64,000 nucleotides of DNA from Escherichia phage CMS-2020a. Both the position numbers and the translations under genes were made by a program. How positions within the stretch are numbered: position 1 is the first letter of the stretch; each line of letters begins with the position of its first letter. The notes beneath the pieces were generated by a model, which was not told the DNA's origin, made no database searches, and saw only the letters and a list, made by a program, of their open reading frames with translations. This document shows, piece by piece, positions 1 to 64,000 of this stretch. The DNA lies in the sequence record CP053388.1, one strand, 5' to 3'.

Positions 1-214
1 TTACAATCGGCAGATCGTCGACAAAAATAGATCTTGCGCCATTTACCAAGCCGCCAATTACACCTTCCCCAAGAAGATCGAGGATAGCGGCCATTGCACG
101 AGAATTTACGGTATCGTCGGCTTCAACCGGTGTACGGCTAGAGCTTTTGCTGCTTTTTTTACCACCCGCACCTGCAATAAACAGCGGTAACTTTTTCTTC
201 TTGAACTGTTCCAT
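1..214 (-). CDS. Tail tip central fibre protein, lambda gpJ-like (5' end only; gene continues past the window start)
   Basis: Minus-strand ATG at 214 directly downstream of the gpI-like gene; N-terminus MEQFKKKKLPLFIAGAGGKKSSKSS...DLLGEGVIGGLVNG resembles the lambda J N-terminus. Partial, so not in the ORF track. Confidence 0.5.
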   Translation of the reverse strand, partial: MEQFKKKKLPLFIAGAGGKKSSKSSSRTPVEADDTVNSRAMAAILDLLGEGVIGGLVNGARSIFVDDLPIV

Positions 215-232
215 GTTCAAAAAAATCCTTGT

Positions 233-826
233 TTACATTAGCTGGTCAATCGTGATTGAAGAACTCACAACCTGTGAGCCAACCAGAATTTCCTCGCCAT
301 AGATAAGTTGTACTGGGTTGCCCTGGTTTTCTGTATTTTGAGGGCCGTCGAAATAATAAGAGTTCGAGTTATCTGCCTGTCTCACACTTTCGTTAGTGGC
401 TTGCGGCGATATGATTTGTGATATGCCGCCCATCATCAGTGACAAACCGAGAGGTGCTAAAGCAGGCATCACTACCGCCGATACAACCAACAAAGCGGCC
501 CCTACTACCGTCTGAAACCACCCAAAAGCAGATCCACCGCTTCCTCGCGGAACAGGTGTAATGCGGATTTTGGCAATGTTGTCAGACTGCCCCATCATCT
601 GATATTCACTTTCGTCAACAGACCACTTGTGGCCCTGTTTATTGGTGATCTGGATGTGGTAACGGTCATAGGTTTTGATATTGCGCTTCATCCATGCTTT
701 AAACCCAGGCTTGTTGGCCTCAATTAAATCCAGAGCCTGTTTTGTATTGCGCACCTTTAGATGCCAGTGGCGGCCAAAATGTTTGGCCATAGGGCCGCCA
801 AGCTGCACATGAACTAACTCAGACAC
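233..826 (-). CDS. Tail assembly protein, lambda gpI-like
   Basis: 197 aa, hydrophobic C-terminal half, sits between the K-like and J-like genes in lambda M-L-K-I-J order. Confidence 0.55.
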   Translation of the reverse strand: MSELVHVQLGGPMAKHFGRHWHLKVRNTKQALDLIEANKPGFKAWMKRNIKTYDRYHIQITNKQGHKWSVDESEYQMMGQSDNIAKIRITPVPRGSGGSAFGWFQTVVGAALLVVSAVVMPALAPLGLSLMMGGISQIISPQATNESVRQADNSNSYYFDGPQNTENQGNPVQLIYGEEILVGSQVVSSSITIDQLM

Positions 827-1638
827 GTCTCATCTCCCTTGAGCAAGTCTCTGTGACGCAAGTGATGCGTCGTATGTTTCTGATACATTCCGCCGTAATA
901 AGCACGACAACTAAGGCGGTCGATCTGGTGATGAAGAATCATTCCATCGCCGATATAAACCGCGCAGTGGTCAGGCATTTTCCCGTATTGGATAAAGAAG
1001 ATGTCCCCACGTTGAGGCTCTGTTCCGGGAGCAAGACGCACCAATCCCTCGTTACGGTAGTTCTGATCGAGAATGTCGTTATCGCCGGTGTACCACGATG
1101 GAATATGCAGGTGTGCGTTCGGGTTTAGTTCGACGTTAAACTCACGCTTCAAATAGTCCCGACACAACATCCAGCAATCGAATACGCCAAATACATACGG
1201 TCTGCCCAGGTATGGCATTTCGAAACCATCAGGTGTGATCACATTCATCTCGCTAAAATGGAAAGGGGCATCTCCCTCAACATTCTTGCGAATAGCCAGA
1301 ATCATCCACGGAACTTCCGTCGCTTCGCAGCCTGCACGATCGGCATCAGATGCTTCTGCTGATTCATCAGTATGTGAATGCCAGATTGCGATAACATCAC
1401 CCGCATCCTCTGCCGCCATAATGTCGTCAACGTGCATTACAAAAGTGTTCTGCGGGTTCTCCGAAACATTCCGCGCTTCCATAAAGCGATATTTGTCGCC
1501 ATTAGTTCTAACCAGAAAGCCACACGCTTCATTAGGGTAGCGATTTATGGCGCAGAGATAGATTTGCTGCATAACGTCAGAGCCAAGCTCAGGGATTGCT
1601 TTATTACCCATACCGCGTAGCTCCAATAAATCCGCCAA
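814..1638 (-). CDS. Tail assembly protein, lambda gpK-like (JAB/MPN metalloprotease plus NlpC/P60 domain)
   Basis: JAMM-like motif (IAIWHSHTDE...SDAD) followed by an NlpC/P60-like Cys/His region (GVFDCWMLCRDY...HCAVYIG); position after the L-like gene. Confidence 0.75.
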   Translation of the reverse strand: MADLLELRGMGNKAIPELGSDVMQQIYLCAINRYPNEACGFLVRTNGDKYRFMEARNVSENPQNTFVMHVDDIMAAEDAGDVIAIWHSHTDESAEASDADRAGCEATEVPWMILAIRKNVEGDAPFHFSEMNVITPDGFEMPYLGRPYVFGVFDCWMLCRDYLKREFNVELNPNAHLHIPSWYTGDNDILDQNYRNEGLVRLAPGTEPQRGDIFFIQYGKMPDHCAVYIGDGMILHHQIDRLSCRAYYGGMYQKHTTHHLRHRDLLKGDETCLS

Positions 1639-2335
1639 AATGGATCACACCGTCGGCAAAATAATTCCGACGCGCATTACAGGCGTCATAACGTTTTGTG
1701 CAGTAATCCGCACCAGACATAGACGTCTGCTGGTTATTTTTGTCGAAATATGGACCGGTATAGCCGCATTCTGGCCCTCGGTATTTCCACGGGCAGGTGT
1801 TTTTAATGATCTGACGATACGGCAGTTGCACCCCCATCAAATCGAACACACTAGACAATTCAAACTCGACAACCTGATGAGTTTCGAGAGTTTTCTGTTC
1901 GATAAACCACATTTCATCCGGGAAATGTTGGTTTGGATCTGCTGTTGGGTTGCCGTCTTTAAAATTAACGGCATCGAGGAAGCGAGCCAGCGTCATCTTG
2001 CGAATAATGCGGCAGCCAACAAGATCGTCGTTTGCCTGAACTTCCGCAGAGACAGTTCCGGCAAAGTTCGATACCTGAATTTTTGGACGTGGCAACGTTC
2101 CCTGGCCAGTTTTGTCAAAGCCTGATGCTTTGATTGGCCACGGCTCGTATGTCACTCCTTGCCAGACGACCGGTTGCATCAGTTCGTTTGTTCCGGCGTG
2201 GAAGAATAACTTCCCCCCTGAAGTTGTGTTCGACATATCCAGTACGAACAACTCAATGAGTGCAGAGGGAGATAAGCTCTGAATATCAGCTTTAATTCCC
2301 ATTGTTTCATCCTTGAAATAAGTAGGCGCTAACAT
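1604..2335 (-). CDS. Minor tail protein, lambda gpL-like
   Basis: 243 aa with a C-terminal cysteine cluster (CPWKYRGPECGYTG...C...C) as in the gpL Fe-S region; order M-L-K. Confidence 0.7.
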   Translation of the reverse strand: MLAPTYFKDETMGIKADIQSLSPSALIELFVLDMSNTTSGGKLFFHAGTNELMQPVVWQGVTYEPWPIKASGFDKTGQGTLPRPKIQVSNFAGTVSAEVQANDDLVGCRIIRKMTLARFLDAVNFKDGNPTADPNQHFPDEMWFIEQKTLETHQVVEFELSSVFDLMGVQLPYRQIIKNTCPWKYRGPECGYTGPYFDKNNQQTSMSGADYCTKRYDACNARRNYFADGVIHFGGFIGATRYG

Positions 2336-2384
2336 CCTGTCAGCGCCACAATGATAGTAAATTAGTACTTACTTATCCAGATAC

Positions 2385-2720
2385 TTAAGCCTCAAATACT
2401 TGTCTGAATGTAGCAGTTAAGACACAGTACCCCTGATATCGCTTGACCGTATGACTGTCACATACAACTACAATCCGTTTTCCTCTTGGATTAACCCAAT
2501 AGAACGACTCAACGCCTGCTCGCTCAGTCAGGAAGTCATCGATTGCATTAATTTCGTTGTATGATCTGGTAAAGGTTAACGACCATTCTTCTTTAATACG
2601 ATTAAGACCTTGAGCCTGTCTCTGCTCGTAGTCATCACCAAAATTAAGTACCGTTACATTCGGTTTTACGCTCTTTTCAGATTCGTAATCTGGATACCAA
2701 TTAAACGTTTGTCTTTCCAT
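2385..2720 (-). CDS. Minor tail protein, lambda gpM-like
   Basis: 111 aa ORF immediately downstream of the tape measure gene; size and position match gpM. Confidence 0.6.
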   Translation of the reverse strand: MERQTFNWYPDYESEKSVKPNVTVLNFGDDYEQRQAQGLNRIKEEWSLTFTRSYNEINAIDDFLTERAGVESFYWVNPRGKRIVVVCDSHTVKRYQGYCVLTATFRQVFEA

Positions 2721-2762
2721 CTCACATCCTTGTGAGACTGCCCCGGTCGGGGCAGTCGATAG

Positions 2763-5700
2763 TTAGTTACGTTGAGTGTTTGGGTTGAGTGATCCGCCAG
2801 GGCGTTTCTCTTGAGCGATAGTCTCAAGCGCGATTGCTTTCATCCGTTGAGCGGCATTGTTCCATATGCTTTCTGTATCGCCGGATTCAGTTGTGCTACC
2901 GTCACTATGGACGTTGATCTCAATTGATACCGGAGAAAGAACATTTCCTCCTCCACTCATACCATCGGTACTGAGCGTTACAGGGATTGTTCGACCATCA
3001 GGCAATGGAACATACGCCTCATTCATATCGCCTTCCCCAAACAACGCCAATTGAGGTGAGTTGGCGATACCGCCTTTCTGGTATGCCCGGAGCGGGATCA
3101 CGCCGTCTTTTCCGAATATGCCACCATTTGCAAACTTCGGAATTGCAGGAATACCATTCGTGCCATCGGCAGCAGAACTGGTCAGATTGTTGAACCCGGA
3201 AGTTGAGCCAGAAGAACCGGACATCAATCCATCGAATCCACCACCAGCCCATACTGAAACCAAACCAGATGCAACTGTCGCGCCGAAATTCAACCACTTA
3301 TTACCAGAGCCGGAAGCATTAGCTCCAAGCATTGCAAACGCGGCAGACAGAGCGCCGGTAACAGAGCTGAGGTTCTGCATCGAGAAGATGGAGTCCTTCA
3401 CTGCTTTTGTCTCAGCATCTTTGGCTTCGGTGCTATCAAATAGCCCCGATACCCAGCTACCAATCGCATTTGTTGCTGTGCCAATTGCGCTGGTGGTCTG
3501 CTGTGTTGTTTGCCCCAATCCAGTTACCGAACTGGACGTCTCCTTCGTGGCTTCTCCTACCGACTTGTCGCCATTAACAGTGTTGCCCATTCGTACACCT
3601 TGATTGGCAACGGCAGAAGCAACTCCAGTGAGCAAATTGCCACTCTGTGAACTACCAGCTGCGGTGGTTCCCATCCCCAACATGTTCATTAGAGGCAGCG
3701 TGATTTGCGACTTCACGACCATATTGGTGATATCTTTCAAAATGGACTGAGATAGGCTGGAGAAGCTCATCTTCCCGTTAATAACGAAATCAGTCAGGAC
3801 ATCAGTTAAGCCACTAAACAAATCAGTCCAGGTGCTTTCGATCTGCTCTGCCAAGTTTTCGTATTCCAGTGCCAACTTCTGCGTCGCAGTCCCCGTCTCT
3901 TTAATAAGCGCGGTATTGCCAGCAGCAATCAGTTGATTGATTTTCTTTGTATAAAGCGCCACAACTTTAGGATCAGACGCCTTATCACGAAGTTCTATCA
4001 ACGCTTTGAGATTGCGGTTGTAGGTGTCTTCGAAATCAGCAACTTTCTCTTCGCGAGACGGCGTATAGCCAGCACTAATAATGGAATCCGCCTCCGGTGC
4101 CCAAGTGGAGATCATCTGCTCAACATTGCGGCGATTAAACATCTCGCGATATTCAGGTGTCGCATTTTTGAGGTCTTCAAGACGTTTTTTCGCCTTGTCG
4201 ATCATCTCTTGAGTGATGAACTCGTTAGGTACCGCATTAGCCAAATCTGTCAGCGATTTCGTTGTATCGCGAAGAGACTGATCAAACGATACCGTAGCCT
4301 TAGAGCTTTCACCCATTTGCCCCATAAGCTGATCAGCTTTGTCCAGAGCCTTCTGGTATCCGGCTGCCAGTTTCTGTTGCGCTGCCTGTTCCTTCTTGGC
4401 CGCACGCTGCGAGGCGTTAGCTGATCGTTGGGCTGCTTTCTCGGCAGCTGCTGCATCCTGTTCACGAGCTTTAGTAAGTGCGGCAATGGCTGCGGCACGC
4501 TCTTCATCGCTCATTTTCTCCAGAGAGCTGGCACTGGATGCTTTCTGCAAATTAAGCTGCGTCTTGAGTTGTTTAGGCCCAATAATCGGCTTACCTTCGA
4601 AGTCCATCATCGGAGTGCCGTCAGGCAAAGTACGCTGATAAGTCGCAGAATCCATCTGGTTTCGCATATATTGCGCCAACGCCTTCTGAGCAGCTTTATC
4701 AGTTGTACCTAACCCAAGAACAGTCCCCTGGTTTGACATTACGCCCTTACCAGTTTTGGCCGCGTTATCTCTCTCGAACTCTGCCTGAGTCAGCTCCTGA
4801 GCAACGGCTTCCAAATGCTCCTGATAACCACGAATACTGCCTTGCAGTTTCTGGATCTGCTCGGTATTTCCATCCTTTTTGGCTTTTTCAAGCTGATCAT
4901 TAAGAGTCGCAATTTGCTTCTCGGTCGCATTCTTACGAGAAGAAAGTGAATCAACCAGTTTTTGCGCAGGCTCCAGATAGCTTTTGTTTACCGTTTCACG
5001 TAACGGTGCCAATAGCTTGTTCTTTTCGTCATCTGAAAGTGAACCGTCATCATTGATTTTCTGGATCTTATCCAGAGCCTCTTGCCGGGCTTTCACGAAT
5101 GTTGCCGCGAAAATCTGGTTTTCCGCTCGAATTTTCTCAATCTGAGATTCGGCAGCCTCTTTAGCCAAACGCTTTGCTACAGCGCCGTCACCAAGAGCTA
5201 TCGTGCCGGTTATCTTTTGATACTCCTCCTGATTTTTTTTCAGGCGTGCTTCGATGTCAGCCTTCGACTCTTTGTGAGTAATAACACCGGCAGAGTTAGA
5301 TACGTAATTAACACCCTCACCAGTTTTTAATGCTCGTTGATCAGCAAGAATCTGCTTTTCGAGCTTTTCTGCGCGGTCGGCCATTTGTGCACGTTTGGCC
5401 GCTGTCATCGCTTCTGGTATTTTCCTAATCTCGTCAACGACCTTTGAAGTTTCGCTGCGGAGCATGGTCATGTACGTGATTAGGCCAGCAACAGCTACAG
5501 TGGCAACTGTAAATGCTGCCCCTATAGGGTTTGCTGCAATGAACGCCGTTAATCCAGCAAAAGCGCCTTTAAGCCCCGTAATCGCCCCACGGATGGCGAA
5601 AATAAGAGAGGGGATCGGAGCCAGCCCCATACGTGCCGCACGATTGAATCGAGTTACTGCTGTAGCGCCGAGGTTAAATGGAGTCTGTATGGCGGTCGCC

Positions 5701-7352
5701 ATCGTGGCAAAGGTGCTAACCATCTGGCTCCCAGCGCCAACTACCCCCATGATCCCTGCTCGCATCAGTTTGAACGCAACCATCGCGGCCACGACCTTAC
5801 CGAGATTAATTACCAGCTCTTGGTTCTTTGCTAACCATTGAGCAAGCTGACGCAACCCATCGATTGCCGTTGTTAACCCCGAACCTAAAGAATTGGCAAA
5901 CGAAATCCCTTCGGCGCTATTCATGATTGAAGCCAGTTCTTTCATCCCCTTCGATAGAGAATCCAGATATCCGGCCTGACCAACCCGATCAGCAAATAAC
6001 GTGAATGACGTCTGAAGTTGCGCCAGCGCACCTGTGTAGGTTTGCATCATGTCTTTCGCTGCGTTCTCATTCTCCGCACGCAGACCAACAAACATCAGAG
6101 ACAACGCCTGTTTTGCCTCAACCGTACCGCTGGCAACGGCTTTAGTCAGTTCCCCCATAGTGATGCCTGCGGCGTCTGCCATTGCCTGCATCGCGTTAGG
6201 AACGGCTTCACCTAATTGCTGACGTAGCTCTTCCATTGACACGACGCCCTTACCGGACATCTGCTGAACGGCCACAGCCGCACGTTTCAACAGCTCACTA
6301 TCACCACCAAAACGAGCAACGGAGTCCACCAGCGCCTTCAGAGAGCCATCGGTTGGATCTAAGCCAGCAGAACGAAACTTCACGAAGGAATCTGTTAACG
6401 CCTGCATCGCGAACGGCGCATTTTGAGCCATGTCTACGATGTACTTCATGTCATCGGCGGCAGCCTGGCCAGGGTTAGACTTCTCCTTATTCAACCCACG
6501 AAGCATCACCCGCATACGTTCCATTTCGGCCGCAGCTTCAACAATAGGCTTCTGCCATCCAAACATGATGTCAGTAACCGTTCTGGCTGCATCTCCGATC
6601 TCGCCAAGCAGGAAAATGTTGCCACGAAGGCCAGAGAACATACCTCCTTCGTTACTTTTACCGCTATGGCCAGAGCCGCTACGCCGCCCGCTGCCACCAT
6701 CGCCACTTCCAGATGTACGAACGCGTACCGGCTTGCTAATCAGTTGCTGACGTCCGATAACTTCGTCCATCTGCTCACGAACCTTTTTCAGTCCCTCGGC
6801 AGCCTGACTCGTTGTGACACCCCAATTACTGAGTCGCTTCGTCGTGGTATTAAGGCGCGTATTCATGCCACTCACGGACGCAGAGGCTTCTTTGACCTCC
6901 GTACCAAAGCGGCTTGCGCTTTTGCTTGCATAGGTCGCCCAATCAGAGAAATCATTTAGCTCTGATTGCACTTTACGTAATGACGCGGTGAGTTTATCTA
7001 CTGAAGAAGTTGTCGTATCGACGCGCTCAATCAGGGCTTTAAGACCAGAATTGAGGCTGGTGATGTTGCCACGCATTTTACGCGTAGCATCTGAAGCAAG
7101 CTCAAAACCGGCAGCTACATCCTGTAGTTTATCTGCCGTAGAATCGAGCTTGCTTTCCAGAACGCCAATGATACGGGCGACCGAACCCAAAGAGCGTTCA
7201 AAGGTTTGGATTTTTTGAGCAGGCTTTGTTACCTGCTCACCAAATCGAGTAAGCAGTTTCCCCGCACGATCGATTGACGCTGTAAACTGTTTGTCTTCCA
7301 GCGACAGGATAAACTCTACGTTTTGTGACATTCCCTTGTCATCCTCTGCCAA
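2763..7352 (-). CDS. Tail tape measure protein
   Basis: 1529 aa, long helical and coiled-coil regions, Gly-rich C-terminal segment, hydrophobic mid-region; follows the chaperone pair. Confidence 0.85.
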   Translation of the reverse strand: MAEDDKGMSQNVEFILSLEDKQFTASIDRAGKLLTRFGEQVTKPAQKIQTFERSLGSVARIIGVLESKLDSTADKLQDVAAGFELASDATRKMRGNITSLNSGLKALIERVDTTTSSVDKLTASLRKVQSELNDFSDWATYASKSASRFGTEVKEASASVSGMNTRLNTTTKRLSNWGVTTSQAAEGLKKVREQMDEVIGRQQLISKPVRVRTSGSGDGGSGRRSGSGHSGKSNEGGMFSGLRGNIFLLGEIGDAARTVTDIMFGWQKPIVEAAAEMERMRVMLRGLNKEKSNPGQAAADDMKYIVDMAQNAPFAMQALTDSFVKFRSAGLDPTDGSLKALVDSVARFGGDSELLKRAAVAVQQMSGKGVVSMEELRQQLGEAVPNAMQAMADAAGITMGELTKAVASGTVEAKQALSLMFVGLRAENENAAKDMMQTYTGALAQLQTSFTLFADRVGQAGYLDSLSKGMKELASIMNSAEGISFANSLGSGLTTAIDGLRQLAQWLAKNQELVINLGKVVAAMVAFKLMRAGIMGVVGAGSQMVSTFATMATAIQTPFNLGATAVTRFNRAARMGLAPIPSLIFAIRGAITGLKGAFAGLTAFIAANPIGAAFTVATVAVAGLITYMTMLRSETSKVVDEIRKIPEAMTAAKRAQMADRAEKLEKQILADQRALKTGEGVNYVSNSAGVITHKESKADIEARLKKNQEEYQKITGTIALGDGAVAKRLAKEAAESQIEKIRAENQIFAATFVKARQEALDKIQKINDDGSLSDDEKNKLLAPLRETVNKSYLEPAQKLVDSLSSRKNATEKQIATLNDQLEKAKKDGNTEQIQKLQGSIRGYQEHLEAVAQELTQAEFERDNAAKTGKGVMSNQGTVLGLGTTDKAAQKALAQYMRNQMDSATYQRTLPDGTPMMDFEGKPIIGPKQLKTQLNLQKASSASSLEKMSDEERAAAIAALTKAREQDAAAAEKAAQRSANASQRAAKKEQAAQQKLAAGYQKALDKADQLMGQMGESSKATVSFDQSLRDTTKSLTDLANAVPNEFITQEMIDKAKKRLEDLKNATPEYREMFNRRNVEQMISTWAPEADSIISAGYTPSREEKVADFEDTYNRNLKALIELRDKASDPKVVALYTKKINQLIAAGNTALIKETGTATQKLALEYENLAEQIESTWTDLFSGLTDVLTDFVINGKMSFSSLSQSILKDITNMVVKSQITLPLMNMLGMGTTAAGSSQSGNLLTGVASAVANQGVRMGNTVNGDKSVGEATKETSSSVTGLGQTTQQTTSAIGTATNAIGSWVSGLFDSTEAKDAETKAVKDSIFSMQNLSSVTGALSAAFAMLGANASGSGNKWLNFGATVASGLVSVWAGGGFDGLMSGSSGSTSGFNNLTSSAADGTNGIPAIPKFANGGIFGKDGVIPLRAYQKGGIANSPQLALFGEGDMNEAYVPLPDGRTIPVTLSTDGMSGGGNVLSPVSIEINVHSDGSTTESGDTESIWNNAAQRMKAIALETIAQEKRPGGSLNPNTQRN

Positions 7353-7608
7353 ATATTTGCATCAGTTGCTCTTTGGCGTCAGGGTCTGCCTTATCCTGGC
7401 TTGGATCGTAGACTTTATCTGTTACGACTGGTCTTCCAATCCTGAGTTGCAAACCCTCCATGAACGCCTTCACAGCCTCGCCATCCGCCTGGGACGCACG
7501 AGCGACTTGTAAGTTGCGGACATCCTCTTCCGCACGCAGACGGTCTATATTGCGACTGAGCATCCAGAACATCGTGAGAGGAACGTTCAGTAGCTCTAAT
7601 GGCGACAC
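7339..7608 (-). CDS. Tail assembly chaperone, T-like segment (probable -1 frameshift extension of the G-like ORF)
   Basis: ORF starts with GTG; its frame stays open upstream to about 7725, overlapping the 3' end of the G-like ORF in the -1 frame. Confidence 0.45.
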   Translation of the reverse strand: MSPLELLNVPLTMFWMLSRNIDRLRAEEDVRNLQVARASQADGEAVKAFMEGLQLRIGRPVVTDKVYDPSQDKADPDAKEQLMQIFGRG

Positions 7609-7688
7609 GGCGTAGTGAGCAACTACACGACTGAAATAGAATCCGAGATCTATTGAGACGGTCCTTGTCCCGGATTCATCGCGGGAAA

Positions 7689-8006
7689 TTACTTTGCCCC
7701 TTCGCCAGCCGCTTTTTCGTTTTCTTCATCAATCACTTCCATAGCGAAGGTGAAGATCTGCTGGAGTTGCGGAACAGTCAGTTTTTCAAGAACTTCGTCA
7801 GGTACTGAAGGGATAACCTTACGAACCAGATCTGCATAAGCTGTCACTTGCTCAACAGGAGACATGTTCATGAGATCTTTGCCTTCCATCTGCTTGATGG
7901 AAACGAACAGACCTACCGTCATTTCAACGATGGGATATTCCTGACCGCCAAATTTGATGCTTTTCTTCGGAGGCAGAATGGAATCGAGATCGAGTAATTT
8001 GGTCAT
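7689..8006 (-). CDS. Tail assembly chaperone, lambda gpG-like
   Basis: 105 aa acidic protein between the tail tube and tape measure genes. Confidence 0.6.
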   Translation of the reverse strand: MTKLLDLDSILPPKKSIKFGGQEYPIVEMTVGLFVSIKQMEGKDLMNMSPVEQVTAYADLVRKVIPSVPDEVLEKLTVPQLQQIFTFAMEVIDEENEKAAGEGAK

Positions 8007-8061
8007 TGGTTAAAATCCTTTTAAAAGAGAGGCCCATCCTGAGCCTCTGCTTAATTACTGA

Positions 8062-8844
8062 TTAATCTGCGGGGTTAATCGTTACTGACTTAGTTGCCTT
8101 CTTACCACCGCTATTGCTGGTGAAGGAGATATTTGTAGAACCCTGCGCCACACCACGTACCAGACCCGTTTGATCTACCGTGGCCTTTTTCTGGTCTTCG
8201 GATTCCCAAACACCGGTTTTGTCTGCGGCATCAGCTGGAGTAATTTCGACTGTCAGTTGCACAGTCTCCCCTGCTTTTACAGTTGGAGATTCCTGTTTGA
8301 TCGACACGGTTTTTACCGGTTTAGGACCGCTCATTTTGCCCAGAACGCCTTCATCATCCGGGTATGCGCTGAACTGAACAGAGAACACACGAACATCATC
8401 AGACTGGTAGGTCATAGTGAAGTTGCCCGCGGTTGCCGCTTTCGGGATGGTCAACACATAGTCGGTGGTGTCCTGCGGAGTCAGAACCAGCTCCTTCGCC
8501 ACATCAATCAGGTTAACGCCCTGTGCAGATGTGATCGTGACAGAGCTGTCATCTTCGCTCAGAGTAGAACCAGGCATCAGGTCAACCATGTTTTGGAGTA
8601 CAGACTCAGCCAGAGGCGCGGTGATGGTAATGTTGCGCCCCTGAACTAATTCGGAAATTACGGTCTGCCCCAACTGATCGACGGTGACTTTCAGCGTTTC
8701 AGTGGCTACTTCAACCTGAACACCACCTTTGGTGTAACCCAAATCCACACCACCAAACGACACCTTACAGGCACCAAGTTTGATGTTTTTTACATGGGTA
8801 TTAGACATTGATGGAAAACTCCTTTTTCCGTTAATTCTACGCAT
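8062..8844 (-). CDS. Major tail tube protein, lambda gpV-like, with C-terminal Ig-like (Big_2) domain
   Basis: 260 aa; C-terminal about 80 aa show the Big_2 pattern (VKAGETVQLTVEITPADA...ATVDQTGLVRGVAQGSTNISF); palindromic motif upstream at 8868-8885. Confidence 0.75.
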   Translation of the reverse strand: MRRINGKRSFPSMSNTHVKNIKLGACKVSFGGVDLGYTKGGVQVEVATETLKVTVDQLGQTVISELVQGRNITITAPLAESVLQNMVDLMPGSTLSEDDSSVTITSAQGVNLIDVAKELVLTPQDTTDYVLTIPKAATAGNFTMTYQSDDVRVFSVQFSAYPDDEGVLGKMSGPKPVKTVSIKQESPTVKAGETVQLTVEITPADAADKTGVWESEDQKKATVDQTGLVRGVAQGSTNISFTSNSGGKKATKSVTINPAD

Positions 8845-8882
8845 TCATTGCGCTAATAGTAAGTATATACTTACCAATTGAG

Positions 8883-9239
8883 TTAATTCAATAAATAGCC
8901 AGCAAATTCAACAGGAATGCCTGCTTCTATTAATGCCCCATCATTTTTGGGATAAATGATTGGCATCGCCATCGGTCGTACAAGTCGAAAATAAACACCA
9001 CCAGATTCCGTTTCCTCTACTGGAAACATCTCAATGATTTTATTGGCTTTCTCAACCGTCGTAGTAATTGACGAACCACGCACAATGATTGTGAATGATT
9101 CGTGATAAAAGCCCTGTAGCTCATGATCGATGCTGATACCGGTATTTGGGTTAATAAGCAGGACGCCAGATTTCACATTGGCAGGCAAGTAGTGACAGAA
9201 AATGTCAGTCCCGACCGTGCCAATCTTTGCCTTCTGCAT
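8883..9239 (-). CDS. Tail terminator protein, gpU-like (start adjusted to internal ATG at 9239)
   Basis: Track ORF 8883-9389 overlaps the upstream gene by 122 nt; the internal Met (MQKAKIGTVG...) at 9239 removes the overlap. Position just before the tail tube gene. Confidence 0.45.
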   Translation of the reverse strand: MQKAKIGTVGTDIFCHYLPANVKSGVLLINPNTGISIDHELQGFYHESFTIIVRGSSITTTVEKANKIIEMFPVEETESGGVYFRLVRPMAMPIIYPKNDGALIEAGIPVEFAGYLLN

Positions 9240-9267
9240 CAAACTTGCAAACGCTTCAATAAACACA

Positions 9268-9741
9268 TTAACCTCTCGTAAATCCGGCTTTTCTGGCAGC
9301 CTCAAGAATCGCTTCTGAGAACTGCTTCTCGCTAATTTCCACCGCTCTTTCCAGAAAGTGTGGCCCAACACGGGGTTTAACACCGGCAATTGGTGGGTTT
9401 GTCACGTTCTTCATTCGAGAAAGATAACCGAGTCGGTATTTACCCAGCTCCATGTACTTAGCATAGTCACCGACTTCTACGCCCGGATGCCCCTGACGTG
9501 GTTTTGCTCCAGACACAGAAAGCTCAATGCGCAGCCCTGAATAACCTTCTTTAATCACCCTGGCAAAGATGGCTGTCTCCAGAGATCCGGTTTCCAGCGG
9601 GGCCATTGCACGGCTGAGGCGCTCAACCAAACGCGCCAGCTTTTCCATGTCCCGAATAAGATATCGCTTAAATGCTTTCTGGCTGTTGTTGAGTCTATTC
9701 CCCGCACGTTTGAACTGATGCGCATCGTATTTCAGACCCAT
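9268..9741 (-). CDS. Head-tail connector or tail completion protein (putative)
   Basis: 157 aa ORF in the connector block between capsid and tail tube genes; function by position only. Confidence 0.4.
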   Translation of the reverse strand: MGLKYDAHQFKRAGNRLNNSQKAFKRYLIRDMEKLARLVERLSRAMAPLETGSLETAIFARVIKEGYSGLRIELSVSGAKPRQGHPGVEVGDYAKYMELGKYRLGYLSRMKNVTNPPIAGVKPRVGPHFLERAVEISEKQFSEAILEAARKAGFTRG

Positions 9742-10172
9742 ATATTCGCCCCTACTTCAAGATGCCCAGGTCTTCCTCGTAGCCCCCAGCGGCGATGAAC
9801 ACTGGACGCCTTTAATTTTTGACCTTCAAGGATCAGTACATCATCAAGTTGTACAGCCGCTTCTAAAGGGACTACTAACACAGCATCAAACAGCTCCAGA
9901 CTCGCCTTACCACGACTACCAGAGCTATCAGCACGAACTGACGATTTCTCATTACTCTGTTCGAACTTAACCACGCCGACATTCGTCTTCCTGACGAATT
10001 GTAATTGCGCCTCACCGTAAACGTTCTTTGCGCCAAAGCGGTAGATCGCAATTTCTGTTTGCCATGAAATATTCATGCTCTCTCCCTGTTGTTGTCGGTC
10101 GCTCTCATTACTGGCCAAAAACCCTTTCGACCAAAAGTAAATAATGCGACTGGCGTTACGCACGGCGAACAA
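9732..10172 (-). CDS. Head-tail joining protein (putative)
   Basis: 146 aa, coupled to neighbours in the connector block. Confidence 0.4.
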   Translation of the reverse strand: MFAVRNASRIIYFWSKGFLASNESDRQQQGESMNISWQTEIAIYRFGAKNVYGEAQLQFVRKTNVGVVKFEQSNEKSSVRADSSGSRGKASLELFDAVLVVPLEAAVQLDDVLILEGQKLKASSVHRRWGLRGRPGHLEVGANIWV

Positions 10173-10989
10173 TCATACGGTTGTTGATGTAACTGACCAG
10201 CAAGCGCCAGGTACTACGAGCCACATGCACGTTTGCAGCTTTACCGGTACGGTACATGTTGGTTGTTTCACCGATGGACTCTGACAAAATGCCATCCTCT
10301 CGTGCTGCGGCTACATCATTGCCATTTGCGATCTCACACGCTTCGTTGACAACGGCAAGCATCAACGCTTCTTTGAAGTAGTCAGGGAACTCTTCAAACT
10401 TCTCCTGCGTCATCTTTTCCCAATCGACTAAATCATGCCGGTACGCTCCATCTGCTCCCCACGGAATGTCATACACATTCAGCATATTTTGAGGGCGATC
10501 GTATCGGTCAAAGTCGATACGTAGAATTTTGCGGATTGAGAACGGTAAAGTTTTAATTCGTCTGGTAGCCTCAATGAGACGCTTGCGCATTAAGCCTTCA
10601 CCATCCGACAGCAAAGTGTCCCCATTCAGCATATCGATCGCCTGCATTTGAGCATCAGCGACAGTTGCAAACGACTGTTCTGGTATCGACAGTTCAAAAC
10701 TATTCAGCAGAACATACATTTGCCGCTCTTCATGCGTCAGACCCGATGCAACAGCCTTCACAATGACGTACCGCAGATCTCGCTCTTTCTCAGAGAGCTG
10801 GTTATATTCAGCCGACACGACAACCGGAATCGACATTTGACCGCTGGTAATTTCTAGCGGCTCGCCATCAACGAGAATAGCCCCGGTGCTGTCCTTTACT
10901 GTGTAGGTAGCAGATTCGATATCCAGCACGTTGAAGGCAAATGAAAGAGAAACAGCTTCACCGCTACGATACGAGTCGATCTGCGCCAT
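10156..10989 (-). CDS. Structural protein of unknown function
   Basis: 277 aa ORF coupled (ATGA overlap at 10989) to the upstream gene in the head module. Confidence 0.4.
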   Translation of the reverse strand: MAQIDSYRSGEAVSLSFAFNVLDIESATYTVKDSTGAILVDGEPLEITSGQMSIPVVVSAEYNQLSEKERDLRYVIVKAVASGLTHEERQMYVLLNSFELSIPEQSFATVADAQMQAIDMLNGDTLLSDGEGLMRKRLIEATRRIKTLPFSIRKILRIDFDRYDRPQNMLNVYDIPWGADGAYRHDLVDWEKMTQEKFEEFPDYFKEALMLAVVNEACEIANGNDVAAAREDGILSESIGETTNMYRTGKAANVHVARSTWRLLVSYINNRMIVRRA

Positions 10990-11423
10990 TACTCACCGCC
11001 TTGTGCTTTCAGGATGCCTTCAATCATCTCGACAATTCCTTTCGCTTTGACACCAACCTGATTACCAATAACTCGTAGACCGGCAATACCTTCGTTGTCT
11101 GCAATGGACTCCAGCTCTTCTCGTGTGAAAGCCTGGATCTGTTTGGCCGGTTCATCTGGTGTTCCACGTTTCATTGGCACAATGTCAGGCGCTGCTGGCT
11201 CGGTAATCAGGTCTGCTGTCAATTCACCACGATCACTGTATGCGGCAGACGGAGAAACATTTTTGCCCTCTACTGTTGACGCTCGCATTGAAGCACAAAT
11301 CCTCTGCTGATCGATAAAAGGCAACTCCGCTACGGATACCCCGTTCTCGAACTGAACGCCGCACAGCATTCCCGAATAACCGGAAAATTGCGGTTCTAAT
11401 AAAACAATTTTTGCTGGTTTCAT
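10989..11423 (-). CDS. Structural protein of unknown function (possible head-tail adaptor)
   Basis: 144 aa ORF downstream of the Ig-like protein gene. Confidence 0.4.
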   Translation of the reverse strand: MKPAKIVLLEPQFSGYSGMLCGVQFENGVSVAELPFIDQQRICASMRASTVEGKNVSPSAAYSDRGELTADLITEPAAPDIVPMKRGTPDEPAKQIQAFTREELESIADNEGIAGLRVIGNQVGVKAKGIVEMIEGILKAQGGE

Positions 11424-11467
11424 AACGCTTTCTCTCCTCTTGGGCGGCTTTCGCCGCCCAATGTCGG

Positions 11468-12388
11468 TTATTCCTGTGCGGCAGTGACCTCTACGGTCGC
11501 TGTCGCTTTGTGGCTACCATCTTGGGTAGTAACCTCGATTGTGGCAGTACCAGCCGCAACACCAGTTACAACACCGGTTTCGCTGTCCACCGTTGCAAAC
11601 TCGGTATTTTTAGATTCCCAAGTAACGGTTTTATTTGTGGCTCCTGCCGGCTCGACATTTGCGGTCAGCTGAACAGTTTTGTTTGCCTCAACGGTTGTGC
11701 TATTTGGGTCGATTCCGACGCCGGTAACAGCCACAACAGGCGCAGTTACTTCCACCGTTGCAGTTGCCTTTTTGCTGCCATCTTGGGAAACGATCTCAAT
11801 CGTCGCAGTGCCAACTTCTACACCAGTAACGTTCCCGCTCTGGTCTACCGTTGCCTTGTCTTCATTTTTGGAAGACCAGGTAACTGCCTTATTCGTCGCA
11901 TTTGACGGCTGAACATTCGCTTTCAGACTGACTGATTTCCCTTTCTCAACAGAGGTTGAGTCTGGCGTTACCGTTACGGATTTAACGGCTACCGGATTTA
12001 CGGTGACTTCCACTGACGCGGAAAGCTGGGTTTCCTGATCAGTTGCGGTAATTTTCACTTTGCCTGGGGCTACGCCAGTTACTAATCCAGTGCCGTTAAC
12101 GGTTGCAATTTGATCATTGGCTGACTTCCAGGTAAATGAACTGGCACTCTTACCCATACTAATACCTGCACTAAGTTGAACAGTTTTCCCAACCAAAACT
12201 GATGGTGAAGCCGGAGTTATGTTTACGGATTGGGAGAAGGGAACCGCCTGCAAACAAGCAGATAGCTGACTTTGTTGCCGCTCGGTTAAAGGTTCATCGG
12301 AGATAGAATTGGTAAATCCGGCGCGGCACATATGCCCCGTAAAATCCGAAAATGCCTCTTCCGTAATCTTCATCTTTTGTTCTGGCAT
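11468..12388 (-). CDS. Ig-like (Big_2) tandem-repeat protein, putative capsid decoration protein
   Basis: Three tandem about 90-aa repeats with the Big_2 pattern (KTVQLTANVEPAGATNKTVTWESKN...ATVD..G.VTGV..GTATI); directly downstream of the capsid gene. Confidence 0.65.
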   Translation of the reverse strand: MPEQKMKITEEAFSDFTGHMCRAGFTNSISDEPLTERQQSQLSACLQAVPFSQSVNITPASPSVLVGKTVQLSAGISMGKSASSFTWKSANDQIATVNGTGLVTGVAPGKVKITATDQETQLSASVEVTVNPVAVKSVTVTPDSTSVEKGKSVSLKANVQPSNATNKAVTWSSKNEDKATVDQSGNVTGVEVGTATIEIVSQDGSKKATATVEVTAPVVAVTGVGIDPNSTTVEANKTVQLTANVEPAGATNKTVTWESKNTEFATVDSETGVVTGVAAGTATIEVTTQDGSHKATATVEVTAAQE

Positions 12389-12461
12389 TTCTTGCTCCTA
12401 CAAAAAGGGTGGGCGTATAGCCCACCCTTAAACATAGATAATTACTTATCTACAACACTGA

Positions 12462-13337
12462 TTAAATTTTTACATTGGTCAGTGCAGCGATAGCCTTATC
12501 GTGCTTATTCGCCAGAGAGCAGTACCACTTCACACGGGTACGTACTGCGTCTTTGTTCTGTACAGTACCAATGTTTTCAACAACGATACCTGCGTTGTCG
12601 CCGCCATACAGACCAGTAACGCCGTTCTCTTCTGACAGATGCAGGCAGTAGATGCTTGCTTTGCCAGCATCGGTCGGAATGAAGTCGTTTACGATAAACG
12701 GAACGCCGTTATGGCACAGCATCGGACGACCGAAGTTCTCCATCATGATTTCAGACGGACCTACGTTTACTGTACGCAGCAGCGCACGGTAAGCACGCAG
12801 GTGCTCTGAACGCATCATGATGCAGTCAGCACCAAGATCTTTCACCGCATCGACCAGTTCGTCGAACATGGAGAAAGTCATAGATGCACCGGCGATATCG
12901 ATCTTCTGATCTGCGTGCATCAGGCGTGGAATGCCGTCAAACGCCTTGTTGTTAGTGGTGGAGTCGCCAACAATCAGATTGCGACGGAAGGCACGAGCCA
13001 GACCTTTGACTTTCTGACGAACCTGGATAGCCAGCTGGTTGTTGGTATCAGCCATAGTGGTAGCCAGGAATTTGTCGACGTCAACGTCGCCAGCCAGAAT
13101 GCGCAGCTTCGCAACTTTCTCTTCGAAGGTTGCTGCACCTTCGGTGATGGTGTCGTTCACATCAATGAAAGTAGCTTCGCTCAGCGTTTTTTCACGGTTG
13201 TACAGATATGCCTTTGAATTAATTTTCATAAAAGGCAGGATGGCAAACAGGTCATCGCGATCGATGATAGTTTCGATCACACCCTGTTCAAGTTCGTTGT
13301 TAGACAGCTTTTCAGCTTCTTCACGCAGTAATGGCAT
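12462..13337 (-). CDS. Major capsid protein (putative)
   Basis: 291 aa ORF after the scaffold-like gene and before the decoration-like gene; assigned by gene order and size, no motif recognised. Confidence 0.55.
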   Translation of the reverse strand: MPLLREEAEKLSNNELEQGVIETIIDRDDLFAILPFMKINSKAYLYNREKTLSEATFIDVNDTITEGAATFEEKVAKLRILAGDVDVDKFLATTMADTNNQLAIQVRQKVKGLARAFRRNLIVGDSTTNNKAFDGIPRLMHADQKIDIAGASMTFSMFDELVDAVKDLGADCIMMRSEHLRAYRALLRTVNVGPSEIMMENFGRPMLCHNGVPFIVNDFIPTDAGKASIYCLHLSEENGVTGLYGGDNAGIVVENIGTVQNKDAVRTRVKWYCSLANKHDKAIAALTNVKI

Positions 13338-13362
13338 CTATCAATTCCCTTTGATTTAGATG

Positions 13363-14250
13363 TTACTTAAGTCCAATTTTCCCCAGACCGGAGGCCAACT
13401 TATCCATAGTCGACTTGTTCTTCGGTTGGGATATTGTGTAGGTCGATTTGGAATGTGAGCCTACACCCTGCTTGGCTTCGCTACGCATCAATGCGTCAGC
13501 TTCCGGATCTGCCCGCACAATGCGTTCAATCGCGGATTCAAACGGCAACGGCTTACCTTCACCGTCAACCAGAACAGCTCGTTCTTTATGACCTGCCGGT
13601 TTGTCATAACCCACTACGCTACCGTCTTCACCCACTTCAAAATGAGAACCGTAGATCACGCGGGCTTTTGCCGGGGTCATCAGAACTTTGTCACGTAGGA
13701 AGAGAGAGTTACTGAAGGAAGCGCCCACGGTCATCTCGACTAATTGAGATTTCAGTGATGCGTTTTCACTTTCCAGTGCTGTATAACGTTCGTCACGCTG
13801 TGCCAGCTCTGCCTGGTGTGCTTCGATCATCTGTTTTTTAACAGCATCGAACTCACCACGACGCTCCAGTTCAGCTTGCTCCGCCTCACGACGTGCATTT
13901 TCTGCGGCCTGTTCAGCTTCTAAAAGCTGGCGAGCACGCGCCGGGTCGATATCACCGTACTGAGCAAGCTGATCGGCCAATGTGCGCTCTTTCTCTTTGC
14001 GCTTCATGTTCTCCTTCAGCAGTTCAGCACCAGCTTTCTTGGTTTTACGAAGTTCGGCCAGTAACTCTTCCTGAGTCATGCCAGCGTATTCGTCATCGCC
14101 CTTCGGCTGCTCTTTTTGTTCACCCTGTTTGTCAGGATCTTGTGTGCTCTGCTCATTATCAGCAGCTACACCGCCAGCGCCTCCACGCTCATGCGCTTCA
14201 GCGACATCCATCAGACCACGACGGGCCAAAAGCATTTGCCACAGATTCAT
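13363..14250 (-). CDS. Scaffolding protein (putative)
   Basis: 295 aa, highly charged with a long E/A/R/Q-rich coiled-coil region; sits between portal and capsid genes. Confidence 0.5.
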   Translation of the reverse strand: MNLWQMLLARRGLMDVAEAHERGGAGGVAADNEQSTQDPDKQGEQKEQPKGDDEYAGMTQEELLAELRKTKKAGAELLKENMKRKEKERTLADQLAQYGDIDPARARQLLEAEQAAENARREAEQAELERRGEFDAVKKQMIEAHQAELAQRDERYTALESENASLKSQLVEMTVGASFSNSLFLRDKVLMTPAKARVIYGSHFEVGEDGSVVGYDKPAGHKERAVLVDGEGKPLPFESAIERIVRADPEADALMRSEAKQGVGSHSKSTYTISQPKNKSTMDKLASGLGKIGLK

Positions 14251-14271
14251 AAAAATTCCTTTTGTTACTTA

Positions 14272-15846
14272 TCACTCGTTCTCTTGAGTAGATGAGTCCC
14301 CATTCCCTCGGGGTTGATCTTGCCCGCTTTCTTGGGCTGCACCACGATAATAAGTAAGTACTGACTTATTTTCAAGGGTATTTAGATCATTTTTTGGAGG
14401 AAAATTCAAGAGATCTTTATCAAATTCCTTTTTCATCGCCTCAGTAATGTTCGGGAAAATCTTCTCAATAAGCATTTCCATCTGGTGACGACGTACAGAG
14501 TCCGGTGCCTGAAGTAATGACAGTTTCTCGGCAACAGAAAATTCATCAGTAAGGCCACGAATATCGAAACTTTCTGGATACGCAATTAAAGAGTGGTCTT
14601 CGTCCAGATCTGCCCCCATCCATTTCGCAACCAGTAGCATGATTTGGCGTTCAGCCCTTTCCAGACGCTCTGCTTTTGTGACAAGCAAGCTATTTACACG
14701 CTGGAAGTCATACATTTTTGCGGCACCAGATGAATTATCGATTCCCTGTGCGTTGTCCTGCTTCGTTCGCTCACCAGCTACACCAACTGAATGGTAGATT
14801 TCGTTAATCACCGTCTTAATCGTAGTGATGATCATCTGAGCTTGTTTCGGGTCTGGTGACAGATAAAACGGCTGGTTTCCACCTTCAGAATCGTAGGTGA
14901 AGACTCGCTTTGTGCCCATTTCAAGCACTTTAGTGTGGTTTTCATCACCAGGTAAAAGCGACTGTACCGGTATAGCCAACTGGCTAAATGTCTGATCCTG
15001 AATAATGGCATCAAGGTTTGACAGATAGTTTGCAACCGCACGATCAAGATAAGCGATATCATCGATCAACGATGGGCTGAAATACGGTGATTCACTTTCT
15101 CCAATACAATCAACAGGAAACACAGGAACTACGCCGAGATTATGCTCACCGCTATCCTCTAAAATAACTTTTGCCTGACGGCGACCTGCTCCACCAGCGC
15201 CCTTCTTCACTTCCTCACGGAACAGATACCACTCGTTTTGTGTCCACAGACGATAACGTTGGTATTCCTGACCTGTAGAAGTAAAAGGATCTGCGTCATC
15301 ACGAGCGACTTCCACAATTAACGCCCACAACATATTCCCGTCGTCGTCCCATGCCACATCCAGCATTTGCTGAGGTGAAATCCAGTAGGCGTAGGCGCGA
15401 GCATCTTTCTTTTTCTCGTCAGCTACTGACTCAACATCACCACTCATCGTGCTATCGACAACAACCCATATGCGACCGTAAATAGACGACTGCAAATCAA
15501 TAGCGGCCATAAATGAGTCAATAGAGGCATTCTGGCGAGTCGCACGTTTCCAGAAATTGCGGATCTGCTCTGGTGCCTCTTCGATATTTCTATGAATGTC
15601 TTCTTTAAAGAGATATTTGTTGATGAGGTTTACCACCTCACGAGTGTGGTTGAAGCGATAAGCACGTTCAACTCGCTCCTTAAACTCCTGATCTCCCTCT
15701 TTAAAGTAACGAAAGATATTGTCTGTAAACCAACCACGCCCGCCAGCGTAAGTGCTGGCGAGGAAGTCCCAATGTTCTTTTTTCTTTTCGTATTCCGGGT
15801 GGCGTCGCGCCACCAGATCCTTAATTTGTTTGTCGTTCAATTCCAT
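14272..15846 (-). CDS. Portal protein
   Basis: 524 aa ORF immediately downstream of the terminase large subunit; size and position typical. Confidence 0.7.
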   Translation of the reverse strand: MELNDKQIKDLVARRHPEYEKKKEHWDFLASTYAGGRGWFTDNIFRYFKEGDQEFKERVERAYRFNHTREVVNLINKYLFKEDIHRNIEEAPEQIRNFWKRATRQNASIDSFMAAIDLQSSIYGRIWVVVDSTMSGDVESVADEKKKDARAYAYWISPQQMLDVAWDDDGNMLWALIVEVARDDADPFTSTGQEYQRYRLWTQNEWYLFREEVKKGAGGAGRRQAKVILEDSGEHNLGVVPVFPVDCIGESESPYFSPSLIDDIAYLDRAVANYLSNLDAIIQDQTFSQLAIPVQSLLPGDENHTKVLEMGTKRVFTYDSEGGNQPFYLSPDPKQAQMIITTIKTVINEIYHSVGVAGERTKQDNAQGIDNSSGAAKMYDFQRVNSLLVTKAERLERAERQIMLLVAKWMGADLDEDHSLIAYPESFDIRGLTDEFSVAEKLSLLQAPDSVRRHQMEMLIEKIFPNITEAMKKEFDKDLLNFPPKNDLNTLENKSVLTYYRGAAQESGQDQPRGNGDSSTQENE

Positions 15847-15872
15847 TTGAATAACCTTAGATAACTACTTAC

Positions 15873-17129
15873 CTATCGAGAACCACCAAGAATAACACGG
15901 TTTTTGACTGGATACCTACGATGTACTGGATAGCCCAATGCGTCTGCACTATGCTCAATGCCACCTGTCTTATCCATATCTCGTGTTCCAGGCTTGTAGA
16001 TGACTTTTTCCAGTGAATCAATCAAATGCTTGCACTTCGGATCGATATACAGCCGGATATCTCCAGATGCGGACATCAGCATTCGGTTAACAGCATTAAC
16101 ACGATCCGCAATTGGCGGGTGCTTTTTCGAATAATCGACACGTAAGAATCCCTTCTCTTTGAATATGTCTACGTCAGACTCCCCACGAGCATGTTGGCGA
16201 TAAGCACCTGCCGGATCTGGAAATACCGTTACCTGTGATTTCCAGCGCCAGAAGCGTCTCTCAAGCTCATCACAAACTTCTGCCGTGTTAGAGGAAAAGA
16301 GCACCAATTCATCAATTGCCCATAGCTCACCATTTGGCTGAGGTTGCAAAATTACTGAAGACATCGGGTCAATGTTGAAGTCCTGCCCTACCCATATAGG
16401 CAACCGAGGGTTGAACTGAAGCGGTTTTACATGCACGTTACGATCGAACGGGTAGTAAACGCGCCCGGACATGTTCTCAAAGCTGGCCAGGTACTCCTGA
16501 GCGAACGATTTGGGGTCCATATCGTTCTTAGCAGCTTCAATTTCCGCCGTAGGTACAAACGGAGAATCGGCAGTTACAAACTGCCAGCTCTTCCACTGTC
16601 CCTTTCTTTGCAGCTCTACGTTCTGGCCTATCGTCCACAGTTTGTGAAATTCCGAGAAGCCTTTTGGCGTACCAATGATCAGTGCACCGCCGCGTGTCGA
16701 TGAAAGAGTAGGTCGTAACACCTTGTACCAGGTGTCAGCCTTCATATCCTGAAATTCATCAAGCACTACAAAATGCAACGCTACGCCGCGCAGAGTGTCA
16801 GGCTTATCAGCACCTTTGAGGGCGATCTCCGAACCGTTCTTCAACACGATTGTCATCGTGGTGTCGTTCTTTTTCCTAACCCACTTACGAGGCAGAACTT
16901 CCTGTAGATCGTCCCACAAAATCTGGCGAGCCATCTGGTAAGTAGGAGCGACATACCAGACCCTTTGCTTTTTTTCCTTTGCCGCCGCACGAATAATAGT
17001 GGAGATCGACAACCGGGATTTTCCCCAGCGTCGACCAGCACAAACAACTTTAAATCGATGCGGAGACTGGAAGACTTTCATCTGTCCAGAATGCAGTTGC
17101 ACAAGACTGAGCGAGGACGGGATTGCCAT
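15873..17129 (-). CDS. Terminase large subunit
   Basis: Walker A (VVCAGRRWGKS) and Walker B (HFVVLDEFQD) in the N-terminal ATPase, acidic residues in the C-terminal half; ATGA overlap with the upstream small subunit. Confidence 0.85.
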   Translation of the reverse strand: MAIPSSLSLVQLHSGQMKVFQSPHRFKVVCAGRRWGKSRLSISTIIRAAAKEKKQRVWYVAPTYQMARQILWDDLQEVLPRKWVRKKNDTTMTIVLKNGSEIALKGADKPDTLRGVALHFVVLDEFQDMKADTWYKVLRPTLSSTRGGALIIGTPKGFSEFHKLWTIGQNVELQRKGQWKSWQFVTADSPFVPTAEIEAAKNDMDPKSFAQEYLASFENMSGRVYYPFDRNVHVKPLQFNPRLPIWVGQDFNIDPMSSVILQPQPNGELWAIDELVLFSSNTAEVCDELERRFWRWKSQVTVFPDPAGAYRQHARGESDVDIFKEKGFLRVDYSKKHPPIADRVNAVNRMLMSASGDIRLYIDPKCKHLIDSLEKVIYKPGTRDMDKTGGIEHSADALGYPVHRRYPVKNRVILGGSR

Positions 17130-17761
17130 TATTCGTCCTCCCCTTCACTTCCATCATCTGTCGCATCAAATTCGCTTAGAGCTTCTTCTTCCAACGTCTC
17201 AAGCAATTCGTCATCGATGATTTCAGGCTCGTCGTCTTCCTGACGTAATTTCGCCACCTGGGAAGGCGTAAGCTCACCAAATACCAGGTTCGGAATTTCT
17301 TCCTCGTCATTTTCCGCATGATCCATGCCCAATGCTTTGGACGAAACTTCAAAGCATTTTGCAAGGGTATTACTGGCTCTCTGTAAGCTCTTGAGAGAAT
17401 CCTCAATCGCCCCTAAAGGCTTACCCTCACGTTTGGCCGTAGTGACTTCGACCATCACCATCTGCCCCAACGCATACGCCCAGCCGTCATAACGTGTACG
17501 ACGTTCTTCTATCTTTTCCGCACGGGCTTTAGCGCGAAGCTCTGCGTCAGATTTAAGAGACTCACGAACCATCTTCCCAACAGAGTCCGCGCCTTTCTCT
17601 AATCCTCGCTTTTTGAAATGTCTGGAGAGTGTTTCACGACGAATGCCGTACTCTTCCTCCAGCTTTGAGAGTGTATATTCGCCTGACGTCCATTTGGCTT
17701 CAGCTTCGGCCCACTCCGCTGGTGTCAGGCGAGTTTTTACCTCGTCTTTTTCGACCGTCAT
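17129..17761 (-). CDS. Terminase small subunit (putative)
   Basis: 210 aa, N-terminal HTH-like segment (YTLSKLEEEYGIRRETLSRHFKKRG), very acidic C-terminus, coupled to the large subunit. Confidence 0.6.
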   Translation of the reverse strand: MTVEKDEVKTRLTPAEWAEAEAKWTSGEYTLSKLEEEYGIRRETLSRHFKKRGLEKGADSVGKMVRESLKSDAELRAKARAEKIEERRTRYDGWAYALGQMVMVEVTTAKREGKPLGAIEDSLKSLQRASNTLAKCFEVSSKALGMDHAENDEEEIPNLVFGELTPSQVAKLRQEDDEPEIIDDELLETLEEEALSEFDATDDGSEGEDE

Positions 17762-17867
17762 AGATCCCTCTAAAACACACAGAGCGCGTCCATGCGCTCT
17801 AAAACAACTTGTTTACTGCATCTGCTAACCAACTTGTTTTCTGGGGTGTTTAATTAGGTCTGGCATG

Positions 17868-17922
17868 TCTTACGAAGCCTGCTTCCGTATATATTTAATA
17901 AGTTACTTATTATTTATATATA
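17868..17922. promoter_or_regulatory. Imperfect 55-bp palindrome, copy 1 (probable bidirectional terminator or regulator site)
   Basis: cctgcttccgtatatat...atatatacagaagcagg with an AT-rich centre; near-identical copy at 47953-48020. Confidence 0.5.
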
Positions 17923-17956
17923 CAGAAGCAGGTCTTTAAATAAGCTCCCAGACCGA

Positions 17957-18223
17957 TTACATCACCAGTAACTTCGCTTTGGCTCGACCTAAAGTAGTTA
18001 ACCCAAGAGTTCGGCGGTGATAGCGATTGTCACTGCGTTGGCGCGTATGCCCTTTCTCCACCAGCCCCTTTTTTATCAGAGCGCGAATTGAGAACTGGAT
18101 ACTTTGCTTGGTTGTCTTGTACGGCAAAACTTCAAGCAATTCGTCCAGGTCAAGTAGATGACCTCGCTCATAACCGAGATTGAGCGTTTTGATGATGTCC
18201 TTTTGTTTATCGGTTAACGTCAT
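17957..18223 (-). CDS. Small DNA-binding protein (winged-HTH-like), hypothetical
   Basis: 88 aa basic ORF, last gene of the ParB/ATPase operon. Confidence 0.4.
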   Translation of the reverse strand: MTLTDKQKDIIKTLNLGYERGHLLDLDELLEVLPYKTTKQSIQFSIRALIKKGLVEKGHTRQRSDNRYHRRTLGLTTLGRAKAKLLVM

Positions 18224-18232
18224 GGCAAATCC

Positions 18233-19132
18233 TTATGCCGGTAAAGCAATTTCTAACGGTTTATCCAAAGGTTGTTTGTCGAATGCCAGCAGTGGCAGCG
18301 TGTCAGGCAGTCGACGACCAAAGTCAGGGTTTCGATACACACCATACAACGGAGACGTAAAGCTCAGGTTGTGAATGTCCTTGAGCAGCTTCACAATGCT
18401 GGCCTCGTCCACCAGACTGTCGGCAATGTCCTGAATCGTCGTGCCACGATTCCGCCCAGCTTTTGCCAGGGAACTGTTCTTGTGGTAGTCCGCCACCAGA
18501 TCACGCAGTGCACGGCGACGACGAGACTCGCTCATAGCGAACAACTCTTTGACGATCGCCTCGTTATCACCCGGGTCGGAGCGGAAATGGCGCTGGAACA
18601 CACGCAGTGCACTTTCATAGCTCTTCGGTCGCTCAGGGCGGATGAACTTAAACCCTGCTTTCATGGCGAAGGGATTGTATTTGCTCATCGATGACTGGAT
18701 CTCAATGATTGGCCGGTCATGCATCCTGCTAACCAGGTTAATCATTCGATAAGAGACGCCTACGCCACGGTACTGAGTATCCACAACTGAGCGGCTGATC
18801 ACCGCAAAGTTGTTATTCACGTACCGGCCCCAGTACTGGTTAGCCACGGTGGTATTGGTAGTTGGTTTCAACTTAGGAAACATGCGATGGCGAGGTGCCA
18901 GCAGAAGTTTCGGGTAAGCCATAACCACGACGCCCACCAGACGGTCATCCAGTTCGCAGCGATAGTATGTTGGCGCGAAAGGTTTGCCGTCTGTTTTGTA
19001 GTGAAGCGATTTAAGAGCGTGCCAGTCCTCTACAGTTCCCTTTGTGACAGTCATTCGCTCCAGAAAGTCCAGATGACGCGGAAACTCTTCAGGGCGGTAG
19101 CGTTTGATGATGATATCTGCCATCTCGATCAC
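18233..19132 (-). CDS. Hypothetical protein with GNAT-like acetyltransferase motif
   Basis: 299 aa; segment RSVVDTQYRGVGVSYRMINLV resembles GNAT motif A; weak assignment. Confidence 0.35.
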   Translation of the reverse strand: MIEMADIIIKRYRPEEFPRHLDFLERMTVTKGTVEDWHALKSLHYKTDGKPFAPTYYRCELDDRLVGVVVMAYPKLLLAPRHRMFPKLKPTTNTTVANQYWGRYVNNNFAVISRSVVDTQYRGVGVSYRMINLVSRMHDRPIIEIQSSMSKYNPFAMKAGFKFIRPERPKSYESALRVFQRHFRSDPGDNEAIVKELFAMSESRRRRALRDLVADYHKNSSLAKAGRNRGTTIQDIADSLVDEASIVKLLKDIHNLSFTSPLYGVYRNPDFGRRLPDTLPLLAFDKQPLDKPLEIALPA

Positions 19133-19383
19133 CTGCGCTCGATATTGGCATTGATGAAATCCAGGCGAAGAGACTCCATCGCCCCTACCATGACATACGG
19201 GCGCCCGCCGTTATGCCAGCAATCAAGAACACTGCCGTCGTTGTTGATCATCAACAGCGCCAGGCTCTGGCTTTTTCCTTCTCTGGCGTGCTGAAGTGCT
19301 TCTTCCAGCAGGCGGATGACTTCCACGTTGTTGTTATCAGTCTCTTTCGATGGCTTCAGCTCTACGATCTTCAAATCAGGCAT
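19129..19383 (-). CDS. Hypothetical protein
   Basis: 84 aa ORF translationally coupled on both sides. Confidence 0.4.
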   Translation of the reverse strand: MPDLKIVELKPSKETDNNNVEVIRLLEEALQHAREGKSQSLALLMINNDGSVLDCWHNGGRPYVMVGAMESLRLDFINANIERR

Positions 19384-20014
19384 ATTCCACCTTCACGCGT
19401 TCTTTGTAGTGCTTGGTGATCTGCATATCCGGGCGCAGCGCGTTCTTCAGGTCTTCGTGAGTCGTCGCCACCATTACCGTCGCACCAACCTTTCGAGCGG
19501 CACGCTGGAGGTTAGATGCCACAACCTGAGCGGTTACACGGTCGAGAACAGCGCCGAACTCGTCAGCAGCCCACACTTTAGCGCCTGACTCAATCAGTTT
19601 GGCAATCTTGAGACGATATTTCTGACCGTCTGACATTTCAGAAGGCTTGCGAACAAACAGATATGCATCGTTCAGACCAGCCATAGATAACAACCCAAGC
19701 GCATCACTGGTAGTTTTGCCCAGTTGGTCAATGACGTTAACCTCATTATCGAAGGTAAAATCATCGATGGAGGCCACAGATAGCCCTTCATCCTTCATCT
19801 GGTGTTGCAGCTCGCGCAGCACAACGGATTTGCCGGAACCGGATTGGCCGGTAATGTACACCACATCGCCCTGCTTCACTTCCAGCTCCAGATTGTCGTA
19901 AAGCGTCCACTCTTTTTCGTCCAGGCCAAGCCCGAACGACTCAGCGATTTCCAACGTGCGCGTGGTTTTATTTACGCGTGTCTGAAACGATACGTTGATG
20001 ATGTATTTGCTCAT
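19376..20014 (-). CDS. Minimal ABC-type ATPase
   Basis: Walker A GQSGSGKS, signature-like SDGQKYRLKIA, Walker B VWAADEFG, H-loop ATTHE within 212 aa. Confidence 0.65.
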   Translation of the reverse strand: MSKYIINVSFQTRVNKTTRTLEIAESFGLGLDEKEWTLYDNLELEVKQGDVVYITGQSGSGKSVVLRELQHQMKDEGLSVASIDDFTFDNEVNVIDQLGKTTSDALGLLSMAGLNDAYLFVRKPSEMSDGQKYRLKIAKLIESGAKVWAADEFGAVLDRVTAQVVASNLQRAARKVGATVMVATTHEDLKNALRPDMQITKHYKERVKVEYA

Positions 20015-20679
20015 GCAGCCATCTCCCCGGAAGAGATCTTCTCCGCATATGCCACAAATGCGTCTACCCCGCTTTCTCCCGTCATTTCTTCCATGTGGGC
20101 AAGCAAATCACCAACAACAATGGCAGAGCCAGCAGGGAGCGTTTTAAAGCCCAATACGTCGACAACACGTACTTCTTCCGCTGCAACTTCACGACTGATC
20201 TCGGTGTGTTCATCCTTCTGTCGTTTAGTTTCTTCGCCAAGATCGATAACTAGCGAGTCGGTGTCCATTTCTTCTGTCATACTGCCAACGAGAACATTCA
20301 ACTCACGCTCTTCAAAGCCGAAAACCTCGATATCGTCCAGAACAAGCGACTCAAGCTCTTTCTGTAGCTTAATTGCATCGTAATCAATGCTGGCAAGTCG
20401 GTTATCTTCAAGGCGCTTCGCACGAACCTCGTCATCACTGAGATCATCGCGAACAATAACCGGTACGCGCTCAAGTCCAGCAAAAATTGCAGCCTCACGG
20501 CGGCCGTGGCCAGTAATAATTACGTCGTTCTTATCGACCGTAATTGGCTGGTCAAATCCGCGCTTTTTAATGGCTGCGGCTAGATCTCGGATCTGCTGTT
20601 CATCATGCTTTTTGGCATTCATCTCATAGGGAATAAGATCTGCCGGGTCGCGATATACGATTTCAAACTTTTTGGTCAT
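20011..20679 (-). CDS. ParB-like N-terminal domain protein (paralog 2; start adjusted to Met at 20679)
   Basis: ParB/Srx motif ITGHGRREAA; 1-nt overlap with the upstream ParB-like gene and 4-nt overlap with the ATPase gene. Confidence 0.65.
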   Translation of the reverse strand: MTKKFEIVYRDPADLIPYEMNAKKHDEQQIRDLAAAIKKRGFDQPITVDKNDVIITGHGRREAAIFAGLERVPVIVRDDLSDDEVRAKRLEDNRLASIDYDAIKLQKELESLVLDDIEVFGFEERELNVLVGSMTEEMDTDSLVIDLGEETKRQKDEHTEISREVAAEEVRVVDVLGFKTLPAGSAIVVGDLLAHMEEMTGESGVDAFVAYAEKISSGEMAA

Positions 20680-21377
20680 TACATACGCTCCTTGTAGTAG
20701 TCGACCAGCCATACCAGAGCCTCACCAGCGTTCTCCATTTCATTACCGGTGTTAATAGCCTGCTCTTTGATGATGTTTTTTATGGTTTCTGCAACACGAT
20801 CTGACGCATCGAAAGTTACTTTGAAGCGCATGGTCTGATGTTCCGCACCCACACGTTCGGTTTTCTCTCGTTTGTCGGTATCGACAGGCTCATCACTACC
20901 ACGAGACAACGCCTCCAGTGCTTCAAGGTCGATTGCCGCCTCTTTTGCTAAAACCATCGAGATTTCGTCGTCATACGGGGCGATTTCAGACAGTTGATAG
21001 TCAAGTTCTGACTGAATTTCTTCAATGAAGCGTTGCAATGCGATTTGGTCGTCTTCACCGTATCGCTCGTTGTCCACCAGTGACATCTGTTTAGCTACGA
21101 CATCGCTAATTTTGCCCACAGAAAGCACCGGAACCGTTGAAATTCCTTGCTCAATAGCAGCACGCCAGCGATGTTCGCCGCCGAGGATTTCAAAAAATCC
21201 ATCTTCAAGTTCACGAGCCAAAATTGGCTTAAAAAAGCCCAATTTTTCGATAGAACCTTTCAGTTTTTCAAAATTCTGCGCACCAACCGAATTGGTGTTC
21301 CAGGTATTCGGGCGAAGGTTGGCAACATCAACCTGCAAAATCGTGATTTTTACATCCATTTTATTGCTACAATCCAC
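20679..21377 (-). CDS. ParB-like N-terminal domain protein (paralog 1)
   Basis: Classical ParB box ILGGEHRWRAA; first gene of the operon, divergent from the helicase gene. Confidence 0.7.
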   Translation of the reverse strand: MDCSNKMDVKITILQVDVANLRPNTWNTNSVGAQNFEKLKGSIEKLGFFKPILARELEDGFFEILGGEHRWRAAIEQGISTVPVLSVGKISDVVAKQMSLVDNERYGEDDQIALQRFIEEIQSELDYQLSEIAPYDDEISMVLAKEAAIDLEALEALSRGSDEPVDTDKREKTERVGAEHQTMRFKVTFDASDRVAETIKNIIKEQAINTGNEMENAGEALVWLVDYYKERM

Positions 21378-21392
21378 TAAGTAATCACTTAC
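21367..21392. promoter_or_regulatory. Palindromic motif B in the divergent promoter region
   Basis: actaagtaatcacttacttat between the divergent ParB-like and helicase genes. Confidence 0.45.
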
Positions 21393-21441
21393 TTATTATA
21401 ATAGCCAAATAACATACAAAAGGCACTAAGGAAAGAGGTTT

Positions 21442-23001
21442 ATGACTGTTCGGATTGTATCTAACGCAGTAAATGCGCTTATTTCTGGCGCAGATGACAA
21501 GGTAAAGCAACTGGTGCAGCAAATGTTGAGCTACGAAGTCGAGACTGGCGACTGGAAGGGCACAAGCACGATGTTCAACTGGAGTAAAAACTCGTTCCCT
21601 GCTGGCTTTGCCAAGCCTGTAGCGGCGAACTTGAACAAGGCGGGCATCAAATGTGTTCATATCCGCAAAGACAAAGCCCCGGCGCTTGGTAAACCAAATC
21701 CGGCGGTTAACCCATTCCCATACAATCCTGATTATGCGTATCAGGATCAGACTGTGGAAACACTGGTTCGAGAGGGAATGATGATTGCGCAGATCGCTAC
21801 TGGTGGCGGGAAATCTAACGTTGCCTGCAAAGCAGCTGCACGTATCGGTCGAATGACATTATTTTTAACAACTCGCTCTGTTCTGATGTTTCAAATGGCC
21901 GAAAACTTCCAGAGATCCATCGACTACCGCGCCGAAAATGGCGAACCGTGGTTAAAGGGCCAAAAGGTTGGAGTCATTGGCTCGGGTGAGTTCCAGGTAT
22001 CACGACATATCAACGTCGCTACAGTTCAAACTCTGGCAAGTTTCCTTGAAGAACCACCACGCGATGCAACACCAGATAAAAAGAGCTACCATCTCAAACG
22101 TCGGGAGTTGGTGAAACGCTTCCTTTCAAGTGTGTCTCTGCTTATTCTGGAAGAAGCGCATGAGTCTTCAGGCTCTAATTTCTATGACATTGCCAGATTA
22201 TGTGTGAACGCAGACTATCGTCTGGCGCTTACAGCCACGCCGTTCATGAAGGATTCGACGGAAGCCAACATGCGCCTGATGGCGGTGGCCGGGCGAATTG
22301 AAATTAAAGTCACAGAAAAGTACCTGATTGATCGAGGCATTCTGGCAAAGCCGTACTTCCTTTATCATAAAGTTGCCTACAAGCCAGACGAGGCCAGAAT
22401 CAAGGCCGAACTTGCCAACAAACACCTCAATTTTAGAGTTGGTATGAGCACCGCCTACCAAAAGGCTTATCAGTTGGGGATCGTGTATAATTTGGGACGT
22501 AACGAGGCCATAGTGCGCGAGGCATTGCTTTATAAGCAACATTCACTCAACTGCATGACTCTGGTTCGTCTTAAACGCCACGGGCAAATCCTGATGGAGA
22601 TGATGAAGGAGTCAGGTCTTAAAGTTGATTTCATCTATGGGGAATCTAACCAGACGACAAGGCAAGCAAAGCTGAATAGTTTAGCGTCTGGTGAAATAGA
22701 TGTTTTAATAGGCTCGACTATTCTGGATGTTGGTGTTGATGTGCCAAGCGTTGGTGCGGTCATTCTTGCTGGTGGTGGGAAAGCAGAAGTTGAAATGAGA
22801 CAGCGTGTCGGTCGTGGCTTACGAGCCAAAAAAAATCAGGCAAACGTGTGTTTTATCACTGATTTCATTGACATTAGCAACAAATACCTGTTGTCTCACT
22901 CTTATGAGCGAAAACACATCATCGACACCACACCTGGCTTTGCAGAAGGTGTATTGCCTATTGATGGAGCATTCGATTTTGGAGTTCTGAAACGAGATTA
23001 G
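21442..23001 (+). CDS. SF2 DNA helicase (DEAD/DEAH-box type)
   Basis: Motif I ATGGGKSNV, motif II LILEEAHE, motif III LTATP, motif VI QRVGRGLR. Confidence 0.8.
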   Translation: MTVRIVSNAVNALISGADDKVKQLVQQMLSYEVETGDWKGTSTMFNWSKNSFPAGFAKPVAANLNKAGIKCVHIRKDKAPALGKPNPAVNPFPYNPDYAYQDQTVETLVREGMMIAQIATGGGKSNVACKAAARIGRMTLFLTTRSVLMFQMAENFQRSIDYRAENGEPWLKGQKVGVIGSGEFQVSRHINVATVQTLASFLEEPPRDATPDKKSYHLKRRELVKRFLSSVSLLILEEAHESSGSNFYDIARLCVNADYRLALTATPFMKDSTEANMRLMAVAGRIEIKVTEKYLIDRGILAKPYFLYHKVAYKPDEARIKAELANKHLNFRVGMSTAYQKAYQLGIVYNLGRNEAIVREALLYKQHSLNCMTLVRLKRHGQILMEMMKESGLKVDFIYGESNQTTRQAKLNSLASGEIDVLIGSTILDVGVDVPSVGAVILAGGGKAEVEMRQRVGRGLRAKKNQANVCFITDFIDISNKYLLSHSYERKHIIDTTPGFAEGVLPIDGAFDFGVLKRD

Positions 23002-23003
23002 TT

Positions 23004-23282
23004 ATGAGTGAAAAGAAAACAACTTACTGTCAGGTAGCATTGTCTGATAAGGCCAATGACAAACTTGGAAAGTTTCAAGTGAAACTAAAAGAAAAAAATA
23101 TCAAAATGTCTAAGGCTGAAGTCATAAATACCATTCTGGAACAATTGACAATGGCCGACTTTGACAAGGTTATATCTTCTGTCGGGGCTTCCGCTAAGAC
23201 TCGTGAGAAAATCATGCGTATCTATGAGAACTCTAATATGACAAAGGAAGATCTCGAAACGCTATTAAGCAGATTAAAATAA
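23004..23282 (+). CDS. Hypothetical protein
   Basis: 92 aa ORF starting 3 nt after the helicase stop. Confidence 0.45.
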   Translation: MSEKKTTYCQVALSDKANDKLGKFQVKLKEKNIKMSKAEVINTILEQLTMADFDKVISSVGASAKTREKIMRIYENSNMTKEDLETLLSRLK

Positions 23283-23350
23283 TCACGCTATCAATTAGGG
23301 AGACAAAGATGAAGTCTCCCATACTGTTCACTTTCTGTTCTAAAACTATC

Positions 23351-23773
23351 ATGAAATACTCGCTTCTCCCTCTACTAACGTTACCAGTGTTGATGCTTAC
23401 CGCGTGCCAATCACGCCCAATATCAATCCATGACGCCAAACCAGCACCGCAGGCCAAAGTGTTCAAGTATCAAAGCGCAGCGCCAGCTACGTTGGTGGTA
23501 ATGAGAGACACAGGTTTTGTAGGAGCTGGATGTGATGCTTCCATTTTCATCAACGGCGAAACTGTCGCAAAACTGGCTACAGGCGAAAAAGCGACTTTCC
23601 ATTTAAATGCCGGAGTATTAATTGTGGGTGCATCTCTTGAAGGTGCAGGTTTATGTGCTCTAAACCCCGCTCGTCAAGAGCGAGAAACGACTCTGAAGAA
23701 TGGAGACACAAAAGCGTTCAGGGTGTTCACCAGCAATTCTGGTGACATCGACATTCTGCCAACAACTCTGTGA
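23351..23773 (+). CDS. Putative lipoprotein (start adjusted to MKYSLLPLLTLPVLMLTAC)
   Basis: Signal peptide with lipobox L-T-A-C; track ORF begins 14 codons earlier. Confidence 0.55.
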   Translation: MKYSLLPLLTLPVLMLTACQSRPISIHDAKPAPQAKVFKYQSAAPATLVVMRDTGFVGAGCDASIFINGETVAKLATGEKATFHLNAGVLIVGASLEGAGLCALNPARQERETTLKNGDTKAFRVFTSNSGDIDILPTTL

Positions 23774-23777
23774 TGAC

Positions 23778-24302
23778 ATGACAACCAAAGATATTACCTA
23801 CGGTATCCAAGCTGAACTCTGGCCGCGAGATTACACTAACGTTGAAAAACTACTGATGTTCTGGCGCAGAGAACAAATTCCTGTAAGGGTCACTCTCGAA
23901 GATGGCCAGGCGTTTTGCATGTACGTTTATGGCCTCATGCCATCTCGTAACAAAGTTGACCTTTGCCCAGCCCCTTTTGACAAAGAAAATCGTATAAGGC
24001 TCCCACTTGAACGCATTAGTACAATTGAATCAGGTGTGGTTGACAGTATCGCTCACGATTTCAAAGGTCGACTAACAGTTCACCCTGATTATGTCGATAA
24101 TCGGCCATCACGCCGCGATTTTTTTGCAATTTGCAACCAAGCCTACAAAGCAAACAAATCTATAAGGGTGTACATGGCGGATGGCCGTGAAATTGAGGGG
24201 GTGTCAGCAGGTGCAGATGCTTGTCAGGTTACACTACGTGTCGAGAACGGTAGAAAAATAGTTGTTTTGTTCGATTGGGTTGAACGAATTTTGCCTTTTT
24301 GA
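23778..24302 (+). CDS. Hypothetical protein (start adjusted to MTTKDITYG)
   Basis: Track ORF 23700-24302 overlaps the lipoprotein gene; in-frame ATG at 23778 follows the lipoprotein stop. Confidence 0.45.
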   Translation: MTTKDITYGIQAELWPRDYTNVEKLLMFWRREQIPVRVTLEDGQAFCMYVYGLMPSRNKVDLCPAPFDKENRIRLPLERISTIESGVVDSIAHDFKGRLTVHPDYVDNRPSRRDFFAICNQAYKANKSIRVYMADGREIEGVSAGADACQVTLRVENGRKIVVLFDWVERILPF

Positions 24303-24305
24303 GTT

Positions 24306-24614
24306 ATGAAATCGATATTGTTACCACCATTATTTTTACTTTGCTCAGTTGCAGCAAATGCAATGGACTATAAGCCTGTCATTCAGTCGCTGATGAATGA
24401 CGTGTGCTCAACGTCTCAGAATGTATCAGTTTGCATGTATCAATTTTCGGCAGCCGTAAAAGCAGGAAAAGCGATAGGCGAGAATGTGGAACTGTGTAAG
24501 AAAGTGGCAAATGAAGAACGGGCAATGTTGGATTGCGAATCTAGCGAGTCATCGGCACAGTTCGTTGATGCGCTATTTGACACCAATCGTAAGGCTGTAG
24601 AGTCTGTTCAATAA
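24306..24614 (+). CDS. Small secreted, cysteine-containing protein
   Basis: N-terminal signal peptide MKSILLPPLFLLCSVAANA with A-x-A cleavage motif; 102 aa. Confidence 0.5.
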   Translation: MKSILLPPLFLLCSVAANAMDYKPVIQSLMNDVCSTSQNVSVCMYQFSAAVKAGKAIGENVELCKKVANEERAMLDCESSESSAQFVDALFDTNRKAVESVQ

Positions 24615-24626
24615 ATCTATAAGGTT

Positions 24627-24657
24627 AATAACCGGCTAAGTCCGGTTATTATTTTTC
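24627..24657 (+). terminator. Rho-independent terminator
   Basis: Hairpin aaccggctaagtccggtt followed by attattttt. Confidence 0.6.
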
Positions 24658-24805
24658 ACATCACTTCTTTATATCTACAAATCAAATAACCTAAATATAT
24701 ATAAGGTCTAAAGCCGCAATCGATTATTTATTTAGGGAACACCTTCGACGATCTCGCTTTTATTTCTAGGACTTTCATCCCTGCAAAAAATTTTAAAAAA
24801 AACAC

Positions 24806-24833
24806 TTGCAATCTTTTTTCGTATATCGATAAT
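24806..24833 (+). promoter_or_regulatory. Sigma70-like promoter of the moron operon
   Basis: TTGCAA, 16-17 bp spacer, GATAAT, preceded by an A/T-rich UP-like tract; about 65 nt upstream of the ATG at 24899. Confidence 0.5.
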
Positions 24834-24898
24834 TGAACTCGTCGAAAGCGAAGACGCTAACGACAATAAATTTTAAATTTACATAAGGAAAAATCATC

Positions 24899-25549
24899 AT
24901 GGCTAACATTATCATTTCTAAAAAATCCATCGTTGAAGCTGCTTCCATTGTATCCGATGAACTGCGCGAAAAAGCAGATCTGGCAACTCAAACATACAAC
25001 GAACATTATAAAAATGGTACGCACACTAAAGCAGACAAAGCAAATATGCAAGCTGCGACCACTAAACTAGCTTACTTCATCAACAACGTTGTAAACGCTG
25101 TAGAAGACGAAAAATTGTGCTCTGTTTTCTACTATGCGATTAAAGCAAGCAAACAAGCGCCAGAAGTATTTTTTCGTGATGCAATGACTAATAGTTATTC
25201 TCTGGAAAAACTGGTTTATCTGGTTAAATCAATTAAATCTGGTAAATGCATTTATTCCATCGCTGATATGTCTGGATCTCGTGTATTCGCTTTAATCGAT
25301 ATGATTAACGACGAGATCGACACGTTCACCAATGGCGCTGTTTTCGATTTAATGAATGAAGCTAAAAAAGCGTGTGAAATTAAATTGGACGCTGGCTATA
25401 CTCAAGCCAACCAGTTGATCAATCTTTGCGAACGTCTCGGACTTGTTGAAAAAGTCAAAGGAGCTGGGAGCGCCAAAGCTGGTACACAGCAATATCGCTT
25501 TATCAAGAATGATTTCTACAATTATTTAGCTGATGCTTTTAAAGCGTAA
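24899..25549 (+). CDS. Moron protein 1, unknown function
   Basis: 216 aa ORF with strong RBS (aagga) in an AT-rich segment; no motif recognised. Confidence 0.6.
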   Translation: MANIIISKKSIVEAASIVSDELREKADLATQTYNEHYKNGTHTKADKANMQAATTKLAYFINNVVNAVEDEKLCSVFYYAIKASKQAPEVFFRDAMTNSYSLEKLVYLVKSIKSGKCIYSIADMSGSRVFALIDMINDEIDTFTNGAVFDLMNEAKKACEIKLDAGYTQANQLINLCERLGLVEKVKGAGSAKAGTQQYRFIKNDFYNYLADAFKA

Positions 25550-25597
25550 TTAATGGAATCAAGCGCCCACAATGGGCGCTTTAAAGGAGCTTTAAAG

Positions 25598-25801
25598 ATG
25601 GTCAGCTATGACAAGATCCGCGCAGAATATCGCGCAAATTATCGCGCTTATAAACTGGAATTAATCGACGATTTGATCGCGCAACGCGACCAATTAAATT
25701 TTACGTTTTCTGATTTGCTTAACAGCAAGCGAGATTGCAAGCGCAAACGTGAATACTTACGCTTAAGCGCATTAATCGGAAAACTTCAAAATTCTATTTA
25801 A
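25598..25801 (+). CDS. Moron protein 2, small basic protein of unknown function
   Basis: 67 aa from ATG at 25598 with RBS aaggag; the track ORF begins earlier at 25553. Confidence 0.45.
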   Translation: MVSYDKIRAEYRANYRAYKLELIDDLIAQRDQLNFTFSDLLNSKRDCKRKREYLRLSALIGKLQNSI

Positions 25802-25822
25802 TTTTTTTTAAGGAGCTTAATC

Positions 25823-26053
25823 ATGTTTGTTCTTATCGCTGGCGTTAACGTCCATAATGAATATTATGTTAATCGCATCGCTGGGATCGCTGGTTACGCT
25901 GGGCGCGTAGTCGAGCTTATAGACGAAACGACGCGCAAAATTGACTTATTGAGCGACCAGGAGCGAAAAAAAGCAGACGTGAACGACGCTGATATATTTT
26001 TAATGTTAAAAGCGTTCGTAGAAATGGGATTTAAAATCAGTTTACACAAATAA
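25823..26053 (+). CDS. Moron protein 3, small protein of unknown function
   Basis: 76 aa with RBS aaggag 7 nt upstream. Confidence 0.5.
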   Translation: MFVLIAGVNVHNEYYVNRIAGIAGYAGRVVELIDETTRKIDLLSDQERKKADVNDADIFLMLKAFVEMGFKISLHK

Positions 26054-26056
26054 AAT

Positions 26057-26084
26057 CGAGCGCCCACTATGGGCGCTTTTTTCG
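26057..26084 (+). terminator. Rho-independent terminator
   Basis: Hairpin agcgcccactatgggcgct followed by tttttt. Confidence 0.65.
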
Positions 26085-26103
26085 TTTCCAATACACCTAC
26101 CAT

Positions 26104-26129
26104 AACGCGCCAATGATGGCGCGTTTTTA
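26104..26129 (+). terminator. Second stacked rho-independent terminator
   Basis: Hairpin acgcgccaatgatggcgcgt followed by ttttat. Confidence 0.55.
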
Positions 26130-26540
26130 TTGTCTTTAACTCACTCCAACAACATAAAAATAAGCGCCAAAATAACGCCATAGACGCGCTTTTATATCCT
26201 TACCAGTACATGCCCATTACTTAACACATTAACGCGCTTAAAACGCGTTATATTGCGCTATAGAGTATGGTTAATCATTGGCTTTTAGTCTTGCTATGTG
26301 ATCCGCGCTTATTTGTCGGTGCGGATCGGTATTTTGTTTTGTTCTGTATCCGCTCGCGTATTATGTGCGCGTGATTTTTCACTTAATCACACCACTTAAT
26401 CACGTATGTGATTATGCTACGAAAGAAATCTGGATGTCTCAGGTGACGAAAGTCATCATAATTTTCCCCGCTCACCTGTCCGACAACCGCTGGTTGGATT
26501 CCACCAGCTTCCCGATGTTTTTTCTACACAAAGGCGAATG

Positions 26541-26623
26541 CAGCCGTTTCCCGAAAAAATCCTGGCCGTTCCCCCGTCGGCTCATGAATACGTTCCTCGC
26601 CGCTTCTGAAAATTTCCCTGCGG
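26541..26623. repeat. Iteron-like array, type 1, cluster 1
   Basis: agccgtttcccgaaaaa, ggccgttcccccgtcgg, acgttcctcgccgc, cgcttctgaaaatttccctgcgg at about 22 bp spacing. Confidence 0.5.
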
Positions 26624-26669
26624 CAGCTGGTGGCTATAGAGAAAGGGCCGTTTCTGGCCCTCTTCTCAG

Positions 26670-27152
26670 TTACACGCCATCAAGGATGTGGATGCGGTTG
26701 CTTGCGTATACATTCAGCATAAAGTTAGCGCAAAACAGTTTCCATGTATCAACGCCAGCGGTATACGTAATGTTTTTGCATTTAATCGCATTGTTGGCGA
26801 TCCGCATCCCCTGCGATACTGCTTCATCGTCGGAAAATTTGAACGACGATTGAGTTTTAATCCAGACAGAAATCTGCGTAGCGAACTCAATCAGCTTGGA
26901 CTGGCAGAATCGCCCGGAGCGCACCGGAAAGACGAACGTTCCGAATCCAGAATTTACCACATATGCTTTCTCAAATACCCTCGAGTAACGACGATTGCCA
27001 ATGATGTCGCGTGCAATAATGCATTTTTCTTGTGCTGACAGTTCTACCGTCTCATTGTCGCGCCATGCACCAAGTACTCGTTTTTCAATGTCAGAGAACG
27101 TTACAGCGATATTGCCATGTGCGGGTGCGTTTACAGTAGCGATAAAATTCAT
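26670..27152 (-). CDS. Hypothetical protein
   Basis: 160 aa with RBS (aagga) before ATG at 27152 and motif A at 27174-27187; preferred over the overlapping plus-strand ORF. Confidence 0.5.
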   Translation of the reverse strand: MNFIATVNAPAHGNIAVTFSDIEKRVLGAWRDNETVELSAQEKCIIARDIIGNRRYSRVFEKAYVVNSGFGTFVFPVRSGRFCQSKLIEFATQISVWIKTQSSFKFSDDEAVSQGMRIANNAIKCKNITYTAGVDTWKLFCANFMLNVYASNRIHILDGV

Positions 27153-27356
27153 GATTAATTCCTTATCGTAAATAACAAATTGTTTTCTTGTTGGTGTTAA
27201 TTATCGTTGTACGAATAAGGCGTCAAAGTGGAAAGTTGCGGTAGCCGGACGGGAACAGGTGGGTTTGTCGGTTGCCTGGAGGTAAGAGGTTGGTGTTTTT
27301 AGCCTGCGGGAAACAAGATGGTCATTTAAGGCCACCAATGCTGATGGCCTTAATAA

Positions 27357-27500
27357 TTATCGCACGATTACGCTAAGGATCTTTTCCTCAACTGATTTGT
27401 TGTTGCGACTAAACTGCCTTGCGTATCTGATGACAGAAGAGGCGTTTTGCTTTCTGACCATCTCGGCTCTTTCCTTCAGGCGTTTCTTGAAATCGCCCAT
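27357..27500 (-). CDS. Small basic protein (47 aa), hypothetical
   Basis: MGDFKKRLKERAEMVRKQNASSV...; ATG 2 nt after the stop of the upstream gene; below the ORF-track length cutoff. Confidence 0.3.
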   Translation of the reverse strand: MGDFKKRLKERAEMVRKQNASSVIRYARQFSRNNKSVEEKILSVIVR

Positions 27501-27502
27501 AT

Positions 27503-27877
27503 TTACCACCAGGCGCAGAAGGTCAGTCTGTTATTGTGAAAGTCGTGGTTCTTAATCAGATCTTCCACAAGCTCTTTCAACTGCCCCACATCATGCCAGT
27601 AACCTTCATCGTACTCCTGACTGCCGAAGAAAAAACCTTCCCGGGTAGGCAAGTACTCTTCGCAATTACTTTCGTTTATGTGCATCAAATGAGCCTTCAG
27701 AAAACAAATGTCATTCATCGTTAATTCTAAAAGCTCACAATTTTCGACTTCACCTACGTTGCGCTCCATCCACCCAACGAGCGCATTGAACTTACGGAAG
27801 TAAGCAACCTGCTTTCTGGATGCCTCGTTATTCAGATCGTTTTTAGGCTGTGTCTCGATATAGATATCAAGTCCCAT
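27503..27877 (-). CDS. Hypothetical protein (start adjusted to MGLDIYIE)
   Basis: RBS (aagga) before ATG at 27877; motif A at 27934-27947 upstream. Confidence 0.5.
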   Translation of the reverse strand: MGLDIYIETQPKNDLNNEASRKQVAYFRKFNALVGWMERNVGEVENCELLELTMNDICFLKAHLMHINESNCEEYLPTREGFFFGSQEYDEGYWHDVGQLKELVEDLIKNHDFHNNRLTFCAWW

Positions 27878-27994
27878 GATGGTTTCCTTATTAAGTTGCT
27901 TCAGTGAAATCATTTTCACAAATCAGATAAGGCAGAAAACAAATTGTTATCGGGCTTAATAAAATGGCGCGGTTTACGCGCCATTTAAAGAGGA

Positions 27995-28390
27995 TTAAGC
28001 GAATACGCTTTCAGGGATTAAGGTGTCGGCAGGAATGCCAGAGGTAATGCGCAGGCCGTACTGACCAATCCAGGTAGTGTTGGTATTCAGGTTGGAGGCG
28101 AATACGGTGTTAACCATATTCATCATGGTTTCAAACACCTCTTCATCAACCTGGCGGAAGTAGTTCTCGATTTTCAGCAGCAGCGGGTCAGTTGCATCGA
28201 GAATGGACTGGTATTGAGTCGCGTACTCGCCGTCGGAGGCATCACCTTTACGCACGATCGTACTGGCCTGGACTTCGGCACCAGTTTCGGTGTTGTACGT
28301 AACAACGGTGATTTTTGCCACATTCTTACCTTCGGCGGTTTCAGAGGCATAGTAAACATCAACTGTCAGTTTTTCGCGTTTAACGGTCAT
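27995..28390 (-). CDS. Hypothetical protein (start adjusted to MTVKREKL)
   Basis: RBS GGAGAG before ATG at 28390; palindromic motif B at 28430-28452 upstream. Confidence 0.5.
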   Translation of the reverse strand: MTVKREKLTVDVYYASETAEGKNVAKITVVTYNTETGAEVQASTIVRKGDASDGEYATQYQSILDATDPLLLKIENYFRQVDEEVFETMMNMVNTVFASNLNTNTTWIGQYGLRITSGIPADTLIPESVFA

Positions 28391-28455
28391 TTCACTCTCC
28401 GTAGTGTTTTGGTTATTTTTATATTCTATGATAGTAAGTATGTACTTACAATACA

Positions 28456-28484
28456 AAAAAGCCCCGTAAGGATGGCGGGGCTGT
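28456..28484 (-). terminator. Rho-independent terminator
   Basis: Minus strand reads hairpin gccccgccatccttacggggc followed by ttttttg. Confidence 0.6.
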
Positions 28485-28516
28485 CGTACTGTCGACTAAT
28501 TGCCACTTGCACATTA

Positions 28517-28828
28517 TCAGGCTATTGCCATCACTGATGCTCTCTGAATCTCTTGCTGGGCCACGCGGTTAACTTCCATCAAAGCCAGTTCGAGCTGATG
28601 TTCCGGCCACATTCTTTGAAATGCCACCCAGCCTTTTCCACGCTGGCGACGAACATTCATTACATAACGAGTAAAGGTGTTTTTATCGAAAGACACCGCT
28701 GTTTCACGGAACAGACGAATAGAGGTTCCATTGGCAACGATGTCCAGCAAAGTTAATTGAGCAACCAGCGCAGGCTTCTCTTTTCTCTTCTGGTCTTTGT
28801 CCAGACCAAGAACCAATGATTTTTTCAT
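28517..28828 (-). CDS. Hypothetical protein (start adjusted to MKKSLVLGL)
   Basis: RBS GGAG 7 nt before ATG at 28828; motif A at 28840-28854 immediately upstream. Confidence 0.5.
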   Translation of the reverse strand: MKKSLVLGLDKDQKRKEKPALVAQLTLLDIVANGTSIRLFRETAVSFDKNTFTRYVMNVRRQRGKGWVAFQRMWPEHQLELALMEVNRVAQQEIQRASVMAIA

Positions 28829-28981
28829 TACAACTCCGTAAACAACTTGTTTTCTCAATGGCGTAAATAATACCAGTAAGAAAACGGCTACAAAGCATAT
28901 TGATCAGGTGCATGAGCGATATGCAGGTTCTTCCCTGCGGCTATAGAGAAATTAAGCCAGCATTGCTGGCTTTGGTTGGGG

Positions 28982-29311
28982 TTACTCGAATACTTCAAGA
29001 AACTCCTGAACGTCCCAATGCTGGACGAGGTGAAGATAGACCTTAGAAATCACGTCATTTTCGCTATCGCATGTGAAGTAGTACTTCTGGCTGCGGTTGT
29101 ATGTGTCCACACAAAATTCGCTCATATCCATAAAGTCAGCATCTTCACCCAGGTCGCTGATCATCAAAGCAGGTGCGTCATCACGAGTCATCAGTTCCAG
29201 CACCCATCTTGAATTGATCAGAGTGGAAGACCAACCTTCTAACTCATAAAACTGATCAAACTCTTTTTGAGTTAATTTCTTGATTTGGTTGATGTCGATA
29301 TTTGTAAACAT
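28982..29311 (-). CDS. Acidic hypothetical protein (start adjusted to second Met)
   Basis: RBS aagga before ATG at 29311; motif A variant at 29324-29338. Confidence 0.5.
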   Translation of the reverse strand: MFTNIDINQIKKLTQKEFDQFYELEGWSSTLINSRWVLELMTRDDAPALMISDLGEDADFMDMSEFCVDTYNRSQKYYFTCDSENDVISKVYLHLVQHWDVQEFLEVFE

Positions 29312-29671
29312 AAAGCAATCCTTAAACATGTTGTTTTCTTGATGGTGTTATTATCGCAATAACACACAGGCGGAAAAGGATTTTATTCCGGTGAATGTGG
29401 TTTTGGCAGTGAGTTTTCAGGTTCAGTACCGAGTACACTTTTTACATTATTCTGATTTAGTGGCCGAAAGTGGCTGGTGGCAGAGTAATCCTCTCCCCAA
29501 AAACCTACTGAAATCGATTGTGCCCCGTTGGCTGTCTGGCACAATTACGCTGTAGCTGGGCATTCAGAGGGAATCCAGCGGTAAGCAAGTCCGCCTACGT
29601 GAGCGCCTCTCTTCTTCCCGCACATTACAGGTGGGTAGCCGCAACTCTCCCTCTCGCTATACCGGTACGCC

Positions 29672-29806
29672 ACCGTTCCTGAACCGGCATCGAGCCTTCT
29701 CCCGAAATCCACACAGGCAACTCGACCGTTTCTCTGAAAACCTCCAGCCGTTCCCCGAAGGCAACCCAGCCGTTTCTGTAGCGGGATGCAGCCTTTTCCC
29801 TGTATG
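29672..29806. repeat. Iteron-like array, type 1, cluster 2
   Basis: Six copies of (A/G)(G/A)CC(G/T)TT(T/C)(C/T)C: accgttcctgaacc, agccttctcccgaaatcc, gaccgtttctctgaaaacc, agccgttccccgaagg, agccgtttctgtagcgg, agccttttccctgtatgg at about 21-22 bp spacing. Confidence 0.5.
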
Positions 29807-30131
29807 GACCGAAGGCTGACCGTAGGGGTGTTACGGGGGGATAAAATCAGGAGTTGAATAAATACGAAAAAGGAGGCGACACCTCTCCTTCCCTCCCCAC
29901 TTATACATACCTGGCTTCTTCGCTATACATGTTGTGTTTTCTTCGTGTTTTATCTGTCTCAACCTCTCTATAGGCGTTAATGCTCACTCCTTCCAGAACG
30001 TTCTATACGGCGACTATTTCTGTTGGTGAATTGGGTGTGTTGTTTTCTCTGTCGGTGTATGTGGTTTCGTTCGTTTTGCGGTGGTTCTTCTAGGGGGTGT
30101 TCTCGTCGTTTTGGTGATTGTTCTTCTCCAT

Positions 30132-30490
30132 GTATGGAGTAATGGCAGGTGGGCGATTCCTTTCGTTGTTGTGTTTGAGTTGTTTGTCTGGAGTGCGTGA
30201 AGGGCTTTTGTAGTTATTCGTGTATTGGGTAATGGCGTTTCCCGTGATTGTTATGTTTCGTGTCTTTTGGGATTGAGAGAATCCTTGTGGTTACAGGCTT
30301 CGTTGGGGTTTCAGTGATTCTGGTGTTTCTTCGCTGTTTGGGTAATGGCCTGTCGTGGGTATCGCGCGTATGAATGTTTTCGGATTGCCTGTGAAAGTTA
30401 GGTTGGTTGTCCGGTAGCCTGGGGAGAAGAGGTGGGTCTTTTCGGTAGCCTGCCATAAAGAGGTTGGTTGTTTTTGGGAATGGCATGTGT
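30132..30490. repeat. Degenerate tandem repeats in a GT-skewed non-coding tract
   Basis: ggagtaatggcaggtggg (30132), ttgggtaatggcgtttcc (30222), ttgggtaatggcctgtcg (30338), ttgggaatggcatgtgtg (30473) about 100-130 bp apart; only short low-complexity ORFs. Confidence 0.5.
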
Positions 30491-30864
30491 GTTATTTAGT
30501 TGTTTTGTTATACCTGAAAATGAGTTGTTTATATGGTTGTGTAACGCAACGGGAGCGATTTTGAGCGTGTGTTTTTGTTGGTAGTGTGTTGGGTCGTCTG
30601 TGGTGAAAATTGGACGCTGTGGCGCTGTCTGCTGCGTAGAGTTACGGGTATAAGAAGTGATGTGTGAAAACGTCAATTTTTTAGACCAAATCGGGTGAAA
30701 GCGTTGACGTTTCGTTGATCTGTTATTTAGTTGTTTTCTTATTTGTATAAACAACCATAACCTATTGATATTTAAAGATATGATTGCAGCTATGGAAGGG
30801 GAGTAGTGGCGATCAACGGATTCTTATAGAAAAGAATCAAATTGTGACCGCCATTATCAATGTT

Positions 30865-31599
30865 TTACATAGTTTTGTTTAGCAGAGAGAGAATTTCATC
30901 ACTAATTTCACTCGCCTGTTTTATAGCCAATGCAGTTACCTCTTCTATGGTTGGTGACTGTTGATGCTCATGTTTGGTTTCAGTTATGACAATGTGTTCT
31001 TCACCTGAATTTGCGCATAGTGCCGCATTGACGATAAGGTTTGAGTAAGAATTTAGCAGAGCACTGTTGATAAACGCTTTCACGGTATTACTGTCTGCAC
31101 CAAATACATCTTTTCTGACCGCTTCAGCCTCACAGCGAACCCCTGCAGCAACATCGTGAAGAACATGTATGGCCTTGGGGCTTGTTTGTTCACAGTACTC
31201 AATCATTATTGTCGAATTGTTCTGTTCAACAAACGATCTGATGCCTGACGATTCACCCATAGCATCGAAGGCAGCGTGACCCGCACTGGTAGAGATATCT
31301 TCATAGAGTTCTTCATCGCTATCTTTTTCTTCAGGTGTCGAGGTGTCTTCATCGTCGTAATAGATATTGCCTTTAATCAGTGTTTTGGACACTTGATATA
31401 AACAATAAGAAACGAGATTTAAGCATTGGATTTTAGCTGTATTGTCCTTTGTCGCCTCGCTCTTCAGTTCTTTCGCTTCTTCAGTAAGGCTGTTGATAAG
31501 ACTTTGTATTTTTTCCAACGCGTTAGGCGCACACTCCGCGTTGTCCATAAAGAATTTATAACCAGTCCCAGGGATTTCTAAACTTTTCAACTTTTTCAT
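30865..31599 (-). CDS. Hypothetical protein
   Basis: 244 aa ORF downstream of the 99-aa gene. Confidence 0.5.
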   Translation of the reverse strand: MKKLKSLEIPGTGYKFFMDNAECAPNALEKIQSLINSLTEEAKELKSEATKDNTAKIQCLNLVSYCLYQVSKTLIKGNIYYDDEDTSTPEEKDSDEELYEDISTSAGHAAFDAMGESSGIRSFVEQNNSTIMIEYCEQTSPKAIHVLHDVAAGVRCEAEAVRKDVFGADSNTVKAFINSALLNSYSNLIVNAALCANSGEEHIVITETKHEHQQSPTIEEVTALAIKQASEISDEILSLLNKTM

Positions 31600-31644
31600 T
31601 TCTTTGATAATCCTAAAAACAAACTACCAATGCTTTAATATCTG

Positions 31645-31944
31645 TTACCAGTTCCAGCACTCAAGCCCTTCAACGACTGGTGCTCCACAATCAAAATGTA
31701 CAGAGTCAAAGCCTACATCAAGTACTTTCTGAATGTTAGCAATCGCGCCTTCGGATATACCATATCGACGCAAGTCGTCTTTCCAGACATCATCCTGTAA
31801 CCCGGCGTGAACAATACAACCGCCATCAATTTGTGAAACCCAATCCAGCTCATTGCTTGCGATCATGAATCGGCGAGCATCTTCCTCTGATGTATGAGAT
31901 GAACTGATCAATGCCACCTGGTAGGCTTGGGTAATGTTCAACAT
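31645..31944 (-). CDS. Hypothetical protein
   Basis: 99 aa; two copies of motif A upstream (31957-31972 and 32007-32022). Confidence 0.5.
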   Translation of the reverse strand: MLNITQAYQVALISSSHTSEEDARRFMIASNELDWVSQIDGGCIVHAGLQDDVWKDDLRRYGISEGAIANIQKVLDVGFDSVHFDCGAPVVEGLECWNW

Positions 31945-31956
31945 TTCAACTACTCC

Positions 31957-32022
31957 AAAACAAGTTGTTTTCTTATGTGGCTTATTATCTCAATCAACAA
32001 AAGGTAGAAAACAAATTGTTTT
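31957..32022. promoter_or_regulatory. Tandem motif A sites (AACAAGTTGTTTTC type)
   Basis: aaaacaagttgttttc and gaaaacaaattgtttt upstream of the 31944 start; same motif upstream of at least ten other genes. Confidence 0.5.
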
Positions 32023-32053
32023 AGGGCTTGTGTAAATCAGGAGGGATTGTGTC

Positions 32054-32083
32054 TATATGAAAATGCCCGGCGTGTTGCCGGGC
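32054..32083 (-). terminator. metG rho-independent terminator
   Basis: Minus strand hairpin gcccggcaacacgccgggc followed by attttcatata. Confidence 0.7.
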
Positions 32084-32105
32084 ATTGTGAAAAATGGTTG
32101 TTTAG

Positions 32106-34139
32106 TTACTTAACTTGGTGGCCTGGTTTAGCACCAGCATCCGGGCTTAACAGGAAGATATCTTTTCCGCCAGGGCCAGCAGCCATCACCATGCCTTCGG
32201 AGATACCGAAGCGCATTTTACGCGGTGCCAGGTTAGCCACCATAATGGTGTGACGACCAATCAGTGCCTGTGGATCTGGATAAGCGGAACGAATGCCTGA
32301 GAAGACATTACGTTTTTCTCCGCCGAGATCCAGTGTCAGGCGCAGCAGTTTGTCAGAACCTTCGACAAACTCCGCGTTTTCAATCAGCGCCACACGCAGG
32401 TCAACTTTGGCGAAGTCGTCAAAGGTGATGGTTTCCTGAATCGGGGCGTCAGCCAGTGGGCCAGTTACCGGTGCAGCTGTGGCTTTCACTTCTTCTTTGG
32501 ATGCTTCCACCAGTGCTTCCACCTGTTTCATATCGATACGGTTATACAGTGCCTTGAACGGATTCACTTTATGGCCCAGCAGCGGTTGCTGGATACCATC
32601 CCAGGTCAGTTCTGTATTCAGGAATGCTTCTGCACGTTCAGTCAGTTTCGGCAGTACCGGTTTCAGGTACGTCATCAGCACGCGGAACAGGTTAATGCCC
32701 ATAGAGCAAATCGCCTGCAGATCGGCATCGCGTCCTTCCTGCTTCGCCACCACCCACGGAGCCTGTTCATCAACATAGCGGTTAGCCAGGTCAGCCAGTG
32801 CCATGATTTCACGGATAGCTTTGCCAAATTCGCGGCTTTCCCATGCTTCGCCAATCACTTCAGCGGCATCAGTAAAGGTTTTGTACAGTTGCGGGTCAGC
32901 CAGTTCGCTTGCCAGCACGCCGTCAAAACGCTTGTTGATAAAGCCTGCATTACGGGAGGCCAGGTTAACCACTTTGTTCACGATATCGGCATTCACGCGC
33001 TGAACGAAATCTTCCAGGTTGAGATCGATATCATCAATGCGCGAAGAGAGTTTCGCAGTGTAGTAGTAACGCAGGCTGTCGGCGTCAAAATGATTCAGCC
33101 AGGTGCTGGCTTTAATAAAGGTGCCGCGAGACTTGGACATCTTCGCACCGTTCACCGTCACATAGCCATGAACAAACAGGTTGGTCGGCTTGCGGAAGTT
33201 GCTGCCTTCTAGCATGGCAGGCCAGAACAGGCTGTGGAAGTAAACGATATCTTTGCCGATGAAGTGGTACAGCTCGGCGGTGGAGTCTTTCTTCCAGTAT
33301 TCGTCGAAGCTGGTAGTGTCGCCGCGTTTGTCGCACAGATTCTTGAAGGAACCCATGTAGCCAATCGGCGCGTCCAGCCAGACGTAGAAGTATTTGCCCG
33401 GTGCGTTCGGAATTTCAAAACCGAAGTAAGGTGCGTCACGGGAGATATCCCACTGTTGCAGGCCAGATTCAAACCACTCCTGCATTTTGTTTGCCACCTG
33501 CTCCTGCAACGCACCGCTGCGGGTCCATGCCTGCAACATTTCGCTGAAAGAAGGCAGATCAAAGAAGAAGTGTTCGGAATCACGCATTACCGGTGTAGCG
33601 CCAGAAACTACCGATTTCGGCTCGATCAGTTCCGTCGGGCTGTATGTCGCGCCGCAGACTTCACAGTTATCGCCGTATTGATCCGGCGCTTTACATTTCG
33701 GGCATGTGCCTTTTACAAAACGGTCCGGCAGGAACATGCCTTTTTCCGGGTCGTACAGCTGAGAGATGGTGCGGTTTTTAATAAAACCGTTCTCTTTCAG
33801 GCGAGTGTAGATAAGCTCGGACAACTGACGGTTCTCTTCGCTGTGCGTCGAGTGATAGTTGTCATAGCTGATGTTAAAGCCTGCGAAATCAGTCTGATGT
33901 TCCTGACTCATTTCGCCAATCATCTGCTCCGGTGTGATACCAAGCTGCTGTGCTTTCAGCATGATCGGCGTACCGTGGGCATCGTCGGCACAGATGAAAT
34001 TAACCTCGTGGCCGCGCATTCGCTGGTAACGAACCCAGACATCAGCCTGGATGTGCTCCAGCATATGGCCGAGGTGGATTGAGCCGTTAGCGTACGGCAG
34101 CGCGCACGTCACCAGAATTTTCTTCGCGACTTGGGTCAT
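32106..34139 (-). CDS. metG: Methionyl-tRNA synthetase
   Basis: 677 aa from [29 protein letters not shown] (HIGH motif) through KMSKS to the C-terminal dimerisation/tRNA-binding domain; matches E. coli MetG nearly residue for residue from memory. The track ORF (to 34268) adds a spurious 43-aa extension. Confidence 0.95.
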
Positions 34140-34296
34140 AGTAGGCATTACTTCTTTGTAGTGAAAAGGGGCTTGATAGTAACAAAATGGCCTTATGTCT
34201 GCCATGTGATAACAGCATTTCTCATAAATGATTAAATGTCGTAGCTGGAGTACACTACAAGGCGACAATTGCGCAAATTAAAATAAAGGAGACGGG

Positions 34297-35397
34297 ATGA
34301 GCGAGTCCAAATCGCCGGATGCCCTGAGAGCAATGGTAGCCGGTACGCTGGCTAATTTTCAGCACCCAACCCTGAAACACAACCTGACTACGCTTAAAGC
34401 GTTACACCATGTTGCGTTGATGGATGACACACTGCATGTCGAACTAATCATGCCTTTCGTGTGGAATAAGCCTTTTGAAGACCTGAAAGAGCAATGTAGT
34501 GGTGATCTGCTCCGTATCACTGGCGCAAAGGCTATTGACTGGAAGCTGTCGTACAACATTGCCACGCTTAAGCGTGTCAAAAACCAACCAGGCATTAATG
34601 GCGTTAAGAACATTATCGCCGTCAGCTCAGGCAAGGGCGGCGTGGGTAAATCCTCCACGGCGGTAAACCTGGCACTGGCGTTGGCTGCTGAAGGTGCGAA
34701 AGTTGGTATTTTGGATGCCGATATCTATGGTCCATCAATTCCAACCATGCTGGGCGCGGAAAACCAACGTCCAACCTCACCTGACGGTACTCACATGGCA
34801 CCTATCATGTCTCATGGCCTGGCAACCAACTCTATTGGTTATCTGGTCACCGACGACAATGCAATGGTGTGGCGTGGACCGATGGCCAGCAAGGCGCTGA
34901 TGCAGATGTTGCAGGAAACATTGTGGCCTGATCTGGACTATCTTGTTCTCGATATGCCGCCGGGCACTGGTGATATTCAGTTGACGCTGGCGCAGAACAT
35001 TCCTGTAACTGGTGCTGTTGTGGTAACTACGCCGCAAGACATCGCGCTGATCGATGCGAAGAAAGGCATTGTGATGTTCGAAAAAGTCGAAGTGCCGGTA
35101 CTGGGTATCGTTGAAAACATGAGTGTGCATATTTGCAGTAACTGCGGTCATCACGAGCCAATTTTTGGCACCGGTGGCGCACAGAAACTGGCCGAGAAAT
35201 ACAACACGCAGTTGTTAGGCCAAATGCCACTTCATATCTCTCTTCGTGAAGATCTGGATAACGGAACACCAACCGTTATTAGTCGTCCAGATAGCGAATT
35301 TACAGCTATTTATCGTGACCTCGCAGATCGCGTTGCCGCCCAAATGTATTGGCAAGGTGAAGTAATACCTGGCGAAATCGCATTCCGCGCAGTGTGA
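34297..35397 (+). CDS. apbC: Fe-S cluster carrier ATPase ApbC/Mrp
   Basis: Deviant Walker A SGKGGVGKSSTAVNLA, CxxC motif (ICSNCGHH); divergent from metG exactly as in the E. coli mrp-metG locus. Confidence 0.9.
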   Translation: MSESKSPDALRAMVAGTLANFQHPTLKHNLTTLKALHHVALMDDTLHVELIMPFVWNKPFEDLKEQCSGDLLRITGAKAIDWKLSYNIATLKRVKNQPGINGVKNIIAVSSGKGGVGKSSTAVNLALALAAEGAKVGILDADIYGPSIPTMLGAENQRPTSPDGTHMAPIMSHGLATNSIGYLVTDDNAMVWRGPMASKALMQMLQETLWPDLDYLVLDMPPGTGDIQLTLAQNIPVTGAVVVTTPQDIALIDAKKGIVMFEKVEVPVLGIVENMSVHICSNCGHHEPIFGTGGAQKLAEKYNTQLLGQMPLHISLREDLDNGTPTVISRPDSEFTAIYRDLADRVAAQMYWQGEVIPGEIAFRAV

Positions 35398-35423
35398 TAA
35401 AAAGGCGGTGCATTGCACCGCCT
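35395..35423 (-). terminator. Terminator hairpin between apbC and the UmuD'-like gene
   Basis: Palindrome aggcggtgcattgcaccgcct; minus-strand reading is followed by tttttatca. Confidence 0.55.
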
Positions 35424-35434
35424 AATCAGTTCTC

Positions 35435-35824
35435 CTACATCACGGGACAATCATCAAACTCGCCACTTCTTGCGTCGTTGATAATGTGAGTGATCACACC
35501 AAACACGGCATTGCTGCCCGTGCATCCATCGTCATCCTTTGGCAATGCTTCCTTCTTACCGGTTCTTAAATCCTCCAGATGCTGACGTGGGTACTTCCGG
35601 TATCTTTTTACGCGATATTCCCCATCCAGAGCGCATACAAGCAGAGAACCATCAACCGGGGTAAGTGAGGAATCGACCACCAGCAATGCACCCTGTAATA
35701 TTCCCTCACGATGATGACTATCAGCTGCCCTCATGAAGTAGGTCGCTGAAGGATGTCTAATTATCTGCTGATCAAGAGAAATACGGCTCTCAACATAATC
35801 CGCCGCAGGAGAAGGGAAGCCCAT
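35435..35824 (-). CDS. umuD: UmuD'-like protein (pre-truncated UmuD analog, P1 HumD-like)
   Basis: Starts MGFPSPAADYVE, i.e. at the Gly after the UmuD Cys-Gly cleavage site; Ser and Lys of the catalytic dyad conserved in alignment; LexA box immediately upstream. Confidence 0.8.
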   Translation of the reverse strand: MGFPSPAADYVESRISLDQQIIRHPSATYFMRAADSHHREGILQGALLVVDSSLTPVDGSLLVCALDGEYRVKRYRKYPRQHLEDLRTGKKEALPKDDDGCTGSNAVFGVITHIINDARSGEFDDCPVM

Positions 35825-35840
35825 AATACTCGCCTCTTAA

Positions 35841-35860
35841 TACTGTATACACATACAGTA
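35841..35860. promoter_or_regulatory. LexA (SOS) box
   Basis: TACTGTATACACATACAGTA = CTGT-N8-ACAG palindrome, 17 bp upstream of the UmuD'-like start codon. Confidence 0.8.
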
Positions 35861-36180
35861 TATATTGAAGCTATATATTTTTGAACTCTATCTCTTAAAA
35901 AAGATGTTAATAAGATGCTAACTATTGAAAGGCATAAATATATACAATTCAAACAAACGTTATTTTTAACAAATTTTTTCTTCCCATTGACTTTTTCGAA
36001 CGCCTTGTCCGGTCTAAAGTGCGCAGAAGTCACTTTTTCCTTCCTGAGTTATCCACAGGCTTATGCACTTGCATGAAAAATCTATTCACACTATCTTAAT
36101 TCGCAAGACACTGATGTTGCAGTATTGAGGGTATGTTGGGTTAAAAATAGACATTAAAAAGCCCAGTTGACTAGGCTGGG

Positions 36181-36212
36181 CTTTTTAAAAGGAAACAGAG
36201 TTTGCGGCTCTG
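36181..36212 (+). terminator. Rho-independent terminator (plus orientation) in the AT-rich non-coding region
   Basis: Hairpin agcccagttgactaggctgggct followed by ttttt. Confidence 0.5.
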
Positions 36213-36582
36213 TTCCTGAGCCATAAGTATCTGGCGACTGAGCTAAGATTAACCGAATGTACTGGATTCATCAAGAAACGTTGAGTGGTCATACTAGGTA
36301 ATAATGACCATTTACTAAACATCGTTGTTCTCAAAGAAGATTTAAGTCCAGGTTTTTGGTGACTCTAAAACCTTACCTTAACTCGAAATCGTGCCGTAAG
36401 TATCTGGCGACTACAGATATTGCAACTGCAAAGGCAAGCTCAAAGGTATTTGCAGCTAGGTGCGATAAAACTAAGTGAGGCCTATAGTGCTTAACTTACT
36501 TTTCAAAATCGTGCCGCCTATGTTCGCAATCATCGAAGCGATCATTGAGTACGTCAACCAGCGCCCATAATGCTAGTTGTTA

Positions 36583-36612
36583 CCGGCCCCATCCAAATGG
36601 GGCCATTTTATT
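36583..36612 (+). terminator. Rho-independent terminator (plus orientation)
   Basis: Hairpin ggccccatccaaatggggcc followed by attttatt. Confidence 0.45.
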
Positions 36613-36619
36613 GTATTGA

Positions 36620-37252
36620 CTACATACTTTCTGATCTAATTGAGTTGTTCACTGCTCTGGCAATCTTCTCCCGCAATTGCTGCGCTCCGTGGTACTGAAC
36701 CGCAATATCCCGCAACTCGTTCACCAGTTCTCTAATCTGGTGATCTTTAAGCTCATTATTTGGGTGATGGGTAACAACTCTGGTTAATTCACCCTTGTCT
36801 TTTGCTCTTACGTATGCAGCTCTTGTGCATTCGACCCATGTATTACCGCCTACATTAACTTCGTAGATTAGGCTGGACTTATCTGTCAATTCGGAACAAA
36901 TACGGGCCGTGGTCTGGCAACTAGAGCATTCGCAGTTATCGCGGAAACCGTGATCTACCGGTCGAGAAAGAGGTTTAACTTTTTCATCCAACTTCATCAC
37001 AGCATCGTGATAAGCGTTCCAGCCGTCATCTTTACCAAGTTGATAAATCTCTGAAGGCTCCATGTAGTCTATATCGCAACCTTCTTCATCCGATCTATCT
37101 GGTCGCTTCCCTGGTAATCGCTCATAAAAACGTTTTCTGTCTCGACGTTCGGCTCTCAGAGCTAACGCAAGAAGTTGCTCAAGCGAGGTATTTGCACCAG
37201 CAATAATTTCATTGAGAATATCTTCTGTGAGATCTTTCGCTACCGTGCTCAT
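36620..37252 (-). CDS. Hypothetical protein
   Basis: 210 aa ORF coupled to the upstream gene. Confidence 0.5.
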   Translation of the reverse strand: MSTVAKDLTEDILNEIIAGANTSLEQLLALALRAERRDRKRFYERLPGKRPDRSDEEGCDIDYMEPSEIYQLGKDDGWNAYHDAVMKLDEKVKPLSRPVDHGFRDNCECSSCQTTARICSELTDKSSLIYEVNVGGNTWVECTRAAYVRAKDKGELTRVVTHHPNNELKDHQIRELVNELRDIAVQYHGAQQLREKIARAVNNSIRSESM

Positions 37253-37632
37253 TTATCTCTCTCAGTATGTTGCGATGGCGTAAATTTGACGACATCAAAT
37301 ATTTTGGATGGCATCAACTTTATCCGCGAGCTTAGTTCGGCTCTTCTCTGTAATGCGGTTAATAATGTTTTCGTTCTGACGCCTTCGTGTATCCTCATCC
37401 CTGGCACAAGAACTACATCGCAGGGGAGATGCTCAGGTGACAAATCATTTTGGGCATCGCTAATCAGTCGTGTAATCTCTCTTTCAAGCCGACCGCCTAG
37501 CTCTGTTTTAGTGCAATGTTCTGACCAATCGCCAGCCTCAAGCAGCGCGAGAATGCTTAAAATATCGTCCAATAGAACGGTAGTATTATCGACTTCCTTC
37601 TGAAACTCACCGGCTACTGATTTATGCATCAT
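37249..37632 (-). CDS. Hypothetical protein
   Basis: 127 aa ORF, ATGA-type overlaps on both sides. Confidence 0.5.
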   Translation of the reverse strand: MMHKSVAGEFQKEVDNTTVLLDDILSILALLEAGDWSEHCTKTELGGRLEREITRLISDAQNDLSPEHLPCDVVLVPGMRIHEGVRTKTLLTALQRRAELSSRIKLMPSKIFDVVKFTPSQHTERDK

Positions 37633-38282
37633 TCGTCATCCTCATCCGAGTCATCCTCATCACAGGATGAGAGTAGTGGGTTAGTCATTCGCCCTACTTG
37701 AGTGGCGTAGCCACGCCGACAGAGATTGCGCAGCACACTGTATATTTCGAACATCTCGGTTCGTTCATCGCCAACATCAAGCTCAGATGCTATAGCGTGG
37801 CATTCAGTCGCGAGAGCCGATATTTTCTGAAATAACTCTGCATTATTCACTGTTCGACTCCTGCGGCGTTCTGGTAGTGACATCCAGTGTGTGACATTGC
37901 TAATCAGACCATATTCATTAGTTTGAGGATGGTTGCCGTTAGCGTCTCCGTATTTAAGACTCTCCATAAAGCCATAATGCCTATCACCATTAACGCTCAC
38001 AAAGCCGTAATAAGCAGGTATAACGCCGATCTCACACGTAACCAGTAAAGGAAAACTAGTTCTCCAATTTAGCTCGCCAATTACAGGCATTCGCTCACTA
38101 CAGCTTATCCAACCATCCTTAGATGCGGCTGTATTGGCATAGGCCTTACGGTGCTTCTGTAGCTCTGCTGCAATCGCTCTCACGACTTCAACTGGTGCTC
38201 TTGCAGCAAACTCAATGTTGGTGATCAGCTCATTAAGATATTTCTCGCTTGGGTAGCATTTCTTATTGTTAACGGTGGTCAT
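37629..38282 (-). CDS. Hypothetical phage protein (possible DUF551-like)
   Basis: 217 aa with WISCSERMP ... WMSLPE segments and an acidic tail; family assignment from memory only. Confidence 0.4.
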   Translation of the reverse strand: MTTVNNKKCYPSEKYLNELITNIEFAARAPVEVVRAIAAELQKHRKAYANTAASKDGWISCSERMPVIGELNWRTSFPLLVTCEIGVIPAYYGFVSVNGDRHYGFMESLKYGDANGNHPQTNEYGLISNVTHWMSLPERRRSRTVNNAELFQKISALATECHAIASELDVGDERTEMFEIYSVLRNLCRRGYATQVGRMTNPLLSSCDEDDSDEDDE

Positions 38283-38467
38283 TAGGCAGCTCTCTCAACA
38301 ACAAGCAATTCGTCGTAGTCATAATCAGTTTCGGAACCATCCGTACCGAACAGAGTCACTTTGTCATTTTCCATCCAAAAAGATTTAACCGCACATTGTT
38401 GACCTTTAGATGTTATGAGCACATCACCAGGGATTACGTCTTCAGCGCGAACCTCTAGTGTTCTCAT
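38282..38467 (-). CDS. Small hypothetical protein
   Basis: 61 aa ORF coupled between neighbours. Confidence 0.35.
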   Translation of the reverse strand: MRTLEVRAEDVIPGDVLITSKGQQCAVKSFWMENDKVTLFGTDGSETDYDYDELLVVERAA

Positions 38468-38994
38468 CGTGCTGCCCCCTCTTTGGTGAAAATGCCTGCT
38501 GCAATGCTGTTTATGATGCTGTCAGTGCATGGAGTAGAAAGCTGGGCATCTCCAGCAATTTTCATGACCTCAACATCCGCATATCGAATACCGAGGTGTA
38601 TCAGACCGGCTATACCTGACTTAAGTCGAACATTTTCCATAAACAGATCTTTTTCCCGCTGTTTAGCGCCTTCCAACTCCATCGACAATTTTTCCAACTG
38701 CTCTTTATGCTTCTTGTATTCCTGATACGCGTGCCAAGACTGACCTTTGCGCACACTATCAGTGATATCAGCAACCTGCTCTGGTGTTAGCGTGGTCAGT
38801 GGCTGTGCTGGAAAAATCATCACTTGCCCGGCATCCCAATCAAAACCCGCCTGAATTGACTGAACCTCAACTGATGGTGTTGAACCGATGCGACCAGGCG
38901 AATGAACAACGATCGTTACATCCATATCGCGACGATGGCTGTGGTTGTTGGACAAAATACGATTCACCAACTCAGAAAATTTGGATAATTTCAT
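38464..38994 (-). CDS. Hypothetical protein (start adjusted to [10 protein letters not shown])
   Basis: Internal Met at 38994 gives an ATGA overlap with the upstream gene; the track ORF extends to 39123. Confidence 0.45.
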
Positions 38995-39314
38995 GCTGAT
39001 CTCTCTTTCTCTCCCCGGATAATTCTGTTGCACACATCCACACACTCGTCGCAGATGAAAACGGCGTCCCCAGCAATTAACTTTTTGACGGCGTACTGGG
39101 ATTTGTTGCAGAAGCTGCAACAAAGTGTTCGCCTGACTGATAAGGATGGAGCGCCAGATGTCAGCCGCTCCATATCGTTCTTGCGACGCAATATCACACG
39201 GCTGAACTCAACCAGTTTCTCCGGGGATATCTCCTCCTCCGTAGCGAGCGTCTCTAGTCGTTCGAGTATGTTGAAGGCTTTTTCTTGGGTAATAGCAGAG
39301 TGCGATGTGGTCAT
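38991..39314 (-). CDS. ClpX N-terminal zinc-binding-domain-like protein
   Basis: C-terminal [38 protein letters not shown] closely matches the E. coli ClpX C4 zinc-finger region ([37 protein letters not shown]); no AAA+ domain follows. Confidence 0.7.
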
Positions 39315-39712
39315 TTTCTTTCACCTTCAATGTTCGTGGCGCTGGCACGATTGTCCTTGCGAAGAAGAGCGGCTATGCGCTTACTTCCATCCGAGATAAC
39401 GCCCTCGTAATACTCACGCTGCTCGTTGAGTTTTGATTTTGCCAACTCCAGTTGTTTTGTTAGTTCCGCAATACGGCAAACATCGTTGATACGCGTTTCC
39501 TCTAATGCGTTGATCTCATCCAGTAGTGCCAGCACGGTTTCTGGTCCGGCCAGAAATTTGAAGGCGTTGAGGGCATCAATATCAACACCGCTATCTTTAA
39601 GTTCCTGTTCGCATATCAGATCATCATCAACTGGCAACATTAACAGGCGTTCCATTGCCGGAATTGCACGCTCTGCCGCCTCACGCAGTGCCTGATAGTC
39701 AATCTTGCTCAC
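39311..39712 (-). CDS. Hypothetical protein
   Basis: 133 aa, coupled. Confidence 0.45.
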
Positions 39713-40209
39713 TGGATGACTCCTTTACGAAGCTGTTCAGCAATACTTACGCATATCTCTGCGCCTCTAATCAGCCCCGGAACGTTCTTGTTTGGCCCAA
39801 CTTCACCATCAACAAAATCAATCATCGCGTTACGAGCCATATCCACGCCCTGCGCACGTACTTCAGCCAGAAAAGCATCGGTGGCTGGAGTCTCCGTCAA
39901 TTCGCTAACCCAATTATCTCCGTGTTCCTCGGCACACATCGCATCGAATGCTCGCTCAGATTCTTTCAGGGCTGCATTCTCCGCCGCTAATGCGTCTCTT
40001 TGCGCCAGCAACTTCTCAATTTCGGCAGCCATGTAGTAACCAACCATAGCGAAGACGGCAAAAGAGTTATCTGCCTCATCAGGCGACACTGAGGCCATTA
40101 GCAGGCCATCGTAAAAATCGTGACTCCCATTGGTGATCGCCACCGCATAGGAGTCGTGGTTCTCGCGCTTGTGAATGAGAACTACGGGATTTTCGATTTT
40201 GTTACTCAT
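39709..40209 (-). CDS. Hypothetical protein
   Basis: 166 aa; motif A variant at 40282-40296 upstream. Confidence 0.5.
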   Translation of the reverse strand: MSNKIENPVVLIHKRENHDSYAVAITNGSHDFYDGLLMASVSPDEADNSFAVFAMVGYYMAAEIEKLLAQRDALAAENAALKESERAFDAMCAEEHGDNWVSELTETPATDAFLAEVRAQGVDMARNAMIDFVDGEVGPNKNVPGLIRGAEICVSIAEQLRKGVIQ

Positions 40210-40347
40210 GTGTTTTTCTCTTCTTTGCTGTTACATAAGCACTACCAAGTGCTGGTTTATTTTCACAAATAAGAAAAGGTAGAAAACAATTTATTTAAGG
40301 CCACAACTTATGGCCTTTATTTATTCATGCCGAAGGATTTGTAGCGT

Positions 40348-40728
40348 CTAATTGCCGGATAAAATGGGGTGAGGTGCTTGCCAGTAGGCTCCACCGTTCC
40401 ATGTGAACCCCATGCGAATAAGAGTGTTTATTGCGGCTTTGGTAGCCTCCGATTCGACACTGGCTTTTCGAAACTCTTGAACCTCTTTCGCCAACTTGTA
40501 TGTAATTGTGCAGGGGACGATTGCAGCCCAGCCTTTCTCATGACTGTTAATGACCATCTGGATGTGACCATCCAGAATAGGTTGATTAGGCATGTTATTG
40601 AAAATGTCTGCCTGTTTTTGAATGTGAAGAAAAAGCCTTGCCAGCTCCATTTGCTCACTCCGAGACAAGGGATTATCAAGAGGGCTTTTTGCAAAAGCGG
40701 CTACACGCTGTGCGTCAATGCCAAACAT
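40348..40728 (-). CDS. Hypothetical protein
   Basis: 126 aa ORF. Confidence 0.45.
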   Translation of the reverse strand: MFGIDAQRVAAFAKSPLDNPLSRSEQMELARLFLHIQKQADIFNNMPNQPILDGHIQMVINSHEKGWAAIVPCTITYKLAKEVQEFRKASVESEATKAAINTLIRMGFTWNGGAYWQAPHPILSGN

Positions 40729-41432
40729 CAGCGCACCTCACCATCTTTATGGCTGGAGTTAACTTCCGCCATTAAATGTCTGACGTAATCGACAAGAGAG
40801 CCACCTGGTGGAATCTGGCATTCCTCGACTAACTGGAAGTAGATATCCGCAGCATTACGTGTATTGCTACCCGCACATATTCTTTCTTCCCGAAGTGCAT
40901 GAAGCTCGTTGATCAAACGGTCACACTCTCCGTTACGCTGATCCACAACGGCCTCAAGCTCTGCGACGCGTTCACCTGGCGTCTTACCTTCTTTGCGTTG
41001 GATGGTAACGACGAAATCGCCAATTTCCGGGACGTTGTAATCCAGCTCAAGGTAGTTTTTGGCACCGCTGCGGACGAACTCACCCGCGAACATGGTAGCG
41101 AACATCGCAGAGGCCACTTCGCCGTTGAAAAGTGACTCCAGATCTAACGGAGTACCGGCAGCAAGAGCCTCTTTTGCTGTATCCATTGCATCCATGAACC
41201 GATCAAACTCATTGGCGCGCTTTTCCAGGTTTTTCCATTGCTCGCTCCAACGTTTGGCAACGAAGTCTATGAATGTTTTCGCGGATTCATCAAAATTCCC
41301 CTCAAACTTAACGATGCCTTTATCAATAATGATCTGGCCTACCGCATCCTCTGCATAACCTTTCAATGTAAACTTGAAAGGAAAATCGGAATGGCCTGTG
41401 ACGTTAAAATGCTCTAACTGGAGGTTGCTCAT
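40728..41432 (-). CDS. Hypothetical protein
   Basis: 234 aa; motif B at 41475-41495 upstream. Confidence 0.5.
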   Translation of the reverse strand: MSNLQLEHFNVTGHSDFPFKFTLKGYAEDAVGQIIIDKGIVKFEGNFDESAKTFIDFVAKRWSEQWKNLEKRANEFDRFMDAMDTAKEALAAGTPLDLESLFNGEVASAMFATMFAGEFVRSGAKNYLELDYNVPEIGDFVVTIQRKEGKTPGERVAELEAVVDQRNGECDRLINELHALREERICAGSNTRNAADIYFQLVEECQIPPGGSLVDYVRHLMAEVNSSHKDGEVR

Positions 41433-41492
41433 GTGTTTTCTCTTATCGTTTAGTTACTACATTCTTACATAAACTAAGTAAGTATTTACCTA

Positions 41493-43178
41493 TCATTTAA
41501 CGCGTTTGAAAACGTATACGCTGACTGTGATCCCTGTGTCTTCAAACTCGTTGGTAAACGACTTCCCTCTGGCATAAACGTAATTATCCATCGTCATCCA
41601 GTCCAGTATTGGCGCAGTGCCCGGCAATACTGCTACAAGACGCCCGCCGACTTTCAGATGCCCCAGCGCAGCCAGCGTGTGCTCTCTATGACGACCAAGC
41701 GAGTACGGCGGGTTCATAACGATTTTGTCGAACTGATAACCTACGTTGTCCTCAGACCACTTTATGAAGTCGCAGCAAATCGTGTTCGTATACCCTTTTC
41801 CGCGCAGGATATCAGCGAAGAGAGGTGCGATTTCTATGCAGGTAACATCTTCCAGATCGGCGTTGATATAGGCCAGAAGATCCCCACGTCCGGCTTGAGG
41901 CTCCAGCAGCTTCTCACCAGACTTCAATTCAGTGGCTCTGGCAACGTACTCAGCAATCAAGCGTGGGGTAGGGTAGAACTGGTGTGATTTTGTATCCGGT
42001 ATTAATCCGGTAGCCACAATCGTATTTAGCGTATGGCCGATCTCATACGGGAACTGCCAGTGTTTTTTCTCCTGCACGCCGCCAATGAAGCTCAGTGTGC
42101 GCTCAAGCTCTTCCACCTGCGACTTCTGGAGAGCTGAATCAGAGAAGTACCATACGCCTTTGTCTTTGCTCAATCGCCCGTCACGAAGCGCAGTGCGAAC
42201 CGGCACGGAGATCGTCTTCTGGATTAACCCGAACTGCTTTGGTGCCCGTGTTTTTGGCGCAGTTCGGCATGGCGCGGGGATTGCAGCAGGCATACTGTAA
42301 GCCAGCACCTCATTCAACTTCCAGGCCACGTCAGGATGTATTTCAAAGTGAACGTTGCCGTTCTTGAACATCTTCACGCGCATCAGATTTCCATCGACGT
42401 TCATCCAGTCACCGGTCTGGCAGTCGTTTGCTCGATACGCAGCTGATAGCACCTCAGCAGTGCGGTTGATGGTAATAAATTCTTTGTGCGCGAAGAAATG
42501 AAGCAAGACACGCAGATCGTCGATGTAGTCCTCTTTGCGATAGTTCACGCTAACGCTGTCCCGCCAGAAATCAGAAATGCAGTCAGCGATTATCAGACGC
42601 TCGCTGAAACCGTTTGTCTTATTTGTCTTGTGCGCAGGACTCAGCGCCTTAAACAAGCCATACACGCGCTCAGAGAGATATTTGTGCCTGTCATTCAGCA
42701 AATTAAGCATCGTGGGTATGACCGTTTCTGCTTTGAACTCCGGTACACCAACGAACTCTTTAACCTTCATCTGGTAGCCGGTTCTGTCAGTTTTGATGAC
42801 TTCCTGTTTGCCCTCTATAAACTGCTCGCGCCACTCATCTCGACGGGAAGCTGGCATGATCAGCAAAACGTTAGTCATGTCCGTGACCTTCCTCCAGTAC
42901 TCGGCCCAAATATTCTGTTTCACCCATTCCAGATCGACTTTATCCAACCAACCTCGATTTAAACGCGAGCGATCTTCATCTGGTCGATGGTTTAGTCTCA
43001 GCAGGCGATTAATCATGTTGTGGCGTTCGTCGCCATAAACGAAGTCGTGTACCTGATACATGAAGGCGATCTCTTTCTCGCACTCGGCCACAATTTCGTG
43101 GATGACGTTCATTTCCTGCCGATAGTCGATAGCAGTGTTTGAGTTGGCATCGTCGATGATGGAAAGGGCTGTATTCAT
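41493..43178 (-). CDS. Large protein with C-terminal N6-adenine (or N4-cytosine) methyltransferase domain
   Basis: FYPTPRLIAEY, motif I-like LEPQAGRGDLL, then motif IV IVMNPPYS within the last about 180 aa; N-terminal about 380 aa of unknown function. Confidence 0.55.
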   Translation of the reverse strand: MNTALSIIDDANSNTAIDYRQEMNVIHEIVAECEKEIAFMYQVHDFVYGDERHNMINRLLRLNHRPDEDRSRLNRGWLDKVDLEWVKQNIWAEYWRKVTDMTNVLLIMPASRRDEWREQFIEGKQEVIKTDRTGYQMKVKEFVGVPEFKAETVIPTMLNLLNDRHKYLSERVYGLFKALSPAHKTNKTNGFSERLIIADCISDFWRDSVSVNYRKEDYIDDLRVLLHFFAHKEFITINRTAEVLSAAYRANDCQTGDWMNVDGNLMRVKMFKNGNVHFEIHPDVAWKLNEVLAYSMPAAIPAPCRTAPKTRAPKQFGLIQKTISVPVRTALRDGRLSKDKGVWYFSDSALQKSQVEELERTLSFIGGVQEKKHWQFPYEIGHTLNTIVATGLIPDTKSHQFYPTPRLIAEYVARATELKSGEKLLEPQAGRGDLLAYINADLEDVTCIEIAPLFADILRGKGYTNTICCDFIKWSEDNVGYQFDKIVMNPPYSLGRHREHTLAALGHLKVGGRLVAVLPGTAPILDWMTMDNYVYARGKSFTNEFEDTGITVSVYVFKRVK

Positions 43179-43281
43179 AATTGCACCATTAAGAAGTGAT
43201 TTGTTTAATGGTGCAATTATTTCAAAAATGAAAAGGTACTAAATAGAAATAAACAGGCAATCGTTCAAATAAAGGCATTGG

Positions 43282-43953
43282 CTAATCATACTTGGAGGTA
43301 TTTATCACCAGAATTTTGTTTGTATAAATCTTCTTAATATCCCATGTGACATTACCGGAATACCATTGACCGTTATATACTTGGTTTCCAGTTGCACCTG
43401 TCATTGTTACATAGACAGGTCTGTCGTAATCGGTTCGTCTATAGTTATATACCCCAACCATAGCAGGCATTACCGCACATGGATACCCCATATCTATTGT
43501 AAATTGAGGGTCAGAAATAGTGATAAGTTTCGCATCAAGGGGCATCATCTCACCGTGATACACCATTGCGCCTGCGCTGTTATACATGGCAATGCCATAG
43601 CCAGAATGTGGTAACACCATATCAGAAAAAGCATAAACTGTTATTGTTCCGGGGCTACCATTTACCTGATGCAATCTGAGAGCATTGTATCCGTTACTAT
43701 GCTCATGAATAAACATCATGTTCGCCTTATTACTGCTTTTTATGAAGAAAAAGCATGATTTGTTTGATGGGATTGATGTTTGAAAAACAGAACCTTTAGA
43801 TGTAGACATTGTCCCTTTATTAATCAGATTTTGCGGAGTAAATTCTGGACTCATCCACAAACTTCCATCTGATTGAGTAATTGACATCCCGAACATAATT
43901 ATCCCCAGTATGTGTATATGTAAGAACCAAGCCCCGTATATAAATTTGACCAA
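43282..43953 (-). CDS. Beta-rich N/Y/G/T-rich protein, AT-rich gene (possible C-terminal part of a split gene)
   Basis: 223 aa ORF overlapping the 3' end of ORF 43899-44180 in another frame; AT-rich DNA. Confidence 0.4.
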   Translation of the reverse strand: MVKFIYGAWFLHIHILGIIMFGMSITQSDGSLWMSPEFTPQNLINKGTMSTSKGSVFQTSIPSNKSCFFFIKSSNKANMMFIHEHSNGYNALRLHQVNGSPGTITVYAFSDMVLPHSGYGIAMYNSAGAMVYHGEMMPLDAKLITISDPQFTIDMGYPCAVMPAMVGVYNYRRTDYDRPVYVTMTGATGNQVYNGQWYSGNVTWDIKKIYTNKILVINTSKYD

Positions 43954-44180
43954 CTAACCGTATTTCCATTAATAGTAACTGTTGGAACAGGTAAATTAAT
44001 GTAGTTGTCGTTGTTAAGAGGCATCAATGACCACACGGCATGTAGCGATTTACCCGGTGGCGGATTGGAGTACGTCTTAGAGCCTGATGACGCAGTAAAT
44101 CGATCAAGAAAAAAAATAGGAGTAAGGAAGCCAGTAACGTTAATTCCTTTATTGTTGTAAATCCCTGTACCGTATGACAT
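43899..44180 (-). CDS. N/Y/G/T-rich protein, possible N-terminal part of a split or frameshifted gene
   Basis: 93 aa ORF of similar composition overlapping the next ORF. Confidence 0.35.
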   Translation of the reverse strand: MSYGTGIYNNKGINVTGFLTPIFFLDRFTASSGSKTYSNPPPGKSLHAVWSLMPLNNDNYINLPVPTVTINGNTVSWSNLYTGLGSYIYTYWG

Positions 44181-44234
44181 TTTTCACCCTTGTTTTTATC
44201 AACACAATATGGCCGATCATGCGGCCATATCAGA

Positions 44235-44804
44235 TCAATTAGAGCTTTGAAAGACTTTGTGTGGTTGTGTTGCGAGGTTATGTCGATGGCTTAACTCACG
44301 CATCATGTCTTCAAGCCGACTCTTTGTGTCGTCGAGTTGGTCGGCCATTGCTCCCAAAAGCTGACGAACGGCCATCGGATCATCGCTGTTTAGTGATGGC
44401 ATTTTATAACCCGCCTGAGAAGACATAAGATTGAACGCAGACATCAACATCGTTAGAGAGGATTTAAGCCCAGCAATTTCACGATCTTTGCTGGCAATAA
44501 TCGCCTCACTCTTGTTAGTGTCATCAGTTCGTTGAGTCTCGCTCACCATATCCAAAGTCGCCTGCAACTTATCAGCGCGCTCTTTTTCAGCAAGATAATG
44601 AACACCGAAATGATGTGCTAAAGCTACAACCTGAGTTGGCTCTTCAAAGGTGGACTCAAAATTAAGTGCTGTAACCACTCTCTCAAATATGGAAACGTCT
44701 TCTATTCCTCGAAGAATGGCTAACATTTTGACCAGTTCATTAGCATCCATTTCTTCGAATAAGGCGTTTTGTTCATCAGCTATCGCTTTGCATTTCTTGC
44801 ACAT
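44235..44804 (-). CDS. Hypothetical protein
   Basis: 189 aa; motif A at 44823-44837 upstream. Confidence 0.5.
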   Translation of the reverse strand: MCKKCKAIADEQNALFEEMDANELVKMLAILRGIEDVSIFERVVTALNFESTFEEPTQVVALAHHFGVHYLAEKERADKLQATLDMVSETQRTDDTNKSEAIIASKDREIAGLKSSLTMLMSAFNLMSSQAGYKMPSLNSDDPMAVRQLLGAMADQLDDTKSRLEDMMRELSHRHNLATQPHKVFQSSN

Positions 44805-44943
44805 GTGTTTTTCCTAATGCTTAAACAAGTTGTTTTCTTATTGGCTTTATTGTGATGTGGCATAAAAGGGGAGCAAGCTAAACGTAAAGGTGCAAACTCT
44901 CTATTTCGGTCAACGAAACACAAGGGCCATTTGGCCCTTGTCA

Positions 44944-45102
44944 TTAACACGTTGCTTTACGGACTAGCGGATAAGCGAAGTAGATCGCCAGACCAATGAG
45001 GACGCCATCAGAAATGACAGACATCATCTTTCCCGTAAAATCCACCAACACCGCCATCACCAGAAGAGCAATGACGATCACAAGCCGGAATCTCTCAAGC
45101 AT
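44944..45102 (-). CDS. Small hydrophobic membrane protein (52 aa)
   Basis: MLERFRLVIVIALLVMAVLVDF...; ATG overlaps the stop of the upstream gene; below the track cutoff. Confidence 0.35.
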   Translation of the reverse strand: MLERFRLVIVIALLVMAVLVDFTGKMMSVISDGVLIGLAIYFAYPLVRKATC

Positions 45103-45527
45103 TAGAGATAAGCATCCAGTGACAACTGAAGCGCCTGGGCGATCTTTTTCAGTGCCTGCTCTTCTTGTTCACCAATGCCGTCCTGATCGGCAATATCAAG
45201 GCACAGACACAGAACATCGACCGCCTCTGGAGTACCCGCAATATCAGACAGCTCACGAATAGCCTGTGCATTAGCAGAACGAGGGGACGCTTCGTAACGA
45301 GCACGGATATTGGCGCTCATTTGGGCAATTTCACCAGCAAACGGAGAAAACGCAGGCAGAGCTGCAATTGTCTTCTCAAGAATGGCAATTTCTTTTGCGT
45401 CACATGTGCCGTCGGCATAGGAGATCATGTACGCGCCCCACACGGTGGCCTCAACCGCATCACGGTTCTCCATTTTTTTGACTTCGATAACAGCTTTACG
45501 AGTTTTCTTTTTGAAGAAACCTAACAT
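45102..45527 (-). CDS. TerB-like protein (tentative)
   Basis: 141 aa with composition reminiscent of the tellurite-resistance TerB fold; motif A at 45551-45566 upstream. Weak. Confidence 0.35.
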   Translation of the reverse strand: MLGFFKKKTRKAVIEVKKMENRDAVEATVWGAYMISYADGTCDAKEIAILEKTIAALPAFSPFAGEIAQMSANIRARYEASPRSANAQAIRELSDIAGTPEAVDVLCLCLDIADQDGIGEQEEQALKKIAQALQLSLDAYL

Positions 45528-45620
45528 GTGCTTTCCTTTTATTATTTGTCAAAACAAGTTGTTTTCTAATTACATAAATTGCTTACGCAGAGATGGTCAA
45601 TGCATATGCACTAACAGCCG

Positions 45621-45809
45621 TCAGAAATAACCAAGTACCGAACCAACTGGAAAAACAAAAATCCCAACAACACGAGCCAAGGTCATACCAGCCTGAAACT
45701 GGAGATCGCCAGAGCAAACAAGTTTTATAATGTTCGATACCCAACCGGCGGCCATGAGGGCAAGAATTGCCAGCCAAATTTTTCCAAAGTGATTTGAAAA
45801 CCAGTTCAT
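45621..45809 (-). CDS. Small membrane protein (holin-like, tentative)
   Basis: 62 aa with two hydrophobic segments (IWLAILALMAAGWV, VVGIFVFPVGSVLGYF). Confidence 0.4.
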   Translation of the reverse strand: MNWFSNHFGKIWLAILALMAAGWVSNIIKLVCSGDLQFQAGMTLARVVGIFVFPVGSVLGYF

Positions 45810-45818
45810 ACAACCGCC

Positions 45819-46313
45819 TTAGTCACAGCATGATCCTGAGTAACTGGATGAACTTGAGGTATCGCATCCACCGTCATCCCATCCAGAGTGACAGGACGCT
45901 CTACTGGAGTGGTGGTAATTGTCGTCGACGAAGGTGTGGTGGTGGATGAATCCGGCATCAAAAGGCTCTGACCGGCTGGAACGGCTACCGTCGCCAGTGA
46001 AACTATAATGAGAACGTAGGCCATTGGTTTCAGCCTCTTTCTTTGAAAATTTTCCATTCGAACTGTCCTTGTTGTTTTTCTCCTTCACTAAAGGCCGTGC
46101 ATTTTTCGCTTCGCGTGAAGAACCAGAGGCAACAATCGCCCCCACGTTCGCAACAACTGACGCTTGATTATCTAAACGTTCATTCAGCAACCGAACGGTA
46201 GTCTCTAGTTCTTCAAGGCGTGACATAACACGACCGCTAAATAATTCGGCCAAAATTTGACGTAAAGAACGAGGGCGTTTAGTTACAGAAGTGAAATAGG
46301 TTTGACGTGCCAT
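45819..46313 (-). CDS. Hypothetical protein (reading frame uncertain)
   Basis: 164 aa ORF whose C-terminal low-complexity tail overlaps an 83-aa ORF (45806-46057) with an N-terminal hydrophobic anchor in another frame. Confidence 0.35.
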   Translation of the reverse strand: MARQTYFTSVTKRPRSLRQILAELFSGRVMSRLEELETTVRLLNERLDNQASVVANVGAIVASGSSREAKNARPLVKEKNNKDSSNGKFSKKEAETNGLRSHYSFTGDGSRSSRSEPFDAGFIHHHTFVDDNYHHSSRASCHSGWDDGGCDTSSSSSYSGSCCD

Positions 46314-46461
46314 GTGGACTCCATCCAGTGTCAGAAAGAGTTGCGGCTGGCGATTGCCAGCCGCCTTTCTCGTTCCATCCTGGAACTGTGTCTTACCGAC
46401 ACATTGTCATCCTGACGCCGATAAGATACATGATTTAAAATGATAGGTAAACACTTACTTA

Positions 46462-47052
46462 CTATTTATTATAAACAAAACCAATATCTTTCTTGTGAGG
46501 CATATCTGCTGCTGAAAAAGCTGCGATCTTCGCGAGTCGATCACATATTTCATTTTCACGATGCCCGGCGTGACCTTTAACCCACTTCCAGCGAACATTA
46601 TGTCGACTTGCGGCCTCATCCAGACGCTTCCACAGATCAACATTCTTTACCGGTTTTTTGTCAGAAGTCATCCATCCATTGCGTTTCCACCATTTCATCC
46701 ACTGTGTCATGCCGTTTTTCAGATACTGGCTATCAGAGTGCAAAATAACGTTGCATGGATATTTCAAACGCTCCAGCCCGATAAGTGCCCCCATCATCTC
46801 CATGCGGTTATTGGTGGTGCTATGAAAACCATCTGAGAACTCGCGTTCCTCTCCACGATACTGAAGAACGATACCGTAACCGCCCGGGCCACCCGGATTT
46901 TTAAGGCAAGAGCCATCACTGAAGATTTTCACGGTTTTAAGCTGGGGATTGAACTCTACGACAGGCGTTGTGGGATTGGTGCGGGGAGAATTTTTGTTTT
47001 TGGCTTTTTTGCGAGTTTTCGCTTGCGATCGGGCTGGTGTCTTCGTCGTCAT
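46462..47052 (-). CDS. rnhA: Ribonuclease HI (start adjusted to MTTKTPARS)
   Basis: Strong match to E. coli RnhA ([75 protein letters not shown]) with a basic N-terminal extension. Confidence 0.9.
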
Positions 47053-47136
47053 ATAAACTCCTGAATCAAGCGCCGCGCCGATTTTTCCTCGCGCGTGCGC
47101 ACACGCGTGCGTGTTAATAATTATTAAAATAAACAA

Positions 47137-47635
47137 ATTACTTCCCAGAACAGGTTTTTATAAACCTGAACTGAACGAACGAAGTGAGTGAAGTTCACCT
47201 CGAACGAAGTGAGAGGTTGTCTTTTCAGGTAATACTCTCCCAGGGAGGTGAGTATAAAAATCTCTCACCAACCTGGTCGTTTCATAACCTGAAAAGTTAT
47301 GGTCTAAGTCTACTGCCAGCTTAGACTTGGGAAGTTATGGATGACAGCACCCCAGAACCGAGATCTTCCCACACTTTATGAAGGGGAGTACTGGATTCAA
47401 CCTCTCGAAACACCCCAGACTCGACAATCATAAAGTGACCCTTGTCTCTGCTCACTTTGGTTCCCCCTTCCCCGACACCTAAACGGCACCAGTTCTACGC
47501 TGGTAGTGAGCTTTTTTTAAACCTGACGCCAGTGACGCTTACCCCCACCCATCAGGTCGAGTCTCCAGTCTACGACTGGAAACTATCAGATCTTAGCACT
47601 TACAATTCACTTTATGAATAGTTTGTACTTATCTA
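47137..47635. other. About 500-bp non-coding region with several stem-loops and short direct repeats
   Basis: Direct repeat cgaacgaagtgag (x2), hairpin caggtttttataaacctg, long-range inverted repeat cttttcaggt...acctgaaaag; no ORF of 60 aa or more with an RBS. Confidence 0.4.
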
Positions 47636-47866
47636 TCATTGTGATTGATTATTTTCTCTACCATGTAGTTGAACATTCAAGGCAAACACCTCATTGATCA
47701 ACTCACCTAAAAGCTGTTCAACAAGTTCGCGATGCTCGCCAAGATGCAAGCACTTAATTGCCCATTCGTACAAGTTGAAAGCCTGCTCACGATCTTTCAT
47801 CATTTCACGAGCCTGGGCCAGAAAATCGCTCTCTACGAGCGCAACGACATTAGTCGGGTATGACAT
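47636..47866 (-). CDS. Hypothetical protein (start adjusted to MSYPTNVV)
   Basis: RBS AAGGAAA before ATG at 47866. Confidence 0.45.
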   Translation of the reverse strand: MSYPTNVVALVESDFLAQAREMMKDREQAFNLYEWAIKCLHLGEHRELVEQLLGELINEVFALNVQLHGRENNQSQ

Positions 47867-47952
47867 GTTGGTTTCCTTAAAGTGGTTCATAAAATCGATT
47901 TTAAAGCGTCTGGGAAGGGGTTCTAGTGGATTCTGTAGTGATGTTCAGGTCT

Positions 47953-48020
47953 GGAGTCTCTGATACAAAGCTGCCTGCTTCCGTATATTAATAATTAATA
48001 TGTAGTTATTTATATATACA
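47953..48020. promoter_or_regulatory. Imperfect palindrome, copy 2
   Basis: gcctgcttccgtatatt...atatatacagaagcaggc; near-identical arms to the 17868-17922 copy. Confidence 0.5.
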
Positions 48021-48051
48021 GAAGCAGGCTAATTACAGACGCCAGAACAAA

Positions 48052-48645
48052 CTAAGCAGCCTTCTTTGATGGTCTTTTTTTCCTGATCACATTCGCAGGA
48101 TCATACCCTCCCAGACTTTTCATGACGTCCAAAGGGATCTTGCTTATAGAGTGCCCAGCGTCCTGACAGAATCCTCGAAAAACAACGAGCATACTGCCAC
48201 CTGGGTTGATGTTTACTTCTACCTGACCCAGATTTACGTCAGGCTCGACAAACGCTACGCGGCCACCAGACAGAATAATCGTCTCATTCGCACACTCTGT
48301 TGCACGCTCATACCACTTTGTATCTAGGGATTGAGGAATTAGCATCACTGTTGTAACTCCACGAGCCTGCTCACGTATAGCCGCATCAATCCAGGGGGAG
48401 ATTTTGGAGTAGGGTGGATTGAGGAAGGCAATTGTACCTGGCTGTCCCCATTCAGATTTCAAAGCATCACGCTCAACGCCTATGAAATTAGGCAGCTTTG
48501 CATTGTCCTTGTTGCAGGCAACGTCAACATCAAATGTCACTCCAAGATAACGTTGAATGGCAGAAAACAGCCAGTCAGGTGTTCTCCAGAGGTCACGAAG
48601 AGAGTTGTCGCGCTTTCGCTGTTTGATTTTTTCGGCTGCAATCAT
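48052..48645 (-). CDS. dam: Phage-type DNA N6-adenine methyltransferase
   Basis: WRTPDWLF and FLNPPYS motifs in a 197-aa protein typical of small phage Dam-family enzymes; motif B at 48655-48677 upstream. Target sequence not determinable. Confidence 0.8.
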   Translation of the reverse strand: MIAAEKIKQRKRDNSLRDLWRTPDWLFSAIQRYLGVTFDVDVACNKDNAKLPNFIGVERDALKSEWGQPGTIAFLNPPYSKISPWIDAAIREQARGVTTVMLIPQSLDTKWYERATECANETIILSGGRVAFVEPDVNLGQVEVNINPGGSMLVVFRGFCQDAGHSISKIPLDVMKSLGGYDPANVIRKKRPSKKAA

Positions 48646-48708
48646 CTTCTTTCTCGATAGGTAAGTATATACCTATTTTTGCATTTGATTTTATGTCTGG
48701 CAATCAAA

Positions 48709-48757
48709 TAAAACGCGCCAGAAATGCAAACGAGAAGCTCTCTGGCGCGTTTTTGTG
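48709..48757. terminator. Hairpin terminator (bidirectional)
   Basis: aaacgcgccagaa...ctctggcgcgttttt. Confidence 0.5.
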
Positions 48758-48828
48758 GTGCTGGGTATGTGATTGGCTTACCCAGTACTATAAAGCTCTC
48801 TATGGGCTTTATTTTAAGTAGGGGAACG

Positions 48829-49638
48829 TCATCCAATAGTGTACTCCGCGACAAACTTCTTAACGATCGGTGATTCTTCGTTCAATGTTAGATTTCCACC
48901 GTCTCTAACGGCAATTCCTGTCGCTGGAAATACAGCCATCATTTGCCCAGCCTGAGTTGACGCAGTATTAAGCGGATACGGTTTTTCTGGATTGCTCATT
49001 AAAGCAATCTTAATACTATTACTTGTAGCCTTCTTTTCTGTGAGAAGGTGTCTCATGGAAATTACCGTGTAAACACTAATATCTGGACCTCCGCTAAACC
49101 AATTAAGAAGGTTTAATATCTTATCCTTTGCTTTGACAGGCGCGTTATCGTAAGCGTCTAAGAAAATATCTTTTTCTAAGCCCGCTTTATTGAAAAACGA
49201 ATCATCTTTATCACTTAAAGTAAAACGAGGACCTCTTGCAGTACGCGCTTTTTTATTTGTATTGCTATCATTTGACTGTTGAACTTTTAATTCATCATTA
49301 ACCTCAACACACTCTTCAACCTCAATAAATCCCAATTGTTCTGGCTCGTTTTCGGCAGCTTCAACACTTTCAGCGTTAATTACGTTTATAGGCTCATGCG
49401 CTAACTCCAACTCATTTAAAGCAGAGCTGAAATCACCTGCTTTTTCTTCATTGAACAGTTCTTCGGCAACATCATCAGAACTCATGGCTACGCCAGCATC
49501 TAGGCCGAGCAGCAGATCGTCAATATCATCAGTATTTTCAACCTGTGCAGCTTTTTTTACTGGTTCATCAAGTGATTGCAACATGGCTGTCAGCTCGTCC
49601 AGATCAGCATTTGTCATTACATTTTCAACCGAACTCAT
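48829..49638 (-). CDS. Acidic hypothetical protein
   Basis: 269 aa, very acidic N-terminal 120 aa. Confidence 0.5.
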   Translation of the reverse strand: MSSVENVMTNADLDELTAMLQSLDEPVKKAAQVENTDDIDDLLLGLDAGVAMSSDDVAEELFNEEKAGDFSSALNELELAHEPINVINAESVEAAENEPEQLGFIEVEECVEVNDELKVQQSNDSNTNKKARTARGPRFTLSDKDDSFFNKAGLEKDIFLDAYDNAPVKAKDKILNLLNWFSGGPDISVYTVISMRHLLTEKKATSNSIKIALMSNPEKPYPLNTASTQAGQMMAVFPATGIAVRDGGNLTLNEESPIVKKFVAEYTIG

Positions 49639-49796
49639 GTAAGTCTCCTTCTGTTTGGTTACATTTGCGTTTCGATGGCTGCATTTTGACTAAACCTATC
49701 AGGCGGAAAAGTATTAAATACAGGCAGGAAATGATTGAAAGGCGACTGTTCTTTAAAAAAAAGCCTACTTTAAACTTTTTAAAGTAGGCTTTTGTT

Positions 49797-50354
49797 TTAC
49801 ACAATTTCAGAGGGTAATTTAAAAAATCCGTACTTATTACGTGCCTTAAAGAAGCATTGCATCATTAAGTTTGTGTCATATAAGGCACTATGTGCTTTGG
49901 CATGATCGTATATAAAGCCAAGAGAGAAGGCCAACTCTTCAAGGCGGGGACGTTTACCGTCTTCTGTGGCCCACAATCCCGATAACATAGTATCTATAAC
50001 AGGAACTTCTGGCAGTCTTACTCCATACCCTGAAAACTCGTGTCGAATAAATGGTATATCAAATGCTTCGCCGTTATGAGCAACCCACACACTACATGCC
50101 CCCATATAAGCGCCAATTTCGCTGGCATGATTTGACAACAAAGGTTCAGCTGCGAGCTGTTCCAATGAAATGCCATGAACGGCTTGAGCTTTCGGATCTA
50201 TGTTTCTGCGAGGGTTAAAACGCATCTCCAGACTATCAATATGTCTCTGTGTCTCCAGTTCATAGCGGGTAATTGCGATTTCAATAATTTTATGACCAGC
50301 AAGGAAATCCAGTCCCGTAGACTCGATATCGATGCCTGCAACAATCGTTGTCAT
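49797..50354 (-). CDS. DnaQ-like 3'-5' exonuclease (DEDDh family)
   Basis: Exo I GIDIESTGL, Exo II HNGEAFDIPF, Exo III HSALYDTN. Confidence 0.85.
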   Translation of the reverse strand: MTTIVAGIDIESTGLDFLAGHKIIEIAITRYELETQRHIDSLEMRFNPRRNIDPKAQAVHGISLEQLAAEPLLSNHASEIGAYMGACSVWVAHNGEAFDIPFIRHEFSGYGVRLPEVPVIDTMLSGLWATEDGKRPRLEELAFSLGFIYDHAKAHSALYDTNLMMQCFFKARNKYGFFKLPSEIV

Positions 50355-50363
50355 CAGAACTCC

Positions 50364-50783
50364 TTACAACTTCTTAGCGCCCTTAAGTAGTGCGCTACGT
50401 ACAAATTGAGCCGCTTTTTTCAAAGTTTCTTCACTGGTTTCACAGACAATCGGATCTTTCCACTTACCTGACACAGTGTTGAGAATATTGATTTGGTTGC
50501 TATCCAGACAAACAGAGATATAAAGCACCGTGCCACCAGCCAGCATCAAATGCATAGGAAACAGAGGCTTTTTACTGCCTTCACTGAACTGAGACATGGC
50601 GATGTTAATGGCTTCACCCACTTGTGTACCAACAAGCCCCTGCGCAGTTTCGAATATGGCACGAATAGCCAGACGAGCCTCTCGATCGCTCATAAGCGAC
50701 CGGGAATGTTCGTCCGCTACACGAATCAAAGCCTCTGTTGTTTTCCGATCCAGTTCATCTTCAAGCAACATTTCACTAAACAT
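50364..50783 (-). CDS. Hypothetical protein
   Basis: 139 aa ORF. Confidence 0.45.
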   Translation of the reverse strand: MFSEMLLEDELDRKTTEALIRVADEHSRSLMSDREARLAIRAIFETAQGLVGTQVGEAINIAMSQFSEGSKKPLFPMHLMLAGGTVLYISVCLDSNQINILNTVSGKWKDPIVCETSEETLKKAAQFVRSALLKGAKKL

Positions 50784-50844
50784 TTTTTATCCTTAACCCA
50801 TTTTGAGAGTTTTATTGTCGCAATGTCGAAGAGGCGAACAATTT

Positions 50845-51489
50845 CTAATGAACGGTCACTCGGCCACAGAACCGGTTTTCTATCTTTTCTACAGCGTTAT
50901 CTAGCATTCTCATCACTGATCTGGCTCTTGCTTCAACCGTGCGATATCGGTTGGAAACGACGAAGGTTTGCAGATCTCCCCTTTGCGGATGCAGGTGAAT
51001 TTTTGTCAGTTCCCCGCACATCAACGCATCAATACGAGCGACATACAGACGGTCTAATGATGCTCGTTGTGATCGCAAGTAATCTCGCTCTGAGAGAGCG
51101 ACTCCCGGGCGTAAGCCAGCAATGGCGTTAAAGTTTGAAATAGCAGTTTTGTGGCAAAACTTTTCGATATCGAGGGCTAACTCAATACACCGATCTTCAT
51201 TTGTATGGCCGACCAAATCCAACGTGTAGGCCATAACATCAGCAGGTGTGCGATCGATAACAAAGCCTTCAACACCACGCGTAAGTAGCTCTATATGCTT
51301 TGCTATTTCCATTTGAATCTGAAGCCGCTCATATAGAGGCATAGAATCACCTACTCGAACACCGAGGCGGCTCATCAAACTTCCGACACCAGCATCCACG
51401 TAAGGGATTCCGTAATGTTTGTCGATATATTTAGCCAGGGTTGTTTTCCCACTGCCCTGAGCACCAGTGATCCCAATCCGGTAATCCAT
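50845..51489 (-). CDS. P-loop nucleotide kinase, putative dNMP kinase
   Basis: Walker A GAQGSGKTT at the N-terminus; placed in the nucleotide-metabolism cluster; substrate inferred. Confidence 0.55.
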   Translation of the reverse strand: MDYRIGITGAQGSGKTTLAKYIDKHYGIPYVDAGVGSLMSRLGVRVGDSMPLYERLQIQMEIAKHIELLTRGVEGFVIDRTPADVMAYTLDLVGHTNEDRCIELALDIEKFCHKTAISNFNAIAGLRPGVALSERDYLRSQRASLDRLYVARIDALMCGELTKIHLHPQRGDLQTFVVSNRYRTVEARARSVMRMLDNAVEKIENRFCGRVTVH

Positions 51490-51965
51490 TACGACCTTCT
51501 GTATACGATCTGCGAAAAGCCAGGCTCTTCCTCGCTGGCTCGTTGGGTATAAGCTGTTTCAACAGGCACAAAGCCTAAATTACGCATCATGCTTGCCGGG
51601 AAGAATGCATCGGCGTTTGGCACATCAACGCCGATGTGGGAGAGCCAAATCTCTTCAACATGCGGCATGAATAGCGAGTAAATTTGTTCCCCGCCAATCA
51701 CCCACACAGGCTCTGGTAATCGCAACACATCATCCACACCAGCAGGGTAGAATCCATTTGGTACAAAGCCATGAGAGCGCGTCAAAACGAGGTTATGACG
51801 CTCTGGAAGAGGGCGTTTGAGACTTTCCATCGTTTTACGCCCCATAACGACAGTGGCGTTTTTGGTGAGTCTCTTAAATAGCTTCAGATCGGTAGAACAA
51901 CGCCAGGGCAGTTCGTTCGCTATGCCGATCTCATAGTTACGGCCAACAGCAGCTATCATCTTCAT
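51489..51965 (-). CDS. folA: Dihydrofolate reductase
   Basis: MIAAVGRNYEIG...LPW, VVMGRKTMESL, VWVIGGEQIY motifs; 158 aa. Confidence 0.9.
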   Translation of the reverse strand: MKMIAAVGRNYEIGIANELPWRCSTDLKLFKRLTKNATVVMGRKTMESLKRPLPERHNLVLTRSHGFVPNGFYPAGVDDVLRLPEPVWVIGGEQIYSLFMPHVEEIWLSHIGVDVPNADAFFPASMMRNLGFVPVETAYTQRASEEEPGFSQIVYRRS

Positions 51966-52375
51966 TTGCTCACCTCATAGATGACCGGTCTATGATGAGA
52001 GTCAGCTAAAGCGGCACGGAGTCGAGGATCGTGCACCAGCGCAGCGATAAGCAGATCGCCTTTATGCTCCGCTAATGTGCGCTTAATATGCTTCTCATAA
52101 CTGGTGCCATTCGGTACTAGATGAAGCCAGTCATAATCAACACCAAAATCTTTCAGCCATCGTTTAGTGGGCGCTTCAAGAGTTTCAGAGCGGCTACTGA
52201 TAAGCACCACTTCAGCCCCTGAGCGAGCAAAACCACGCAACATACGGCTGGTGGGGAAAATGAGTTCATCACCGGCAATGAATTGGCCTGCATCCGAGTC
52301 AGATACAGATTTACGATGGCTGGTATTTGCCAGCACACCTTCAATTTCGCATAAGACATACATACCTCTTGCCAT
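51962..52375 (-). CDS. Hypothetical protein (start adjusted to MARGMYVL)
   Basis: Internal ATG at 52375 lies just after the thymidylate synthase stop; the track ORF to 52471 would overlap by about 95 nt. Confidence 0.4.
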   Translation of the reverse strand: MARGMYVLCEIEGVLANTSHRKSVSDSDAGQFIAGDELIFPTSRMLRGFARSGAEVVLISSRSETLEAPTKRWLKDFGVDYDWLHLVPNGTSYEKHIKRTLAEHKGDLLIAALVHDPRLRAALADSHHRPVIYEVSK

Positions 52376-52376
52376 A

Positions 52377-53480
52377 TCACACCGCCACTGGAACCTTGAT
52401 CCACGGTAGAGGGGCATAGCCAAGAATAAGAATCTCGTCCCATTTGAAATCATCCAGCTCAGACCATTCATTAGGGAATATAACGACCGGATCTGAATGC
52501 TCTGGAGCCTGTCGTTGCATTAGCTCACACACACCTTCCATGTGGTTGTTGTACAAATGCACGTCAAAGCCAAAATGCACAAATGCACCGGCCATGTGAC
52601 CCGTAATCTTCGCGAGAAAATGAGTGAGAATGCCATAGCCAGCAATATTGAATGGCATACCAACAAAAGTGTCTACGCTACGCTGTACGAGGCAGGAGTT
52701 GAGGATGCGTTTGGGGATTCCAAGTGCATCCAGTTCAGTTTCAGTAACACTGCCGTCCATCTCCAGATCGTATAGCATCTTGGTGTAGATAGACTCATAA
52801 CCGAGGCGACTGTGTTGAAGACCAATGTCAGTTGCCATCGTTAAACGGGTTTCAAAATCCAGTTCACGACTCCACAAAGAGAAGACAAAGTGGCAAGGTG
52901 GCAGTTTCATATCCTCAAGCTCGCCTACGTTCCATGCGTTAAGCATGATGCGACGATCGGTAGGGTTCGTGCGCAGTGTATCGACAATACGCTGTAGCTG
53001 ATCGATTTCACGGGACAGCACTACGCGATCTTCACTGATACCCAGGTATCCCTCGACTTTGTACCCGCGTTCACGGAAAGTAGCGATCTTGCTCAGATAT
53101 TCACTATGGCTCACGATGCGGGTATCTTCCCATCGACGCCACTGCTTACCGTAAACCGGCCCCAAATCGCCATTCTCATCGGCCCATGCATCCCAAATCT
53201 TAACGCCGTTATCCTTGAGAAATTGGATGTTGCCCGTGCCTTTCAGATACCACTCAAGTTCGACAAGCAGTGGCTTAAGATTTACCGCCTTTCCAGAAAT
53301 AAGCGGCACAGTCCCACCAGTAAGCATGTAGTAAGAGGGAACGTAGCAGGTGCTTAAAGTACCAGTGCCTGTGCGATCATCAGCCTGCACGCCGCTTTTA
53401 AGCACCGTCTCAATAACTTTTGCATACGATGCGTTTGTTACCTGACCGTTCGTATGCTCACGATTCAAAAGGAGTGACAC
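52377..53480 (-). CDS. thyA: Thymidylate synthase with two insertions relative to E. coli ThyA (start adjusted to GTG at 53480)
   Basis: DRTGTGTLS, DLGPVYGKQWR, catalytic LPPCH, PFNIAGYGILTHFLA; SD GAGG before GTG 53480; motif B at 53493-53512 lies upstream of this start. Confidence 0.85.
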   Translation of the reverse strand: MSLLLNREHTNGQVTNASYAKVIETVLKSGVQADDRTGTGTLSTCYVPSYYMLTGGTVPLISGKAVNLKPLLVELEWYLKGTGNIQFLKDNGVKIWDAWADENGDLGPVYGKQWRRWEDTRIVSHSEYLSKIATFRERGYKVEGYLGISEDRVVLSREIDQLQRIVDTLRTNPTDRRIMLNAWNVGELEDMKLPPCHFVFSLWSRELDFETRLTMATDIGLQHSRLGYESIYTKMLYDLEMDGSVTETELDALGIPKRILNSCLVQRSVDTFVGMPFNIAGYGILTHFLAKITGHMAGAFVHFGFDVHLYNNHMEGVCELMQRQAPEHSDPVVIFPNEWSELDDFKWDEILILGYAPLPWIKVPVAV

Positions 53481-53651
53481 AAAAACCTCACAAAGATAAG
53501 TAACCACTTATTCATTGCGTGAGTTTACATTTATTGAGAGAACAAGACCAGACAGATAAAAAAATGGTGGCCATAGGCCACCAAAAACGAATAGTTGTTT
53601 CAGAAATTTAACGCGCCAGCGCAATATACACAGATAGATAACTACCTACAA

Positions 53652-54521
53652 TTATTTTTTGATCATTCCGTACATTGCTGAGGCTTTAGCTTGCTCAACA
53701 AAGGAGGATAAATCGACATCACTATAGGTTGGAGACTTCAGAATCTTTCCATCGGAAATTCGAAAACCGATCATCTTATCGGTGCCATCAGCATGGCGAA
53801 ATCCCAGGTCAGAAGAGTCGTATTTGCAGTTGGCCACAGCATGGCGACGCTCTTCGGCATCTGCAGGCCATAATTTTGTCATGTTGGACCGATGAATTTC
53901 GCCAACCAGCTCGACGACATTGATACCGAGAAAATCAGCCAGTCGATAAGTCATCATGCACGCCACATAGATTTTGTTCATTACACGGCGCAGTTCCTGA
54001 ATCAGCTCAGAATCCTTAACAGTCTTCTTCTCAAGTTTATCTGCCAGCTCTTCGAGCATACATGACGCCTCACGAGCTTCCTGAAATGGCATTGCCATAT
54101 CATCGAAAACAGTGTTACCAGGCACAAAAATTGTCTGCATAAAGCGATCAATGCTCTGTTCCTGCGTGTAATAAGTCATGCCGGTAGAAATACCACCTTT
54201 GATGGCGACCATCGTACCAACACCAACGTATAAAAAGTCGGCCATTGCATCCAGCAGTTGCTCAATATCCCCATTCATTGCGGCTGGAATACCTTCCACT
54301 ACAGCTTCTTCATGAATCAGGCTTGCACGGAGACGAAGCAGCTCTGGTGTCGGCATAACGCGTCTCGGATGCTGGAAGAGTTCATGAAACTGATCGACCA
54401 TCTTGTAAATACTTTCAGTGGCTACACCATGGCCTTCATGCAACTCATATGGTTCTGGCTTAAATCCAATGAGTCGATCGGTGGCAAGTTTCAGGTGGTC
54501 AGTCAGTTTGGTAAAGTTCAT
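53652..54521 (-). CDS. MazG-like nucleoside triphosphate pyrophosphohydrolase (tentative)
   Basis: 289 aa with EExxE...ExxD-like segments (LIHEEAVVE...DIEQLLDAMADFLYV), apparently duplicated; weak. Confidence 0.4.
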   Translation of the reverse strand: MNFTKLTDHLKLATDRLIGFKPEPYELHEGHGVATESIYKMVDQFHELFQHPRRVMPTPELLRLRASLIHEEAVVEGIPAAMNGDIEQLLDAMADFLYVGVGTMVAIKGGISTGMTYYTQEQSIDRFMQTIFVPGNTVFDDMAMPFQEAREASCMLEELADKLEKKTVKDSELIQELRRVMNKIYVACMMTYRLADFLGINVVELVGEIHRSNMTKLWPADAEERRHAVANCKYDSSDLGFRHADGTDKMIGFRISDGKILKSPTYSDVDLSSFVEQAKASAMYGMIKK

Positions 54522-54598
54522 GCTAGTTTTGCTCCTTCTTAATTCTTGTGATCCATTGTGGCCCAGCGTTGCCAGGCCACATAATGCTTTGTATCGGT

Positions 54599-55741
54599 TT
54601 ACAGGTCTGCAAACTGGCTTAGAGAAGCCTTATCCACGGTAGAATCGATCTGACCTACCAGATATGTGCTTTGCTCTGCCTCTTGTGGCGCAATTTGCAG
54701 TGTGTCGGTTAACAACCACTTGTTCATCCAGACCAGCGGATCAGTGGTAACTTCTGGAAATAAAGCCTTCAGGCCAAGACGATTCATAGCCAGATTGGTG
54801 CGGTATTTTACATAGGTTTTGAGAATATCCGCGTTTAAACCAATCATCGAACCGTCTTTGAAGAGATAGTCTGCCCAGTTCATTTCTTGTTCGGCGACTG
54901 ATTTCATGGTGTCGTAAATGACGTTTTCTTCATCAGCAGCAATCTCTTTCCACAATAAACCTTCGCGACCGGTACGCATGAAGCGGATCATGCGTTCAGT
55001 TCCTTCGCAATGCAGAGCTTCATCACGGGCAATAAAGCGCATAATTTTGGTGTTACCCTCAAGCAACTTCCGTTCACCAAAGGCAAACGTACATGCAAAA
55101 CTTACGTAGAAACGGATCGCCTCAAGCGCATTAATGGACACCAACGTGCGGAAAAGCTGACGATGCAAAGGGTATGGCTCCCAGCCATATTCATTTACGT
55201 ACAGACGCTCAAATTCCTTCTCACCTAACGACTGGCGCTCGCAGGTCATCCCATAAAGCCTGTCATATTCAGCAGAGATACTGATCGCTCGGTTGATGAT
55301 TTCTTCATCCGTAACAATACCGTCAAAAACAATGCTCGGATCGTCCACCATGCCACGAATAATGTGGGTGTAGCTGCGGCTATGGATAGTCTCAGAGAAA
55401 GACCACGTTTCAACCCACGTTTCCAGTTCAGGAATAGAGATAAGCGGCAACAGCGTTGCATTTGGACTACGTCCCTGAACTGAATCGAGTAACGTTTGAT
55501 AACGGAGATTGCTCAGAAAAATGTGACGTTCGTGGTCCCGCAGCTTCGTGTTGAAGTCGATACGATCGCTCGAAATATCAACTTCTTCCGGCCGCCAGAA
55601 GAAAGACAATTGACGTTCAATCAACTTTTCAAAATCACGGTATTTTTGCTGATCGTAACGTGCCACGTTGACAGATTGTCCGAGGAACATAGGCTCTTTG
55701 GTTGCATCATTAGCACCCAAACGGAACGTTGAATATGACAT
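54599..55741 (-). CDS. nrdB: Ribonucleotide reductase class Ia beta subunit
   Basis: Collinear with E. coli NrdB ([35 protein letters not shown]-terminal SQF.DL); motif A at 55773-55787. Confidence 0.95.
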
Positions 55742-55847
55742 GTGTTTTTCCTTTTTCTTTTTTGGTGTGTTTAAACAAGTTGTTATCTTATGTGTTTAAA
55801 CAAGGCTTACAAATCAAAGAGAAGGTGGGGATATCCCCCACCATATG

Positions 55848-58163
55848 TCAGATTTTGCAGGCTCCGTCGCACTCATCTTCTGGCTCGACGGCTACAGCTT
55901 GCGCCAGTGGATTCTGCGGTTCGTCGTCATCACGCTTTCCTGCACCATCTCTGGTGTTGTGGTAGTAAAGCGTTTTAACTCCCATCTTGTAGGCGAGAAG
56001 CAAATCTGACAGTAGCGTCATCATTGGGACTTTATCGCCTTCAAAGCGAGAAGGGTCATAGTTGGTATTGGCTGAAATAGCCTGGTCAAAGAACTTCTGG
56101 ATGATCGCCACCTTTGTCAGATAGCCGCGGTTGTCCGGCATATCCCACAGGTATTCATACTGTTCCTTCAGTTTTTCAAACTCAGGCACGACCATCTTAA
56201 CGATGCCGTCCTTAGAAGATTTCACCGACACCGGGCCACGAGGCGGTTCGATGCCGTTGGTGGAATTAGTGATCTGGCTGGAAGTCTCGCATGGCATTTG
56301 TGCCGTCAGTGTGGAGTTGCGAAGGCCGTATTTTGCAATACGTTCACGCAGTTCTTCCCACGGCATCTTTAACTCAAAGTTGGTTTCGCCACTTTCGTCT
56401 AATGAAGAACGGTAATGGTCGATCGGCAACTGACCAATTGCGTATTTGGTCTGCTCAAACCAGTCACACTCACCTTTTGCTTCAGCAAGTCGGCAGCTGG
56501 CATCAAGAAGGTAATACTGGATAGCTTCGAATGTTTCATGCACCAGTTTATTGCCAGCGGTATCAGAATAACGAACGCCATTCTTTGCCAGGTAATAAGC
56601 AAAGTTGGTTACACCAATTCCCAAGCTACGACGAGCTTTGGCAGGCACTTCGGCTGCCTCCATCGGATAGTCTTGATAATCCAGTAACGAATCCAGTGCA
56701 GCAACGGCATAGAACGCCACCTCTTTAAGAGACTCCAGTGAACGGATGGCTCCGAGGTTAAAAGCGGATAAAGTGCATAGCGCGATCTCACCGTTCGGGT
56801 CGTCGGTAAATGCCAGTGGACGGGTGGGTAGGGTGATCTCCATACACAGGTTTGACTGGCGGACAGGTGCAAGAGCAGGAATGAAAGCGCCATGCTCATT
56901 AATATGATCGACGTTCGCAATATACATTCGGCCCGTGGACGCTCGTTCCTGCATCAGAGATGAGAACAGCTCAATGGCAGGTACTGACTTCTTGCGAATT
57001 GAATCATCGGCTTCGTATTTATGGTACAGCTTTTCAAACAGCTCCTGGTCTGTGAAGAAGGCTTCGTACATATCAGGCACATCATGCGGGCTGAACAGAG
57101 TGATGTTCTCGCTTCTGACGAGTCGACGGTACATTAGACGGTTACTCATGACGCCGTAATCAAGATGGCGAACGCGGTTTTCATCAATACCACGGTTATT
57201 TTTCACCACCAGCAGACTTTCAACTTCAAGATGCCAGATCGGGTAAAACGCTGTTGCTGCGCCACCACGAACACCACCTTGCGAACAAGATTTAACAGCC
57301 GTCTGGAAATGCTTCAGGAATGGAATAACTCCGGTATGGGTGGCTTCACCATTGCGGATCTCGCTGCCCAGCGCACGGATACGGCCAAAACCAATACCAA
57401 TTCCAGCACGACGTGAAACGTAGTCGATAATTGCGGCTGAAGCTGCACTAATCCCTTTCAGACTATCGCCAGACTCAATCAGCACACAACTGGAGAACTG
57501 ACGGGTTGGAGTACGGACGCCGGCCATGATTGGTGTGGGCAGAGACAGTTTGAACGTACTTGTAACGTCATAGAAACCTTTGACCATCTCCATACGTGTT
57601 TTGCCAGCGCAGTCGTCTTCCCAATTCTGGAACAGACACATGCCTACCAGCATATAGATATGTTGCGGCCCCTCATGAATCTCACCAGTAACACGGTTTT
57701 GAACGAGGTATTTGCTTTGCAACTGCACCGTAGCTGCATAGCCAAAAAGATCGTCACGTTTAGGCTTAATGTAATTGCCGAGTTCTTCGATCTCTTCAAA
57801 CGAATAATGTGTCAGCAAATCCTTGTCATAAACGCCCTTGTTAACGTTCTTGACAATGTGTTGGTAGAAGTTCGGATAGTCGTAACGACCGAAGGCATCT
57901 TTGCGGATTTTAAAAATGTTCAGGCGGGCAGCCACCTGTGAGTAATTTGGTGCTTCTGGTGAGATCAAATCAGCGGCAGATTTAACCAAAGCCTCATGTA
58001 ACTGGCTGGTGGTCATCCCATCAAAAATGCTGGCCGCAGCTCCCATTGCTACAGCGGATGCGCTTACACCACGAATGCCTTCTACGCCATACATTACGAC
58101 GCGGTTATATTTTTCTTCGGATAACGGCTCTGTTTGGCCGTTACGTTTTACGATGCTTATCAT
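55848..58163 (-). CDS. nrdA: Ribonucleotide reductase class Ia alpha subunit
   Basis: 771 aa collinear with E. coli NrdA (QFSSCVLIE, SQGGVRGGAAT, NLCMEI, C-terminal CDGACKI); motif B at 58208-58233. Confidence 0.95.
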   Translation of the reverse strand: MISIVKRNGQTEPLSEEKYNRVVMYGVEGIRGVSASAVAMGAAASIFDGMTTSQLHEALVKSAADLISPEAPNYSQVAARLNIFKIRKDAFGRYDYPNFYQHIVKNVNKGVYDKDLLTHYSFEEIEELGNYIKPKRDDLFGYAATVQLQSKYLVQNRVTGEIHEGPQHIYMLVGMCLFQNWEDDCAGKTRMEMVKGFYDVTSTFKLSLPTPIMAGVRTPTRQFSSCVLIESGDSLKGISAASAAIIDYVSRRAGIGIGFGRIRALGSEIRNGEATHTGVIPFLKHFQTAVKSCSQGGVRGGAATAFYPIWHLEVESLLVVKNNRGIDENRVRHLDYGVMSNRLMYRRLVRSENITLFSPHDVPDMYEAFFTDQELFEKLYHKYEADDSIRKKSVPAIELFSSLMQERASTGRMYIANVDHINEHGAFIPALAPVRQSNLCMEITLPTRPLAFTDDPNGEIALCTLSAFNLGAIRSLESLKEVAFYAVAALDSLLDYQDYPMEAAEVPAKARRSLGIGVTNFAYYLAKNGVRYSDTAGNKLVHETFEAIQYYLLDASCRLAEAKGECDWFEQTKYAIGQLPIDHYRSSLDESGETNFELKMPWEELRERIAKYGLRNSTLTAQMPCETSSQITNSTNGIEPPRGPVSVKSSKDGIVKMVVPEFEKLKEQYEYLWDMPDNRGYLTKVAIIQKFFDQAISANTNYDPSRFEGDKVPMMTLLSDLLLAYKMGVKTLYYHNTRDGAGKRDDDEPQNPLAQAVAVEPEDECDGACKI

Positions 58164-58236
58164 GTATCACCAAATAAAGAGGGCCACTAAATATAGTGGC
58201 CCATGTTAATAGATAAGTACTTACCTATCAATGAAA

Positions 58237-58806
58237 TCAAATGAGAGACTTAAGAACATCGCGCACCTGGCGGAACTGATCTGTTTGCATACCGGTATGG
58301 ATGGCAGCCACCGCATCAGCCAAATGTTCGTTTTTGTTCACGAGAACATCCTGTCCAGATTGCTTACGACGCAGCCACGGTGCTTTAGGGTGTTTTTTCG
58401 TAGCCCACTGGATAATCTCTTCTTTCGATGTAGTAAGTTTATTGCCGACAAAATGCTTAATTTCGTTTGGAGTAACCTGGATCAATGGCTTATCCACACA
58501 CGCAAGTACACCGATACAAATACCGTAAGACGTCTGCGAACGAGAGCTTTGGCTCCCAACCGGTAGCTCACAAAAAACCATATTTGCCTTATCAATGATT
58601 GGCTTCGCAACACGCCATATTTCACTGGCTCGGCGCAGATCGTCACTGTTCACACGAACGGTCTTTTTGTTACTCCCCGCTTTAGTCTCAACAAGAGTAA
58701 GGCCGTGAATCTCAAGTTCGTCCGTCTCAAGGTCTAAAGTGCCCACAGCAAGCCCAAAGTTGCTCATTGAGGGATCAACACCAACTACGCTGATTTTTTT
58801 ACTCAT
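58237..58806 (-). CDS. RuvC-like Holliday junction resolvase (putative)
   Basis: VGVDPSMSNFGLAV N-terminal Asp motif, internal acidic residue (CELPVG), C-terminal ADAVAAIHTG as in RuvC-fold resolvases. Confidence 0.6.
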   Translation of the reverse strand: MSKKISVVGVDPSMSNFGLAVGTLDLETDELEIHGLTLVETKAGSNKKTVRVNSDDLRRASEIWRVAKPIIDKANMVFCELPVGSQSSRSQTSYGICIGVLACVDKPLIQVTPNEIKHFVGNKLTTSKEEIIQWATKKHPKAPWLRRKQSGQDVLVNKNEHLADAVAAIHTGMQTDQFRQVRDVLKSLI

Positions 58807-58815
58807 ATAGTCTCC

Positions 58816-59559
58816 TTACCATGTTCCCCATATAGGGTTTTCCAATAATCTCGCCTCCAACGAATTGGTTACTATTGCCGTTTGCAACGTTGGTTGGGGA
58901 GAGTTTGCAAAGTCTGAATACTCATTTTCCTGCGTGACACGTTTATCTACGGCATGTTTAACGCCACTTGCTATGAAATGACGCATGATGCCCAACAGCC
59001 TCCGACTGTCTGCACTATCGTTTGCTAAAACATGCGGGAGCTGAAGTTCGATTTCTACCATTTCTCCATACTTACCAACAAACTGTAGTTTGTCCGCACT
59101 GTACTTTTTATCCCTCCTTTGGATAAGGAAACCAGTAAAAGCATCACCTGGCGATGCCAAACTATCCACCCGCTTATTGGCAAGTCGAATAAGGTTCGTG
59201 AAAGCCATACAGTGATGCGCACCCATTCCCCCAAAGAACCCTTCGCTATTAATGTTAAGATCTTCATTTTCATGGGATGCAATAAACCCAGGCCCGACGT
59301 TGGGAAGATATCCCCCCTCAACAAAAGGATTAATCAGGATCGGCGCAATACATCCAGGTGGTAGTGATTTCAAACTTTGCATCAATGGCGTCTCGGATAT
59401 TAGACCAAGCAACGCGGCAAATTGTACTCCGTCAATATTGTTGCTGCCCCACAGAATACGTGGAGCCGCACCATTGGAAGTATGCCCATTGATCAGTTTT
59501 ATCGACTGCATCACTGCAAATACCTGCAAAAACTGCGAGCGGCTTAATTTAAACGACAT
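58816..59559 (-). CDS. Hypothetical protein
   Basis: 247 aa ORF between the resolvase-like and SbcC-like genes. Confidence 0.45.
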   Translation of the reverse strand: MSFKLSRSQFLQVFAVMQSIKLINGHTSNGAAPRILWGSNNIDGVQFAALLGLISETPLMQSLKSLPPGCIAPILINPFVEGGYLPNVGPGFIASHENEDLNINSEGFFGGMGAHHCMAFTNLIRLANKRVDSLASPGDAFTGFLIQRRDKKYSADKLQFVGKYGEMVEIELQLPHVLANDSADSRRLLGIMRHFIASGVKHAVDKRVTQENEYSDFANSPQPTLQTAIVTNSLEARLLENPIWGTW

Positions 59560-61465
59560 AGCTGCGCCCCTCTTTAACTTCCAGCGTAATAGTTTCCCGG
59601 AACCATGACTTCATCTCTTTATGGGAGATAATCAGCACAGTACCTCGCTCGCGAGCTTTGGACTCCAGAATACCCATGAGGCGTTCAAGACCGGCTGTAT
59701 CGAGTGCATCGTCAATTTCGTCGCCGATAAACAAATCGATGTTTTTACTCGCCCGGTTACTAACCAGATCCTGCAATGCCAAAGAACACGCAATGCGAAC
59801 CTTCCGCTTCTCACCACCAGAGAGGGTCTGGAACGACTTACTTGAACCTTTCTTCTGCACACTAATGTTGAATTTGTCGCGATACTCACCTTTTTTGGTG
59901 ACATCCATCGTCGACCACTCAGCAGTAATATTCCCGTCAGACAACGTATTGAGATACTCGGCAGTGCGTGTATTCAGGAAAGGCGTAACAGACGTCAAAA
60001 TATGAGAACGCACCCCGGCAGGAGAGTAGACCTGACGAGCTTTTTCCAATAGCAACGTTTGTTCCTGAATAGCCTTCAACTCATCTTTTAAGGACTTGAA
60101 GGTAGACTTACTGGATACCAAGTTATCTTCGTGTCTGGCGATAAGAGCAATAAACGGATTAATCTCTTTTGATATACGATCGACCTCAGTACGAGCACGA
60201 GTCACAAGAGACTCAATAGCAACAACCTCCTTCTCACGATGACGCAAAGATGAGAGTTGTTTCGTAAGCTCTTCAATCCGGGCAATGATAGCCGTTACAT
60301 CAGGTGTCGTTTTAACAAGGGCAGACTCAATGCTTAACGCTTTCTCAAGATTCGTTTTGTGTTTAGCCATTGCCTCTGCAAGTGTCTTCGCCTGACCAAT
60401 TTCCTGACGTGCTTGTTCAATGAAATTCTCCTTCACCGTTGATAGATCTTCTTCGCAGTAGGCTTTGCCACAAGTAGGGCATGGTGATCCCACTTTAGTA
60501 CCAACCTCTTCTGCTTTGGTCTTAAAATTACGCGCGCGGTTCATTGCATCAGCCTGACTATTTTCTGTAGCTTTGATGCTTGCCCGAATATCAGTTATCG
60601 CACCACGAACTTTGAGCAACTTGGCGTCATGTTCTTCTTTTGAGGCTAACTTTTTGCGCTCACTTTCGATTGCCTTCTCGGTATCACGGATCTGTTCGGG
60701 AAGAGTGCGGATCTCAAGTTCAACTTCCGTTAACTCAACTTCGGCACTGGCCAGCCCAGCCAGGGCATCGTCATAACGTTTAGAACGCTCTTGCTCCCAT
60801 GATTCAGAGGAGGCTTTCGCTGACTCAATTTCTGACTGTGTTGCCTCAATGGTCGAGATTGTCGACTCCAATTTGGTTTTAACCACATCCATACGTGCGG
60901 CAGCTGCATTAGCTCGCTCACGAGCAATAGCGTAGGCGCGTGTCAGTCTGTCAACGCCAGCGGCTTCTTCTACGATGGTTTTGAGGTTTTTGTCGGACAT
61001 TCCAGGTAAATCTGGCATAGCTTCTTGGCTCGCATAGATGGAAGCCATGAAAACCTCTTTAGATGCACCGATCAGACGCTCGACGAACTCTTGCGTCAGC
61101 GCATCTTTGCCTTTCGTCATATCGCCGTCTTCACCACGAACGATAAGCCGATTTTTGAACTCTTTGTGTTTACGGTGACGAATGATCGCATATCTCTTGC
61201 CTTCATCCTCGATGGTTACTGCAACACGACAGTTCTTTTCATGGTCGGTAGACAACACATCGTCACCCTTCACACCATGAGCTGTTTCGCCATAAAGACA
61301 CCACATCAGGCTATTCATTAGCGTTGACTTTCCAGAGCCATTACTTGATGCGGAACTATCATCACTATTAACACCCTGAATGAGCACTAAACCACGCTGA
61401 TCTAACTCGACCTCCGCGCTGGCGATAGCCATAAAATTCTCAACCTGGAGCTTTAAAAACTTCAT
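59549..61465 (-). CDS. sbcC: SbcC/Rad50-like recombination ATPase
   Basis: Walker A NGSGKST, long coiled coil with central CPTCG hook-like motif, signature LSGGEKRKV, Walker B LFIGDEIDDALD. Confidence 0.9.
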   Translation of the reverse strand: MKFLKLQVENFMAIASAEVELDQRGLVLIQGVNSDDSSASSNGSGKSTLMNSLMWCLYGETAHGVKGDDVLSTDHEKNCRVAVTIEDEGKRYAIIRHRKHKEFKNRLIVRGEDGDMTKGKDALTQEFVERLIGASKEVFMASIYASQEAMPDLPGMSDKNLKTIVEEAAGVDRLTRAYAIARERANAAAARMDVVKTKLESTISTIEATQSEIESAKASSESWEQERSKRYDDALAGLASAEVELTEVELEIRTLPEQIRDTEKAIESERKKLASKEEHDAKLLKVRGAITDIRASIKATENSQADAMNRARNFKTKAEEVGTKVGSPCPTCGKAYCEEDLSTVKENFIEQARQEIGQAKTLAEAMAKHKTNLEKALSIESALVKTTPDVTAIIARIEELTKQLSSLRHREKEVVAIESLVTRARTEVDRISKEINPFIALIARHEDNLVSSKSTFKSLKDELKAIQEQTLLLEKARQVYSPAGVRSHILTSVTPFLNTRTAEYLNTLSDGNITAEWSTMDVTKKGEYRDKFNISVQKKGSSKSFQTLSGGEKRKVRIACSLALQDLVSNRASKNIDLFIGDEIDDALDTAGLERLMGILESKARERGTVLIISHKEMKSWFRETITLEVKEGRSYVV

Positions 61466-61694
61466 ATAACACCTTTGATACCGTGTGTTAGCTTTTGACC
61501 TTCTTTCAATCTGAACTCCGTATGCGCCGGGAAGGATCTGCGCCTCAATACGCCTTTTCTGGTTAACCTTCCAAGATAAAACGCTACGGGATTTCCTTGT
61601 GGCGGGTAGGGCTTGTGAAACATCACCGTCTGGCCTCGTTCAAGTCTTTTCATCGTGATGGCAAAGTCTCGAAAGCTCCCATAACGACTTTGCC

Positions 61695-62780
61695 TCACAC
61701 AGCCTCCGAACTCTCCGCTTCGGTGAGGATTTCCTGACACAAAATATCCAACTTGCTCAGATCAAATCCGCCGTCAGTATCGTGGACAATCTTGCAATAA
61801 GCAGATACCGACTCTCCCAGGCTATCGATTTTGCTGGTTTCCGTTGTGCTTGCTGTCCCTTCCATCATTGATGACTTACGGATGAAGTTGCACACGACAC
61901 CTTTTGCACCCATTGTTTTGAGGATGTTCTGGTACTTAATGCCTTCTTCATCGTTCTCAATTACGGCGCGGAAACGCACGTAGTTGCCGCGAATTTGGTC
62001 ATCGGCAACATAATCTTCCAGGTTAATGAATTTAGGCGCACTGGTTTCGTAGTGACTGAAACTGCCGTCCGGGTTTACGATCATGTAACCAGCCAGAGAT
62101 CCAACATCTCCCCAATTTTGATGGGTCAGCGCACCGACACTGATAACTCCAGGAATGACCTCTTTGTGGTTGTGGTAATGCCCACTAAGCACGAGACGAA
62201 AGCCGATATCCTTTAACTCCTGCGCATCGATACCGACGTCAGGCATTGTTGGAATGGCTTTGTTAATGGATGTATGGATAACAACGTCATGATTATCACC
62301 TTCTACACTCTTACGTAATGCTTTCAGATCGCTGATAAGCTCCGCATGATTGTTACGCCAGCTAATCAGGTGGACAGTCACATCACCAATTTTTATTGAG
62401 TGTGGGCGTTTGCCACATACGATTACCACGCCGATAGAACTCAGCGATGCTGCTGCGTTGGCGCTATATACTGAATCGTTGGTTTCAAGATCGTGATTAC
62501 CGGCCAGCATTACTACTGTCAGATCAAGCTCGTTGATAATCCACTTGTACGTTTCAGTTACGTAATGCAAAACAGAAGGGGACACAGTTCCTCGGACGTG
62601 AAATGTATCACCGGCAACCAACATGTACTTACAACCGGCCTTCTTCATGGCGATGGCTGCTTCTTTCGTTGCTTCCAACTGTATTTCAAGTCTGGAGTTA
62701 AGCCCCTCTGCGTTCGTCGTGGAGAACGCATCCCATTTGTGGTAGTGGCAGTCAGAAATGACGCCGTATGGCAAAGTCAT
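61695..62780 (-). CDS. sbcD: SbcD/Mre11-like nuclease (calcineurin-like phosphoesterase)
   Basis: Phosphoesterase motifs LVAGDTFH, MLAGNHD, SGHYHNH; motif B at 62893-62916. Confidence 0.85.
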   Translation of the reverse strand: MTLPYGVISDCHYHKWDAFSTTNAEGLNSRLEIQLEATKEAAIAMKKAGCKYMLVAGDTFHVRGTVSPSVLHYVTETYKWIINELDLTVVMLAGNHDLETNDSVYSANAAASLSSIGVVIVCGKRPHSIKIGDVTVHLISWRNNHAELISDLKALRKSVEGDNHDVVIHTSINKAIPTMPDVGIDAQELKDIGFRLVLSGHYHNHKEVIPGVISVGALTHQNWGDVGSLAGYMIVNPDGSFSHYETSAPKFINLEDYVADDQIRGNYVRFRAVIENDEEGIKYQNILKTMGAKGVVCNFIRKSSMMEGTASTTETSKIDSLGESVSAYCKIVHDTDGGFDLSKLDILCQEILTEAESSEAV

Positions 62781-63034
62781 GTGTTTTTCCTTTGTGGTTA
62801 TTTTGATACAAATTTTAAGAGCAATGAGAAGGTAAACAACTATGCATAACGGTATGTTATGAATGAAACGAGCGCCTTAATATACAAAATTTATAAGTAA
62901 GTATATACCTATTTATTGTGGCGCAACTTTGCTTGTCTGTATGACTAAAAATAAGACAGGATCACTGTAGAACGCTATGAGAGCTATTTTGAGGAGGCGT
63001 AGATTCTATCTACGCCAATATACGATCTGGAGGG

Positions 63035-63679
63035 TTACAGCGCGTCAGTGGGCTTTTTACGCGCTGCGTTTATGCTTATGACGCCAGCTTTTGGACGTGG
63101 GTCAACAAGGTTAAGCTCTTCTTCGCTGTGGTATTCGAGGTCGAACTCACGTTTTACATGTCTGATGTAGATTGCGGTGAGCAGGCTATCTTTGGTCAGA
63201 AAGTGTCCGTAGGATTTGCGGATCACTTCTTCTACCTTCTCGATTTTCTCACCACCCATACAGAGATGATTAAACCGGCTGTGTTTCCGCAACATTTCGT
63301 CTACTGGGCCTGAGTAAACCTTGTCTACTTTCCCAAAACGGATGATTTTCCCTGTGTCTGCGGATACGAGGCAAATCAGCTTGTCTGGTGATAAACGATC
63401 TCGCCACGTCACACCTGAACGGAGTGTGTTGAAGTAGGGGGCATCCAATCCGATGATCGGTTTACGAAATGCGAGTAATGGAACGTACCTGATGCAACTG
63501 TTTAAATGAAAATTCACACCAGCCTTATCAAGTTTAATTCTGGTTTCGTAGATCGGGCACTTCGCCGCTATACCGCAGATGTCACAAAGCAACTTCTGCT
63601 TATTCAGGTTGGAATTTGATTCGATAGTGTAGGAGCCGTCTTCAAGACGACGAACCCAGCGCGTGCGTTTTAGATCCAT
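63035..63679 (-). CDS. Hypothetical protein with Cys-rich putative zinc-binding segment
   Basis: 214 aa; CDICGIAAKCPIY...C pattern; function unknown. Confidence 0.45.
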   Translation of the reverse strand: MDLKRTRWVRRLEDGSYTIESNSNLNKQKLLCDICGIAAKCPIYETRIKLDKAGVNFHLNSCIRYVPLLAFRKPIIGLDAPYFNTLRSGVTWRDRLSPDKLICLVSADTGKIIRFGKVDKVYSGPVDEMLRKHSRFNHLCMGGEKIEKVEEVIRKSYGHFLTKDSLLTAIYIRHVKREFDLEYHSEEELNLVDPRPKAGVISINAARKKPTDAL

Positions 63680-63765
63680 ATGTCATTTTTCTGTGATTGT
63701 TAGCCGAGGCAACGATAACCCACCAGGTGCGCCGAAGGTAGTAAATGCCTGTTTTAATTATTCAC

Positions 63766-63774
63766 ATATCCACA
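63766..63774. promoter_or_regulatory. DnaA box-like site
   Basis: ATATCCACA, 8 of 9 match to TTATCCACA, directly before the GATC cluster. Confidence 0.45.
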
Positions 63775-63779
63775 GGATA

Positions 63780-63838
63780 GATCCTAATAAAGAGATCCAT
63801 AGATAGATCCTTATATAGATCAAATAAGATCCCCGATC
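63780..63838. repeat. GATC cluster (six Dam sites in 59 bp) in AGATCC-type short repeats
   Basis: GATC at 63780, 63794, 63806, 63818, 63828, 63835. Confidence 0.7.
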
Positions 63839-63880
63839 GCTGTAAGCCGCGCCACGACTGGTCTAAAGTCATGTTCATGT

Positions 63881-63980
63881 ATGCTGTCAGCGGTAATTGA
63901 TAGTCTGTCAGCGGTTCACCGTATGCTGCCAACTGTTTTTGGTATTCTGTCAGCGGCAAATCAAGTATGCTGTCAGCGGT
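63881..63980. repeat. Iteron array, type 2 (TGTCAGCGG core)
   Basis: atgctgtcagcggt (63881), gtctgtcagcggt (63904), degenerate gtatgctgccaac (63921), ttctgtcagcggc (63946), atgctgtcagcggt (63967); 21-22 bp spacing; array may continue past the window end. Confidence 0.65.
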
Positions 63981-64000
63981 TGAATGACAAAGGTGTCCAC

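Follow-up and report, generated by a model that had tools for sequence, protein, structure and literature searches.

A conserved operon of two ParB-like proteins and a predicted split ABC-GNAT enzyme beside the terminase genes of SSU5-like phage-plasmids: a possible DNA-modification module

Introduction

Why does an E. coli SSU5-like phage-plasmid carry, next to its packaging genes, two ParB-like proteins in one operon with an ABC-type ATPase and a GNAT-like protein? The initial annotation of a 64,000-nucleotide stretch of DNA (CP053388.1, the window hereafter) described six coupled genes and left partition, DNA modification and anti-defence as options. A literature search on the module returned nothing. 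The analysis of gene order, domain architecture and homologues presented here gives better grounds than before to the last two options.

Organization and Conservation of the Operon

All six open reading frames were confirmed on the minus strand at the coordinates first assigned to them, the preferred gene boundaries being those of the PGAP/SSU5 annotation. ParB1 (20679-21359, 226 aa) has a ParB/Srx fold; its reading frame stood, while the GTG-extended start at 21377 gave way to the annotated one at 21359. It is followed by its paralogue ParB2 (20011-20679, 222 aa), a minimal, soluble ABC-type ATPase (19376-20014, 212 aa), an 84-aa ORF (19129-19383; phrog_796, E = 5e-47), the GNAT-like protein (18233-19123; 296 aa, or 299 aa if the GTG at 19132 is the start) and a basic 88-aa wHTH protein (17957-18223; phrog_900, E = 2e-45). 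In operon order the junctions are -1 (TAATG), -4 (ATGA), -8, +5 (-4 with the GTG start) and +9. Of the five junctions, three or four have overlapping genes, and the earlier description of overlap throughout was therefore nearly right, failing at the remaining ones. Beyond a 195-nt gap, also on the minus strand, come a TerS-like DNA-binding protein (17129-17761; phrog_867, E = 2e-100) and the large terminase TerL (15873-17129; Terminase_6N/6C, phrog_2), which are conserved neighbours outside the module. Gene order and junctions thus bear out a single coupled module adjoining the packaging genes.

The cluster was found in about 780 plasmids, and the module was kept in 28 of 28 species-level relatives. 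Every examined relative, in alpha-, beta- and gamma-proteobacteria, showed the order helicase / ParB1, ParB2, ABC, variable genes, GNAT, wHTH / TerS, TerL, portal. Dedicated PHROG families were matched by all six proteins (E = 1e-45 to 1e-165) and the same arrangement was retained in distant bacteria at 36-45% protein identity, so the cluster lies far beyond chance. It is a real, uncharacterised gene set.

The 84-aa ORF, listed in the initial annotation among the six genes, does not belong to the core: it is missing from Cyrano, PhiR41_1 and CMS-2020a, and in distant relatives the slot between ATPase and GNAT genes holds zero to three unrelated small genes. It is an exchangeable accessory in a variable slot. 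The 88-aa protein gave weak but mutually consistent matches to wHTH domains (LexA_DNA_bind, Sta1/Lrs14, the C-terminal wHTH of CARF proteins), and MarR/PadR structures matched residues 37-84, which makes the proposed wHTH assignment probable. In most distant relatives the wHTH gene likewise comes after that for GNAT, and the protein is probably a transcriptional regulator of the module.

Upstream, the 82-nt divergent region common to the helicase gene and the operon contains a perfect TATAAT (21400-21395, minus strand) followed by the palindrome TAAGTGATTACTTA at 21391-21378. The palindrome family TAAGT-N0-10-ACTTA had eight matches in the window against about one expected, and the motif occurs in the helicase/ParB1 spacer of at least nine distant relatives. 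Judging from these motifs, the region 21378-21400 may contain the promoter and operator from which the operon is controlled. At the 3' boundary, the wHTH-TerS gap may form a regulatory hub (17780-17932, minus strand). It contains a 55-bp near-perfect palindrome centred on the motif TAAGTTACTTA (17878-17932), an operator-like motif AACAACTTGTT (17803-17813) and, 19 nt before the TerS ATG, a hairpin with a T-tract that resembles a terminator (17801-17780). The flanks are marked by two other palindromic motifs and not by the iterons suggested at 26.5 and 29.7 kb, for which no link to the operon was found.

The ParB-Like Proteins and the Question of Partition

Pfam ParB_N was matched with E = 3e-13 and, for ParB2, 1.5e-8. 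The paralogy of the two proteins is true over nearly their full length: BLASTP gave 33% identity across 116 aa, and hhalign aligned ParB2 with ParB1 orthologues at 99.1% probability over 200 columns. The "GxRRxRAA" box attributed to them occurs in this exact form in neither, ParB1 having GGEHRWRAA and ParB2 TGHGRREAA. In ParB1, a nucleotide-binding domain (NBD, residues 1-100) is followed by helices; an acidic, disordered stretch (about 141-174) then links these to a small C-terminal domain (CTD, 175-226), whose one strand and two helices appear RHH-like by inspection only. ParB2 (phrog_930, E = 1e-112) has the same layout of NBD, acidic linker and small CTD; its NBD, the only part spanned by PDB matches, carries an invariant GHGR motif and is nearest to the ParB-DNA methyltransferase type (phrog_498, E = 5e-32; PADLOC MTase_II, PDLC03229, E = 2.7e-17). 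The catalytic Glu of CTPase ParBs is missing from ParB2, and in ParB1 the QPR box is replaced by NTN, so that NTP gating by these proteins is uncertain. Both proteins were searched for an HTH DNA-binding domain and for a ParA-binding motif, and neither feature is present in either. To judge by this domain composition, they look like modification partners rather than centromere binders.

Plasmid partition or maintenance would make of them an atypical ParB pair with the ABC ATPase as motor. Two ParB-fold proteins on a low-copy phage-plasmid would suit this function, annotators routinely label both as partition proteins, and the ParB/Srx-fold N-terminal domain is held in common with ParABS. However, the cluster has no ParA gene, as the initial annotation had seen in declining to call it a standard ParAB cassette, and the two proteins have neither the ParA-binding motif nor the HTH domain. 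On an identical plasmid, a MipZ/ParA-type ATPase gene and its small partner lie elsewhere, apart from the operon. In the plasmid state of Cyrano, the lysogen, expression of CYRAN_119-123 was 5-9.5; the background median was 9.8 and the cutoff for a "moron" 49. With a separate ParA cassette on the identical plasmid and an operon silent in the lysogen, partition is very unlikely; fused homologues of the operon genes moreover lie beside terminase genes in non-plasmid viruses (see below), and this reading is close to refuted. The operon is core to the SSU5-like lineage, and lytic.

The ABC ATPase, the GNAT Protein and Their Fusions

The ATPase matched Pfam ABC_tran (E = 6e-13), phrog_293 and phrog_11143. 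Its motifs are intact (Walker A G56-S63, signature S128-D-G-Q131, Walker B D151-E152 and H186), and there is no permease gene among the neighbouring genes. It is neither a terminase nor a replication factor. One homologous ATPase contains an intein. The GNAT protein carries a C-terminal helical extension of about 130 aa. Outside the SSU5 lineage, an N-terminal ABC and a C-terminal GNAT domain mostly form a single polypeptide of about 480 aa (range about 450-500; best 150 of 987 relatives), which has every motif in common with the split proteins of the window. On these motifs, the ATPase is orthologous to the N-terminal part of the fused proteins, and it and the GNAT-fold acyltransferase are the predicted N- and C-terminal halves of a split ABC-GNAT enzyme. 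Motif for motif, they correspond to a split version of COG2401, "ABC-type ATPase fused to predicted acetyltransferase domain" (MK0520-like); this name is a domain-architecture label only, and neither literature nor a function was found for the family.

Triple ParB-ABC-GNAT fusions were present in 11 of 74 metagenomic loci, and at one locus (L187) the ABC-GNAT gene is followed by a separate ParB and then by a terminase. The ParB-like proteins are linked by such fusions to the other genes, and the ParB1-ParB2-ABC-GNAT core is one functional unit. PolB-ABC-GNAT fusions also exist, and at locus L120 the second gene downstream encodes an N6 DNA methylase.

The Terminase Neighbourhood and Packaging

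Of 75 evaluable loci from distantly related viruses, 53 have the fused ABC-GNAT gene directly next to TerL and on its strand (viral loci, 18 of 23; metagenomic loci, 35 of 52). The TerL of these viruses shows only remote relatedness (HMM E 1e-4 to 1e-22), either gene order occurs, and no SSU5-type portal was detectable. It is possible that the operon encodes a packaging accessory complex, in which the ParBs would sit on the concatemer near the packaging start and ABC-GNAT would prepare the DNA or the terminase/portal, no base being modified. Such a complex might, for example, clear or acetylate DNA-bound proteins, mark the pac region or regulate TerS/TerL by acetylation. The position of ABC-GNAT directly beside TerL in three different gene arrangements is consistent with this, as are the place of the module in the core of the lineage and the ends of the SSU5 and Cyrano genomes as deposited in linear form, which lie with the 55-bp palindrome between operon and TerS. 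Yet SSU5-like and fused-type viruses alike already have a separate TerS-like gene, so that no packaging component is obviously missing. An adjacent TerL is absent from the other 22 evaluable loci and a terminase from cellular triple-fusion loci, the PolB fusions suggest replication instead, and the terminator-like hairpin intervenes between operon and TerS. We consider a packaging accessory doubtful.

Comparison with Known Systems

Dnd (ParB-like DndB, SMC/ABC-like ATPase DndD, DndC) and Dpd (DpdA with the ParB-like ATPase DpdB) resemble the operon in combining a ParB fold, an NTPase and a DNA-modifying enzyme. Their catalytic enzymes are PAPS-reductase-like and TGT-like, whereas that of the operon is an unrelated GNAT, and they are cellular and defence-linked whereas the operon is phage core; apart from a weak DndF match of generic P-loop type, PADLOC detected no Dnd/Dpd component in it. 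TmcA/NAT10 join an NTPase and a GNAT domain for the ATP-dependent acetylation of a nucleic-acid base and may serve as a mechanistic analogy, although their ATPase is helicase-like and not ABC, and their substrate is tRNA or rRNA. Phage Mu Mom is a GNAT-fold DNA adenine methylcarbamoylase that works without ATPase or ParB, unlike the operon. The GNAT protein is not in the Mom sequence family, and since many ordinary GNATs score equally well its resemblance to Mom is not specific.

A close precedent is the phage 5mYOX thymine dioxygenase with its cognate ParB (PMC13229309), which combines an NBD with a dimerisation domain at the C-terminus and has no obvious DNA-binding domain, a layout also seen in ParB1 and ParB2. 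That ParB is encoded beside the enzyme and was shown by experiment to be its obligate activator; the enzyme acts on DNA after replication, and terminases often lie nearby, in 19% of neighbourhoods (PMC13229309). In contrast to this Fe/2OG dioxygenase with one ParB, the putative modification operon has an ABC ATPase, a GNAT and two paralogous ParBs. In phage ParB-DNA methyltransferase fusions (phrog_498, PDLC03229) a ParB fold is likewise coupled to a group-transfer enzyme. The transferase of the operon differs in being a GNAT acyltransferase served by an ATPase of its own, where the fusions have a SAM methyltransferase, and in being a separate polypeptide in the SSU5 lineage that is fused in others. 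ParB-domain methyltransferase genes are typically found in prophages, with an anti-defence role suggested, and both ParB-methyltransferase and ParB-acetyltransferase fusions have been catalogued, a tested ParB-acetyltransferase being GTP-binding (PMC12704722).

Defence and Host Takeover

Some triple fusions lie in cellular, defence-island-like settings, near type I R-M, Cas4-Cas1 or type I-U cas genes, a BrxD-like ATPase or a Schlafen/AlbA_2 protein, often with an HTH gene upstream. A role in defence or as a sensor would fit these settings equally well. In an element-borne defence or exclusion system, ParB-ABC-GNAT would act as sensor and effector, detecting invading DNA and blocking competitors, for instance through acylation of their DNA or of a translation component. 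But exclusion would be required during lysogeny, just when the operon is silent, and the operon belongs to a core gene set between replication and packaging genes, not to a variable island. No known or candidate defence family was matched in PADLOC, and most fused homologues lie within structural or packaging regions of viruses. Defence or exclusion appears quite improbable.

Alternatively, the acyltransferase might act on proteins for host takeover or anti-defence: the ParBs would target DNA-bound host proteins, such as nucleoid proteins or DNA-scanning defence complexes, and the ATP-dependent GNAT would acetylate and inactivate them. GNAT substrates are mostly proteins and small molecules, proteins being the commonest substrate of GNAT acetylation. 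The variable slot resembles an accessory or anti-defence hotspot, expression is confined to outside lysogeny, and the anti-defence role proposed for phage ParB fusions (PMC12704722) points the same way. Anti-defence sets, however, are rarely a universal syntenic core across alpha-, beta- and gamma-proteobacterial hosts with differing defences, and the PolB fusion and terminase adjacency would be left unexplained. No likeness to known anti-defence proteins was seen, PADLOC returning generic ATPase and MTase-ParB matches only. A protein target of this kind seems unlikely.

A Model for DNA Modification before Packaging

We propose, with a probability of about 0.4, that the operon encodes an acyl-CoA transferase of the lytic cycle, driven by ATP and assisted by the ParBs, which modifies phage DNA ahead of packaging. 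The DNA substrate, the acyl transfer, the activation by ParB and the protective role are all inferred. DNA modification is favoured by the functional unity of the ABC-GNAT and ParB-ABC-GNAT fusions, by TerL adjacency, PolB fusions and the methylase at L120, by ParBs with NBD and CTD but no HTH domain, of which ParB2 is closest to the methyltransferase fusions, by the 5mYOX precedent, and by a lineage-core module expressed at background in the lysogen. Weighing against it are the usual GNAT substrates, the unspecific likeness to Mom, the defence-island-like settings of some triple fusions and the uncertain NTP gating. TerL adjacency could also reflect shared late timing or ancestral synteny in one broad viral clade. 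To our knowledge no ABC ATPase helps in base modification, although Dnd employs the SMC/ABC-like DndD.

In this model, a four-protein machine would consist of two ParB/Srx-fold paralogues, in which an acidic linker joins the NTP-binding domain to a small, dimerising C-terminal one, and the split soluble ABC ATPase/GNAT acyltransferase. The 88-aa wHTH protein would regulate the operon, with the 84-aa gene as an exchangeable accessory. ParB1 and ParB2, as NTP-gated DNA adaptors or activators, a part that ParB-like proteins take with other DNA-modifying enzymes, would carry the ABC-GNAT enzyme onto replicated phage DNA. ATP binding and hydrolysis in the ABC dimer would drive substrate engagement, and the GNAT domain would move an acyl group from acyl-CoA to a DNA base. 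For the SSU5-like lineage, modification of phage DNA before packaging is thus a more likely function of these genes than plasmid partition; the adjacent terminase would package the modified DNA, which would be protected from host restriction or defence nucleases.

Organization and Conservation of the Operon

The six genes of the operon described in the initial annotation were all recovered on the minus strand: ParB1 (20679-21359), ParB2 (20011-20679), the ABC ATPase (19376-20014), an 84-aa ORF (19129-19383), the GNAT protein (18233-19123) and an 88-aa winged-helix (wHTH) protein (17957-18223). With the start codons of the PGAP and SSU5 annotations, the junctions measured -1, -4, -8, +5 and +9 nt, and a 195-nt gap preceded the gene resembling a small terminase subunit (TerS, 17129-17761). 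Tail, head, portal and terminase genes were located downstream on the same strand, and a divergently transcribed DEAD/ResIII helicase gene upstream. In a PHROG search, each of the six proteins matched a family of its own, with E-values from 1e-45 to 1e-165. The winged-helix matches of the 88-aa protein were weak and mutually consistent.

The 3.5-kb operon region had counterparts of 100% identity in E. coli plasmids, pLAU-OXA1 among them, and PLSDB contained about 780 plasmids that carry it, from Klebsiella, Escherichia, Enterobacter, Yersinia and Salmonella; this identifies the window as an SSU5-like phage-plasmid. A first scan of viral_contigs with the GNAT alignment and a first search for ParB1 homologues returned near-identical relatives only. 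Homologues of the GNAT protein with 36-45% identity were present on contigs or prophages of about 100 kb from alpha-, beta- and gamma-proteobacteria. One gene order was shared by all 28 species-level loci and by two additional genomes: the divergent helicase, ParB1, ParB2, ABC ATPase, zero to three mutually unrelated small genes, GNAT protein, the wHTH gene where present, a gap, TerS, the large terminase gene (TerL, 15873-17129 in the window) and portal. The 84-aa ORF was absent from Cyrano, PhiR41_1 and CMS-2020a, and was replaced by other genes elsewhere. Because it occupies this variable slot, the conserved core consists of ParB1, ParB2, the ABC ATPase and the GNAT protein, usually with the wHTH protein.

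The ABC/GNAT gap appeared as a hotspot of small exchangeable genes (19129-19383 in the window; 6961-7999 and 7515-8008 in the homologous loci L003 and L004, respectively). It was occupied by the 84-aa phrog_796 gene in the window and by Phage_gp49_66 and RyR-domain genes in Ectothiorhodospira, and was empty in Cyrano. The alphaproteobacterial relatives had extra insertion slots at ParB1/ParB2 and ParB2/ABC.

Regulatory Elements at the Operon Boundaries

In the 82-nt spacer between the helicase and ParB1, a perfect TATAAT precedes the palindrome TAAGTGATTACTTA. Motifs of the TAAGT-N0-10-ACTTA family, which includes TAAGTA-N4-TACTTA, occurred eight times in the window as compared to approximately one expected (positions 8860, 14351/14355, 17899, 21378, 28435, 53497 and 58214), and also in the homologous loci L092, L095, L098, L104, L107, L110-L112 and L114-L116. 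In relatives from other bacterial classes, they were located in the helicase-ParB1 spacer, ahead of TerS and in the TerL-portal interval. The motif is a putative lineage-wide operator or promoter element, and the conserved 88-aa wHTH protein is a candidate for binding it. A second palindrome, AACAANTTGTT, was found nine times against 0.21 expected (17803, 27174, 27938, 28841, 31959, 32010, 44824, 45553 and 55774). One copy, accompanied by a degenerate second copy at about 17828, was situated just upstream of TerS, and several others in the regulatory region at 27-32 kb. This palindrome probably marks the operator of another global regulator.

The gap between the wHTH gene and TerS contained a near-perfect palindrome of 55 bp (17878-17932) centred on TAAGT..ACTTA. 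In other genera it was not conserved as such, and the central motif alone recurred. A terminator-like hairpin with a GC stem and a T-tract (17801-17780) left 19 nt between its end and the TerS ATG. In its arrangement, the segment 17780-17932 is reminiscent of a packaging-site region or of a late promoter provided with a read-through terminator, and it is in this gap that the linear ends of the deposited SSU5 and Cyrano genomes are located. Scans with the sigma-70 and terminator consensus showed no enrichment over shuffled sequences. In view of the TATAAT and palindrome in the spacer and of the elements in the gap, the six genes probably form a transcription unit of their own, separate from the TerS-TerL late operon.

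The ParB Proteins and the Question of Partition

PF02195 was present in both ParB1 and ParB2, and the paralogy proposed for them extended over nearly their whole length. The GxRRxRAA boxes attributed to them were approximate only, reading GGEHRWRAA in ParB1 and TGHGRREAA in ParB2. Both showed the ParB N-terminal fold with the conserved arginine of the GxxR P-motif (ParB/Srx, ParB-CTPase superfamily), with a nucleotide-binding domain (NBD, residues 1 to about 105) that a strongly acidic linker joins to a small, conserved C-terminal domain (CTD). In the predicted model of ParB1, the NBD had a pLDDT above 90, residues 141-174 were disordered, and the CTD was made of an unpaired strand and two helices (pLDDT 84-92), which by inspection would resemble a ribbon-helix-helix dimerisation unit. 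ParB1 retained the equivalents of E62, R64 and N97. ParB2 had a His in place of the catalytic Glu, and its closest families were the ParB domains of phage DNA methyltransferase fusions. Neither protein contained a central HTH DNA-binding domain of the parS-recognising type or a match to the ParA-binding motif [LFI]G[KR]G[LFI], as defined in PMC12704722. ParB1 and ParB2 may possess nuclease activity; the suggestion that they are ordinary packaging nucleases was rejected, as they showed no nuclease-specific features and gene fusions tie them to ABC-GNAT. The direct repeats near 26.5 and 29.7 kb had been put forward as ParB targets, and no link between them and the operon was found.

No ParA gene (deviant Walker A) was located beside the ParB genes, the sole ATPase of the cluster being of the ABC type. 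In pLAU-OXA1 (NZ_CP045278), the segment 29439-30466, outside the window, encodes a 222-aa MipZ/ParA/CbiA-type ATPase and a 117-aa downstream partner, which are likely the true partition cassette of this phage-plasmid type. A maintenance role requires expression in lysogeny. In the transcriptome of an LF82 lysogen, the Cyrano orthologues CYRAN_119-123 showed a normalised expression of 5.0-9.5, for a prophage background median of 9.8, a lysogeny-expressed cutoff of 49 and a value of 46 for the neighbouring helicase (PMC9928086). This background level argues against partition. Considering also the separate ParA-type cassette and the lack of a ParA-binding motif, we rejected the idea that the operon is a partition module, which now seems extremely improbable.

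The partition-type cassette of pLAU-OXA1 adjoins a DUF1778-GNAT toxin-antitoxin pair. Elsewhere in the window, a full-length methionyl-tRNA synthetase (32106-34268, minus strand) is divergent from an ApbC/Mrp (NUBPL-type) Fe-S carrier ATPase (34297-35397, plus strand), annotated in Cyrano as a "septum site-determining protein" and expressed there in lysogeny. Both genes represent cargo of a chromosomal type, and the Fe-S carrier ATPase is distinct from a partition ParA.

The ABC ATPase, the GNAT Protein and Their Fusions

The third protein was a complete minimal ABC ATPase, in which Walker A, the Q/signature (LSGGQ-like) motif, the Walker B D-E pair and the H-loop were all present. The motifs GQSGSGKS, MSDGQ, AADEF and TTHED were conserved across 30 orthologues and the fused relatives. 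Neither the operon nor any of the homologous loci contained a membrane protein gene, and no partner permease or substrate-binding gene was found. As the ATPase is in addition fused to GNAT elsewhere, an ABC transporter was ruled out, and annotations to this effect are misleading.

The GNAT protein displayed the GNAT alpha/beta fold. The acyl-CoA pyrophosphate loop Q/R-x-x-G-x-G/A was present as R122-G-V-G125-V-S127, the last position in the window protein being Ser and not Gly/Ala. R122 and G125 did not vary among 43 sequences or within the fused family, and the candidate catalytic residues were likewise invariant. Mom, a DNA-modifying GNAT, was among the best structural matches, not distinctly so. 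In a Pfam scan with an E-value limit of 0.1, the only matches were to Acetyltransf_10 (E=0.038) and TPR, and none was to a Mom family; the likeness to Mom is at the fold level and does not extend to membership of its sequence family. NCBIfam gave nothing for the GNAT protein and otherwise only generic ParB and ABC matches for the operon, and a PDB sequence search with the GNAT protein gave no match.

A profile search with the GNAT alignment among 1.8 billion representative proteins yielded 987 relatives. Among the best 150 of these 987, those outside the SSU5 lineage were mostly proteins of about 450-500 aa with an ABC ATPase preceding the GNAT-like region, which begins around residue 200-230; Pfam detects ABC_tran and Acetyltransf in them. 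When 41 fused proteins were aligned, every conserved motif of both separate window proteins was present, the C-terminal extension included (FGLG, LSDGQKYR, DEF..LDR, ATTH, HY(K/R), YRGxGxG, NPF..KAG and Y..NP are common to fused and split proteins). This collinear homology of both halves places the window proteins, at the sequence level, in the fused ABC-GNAT (COG2401-like) family. The ParB part may be joined too: 11 of the 74 metagenomic loci encoding the enzyme carried a ParB-ABC-GNAT triple fusion of about 610-645 aa, and in locus L187 ABC-GNAT was followed by a separate ParB gene and then by a terminase. These fusions constitute the strongest evidence that the coupled operon is a single functional system.

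Several variants of the fused enzyme (P0164, P0178, P0192 and P0155) carried an intein, an N-terminal PolB or a C-terminal TFIIB repeat. The intein, inside the ABC ATPase, contained a LAGLIDADG endonuclease. In two viral contigs (L145 and L146), a 1260-aa ORF consisted of a family-B DNA polymerase N-terminal to ABC-GNAT. The TFIIB repeat suggests archaeal elements.

Four triple fusions (L221, L198, L218 and L175) adjoined defence-type genes, namely type I R-M, Cas4-Cas1 with type I-U cas genes, a BrxD-like ATPase and a Schlafen/AlbA_2 protein; upstream of them there was often an HTH gene. These loci may be defence islands or integrated elements. Such neighbours would favour a defence or exclusion role, but the operon of the window element is silent in lysogeny and occupies a core, syntenic position, making this role improbable. 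A known anti-phage system was discarded, as PADLOC 2.0 gave no specific match and only generic ones (the ParB part of MTase_II, and P-loop likeness to mad3, mad8 and PtuA).

Linkage to Terminase Genes

A same-strand TerL directly adjoined the fused gene in 18 of 23 evaluable loci from viral contigs related to the fused protein P0180, and in 35 of 52 evaluable metagenomic loci, these figures counting loci and not independent events. Two orders were seen, TerL followed by ABC-GNAT, and ABC-GNAT followed by a small ORF and TerL. The terminases were remote from the SSU5-type TerL (HMM E-values of 1e-4 to 1e-22), and no portal of the SSU5 type was seen near them. Locus L120 had the order Myb-like small protein, TerL, ABC-GNAT, 197-aa ORF and 768-aa N6 DNA methylase. 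The terminase adjacency could reflect an accessory role in packaging, which we consider unlikely, as TerS is encoded separately, cellular loci without a terminase occur and the enzyme is also found fused to PolB.

Proposed Function

We propose that the operon directs a ParB-assisted, ATP-driven transfer of acyl groups onto phage DNA prior to packaging, and that the acylated DNA would be shielded from host nucleases. We give this reading a probability of about 0.4. The step from a GNAT protein beside ParB and terminase genes to acylated DNA is one that we infer. The indications that DNA is the substrate are circumstantial: the TerL adjacency, the PolB fusions, the methyltransferase neighbour and the rank of the Mom-like fold. 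The GNAT enzyme might instead acetylate proteins, for host takeover or anti-defence, which appears more improbable than a packaging accessory.

DNA acylation is favoured by the acyl-CoA loop of the GNAT protein, its structural match to Mom, the parallel with Dpd and Dnd, and publications on ParB activators. The Dpd and Dnd systems combine a ParB-fold protein, an NTPase and a DNA-modifying enzyme. TmcA/NAT10, in which a GNAT coupled to an NTPase acts on a nucleic-acid base, offers a mechanistic analogy for the ABC and GNAT proteins of the window. As in 5mYOX-ParB, Dpd, Dnd and ParB-MTase, a ParB-fold partner devoid of a DNA-binding domain is encoded with the enzyme or fused to it. One phage ParB-like protein, composed of an NBD and a CTD with no obvious DNA-binding domain, was shown experimentally to be required for activating a post-replicative thymine dioxygenase, and terminases occur in 19% of such neighbourhoods (PMC13229309). 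A survey of the ParB-CTPase fold reported phage DNA methyltransferase fusions and bacterial acetyltransferase fusions, one of them GTP-binding (PMC12704722).

We classify the module among the ParB-assisted nucleic-acid-modifying modules of mobile elements, and regard a new DNA-modification chemistry as a substantial possibility. A broader and more doubtful proposal is that ParB-ABC-GNAT forms an unrecognised class of ATP-driven DNA base N-acyltransferases, with ParB-fold loading or activating subunits, which would deposit an acyl mark (e.g., N4-acyl-dC or N6-acyl-dA) just before packaging and would be widespread in bacterial, and probably archaeal, tailed viruses and in cellular defence islands.

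A COG label, "ABC ATPase fused to acetyltransferase", is already in use for the domain architecture, and ParB-acetyltransferase fusions have been catalogued. Our literature search yielded no account of a ParB-ABC-GNAT system, nor of its two forms (split and fused), its linkage to terminase or any function. Hundreds of clinically relevant phage-plasmids of Enterobacterales (SSU5, pHCM2/pMT1-like, resistance-gene carriers) carry the module, routinely mis-annotated as "partition protein" and "ABC transporter". Since gene fusions show its parts to be one machine, recurring beside the terminase across distantly related viruses, it corresponds to a broadly used and unstudied step of the lytic cycle. 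SSU5 and Cyrano are both cultivable, which makes the hypothesis directly testable. If true, DNA acylation would bring to phage DNA hypermodification both a chemistry and an enzyme architecture (ParB, ABC ATPase and GNAT) that are new to it, and would widen the function, recently demonstrated for ParB folds, of activating DNA-modifying enzymes. The acyl mark would then bear on restriction evasion, sequencing artefacts and the host range of phage-plasmids.

Follow-up and report, generated by a model that had tools for sequence, protein, structure and literature searches.

Among the genes of Escherichia phage CMS-2020a (CP053388.1) lies a compact unit of three orphan ORFs, and the question it raises is whether this unit is accessory cargo carried for the benefit of the lysogen or part of the phage's own machinery. 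A sequence-only reading had proposed the former, calling it a moron and a candidate for an undescribed defence, anti-defence or toxin system. The 64,000-nucleotide stretch that was analysed (the window) has SSU5-like phage-plasmids as its top matches, which identifies it as an E. coli SSU5-like phage-plasmid. The cassette is arranged in the order three-box element, sigma70-like promoter, palindrome or 5' stem-loop, ORF-A, a hairpin-bounded slot (here holding ORF-B and ORF-C) and a double terminator (Table 1). The three plus-strand ORFs of 216, 67 and 76 aa between terminators were confirmed, each with a good RBS (AAGGA for ORF-A, AAGGAG for both ORF-B and ORF-C) 8-9 nt 5' of its ATG; an 82-aa version of ORF-B starting at 25553 was rejected, as it lacks an RBS and overlaps the hairpin behind ORF-A. 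Three of the features are additional to those of the sequence-only reading: the hairpin at 25563-25579, which duplicates the first downstream terminator, the three-box element (24697-24772) and the palindrome (24841-24864).

Table 1. Features of the cassette, in window coordinates.
Feature	Position	Strand	Description
Upstream intrinsic terminator	24626-24651 + T-run	+	Closes helicase / FljA-like / 102-aa operon; terminator scan, folding
Three-box element	24697-24772	+	Three boxes with spacers of 19 and 20 nt
Box 1	24697-24706	+	ATATATAAGG; followed by 19 nt
Box 2	24726-24745	+	ATTTATTTAGGGAACACCTT; followed by 20 nt
Box 3	24766-24771	+	CTAGGA, within TTTATTTCTAGGAC at 24759-24772
Predicted promoter	24785-24833	+	A-tract; -35 TTGCAA 24806-24811; 16-nt spacer; -10 GATAAT 24828-24833
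Palindrome or 5' stem-loop	24841-24864	+	GTCGAAAGCG-AAGA-CGCTAACGAC; ~+2 to +24 of predicted transcript
ORF-A	24899-25549	+	216 aa
Left copy, 31-nt direct repeat	25552-25582	+	Hairpin GCGCCCACAATGGGCGC 25563-25579, then TTTAAAGGAGC; left slot boundary
ORF-B	25598-25801	+	67 aa
ORF-C	25823-26053	+	76 aa
Right copy, 31-nt repeat	26049-26084	+	Hairpin GCGCCCACTATGGGCGC 26060-26076, full T-run; right slot boundary and first terminator
First downstream terminator	26058-26078	+	Inside right repeat copy, full T-run
Second, independent intrinsic terminator	26104-26125 (to 26130 with T-run)	+	AACGCGCCAATGATGGCGCGTT plus T-run; scan, folding

The terminators postulated upstream and, as a stacked pair, downstream were recovered both by a scan (11 terminator-like sites vs 5.4 +/- 2.2 expected) and by folding (z-scores of -3.7 and -5.0, the former belonging to the upstream terminator at -12.6 kcal/mol). 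The upstream terminator insulates the cassette from the helicase / FljA-like / 102-aa operon, which is expressed in the lysogen, and the second downstream terminator is kept in loci whose slot is empty. The promoter, with its TTGCAA/GATAAT hexamers and A-tract, is not above chance in a consensus scan (8 sites vs 11.2 expected in 5 kb); its support comes from conservation, with little or no change among family members in the AAAAA tract, the -10 and the CTTG within the -35. A sequence overlapping the -10, TCGATAATT, resembles the H-NS high-affinity motif tCGATAAATT. Reading the boxes and the -10 as a sigma28 or T7-like promoter gave a poor fit by eye. The idea that the unit is transcribed autonomously, from its own promoter and between its own terminators, is supported, as is the claim that it is more AT-rich than its flanks: its GC content is 37.9% (window, 46.5%), the lowest of any 1471-bp stretch in the window, 0.4% of such stretches being as low and every one of them overlapping the cassette, and ORF-A has the lowest GC among the 50 long ORFs. 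The low GC is maintained in each lineage examined (11 loci), so the AT-richness is not a mark of recent acquisition.

Purifying selection acts on all three ORFs (dN/dS 0.05-0.37 overall; 0.06-0.24 for ORF-B and 0.08-0.37 for ORF-C), and they are thus real genes. They belong, as had been claimed, to no annotated family: scans of Pfam, NCBIfam and PADLOC gave no significant match (the sole match in PADLOC-DB v2, to ORF-B, was sub-threshold with E 0.027 and 12 bits), sequence and profile searches of the PDB gave nothing, and in PHROGs the three match only families of unknown function plus one mis-named family. That family (PHROG 6145) gives ORF-B, as in SSU5, the name "MIT/CorA metal transporter", which is a mis-annotation; the protein has no transmembrane-like hydrophobicity (GRAVY -0.65). 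Rfam has no family within the window, and two sub-threshold matches were judged to be chance.

All related phage-plasmids examined, those of E. coli through to those of Xenorhabdus, had ORF-A (phrog_1513; SSU5_120; CYRAN_113) at the same position. The module is plasmid-borne in 237 of the 5426 complete E. coli genomes, and ORF-A occurs in 237 of these genomes compared with 216 for the terminase. By these comparisons it is a fixed backbone gene and not a moron or other accessory cargo. The family is tiny, with 24 matches among 1.84 billion representatives, and no viral contig was found to carry its most distant relative, P0122.

The earlier statement that the proteins show no recognisable motif stood at the sequence level and did not survive structure prediction, which gives ORF-A a novel helical N-terminal domain (residues 8-114) followed by a putative C-terminal winged helix (~128-201). 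The predicted C-domain has an H1-S1-H2-H3-S2-wing-S3 topology with a polar recognition helix, and this putative helix (YTQANQLINLCER) and the Gly/Lys wing are conserved. Structural matches to the winged helix are generic only (Foldseek E ~0.03), its weak neighbours including the Cdc6/Orc1 winged helix, RTP and TubR; the N-domain matched nothing. From the model, ORF-A looks like a DNA-binding regulator and not an effector. Homology to a routine replication or structural protein was not detected in ORF-A, and the compositional difference from the surroundings is real, so that neither of the two findings named beforehand as speaking against the unit's distinctiveness was made.

Variation in the cassette is concentrated behind ORF-A. 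The slot there holds none, one or two small genes, with at least seven occupancy states, and the hairpin GCGCCCAnnnTGGGCGC (a perfect 7-bp stem with a 3-nt loop) flanks each occupied slot on its outer sides and in some also separates both cargo genes. The window, like the plasmid as a whole, contains just two copies of it (0.01 expected), and the direct repeat (D1) of which they are part is 87% identical between copies; in the left copy, TTTAAAGGAGC is a shortened T-run fused to the ORF-B RBS. The hairpin starts 15-25 nt past the ORF-A stop in 75 of the 78 Enterobacteriaceae loci scored (the remaining three are L055 and L084, which fall outside the two-mismatch hairpin pattern, and L031, which ends before the hairpin), and five Xenorhabdus-type loci (L085-L089) are without it. 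Comparison of the loci shows B and C coming and going at the repeated hairpin, and these two genes alone behave as movable cargo. Each occurs alone in many elements; as a toxin-antitoxin pair they show no obligate co-occurrence and no match to any toxin or antitoxin family. ORF-B is basic (pI 9.6), with predicted helical / coiled-coil character, and shares 36% identity (E 3e-9) with the gene that fills this slot in a group whose ORF-A is 62% identical; the ORF-B family is confined to contigs typical of SSU5-type phage-plasmids. ORF-C (phrog_1585) is a small alpha/beta protein in a low-confidence model (one of five; pLDDT 69), and its variant in other elements, C', is 45-51% identical. A search for further cargo with the hairpin+RBS pattern added no type beyond B, B-like, C and C'; its two other matches were unrelated and due to chance.

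If the unit served the lysogen, it should be expressed in the repressed state, as the sequence-only reading implied. This expectation failed in the lysogen of strain LF82, whose element Cyrano encodes CYRAN_113 (A) and CYRAN_112 (C): both are at the detection floor in RNA-seq (PMC9928086 S1 Table). CYRAN_113 reaches 2.78/2.32 log2(FPKM+5) in LB (floor 2.32) and shows a modest rise to 5.67/5.49 at 6 h in macrophages; the major capsid protein starts at 2.96 and attains 7.35-7.79 in the same two conditions (PMC9928086). The same lysogen expresses CYRAN_114 to CYRAN_118 as well as the genes for the repressor, RepA, ParA and the toxin-antitoxin systems, and normalised reads are 18-114 for the genes upstream of the cassette vs 5-6 for the cassette (PMC9928086). 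These data are bulk RNA-seq of one strain, without an induction time course, in which the ORF-A of Cyrano is 92% identical at the DNA level and C is the only cargo gene; the literature searched held no other transcriptome of an SSU5-like element. Within this scope, the cassette is silent in the one lysogen measured and rises only where late genes rise. If the cassette encoded defence, anti-defence or toxin functions that the prophage expresses to the lysogen's benefit, this would agree with the autonomy of the unit, its atypical composition, its orphan proteins, the accessory-like variation of B and C among close relatives, and the divergence of the ORF-A region among E. coli plasmids, where identity is 99% or more for 4 of 237 copies compared with 200 of 216 for the terminase. 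However, ORF-A is universal, syntenic and predicted to bind DNA, PADLOC returned nothing significant, and the true morons of Cyrano (KacAT, HicAB and CYRAN_43) are expressed 10-700x above background (PMC9928086) where the unit itself is at the floor, so we regard this explanation as highly unlikely. Nothing supports a new defence system, and the cassette matters less than had been hoped; an anti-defence role of B or C during infection is possible and is already part of the explanation preferred below.

What sets the locus apart is the non-coding DNA in front of the promoter. The two spacers between the boxes have exactly the lengths given in Table 1 in 77 of 77 loci, and between the element and the -35 there are anywhere from 31 to 52 nt. 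Identity in the boxes is 79-98% overall and 86-95% where ORF-A is only 29-35% identical, whereas the spacers between them are 19-50% identical. The element was found once in the 110-kb plasmid and once per contig in 84 IMG/VR contigs, and ORF-A lies 120-180 nt downstream of it in 72 of the 72 loci that extend far enough (six other stored loci end too soon to judge). Across lineages diverged to ~30% protein identity, the aligned loci show the element and ORF-A to be inseparable. RNAalifold found no consensus RNA structure in the element (-0.41 kcal/mol, no covariation); a structured-RNA reading was therefore dropped and a protein-binding DNA site is preferred. The three boxes are dissimilar to one another, each occurring once. 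A classical activator or repressor site would seldom consist of unlike boxes at a floating distance from the promoter, an arrangement that suits a site with a role outside transcription just as well, and the boxes could be bound by a host protein or another phage protein instead of ORF-A. Two further candidates were set aside. An IHF site at box 3 fits, by eye, WATCAANNNNTTR in many lineages, not in that of the window, and leaves the invariant bases uncovered; operators common to other promoters do not agree with boxes and a palindrome that are each unique in the 110-kb plasmid and unlike the intergenic DNA of the immunity region.

The rigid element could also be part of a lytic replication origin (or other specific site), made up of the boxes and the variable-length AT tract, with ORF-A as the origin-binding protein and activation by transcription from the adjacent promoter. 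Lambda O/ori and P1 RepL/oriL, which are silent in lysogens, follow an analogous logic. An element of rigid internal layout, variable distance to the promoter and single occurrence in the genome, linked 1:1 with ORF-A, would suit an origin, as would the Cdc6/Orc1, RTP and TubR folds among the weak structural neighbours and the silence of the unit in the plasmid state, where RepA/RepB handles replication. SSU5-type phages have their own replisome and T4-like recombination genes and no recognised lytic initiator, and a UvsW-like helicase gene lies 2 kb upstream. On the other hand, the boxes are three different single-copy sequences and not iterons, the operon contains no helicase-loader or replication gene, ORF-A has no sequence or full-length structural similarity to any initiator, and the cumulative GC skew shows no switch at the locus. 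We consider an origin unlikely, though it has more than a token chance.

Directly downstream of the promoter, the palindrome is either an operator or an mRNA 5' hairpin. It occurs once in the 110-kb plasmid, and 93% of the cells in the alignment pair; the outer pair is A-U in 13 sequences and G-C in 4 with zero exceptions, and the inner pair is G-C in 5, A-U in 3, G-U in 1 and unpaired in 8 (RNA fold -9.8 kcal/mol, z -2.35). As a 5' stem-loop it would allow a post-transcriptional lysis-lysogeny switch, in which the FljA-like neighbour holds the ORF-A mRNA off. The FljA family acts on mRNA leaders, an FljA-like gene lies directly upstream of ORF-A in nearly all loci (weakly so in distant ones) and is expressed where ORF-A is silent, and the stem-loop at the 5' end of the transcript is conserved. 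Yet synteny alone is weak evidence, the ORF-A leader scores 17 against the E. coli fliC leader vs 13.9 +/- 2.4 for shuffled sequences (p ~0.12, other genes reaching up to 20), and the mRNA itself is absent, for which transcriptional silencing is the simpler fit; such a switch has in our view only a very slim chance.

The explanation that we prefer, at a confidence somewhat short of even, is that the region is a backbone regulatory module of SSU5-type elements, in which a lytic-phase, probably self-regulated, predicted DNA-binding regulator is coupled to exchangeable small early genes. ORF-A would bind its own upstream boxes and/or the palindrome at +2 to +24, which is proposed because its recognition helix and the boxes stand out as a jointly conserved pair; binding to its own upstream sites would make the unit self-regulated, firing in infection or induction, and we infer that its timing is early. 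ORF-A would then be a lytic-phase DNA-binding regulator or an architectural protein. Silencing in the plasmid state might be due to an operator-type block at the palindrome and/or to H-NS coating of the AT-rich DNA. B and C would be early passengers, candidates for a role in host takeover or anti-defence. Their transcripts would come from polymerase reading through the first hairpin, which retains only 3-4 T of its T-run and runs straight into their RBS, and homologous recombination at the ~30-nt hairpin repeat would exchange the two genes among elements. A bolder version, which we think improbable though not negligible, is that ORF-A and its rigid three-box site form an undescribed nucleoprotein switch (a lytic origin with its initiator, or the commitment step from plasmid to lytic growth) and that the slot is a cassette-exchange hotspot from which small proteins for host takeover or anti-defence are supplied as soon as infection begins.

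Clinical Enterobacteriaceae often harbour SSU5-type phage-plasmids, which carry resistance genes and whose lysis-lysogeny control and lytic regulators are essentially undescribed in the literature searched. In the module, a non-coding site has diverged less than the orphan, predicted DNA-binding protein that it accompanies. This pairing and the silence in the plasmid state make the module a concrete candidate, open to testing, for some of the control circuits that are missing. The slot is a compact, naturally occurring case of small orphan-gene exchange between temperate elements and a defined place to seek new early or anti-defence proteins.

In the concept of Juhala and Hendrix, morons are autonomous promoter-gene-terminator units placed between backbone genes of temperate phages. 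The cassette is like them in having its own promoter, its own terminators and a deviant base composition, and in the varying presence of B and C among close relatives; it is unlike them in that every locus has ORF-A at the same position, the whole family is AT-rich, the lysogen measured does not express the unit and the variable genes have no promoter of their own. Variable presence, as a moron trait, is shown by B and C and not by ORF-A. Further analogues are lytic-replicon or early-regulator genes such as P1 repL/oriL, under the C1-controlled P53 promoter of a plasmid prophage, and T4 MotA with the small AsiA. They share with the cassette a prophage-silent gene with a strong host-type promoter and a ~210-aa, two-domain (predicted) DNA-binding protein followed by small proteins; they differ in that no sequence or structural similarity was detected and no master-repressor operator is common with the immunity region.

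Compared with the winged-helix proteins ArsR, MarR, PadR, Fur and TubR, ORF-A has no detectable sequence homology, adds a 125-residue helical N-domain that is matchless, and has no ligand-sensing or NTPase partner, and its candidate sites are three unlike boxes, not a simple palindrome or an iteron array. Iteron replicons differ again, as the boxes here are unlike each other, ORF-A is silent in the plasmid state, and RepB/RepA are encoded elsewhere and expressed. The same is true of type III partition (TubR/TubZ/tubC): the unit has no NTPase and is silent in the lysogen, and ParA is encoded elsewhere and expressed. Unlike in integron cassettes, the hairpin is perfect and not of the imperfect attC type, and the only tyrosine recombinase is ~50 kb away.

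The slot can be compared with the PeSL (promoter-early stem-loop) cassettes, by which T4-type phages shuffle small orphan ORFs as modules (PMC2839356, PMC4122927). In both, a short conserved motif with a stem-loop flanks small orphan ORFs, close relatives differ by indels and replacements with endpoints precisely at this motif, and the genes are likely early. The 31-nt repeat differs in being a terminator-like hairpin with a T-run or an RBS and no promoter (-35/-10), there is a single slot behind one conserved gene on a temperate phage-plasmid instead of many hyperplastic regions, and exchange at the slot is read from sequence comparison and not from recombination intermediates. If the bolder version holds, switch and slot together would be the temperate-phage counterpart of PeSL shuffling.

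At 37.9% GC, the cassette with its promoter, three ORFs and terminators (24660-26130, plus strand) is richer in A+T than any other 1.5 kb of the 64-kb window, and ORF-A has the lowest GC among 50 long ORFs. All three ORFs follow AAGGA or AAGGAG ribosome-binding sites and are real genes because they are under purifying selection (dN/dS 0.05-0.37). The sequence-only reading had described three ORFs with good ribosome-binding sites in AT-rich DNA between a flanking and two stacked terminators, all of which was borne out by the ORF coordinates, computed GC, terminator scan and folding. Its sigma70-like promoter is upheld by the A-tract, -35 and -10, which are conserved throughout the family, although the promoter scan by itself was not above chance.

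Positions of the cassette features and of the FljA-like neighbour in the window
Feature	Position	Strand	Remarks
FljA-like gene	23700-24302	+	200 aa
Terminator	24626-24651	+	scan; folding far stronger than shuffles
Box 1, ATATATAAGG	24697-24706		upstream of ORF-A promoter
Box 2, ATTTATTTAGGGAACACCTT	24726-24745		upstream of ORF-A promoter
Box 3, CTAGGA within TTTATTTCTAGGAC	24759-24772		upstream of ORF-A promoter
Promoter-like site, TTGCAA-16-GATAAT	24806-24833	+	consensus scan and family conservation
Palindrome, GTCGAAAGCG-AAGA-CGCTAACGAC	24841-24864		just 3' of -10
ORF-A	24899-25549	+	216 aa
Hairpin, GCGCCCACAATGGGCGC	25563-25579		directly 3' of ORF-A stop codon
ORF-B	25598-25801	+	67 aa
ORF-C	25823-26053	+	76 aa
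Terminator	26058-26078	+	scan; folding far stronger than shuffles
Hairpin, GCGCCCACTATGGGCGC	26060-26076		3' of ORF-C; same hairpin as 25563-25579; first terminator
Terminator	26104-26125	+	scan; folding far stronger than shuffles

The best matches to the cassette region are SSU5-like phage-plasmids (the Escherichia phages CMS-2020a, 95%, PhiR41_1, 94%, and Cyrano, 91%, and Salmonella phage SSU5, 82%), and E. coli plasmid p4_0.2 is 99.5% identical to it. The latter measures 110 kb, and its annotation lists genes for tail, capsid and terminase proteins, a replisome of its own and a RepB-type plasmid initiator, together with toxin-antitoxin pairs, metG and apbC. Nearly all genes of the element are on the minus strand, and the cassette lies within a small plus-strand island. 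Homologues of ORF-A form 102 clusters, nearly all from Enterobacteriaceae and, where contigs are long, mostly on contigs of ~100-115 kb; a profile searched exhaustively against 1.84 billion representative proteins gave only 24 matches. The remotest full-length members (31-33% identity) were found on ~110-kb Xenorhabdus contigs, again behind an FljA-like gene. In the 89 fetched loci, ORF-A has the FljA-like gene just 5' of it and a 160-aa minus-strand gene 3' wherever both are detectable. Among complete E. coli genomes, 237 carry a plasmid-borne ORF-A and 216 the window's terminase type. The GC of ORF-A is 6-13 points under that of its surroundings in 11 of 11 loci from every lineage examined, Xenorhabdus included; its AT-richness is therefore old and maintained, not a mark of recent import. 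ORF-A is a backbone gene, not cargo.

Several neighbouring features were also observed. The terminase (15873-17129) is nearly clonal among E. coli plasmids (200 of 216 copies at least 99% identical), whereas ORF-A is far more diverged (4 of 237 copies at least 99%; dS 0.14-0.37 between E. coli copies), and the history of the regulatory island is therefore deeper or more mosaic than that of the structural module. Between the cassette and the 160-aa gene lies a ~540-bp non-coding stretch (26130-26670) with many GC-rich hairpins, repeated CCGTTTCCC / GAAAATTTCCCTG motifs, a motif (GACCGTTTCCCG) still discernible in Xenorhabdus elements, and a 69-aa ORF predicted by PGAP; it may hold an origin, an ncRNA or binding sites. 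A host-like metG (methionyl-tRNA synthetase) and an apbC/Mrp-like ATPase gene (32106-35397) adjoin a gene for an S24 LexA-like peptidase that is strongly expressed in the Cyrano lysogen. The ~700 bp at 30000-30700 are extremely strand-biased (GC skew +0.44, AT skew -0.53; plus strand G+T-rich), contain no ORF, tandem repeat, tRNA or Rfam match, and fall within a ~1.5-kb annotation gap of p4_0.2.

ORF-A had no match in Pfam, NCBIfam, PADLOC or PDB sequences, and PHROGs assigns it solely to phrog_1513 (function unknown). Its AlphaFold2 model (pLDDT 83) has two parts, a predicted long helical hairpin with three further helices (residues 8-114) and a predicted DNA-binding fold, a canonical winged helix (helix 128-137, strand 142-144, helices 145-158 and 168-179, strand 183-186, wing, strand 198-201). 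Conservation is among the highest in the putative recognition helix (YTQ.NQL..L.ER.G) and in the Gly/Lys wing, and this extends to the distant members.

The non-coding three-box element upstream of the promoter is better conserved than the ORF-A protein: relative to Xenorhabdus-type loci, the boxes are 86-95% identical, ORF-A 29-35%, and the spacers 33-47%, which is near random. The spacers measure exactly 19 and 20 nt in 77 of 77 scored loci, and box 3 lies 31 to 52 nt from the -35. The element is single-copy in the 110-kb plasmid and is found a single time on each of 84 viral contigs, with ORF-A 120-180 nt 3' of it in all 72 stored loci of sufficient extent (6 others were too short). RNAalifold found no consensus RNA structure for it. 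Conserved blocks separated by random spacers of fixed length are the signature of a protein-binding DNA site, and ORF-A would be its simplest candidate binder, because the recognition helix is conserved alongside the boxes. That this rigid element instead serves as a lytic origin with ORF-A as its initiator, or that the two form some other site-specific machine, seems rather unlikely to us. The palindrome is also single-copy in the plasmid; its outer pair is A-U or G-C in every sequence, compensation at the inner pair is partial, and as a 5' stem-loop it folds at -9.8 kcal/mol. It may be an operator or an mRNA 5' hairpin.

The sole transcriptome found for such an element is that of E. coli LF82 with its phage-plasmid Cyrano (S1 Table of PMC9928086; one strain, bulk), in which ORF-A (CYRAN_113, 92% DNA identity) is followed by ORF-C (CYRAN_112). 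In LB these genes stood at 2.78/2.32 and 2.32/2.32 log2(FPKM+5), respectively (floor 2.32), or 5-6 normalised counts, where the median for the element is 9.8; the helicase, 92-aa, lipoprotein and FljA-like genes 5' of the upstream terminator reached 18-114, and the repressor, RepA, ParA, KacAT, HicAB and CYRAN_43 50-7000 (PMC9928086). The one sample with a rise in ORF-A was that from macrophages at 6 h (5.67/5.49); there the major capsid protein also went up, from 2.96 to 7.35-7.79 (PMC9928086). Given the floor-level values and the joint rise with capsid, the unit is switched off in this strain as long as the element is a plasmid prophage, and its behaviour is that of a lytic gene. Its silence argues against a role in plasmid replication or partition, and contradicts a host-promoter-driven cassette serving the lysogen. 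The moron with a new defence system suggested from sequence thus survives as a real, unusually well-delimited unit, but its moron and defence parts are unsupported, given the backbone status of ORF-A, the silence in the lysogen and the lack of a PADLOC match; a defence or toxin cassette benefiting the lysogen is quite improbable. Because the promoter is of the sigma70 type, expression would be early.

The FljA-like protein matches Pfam Flag1_repress (FljA, phase-1 flagellin repressor; E 2.5e-84), with a weak Hfq-like C-terminal match. The Cyrano lysogen expresses the orthologue, and the gene is a candidate for lysogenic conversion, in which it would shut off host flagellin. Post-transcriptional control of the unit by this neighbour is very doubtful, and the ORF-A leader was not significantly similar to the fliC leader.

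We tentatively favour a silenced, lytic-phase, self-controlling DNA-binding regulator unit with B and C as exchangeable passengers; the weight lies mostly on its being neither a lysogen-expressed moron nor a known defence system and on a DNA-binding regulator with a local site, less on a specific role. ORF-A would bind the boxes and/or the palindrome and control its own unit. Two mechanisms, singly or together, may keep the promoter silent while the element is a plasmid: an operator-type block at +2..+24, and H-NS bound to the AT-rich DNA (TCGATAATT, which lies at the -10, is similar to the H-NS nucleation motif). Upon infection or induction the unit would fire, ORF-A acting as a lytic-phase regulator or architectural protein. 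Read-through of a weakened first hairpin would yield B and C, possibly host-takeover or anti-defence factors.

Each of the two hairpins forms the core of one copy of a 31-nt direct repeat (copies 87% identical and 497 nt apart), and the hairpin occurs nowhere else in the window or the whole plasmid (0.01 expected). The two bound a slot for small genes, one hairpin at its start and one directly after the last stop codon, with a third between the genes in some two-gene slots; a hairpin preceding a gene has its T-run shortened to 3-4 T, running directly into AAGGAG. The slot may be empty (ORF-A, then a hairpin with full T-run), hold B alone (SSU5 and many Salmonella, Enterobacter and Klebsiella elements), C alone (Cyrano) or C' alone (a variant 45-51% identical to C), or two genes, B+C (window), B+C' or C'+C (with the third hairpin). 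In a group with 62%-identical ORF-A, a B-like gene is 36% identical to B (E 3e-9). The B and C families are confined to these phage-plasmid elements. Since each occurs independently of the other, B and C do not form a toxin-antitoxin pair, and ORF-A does not depend on either as an obligatory partner. In Xenorhabdus-type loci (L088 / L086 10029-10703) the slot is empty, and beyond it lie two genes that look like a toxin-antitoxin pair, encoding an HTH protein of 98 aa and a protein of 110-113 aa; E. coli elements lack them. The name "MIT family metal ion transporter CorA" given to B (SSU5_119 in the SSU5 record; phrog_6145 in PHROGs) is unfounded, B being small, basic and hydrophilic with no transporter features, and looks like an annotation error passed on from record to record. 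The region as a whole is best read as an uncharacterised regulatory module, specific to this family, to which a slot for the exchange of mini-genes is attached. Unlike PeSL motifs, the 31-nt repeat has no promoter; the closest described phenomenon is nevertheless PeSL in T4-type phages, where small orphan early ORFs are shuffled at such motifs (PMC2839356, PMC4122927).

What the first reader, a model, noticed from the sequence alone, without database searches (positions are those of the whole stretch)
26299..26416. Operator-like repeat block with tandem CACTTAATCAC and a GATCCGC inverted repeat
Within the non-coding stretch before the first iteron array: inverted repeat gatccgc...gcggatc (26299-26330), then tandem cacttaatcac (26380-26390 and 26393-26403) followed by gtatgtgattatg. 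Tandem plus inverted short repeats next to an iteron array are typical of repressor or initiator binding regions.
Basis: seen in the sequence. Interest (0 to 1): 0.4.

Follow-up and report, generated by a model that had tools for sequence, protein, structure and literature searches.

The report
Short repeat cluster in phage-plasmid spacer
The repeats are real and sit in a 616-base gene-free stretch shared by about 780 SSU5/pHCM2/pMT1-type phage-plasmids, where they most likely form a protein-recognition site beside a terminator hairpin, but their function is unproven and the perfect repeat is specific to this genome.

Summary
Both features are at the stated coordinates. The window is an E. coli SSU5/pHCM2/pMT1-type phage-plasmid.

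**Location.** The block lies in a 616-bp gene-free gap (26054-26669) between convergent genes. The gap matches 784 PLSDB plasmids from at least ten genera, with no gene annotated under the match in most listed records.

**GATCCGC inverted repeat.** It is the stem of a terminator-like hairpin with a T-rich tail on the + strand. It occurs only in the E. coli lineage, and an inverted repeat (IR) this long is common by chance.

**Tandem CACTTAATCAC.**
- It is rarer than chance (3 of 1000 shuffles).
- It is perfect only here: all 24 other unique relatives of this module type have CACATAATCAC.
- What is conserved is a cluster of four AATCAC/GTGATT hexamers (26371-26414).
- The cluster is built on a TTCACATAATCACA box shared with the majority module type.
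- It lies 7-50 nt downstream of a TATNAT box kept in 71 of 73 unique sequences.

**Central module.** This roughly 130-160-nt segment exists in at least four forms and swaps between backgrounds 97% identical on both sides.

**Negative results.** I found no Rfam match, no RNA covariation, no Rep gene, no DnaA-box enrichment and no co-varying regulator.

**Best reading (about 0.35).** A protein-recognition (operator-type) site at the start of a weak rightward non-coding transcription unit.

Interest is moderate.

The parts
26054..26669 (.). Conserved gene-free spacer between convergent genes (76-aa ORF 25823-26053 on +; 160-aa ORF 26670-27152 on -)
   Evidence: ORF list. Annotations of relatives show no CDS here. 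blastn finds 784 PLSDB plasmids, 330 of them covering at least 80% of the gap.
26058..26131 (+). Two canonical intrinsic terminators closing the rightward operon (26058-26085 and 26104-26131)
   Evidence: Terminator scan. Both are near-invariant in alignment A1.
26299..26344 (+). GATCCGC(G)/(Y)GCGGATC hairpin plus T-rich tail (TATTTTGTTTTGTTC): a terminator-like element found only in the E. coli lineage
   Evidence: Scan hit with 11 pairs. It forms a 10-11-bp stem in the MFE folds of the window and of E. fergusonii, with no equivalent in pHCM2, pMT1, Klebsiella or Cronobacter. The 7-bp stem is invariant in 25 type-A sequences. The 8th pair is G-C in 21 and G.T in the window.
26350..26364 (+). 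Family-wide conserved block CCGCTCGCG plus TATTAT (a -10-like TATNAT at 26359-26364)
   Evidence: TATNAT is present in 71 of 73 unique spacers and only position 4 varies: TATTAT, TATCAT, TATGAT. A divergent K. quasipneumoniae relative has AATGAT. There is no -35 at 16-18 bp; TTG lies 19 bp upstream. The promoter scan did not call it.
26371..26414 (.). Cluster of four AATCAC/GTGATT hexamers forming two dyads (GTGATT-N8-AATCAC and TAATCAC-N4-GTGATTA). It includes the reported tandem CACTTAATCAC x2 (26380-26390, 26393-26403).
   Evidence: Variation among 25 type-A sequences is. The core box is shared with type B.
26419..26526 (+). Rest of the variable central module: conserved CGAAAG..ATCTGGATG.CTCAGG, the hairpin GGTGAC-GAAA-GTCATC (26442-26457), the hairpin GCTGGT..ACCAGC (26489-26508) and a T-run (26518-26523)
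   Evidence: Module types A, B, C and D are shown. Cassette swapping is shown.
26527..26660 (.). C-rich repeat units GCCGTTYCY (26543, 26565, 26647, plus a degenerate copy near 26597). This is the most conserved part of the spacer and is paralogous to an array at 29660-29810.
   Evidence: The same two arrays occur in pHCM2.
26638..26667 (-). Terminator hairpin of the leftward 160-aa gene (GGGCCAGAAACGGCCC followed by TTTCTCT on the - strand)
   Evidence: Sequence. Stem changes GGGCC/GGCCC to GGGGC/GCCCC are seen in alignment A1.

Best explanation
The finding joins two unrelated elements of one conserved non-coding spacer.

(1) The GATCCGC inverted repeat is the stem of a rightward intrinsic-terminator-like hairpin. 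It is one more in a series of rightward terminators that insulate the helicase-to-76-aa operon from the converging leftward genes.

(2) The tandem CACTTAATCAC is part of a cluster of four AATCAC/GTGATT hexamers. The cluster elaborates a family-wide TTCACATAATCACA box, through roughly 22-27 extra nucleotides, into two dyads. I infer that this cluster is the recognition site of a sequence-specific DNA-binding protein (an operator-type site). It begins 7 nt downstream of a conserved -10-like TATNAT box. A protein bound there would therefore control a weak rightward promoter. Its non-coding transcript would run through the variable central module into the C-rich repeat array, head-on against the 160-aa gene's transcript.

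Shown: the anatomy, the conservation pattern, the cassette behaviour and the absence of coding or RNA-fold signal. Inferred: promoter activity, protein binding and the identity of the binder.
For: - **Context.** The spacer is non-coding, lies between convergent genes and matches 784 plasmids.
- **Hairpin.** It is called by the terminator scan with a T-rich tail and is stable in the MFE folds of the E. coli lineage.
- **Hexamer cluster.** It is statistically non-random and is kept in 25 of 25 unique type-A sequences. Its core 14-mer is identical in types A and B although the flanks differ, so it cannot form the same hairpins in both. That is primary-sequence conservation.
- **No RNA-fold signal.** There is no compensatory covariation, and the RNAalifold covariance term is unfavourable on both strands.
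- **-10-like box.** TATNAT is kept in 71 of 73 unique sequences, with variation only at position 4.
- **Cassette.** The central module behaves as a discrete exchangeable unit between backgrounds 97% identical on both sides. This is expected of a specificity-determining site.
- **Not coding.** Frame-shifting indels separate close relatives, and invariant runs show no third-position pattern.
Against: - No -35 hexamer lies at 16-18 bp, and the promoter scan reports nothing on the + strand here. Its two hits are on the - strand (26440 to 26411, 26482 to 26455) and total fewer than expected from shuffles.
- No candidate regulator tracks the module. The winged-helix protein p216 is 99% identical between type B and type C loci and sits at the expression floor in the LF82 lysogen.
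- The dyads carry mismatches in 3 of 25 relatives.
- Hexamer spacings (14, 13 and 10 bp) are not in helical phase.
- Types C and D lack the hexamers altogether.
- No transcript data exist for this spacer. A Y. pestis sRNA-seq study lists two pMT1 sRNAs, neither located here.
Confidence: 0.35

Rival explanations
1. Regulatory RNA. The central module is the 5' part of a rightward small or antisense RNA. Its hairpins (GUGAUU..AAUCAC, UAAUCAC-GUAU-GUGAUUA, GGUGAC-GAAA-GUCAUC) are the functional units. The module types are specificity variants of an immunity or incompatibility RNA, as in P1 c4 or P4 CI. The C-rich 3' repeats could pair with the G-rich leftward transcript of the paralogous array at 29660-29810.
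For: - The conserved TATNAT lies immediately upstream.
- Every module type has a hairpin starting 6-9 nt after it.
- GNRA loops are retained: GAAA in types A and B, GTAA in L087.
- Several stem changes are of G.U type on the + strand: CACGTTG/CRACGTG, type C GGRYGTA, and the window's G26307.T26320.
- The + strand 26368-26668 folds with z = -3.8 against -2.4 for the - strand.
- The module swaps as a cassette.
- The two C-rich arrays are 76% similar.
Against: - No Rfam hit, even at E<=1.
- No compensatory pairs, and the RNAalifold covariance term is unfavourable.
- No canonical terminator at the 3' end of the module.
- The A/B-shared 14-mer sits in different structural contexts.
- Dyad-breaking changes occur in relatives.
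- No sRNA was reported at this pMT1 spacer.
Confidence: 0.2
2. Replication-related site. The spacer is a lytic origin or an accessory copy-control locus. The hexamers would be DnaA-box-like or initiator sites. The C-rich 22-nt units would be iteron-like sites paired with the second array near the presumptive plasmid replicon. The AT-richer left part would be the unwinding region.
For: - There are many short direct and inverted repeats.
- Type-A relatives carry a perfect TTWTNCACA box (TTTTTCACA) at 26375-26383, and the window has four 1-mismatch boxes in the spacer.
- Arrays occur in two places about 3.1 kb apart, in both the window and pHCM2.
- Neighbouring genes encode a UvsW-type helicase and a winged-helix protein. 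Its fold hits include Orc/Cdc6 winged-helix (WH) domains and the replication terminator protein (RTP), with weak E values near 0.1.
- GC is 38-40% at 26000-26300.
Against: - No Rep domain appears in any neighbouring ORF.
- DnaA boxes are not enriched: 6 in the window against 7.1 expected, and none is perfect in this spacer.
- GATC occurs only twice.
- No IHF consensus is present.
- There is no GC-skew turn.
- The site lies where transcription converges, not diverges.
- The C-rich units are conserved between lineages whose candidate replicon gene is unrelated. They are therefore not that protein's iterons.
- p216 does not co-vary with the module.
Confidence: 0.15
3. No dedicated function for the reported block. 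The hairpin is a redundant terminator. The tandem arose by a short duplication plus one point mutation in a fast-evolving spacer. Conservation among type-A sequences only reflects their recent common ancestry.
For: - The type-A sequences form a single closely related E. coli clade (within-type p160 identity at least 0.91).
- The perfect tandem is unique to the window.
- An IR of this length is common by chance.
- The module is replaced wholesale in types C and D.
- pHCM2 carries a 17-nt deletion inside the module.
Against: - The TTCACATAATCACA..CGAAAG..ATCTGGATG.CTCAGG block is among the best conserved stretches across genera whose flanking 160-aa protein is only 67-70% identical.
- Four hexamers within 44 nt is far beyond chance.
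Confidence: 0.25

Closest known systems
Intrinsic (Rho-independent) terminators in tandem at the end of an operon
   Same: The GATCCGC hairpin is a G+C-rich stem followed by a T-rich tract. It is co-oriented with, and downstream of, the rightward operon and two canonical terminators.
   Different: The T tract is interrupted (TATTTTGTTTTGTT) and the loop is 12 nt. The element exists only in the E. coli lineage of the family. It lies 245 nt beyond the stop codon.
Promoter-proximal repressor operators of temperate phages and plasmid prophages (for example the P1 C1 operators or lambda-type dyads)
   Same: Short dyad-symmetric repeats lie next to a -10-like box, and specificity variants occur between relatives.
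   Different: The motif occurs only once in the 64-kb window, not as a dispersed operator set. No cognate regulator was identified. A different palindrome, AACAANTTGTT, is the dispersed operator-like motif of this genome.
Heptad arrays (WATCACW) bound by ribbon-helix-helix protein omega of inc18 plasmids (recalled from memory, not tested)
   Same: The hexamer AATCAC fits the WATCACW core and occurs in both direct and inverted orientation.
   Different: The units are not contiguous in a 7-bp register (spacings 14, 13 and 10 bp). The host clade differs, and no RHH gene has been shown nearby.
Antisense immunity or incompatibility RNAs of plasmid prophages (P1/P7 c4, P4 CI)
   Same: It is a non-coding, hairpin-rich cassette of about 130-160 nt that differs between otherwise near-identical relatives.
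   Different: There is no Rfam C4 or other hit, no covariation and no demonstrated transcript or target.
Iteron-type plasmid origins and control loci (P1 incC/incA, RepFIB)
   Same: Two arrays of direct repeats of about 22 nt lie a few kb apart, and DnaA-box-like 9-mers are present.
   Different: No Rep gene lies between or beside them. The repeats stay the same where the candidate replicon gene is replaced. The reported tandem has only two 11-nt copies 13 bp apart.

Membership tests
Intrinsic terminator | G+C-rich stem-loop immediately followed by a T (U) run on the transcribed strand | tested here: met
   The scan hit at 26299-26328 has 11 pairs, 6 of them G-C, and the tail GTATTTTGTT. It folds as a 10-bp stem in the MFE.
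Intrinsic terminator | Conserved in relatives with stem-preserving changes | tested here: inconclusive
   The stem is invariant in the E. coli lineage. The only variable pair is G-C or G.T. The element is absent from the pHCM2, pMT1 and Klebsiella lineages.
Iteron-type replication origin | Three or more direct repeats of 17-22 bp in regular phase | tested here: not met
   The reported tandem has two 11-nt copies 13 bp apart. The separate C-rich units to the right have spacings of 22, about 32 and about 50 nt.
Iteron-type replication origin | Adjacent gene for a Rep initiator | tested here: not met
   Pfam, NCBIfam and PHROGs give no Rep family for any ORF between 23000 and 32000. p216 has only a generic winged helix.
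Iteron-type replication origin | DnaA boxes and an A+T-rich unwinding element | tested here: inconclusive
   The window's spacer has no perfect TTWTNCACA and the window shows no enrichment. There is one perfect box in relatives and four 1-mismatch boxes in the window's spacer. GC falls to 38-40% on the left.
Repressor operator | Dyad-symmetric site | tested here: met
   TAATCAC-GTAT-GTGATTA at 26397-26414 and GTGATT-N8-AATCAC at 26371-26390.
Repressor operator | Overlaps or abuts a functional promoter | tested here: inconclusive
   A conserved TATNAT lies 7 nt upstream. No -35 lies at 16-18 bp and the consensus scan did not call it. Promoter activity cannot be tested with these tools.
Repressor operator | Cognate regulator gene that co-varies with operator type | tested here: not met
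   Within +/-2.5 kb, p216 and p160 alleles are shared at 99-100% between module types B and C. Genome-wide association was not possible.
Known RNA families (Rfam 15, including C4 antisense RNA) | Covariance-model match | tested here: not met
   There are no hits at gathering score in the whole window. Only chance-level hits appear at E<=1.
Structured non-coding RNA (new family) | Conserved secondary structure supported by compensatory changes | tested here: not met
   32 type-B sequences with mean identity 80% were tested. No helix had convincing covariation. RNAalifold gave -37.6 kcal/mol (+) and -39.0 kcal/mol (-), with a positive covariance term.
Omega-type heptad array | Contiguous 7-bp WATCACW units and a neighbouring ribbon-helix-helix gene | tested here: not met
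   Unit spacings are 14, 13 and 10 bp. A ribbon-helix-helix (RHH) gene was not tested. The family definition is recalled from memory.

The most novel reading that the evidence does not exclude
The roughly 130-160-nt central module (types A, B, C, D) would be a swappable specificity cassette for SSU5/pHCM2/pMT1-type phage-plasmids. It would act as an incompatibility or superinfection-immunity determinant, either as a protein-bound cis site or as a regulatory RNA. It would be flanked by invariant sequences (CCGCTCGC-TATNAT on the left, the GCCGTTTCC repeats on the right) that allow exchange by homologous recombination. The window's AATCAC cluster would be the type-A specificity element.
Probability: 0.2. 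Interest if true: 0.65.

Novelty: new variant of a known kind. Interest (0 to 1): 0.38.

Why it matters
SSU5-type phage-plasmids include Yersinia pestis pMT1, Salmonella Typhi pHCM2 and many Klebsiella and E. coli elements that carry ESBL or carbapenemase genes. The closest relative of this window carries blaCTX-M-15. The literature searches made here turned up no description of how these elements control lysogeny, copy number or mutual exclusion.

A 0.6-kb non-coding region kept across the whole supergroup is an obvious candidate control region. It has an exchangeable central cassette and repeat arrays duplicated near the presumptive replicon. It would also give a simple marker for typing compatibility or immunity groups.

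For the specific finding the gain is smaller. It separates a probable terminator from a probable binding site, and it shows that the eye-catching perfect tandem is a one-base accident of this genome.

Tried and rejected
**Ruled out or unsupported**
- **Known RNA families:** none.
- **Large structured RNA:** no covariation on either strand.
- **Small ORFs:** the conserved ATG at 26435 opens a 31-codon frame in type B and a long frame in types A and D. One-nucleotide indels change the frame between relatives, and pHCM2 has a 17-nt deletion. It is not coding.
- **Dam/GATC cluster (P1 pac- or oriR-like):** only 2 GATC in 616 bp, about the chance number.
- **DnaA-box cluster:** not enriched.
- **IHF site:** none, even with one mismatch.
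- **GC-skew origin or terminus signal:** the skew simply follows the coding strand.

**Rejected by eye, not formally tested**
- XerCD/dif-like, Tus-Ter-like, sigma-54 and lambda nut (boxA/boxB) resemblances: each fails core positions.

**Other leads**
- **p216 as the cognate binder:** its allele tracks type A perfectly. But types B and C share 99%-identical p216, and p216 sits at the expression floor in the LF82 lysogen.
- **pMT1 sRNAs:** sR082 and sR083 from the Y. pestis RNA-seq study (PMC3770706) map elsewhere.
- **The 244-aa ORF as Rep:** it is an orphan with one cluster in the protein database, so I did not model it.
- **Type III toxin-antitoxin reading of the 30-nt repeats upstream of the 160-aa gene:** the order of elements is wrong and there is no ToxN-like domain.
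- **A bioRxiv paper on phage-plasmid heteroresistance:** it could not be opened.

Full report
**What the window is**

The region 25500-27500 is 97-98% identical to Escherichia phages CMS-2020a, PhiR41_1 and Cyrano. The spacer itself is 99.8% identical to E. coli plasmid pEcFELIX526.1. These are SSU5/pHCM2/pMT1-type phage-plasmids.

Almost the whole genome is transcribed leftward. The exception is a 4.6-kb rightward module. It encodes:
- a helicase;
- a 92-aa protein;
- a lipoprotein;
- a PF03614 (FljA-type) regulator;
- a 216-aa protein (p216);
- 82-aa and 76-aa proteins.

The finding lies in the 616-bp gap (26054-26669) where this module meets the last leftward gene (160 aa, 26670-27152). The gap is therefore flanked by convergent genes, not by a gene start.

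**Check of the observation**

- An exact near-tandem repeat of 11 nt or more occurs in 3 of 1000 dinucleotide shuffles of the gap.
- A 7-nt inverted repeat with a loop of 20 or less occurs in 46% of the shuffles.
- The 11-mer is unique in the window.
- The hexamer AATCAC/GTGATT occurs 38 times in 64 kb. Four of these fall within 44 nt at 26371(-), 26385, 26398 and 26408(-).
- These four hexamers give two dyads: GTGATT-N8-AATCAC and TAATCAC-GTAT-GTGATTA.

**Conservation of the gap**

The gap matches 784 PLSDB plasmids. They come from Klebsiella, Escherichia, Enterobacter, Yersinia, Salmonella, Citrobacter, Cronobacter, Shigella and others. In 330 of them the match covers at least 80% of the gap, and most listed records have no gene annotated under the match.

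I fetched 11 plasmid or phage loci and 77 IMG/VR loci. Together with the window they gave 73 unique spacer sequences.

The spacer has three parts.
- **Left:** conserved rightward terminators.
- **Centre:** a variable module.
- **Right:** a strongly conserved part with GCCGTTYCY units and TTCCCTGCGG.

The central module comes in at least four forms.
- **Type A:** the window and other E. coli elements; 25 unique sequences.
- **Type B:** the majority form, found in pHCM2, pMT1, SSU5 and elements from Klebsiella, Citrobacter, Enterobacter and Cronobacter.
- **Type C:** a Klebsiella subgroup, with two different hairpins.
- **Type D:** a divergent K. quasipneumoniae element.

Modules swap between backgrounds that are 97% identical on both sides. 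L047 (type C) and L050 (type B) are an example.

**The tandem**

Among the 25 unique type-A sequences, position 26383 is T only in the window. The other 24 have A. The family form is therefore CACATAATCAC followed by CACTTAATCAC, and the perfect tandem is a single-base peculiarity of this genome.

The hexamers themselves are kept, with single mismatches in three sequences.

Type B carries TTCACATAATCACA, which is identical to the type-A family sequence. It is followed directly by CGAAAG..ATCTGGATG.CTCAGG. Type A has about 22-27 extra nucleotides carrying the additional hexamers. Types A and B have different flanks, so the shared 14-mer cannot form the same hairpins in both. What is conserved is primary sequence.

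**The inverted repeat**

The terminator scan reports 26299-26328 as a hairpin with 11 pairs and the tail GTATTTTGTT on the + strand. It is the dominant local structure in the window and in E. fergusonii. It has no counterpart in pHCM2, pMT1, Klebsiella or Cronobacter.

Its 7-bp stem never varies in type A. The eighth pair is G-C in 21 sequences and G.T in the window.

It follows two canonical terminators at 26058 and 26104. I read it as a further, lineage-specific rightward terminator, unrelated to the tandem.

**A conserved -10-like box**

A TATNAT hexamer lies immediately left of the hexamer cluster (26359-26364 in the window). It is present in 71 of 73 unique sequences and only position 4 varies. 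Type D has AATGAT.

The flanking CCGCTCGC is equally conserved. The only TTG lies 19 bp upstream, and the consensus scan did not call a + strand promoter. This is therefore a lead, not a demonstrated promoter.

**RNA or DNA?**

Evidence against a structured RNA:
- Rfam gives nothing.
- In 32 type-B sequences with mean identity 80%, I found no helix with convincing compensatory change.
- RNAalifold gives weak energies with an unfavourable covariance term on both strands.

Hints that favour a + strand RNA:
- GNRA loops are retained.
- Several stem changes are of G.U type.
- The fold z-score is -3.8 for the + strand and -2.4 for the - strand.

A Y. pestis sRNA survey lists two pMT1 sRNAs, both located elsewhere. 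RNA function is not excluded, but the pattern fits sequence-specific recognition better than a fold.

**Replication-site reading**

There is no Rep domain nearby. Other origin signatures are also missing:
- DnaA boxes are not enriched.
- GATC occurs only twice.
- No IHF consensus is present.
- There is no GC-skew signal.

p216 has a confident model (pLDDT 89.7) with a C-terminal winged helix. The Foldseek matches are generic, with E values near 0.1.
- Its allele tracks type A perfectly.
- It is nevertheless 99% identical between types B and C.
- It sits at the expression floor in the LF82 lysogen (CYRAN_113; PMC9928086 supplement).

p216 is therefore not established as the partner.

The C-rich units on the right of the spacer are paralogous to a six-unit array at 29660-29810. 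The same pair of arrays exists in pHCM2, although the adjacent candidate replicon gene there is unrelated. This argues against these units being that protein's iterons.

**Verdict**

The inverted repeat is most simply a terminator hairpin. The tandem is one accidental perfect instance of a conserved hexamer cluster.

The cluster most likely serves as a protein-recognition site at the start of a weak rightward non-coding unit (confidence about 0.35).

The rivals are:
- a regulatory RNA (0.2);
- a replication-related site (0.15);
- no dedicated function (0.25).

The more interesting result is the context. The spacer is unannotated, present across the whole family, and has an exchangeable central cassette. 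It may be a specificity determinant of these clinically relevant phage-plasmids. That reading is untested.

Noticed in passing
window 27239-27327 and 30412-30473: Arrays of about 30-nt direct repeats (CGGTAGCCnG...GGTGGGT..TTTT; 3 and 2 copies) are paralogous (blastn E 2e-9). Each lies about 650 nt to the right of a C-rich 22-nt repeat array. pHCM2 has the same arrangement (L094 15338-15395).
   Followed up: partly
window 29660-29810 (and L094 14583-14710): Six units of about 22 nt, GCCGTTYCYC or GCCTTTTCCC, resemble the right part of the studied spacer (26527-26574 against 29710-29756, 76% identity). They are conserved even where the neighbouring candidate replicon gene differs.
   Followed up: partly
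window 17803, 27174, 27938, 28841, 31959, 32010, 44824, 45553, 55774 and others: The palindrome AACAANTTGTT gives 15 hits against 4.3 expected, with 0 of 100 shuffles reaching 15. Near the studied region (27174, 27938) it sits just upstream of leftward gene starts. It is a candidate dispersed operator or phage-specific promoter element.
   Followed up: partly
window 29900-30700: A gene-poor stretch has extreme strand composition (GC skew +0.4 to +0.55, AT skew about -0.5). It carries four GGTAATGGC-type boxes (30138, 30228, 30341, 30476). pHCM2 has six such boxes in the equivalent 1.4-kb gap.
   Followed up: no
window 30865-31599 (-): This 244-aa ORF is an orphan, with a single cluster in the 5.8-billion-protein search. 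It equals CYRAN_102, one of the few Cyrano genes expressed in the LF82 lysogen. An unrelated 396-aa gene replaces it in pHCM2, and the replicon typing differs (rep_cluster_488 against IncFIB). It is a candidate plasmid replication gene.
   Followed up: partly
window 24899-25549 (+): The 216-aa protein (phrog_1513, no Pfam family) is predicted with pLDDT 89.7 to have a helical N-terminal half and a C-terminal winged-helix domain. It is confined to SSU5-type elements and sits at the expression floor in the LF82 lysogen.
   Followed up: yes
window 23700-24302 (+): The conserved regulator of the rightward module belongs to PF03614 (repressor of phase-1 flagellin, FljA type), E 2.5e-84. It is expressed in the LF82 lysogen (CYRAN_114).
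   Followed up: no
window 25561-25579 and 26059-26077: Nearly the same terminator hairpin (AGCGCCCACnATGGGCGCT) is used twice within 500 bp, after the 216-aa gene and after the 76-aa gene. Relatives show the same reuse.
   Followed up: no
L094 10703-10735 (pHCM2) and L083: A 10-nt tandem repeat, CGTTTTAGCG, in the left part of the type-B spacer varies in copy number between relatives (3.3 copies in pHCM2, more in L083).
   Followed up: no
L096/L097 (Serratia relatives): The p216 homologue (63% identity) sits in a rearranged context. It lies next to a DUF5983 gene and an inverted helicase, has a strong TTGCAC-17-TATAAT promoter, and lacks the conserved spacer elements downstream.
   Followed up: no
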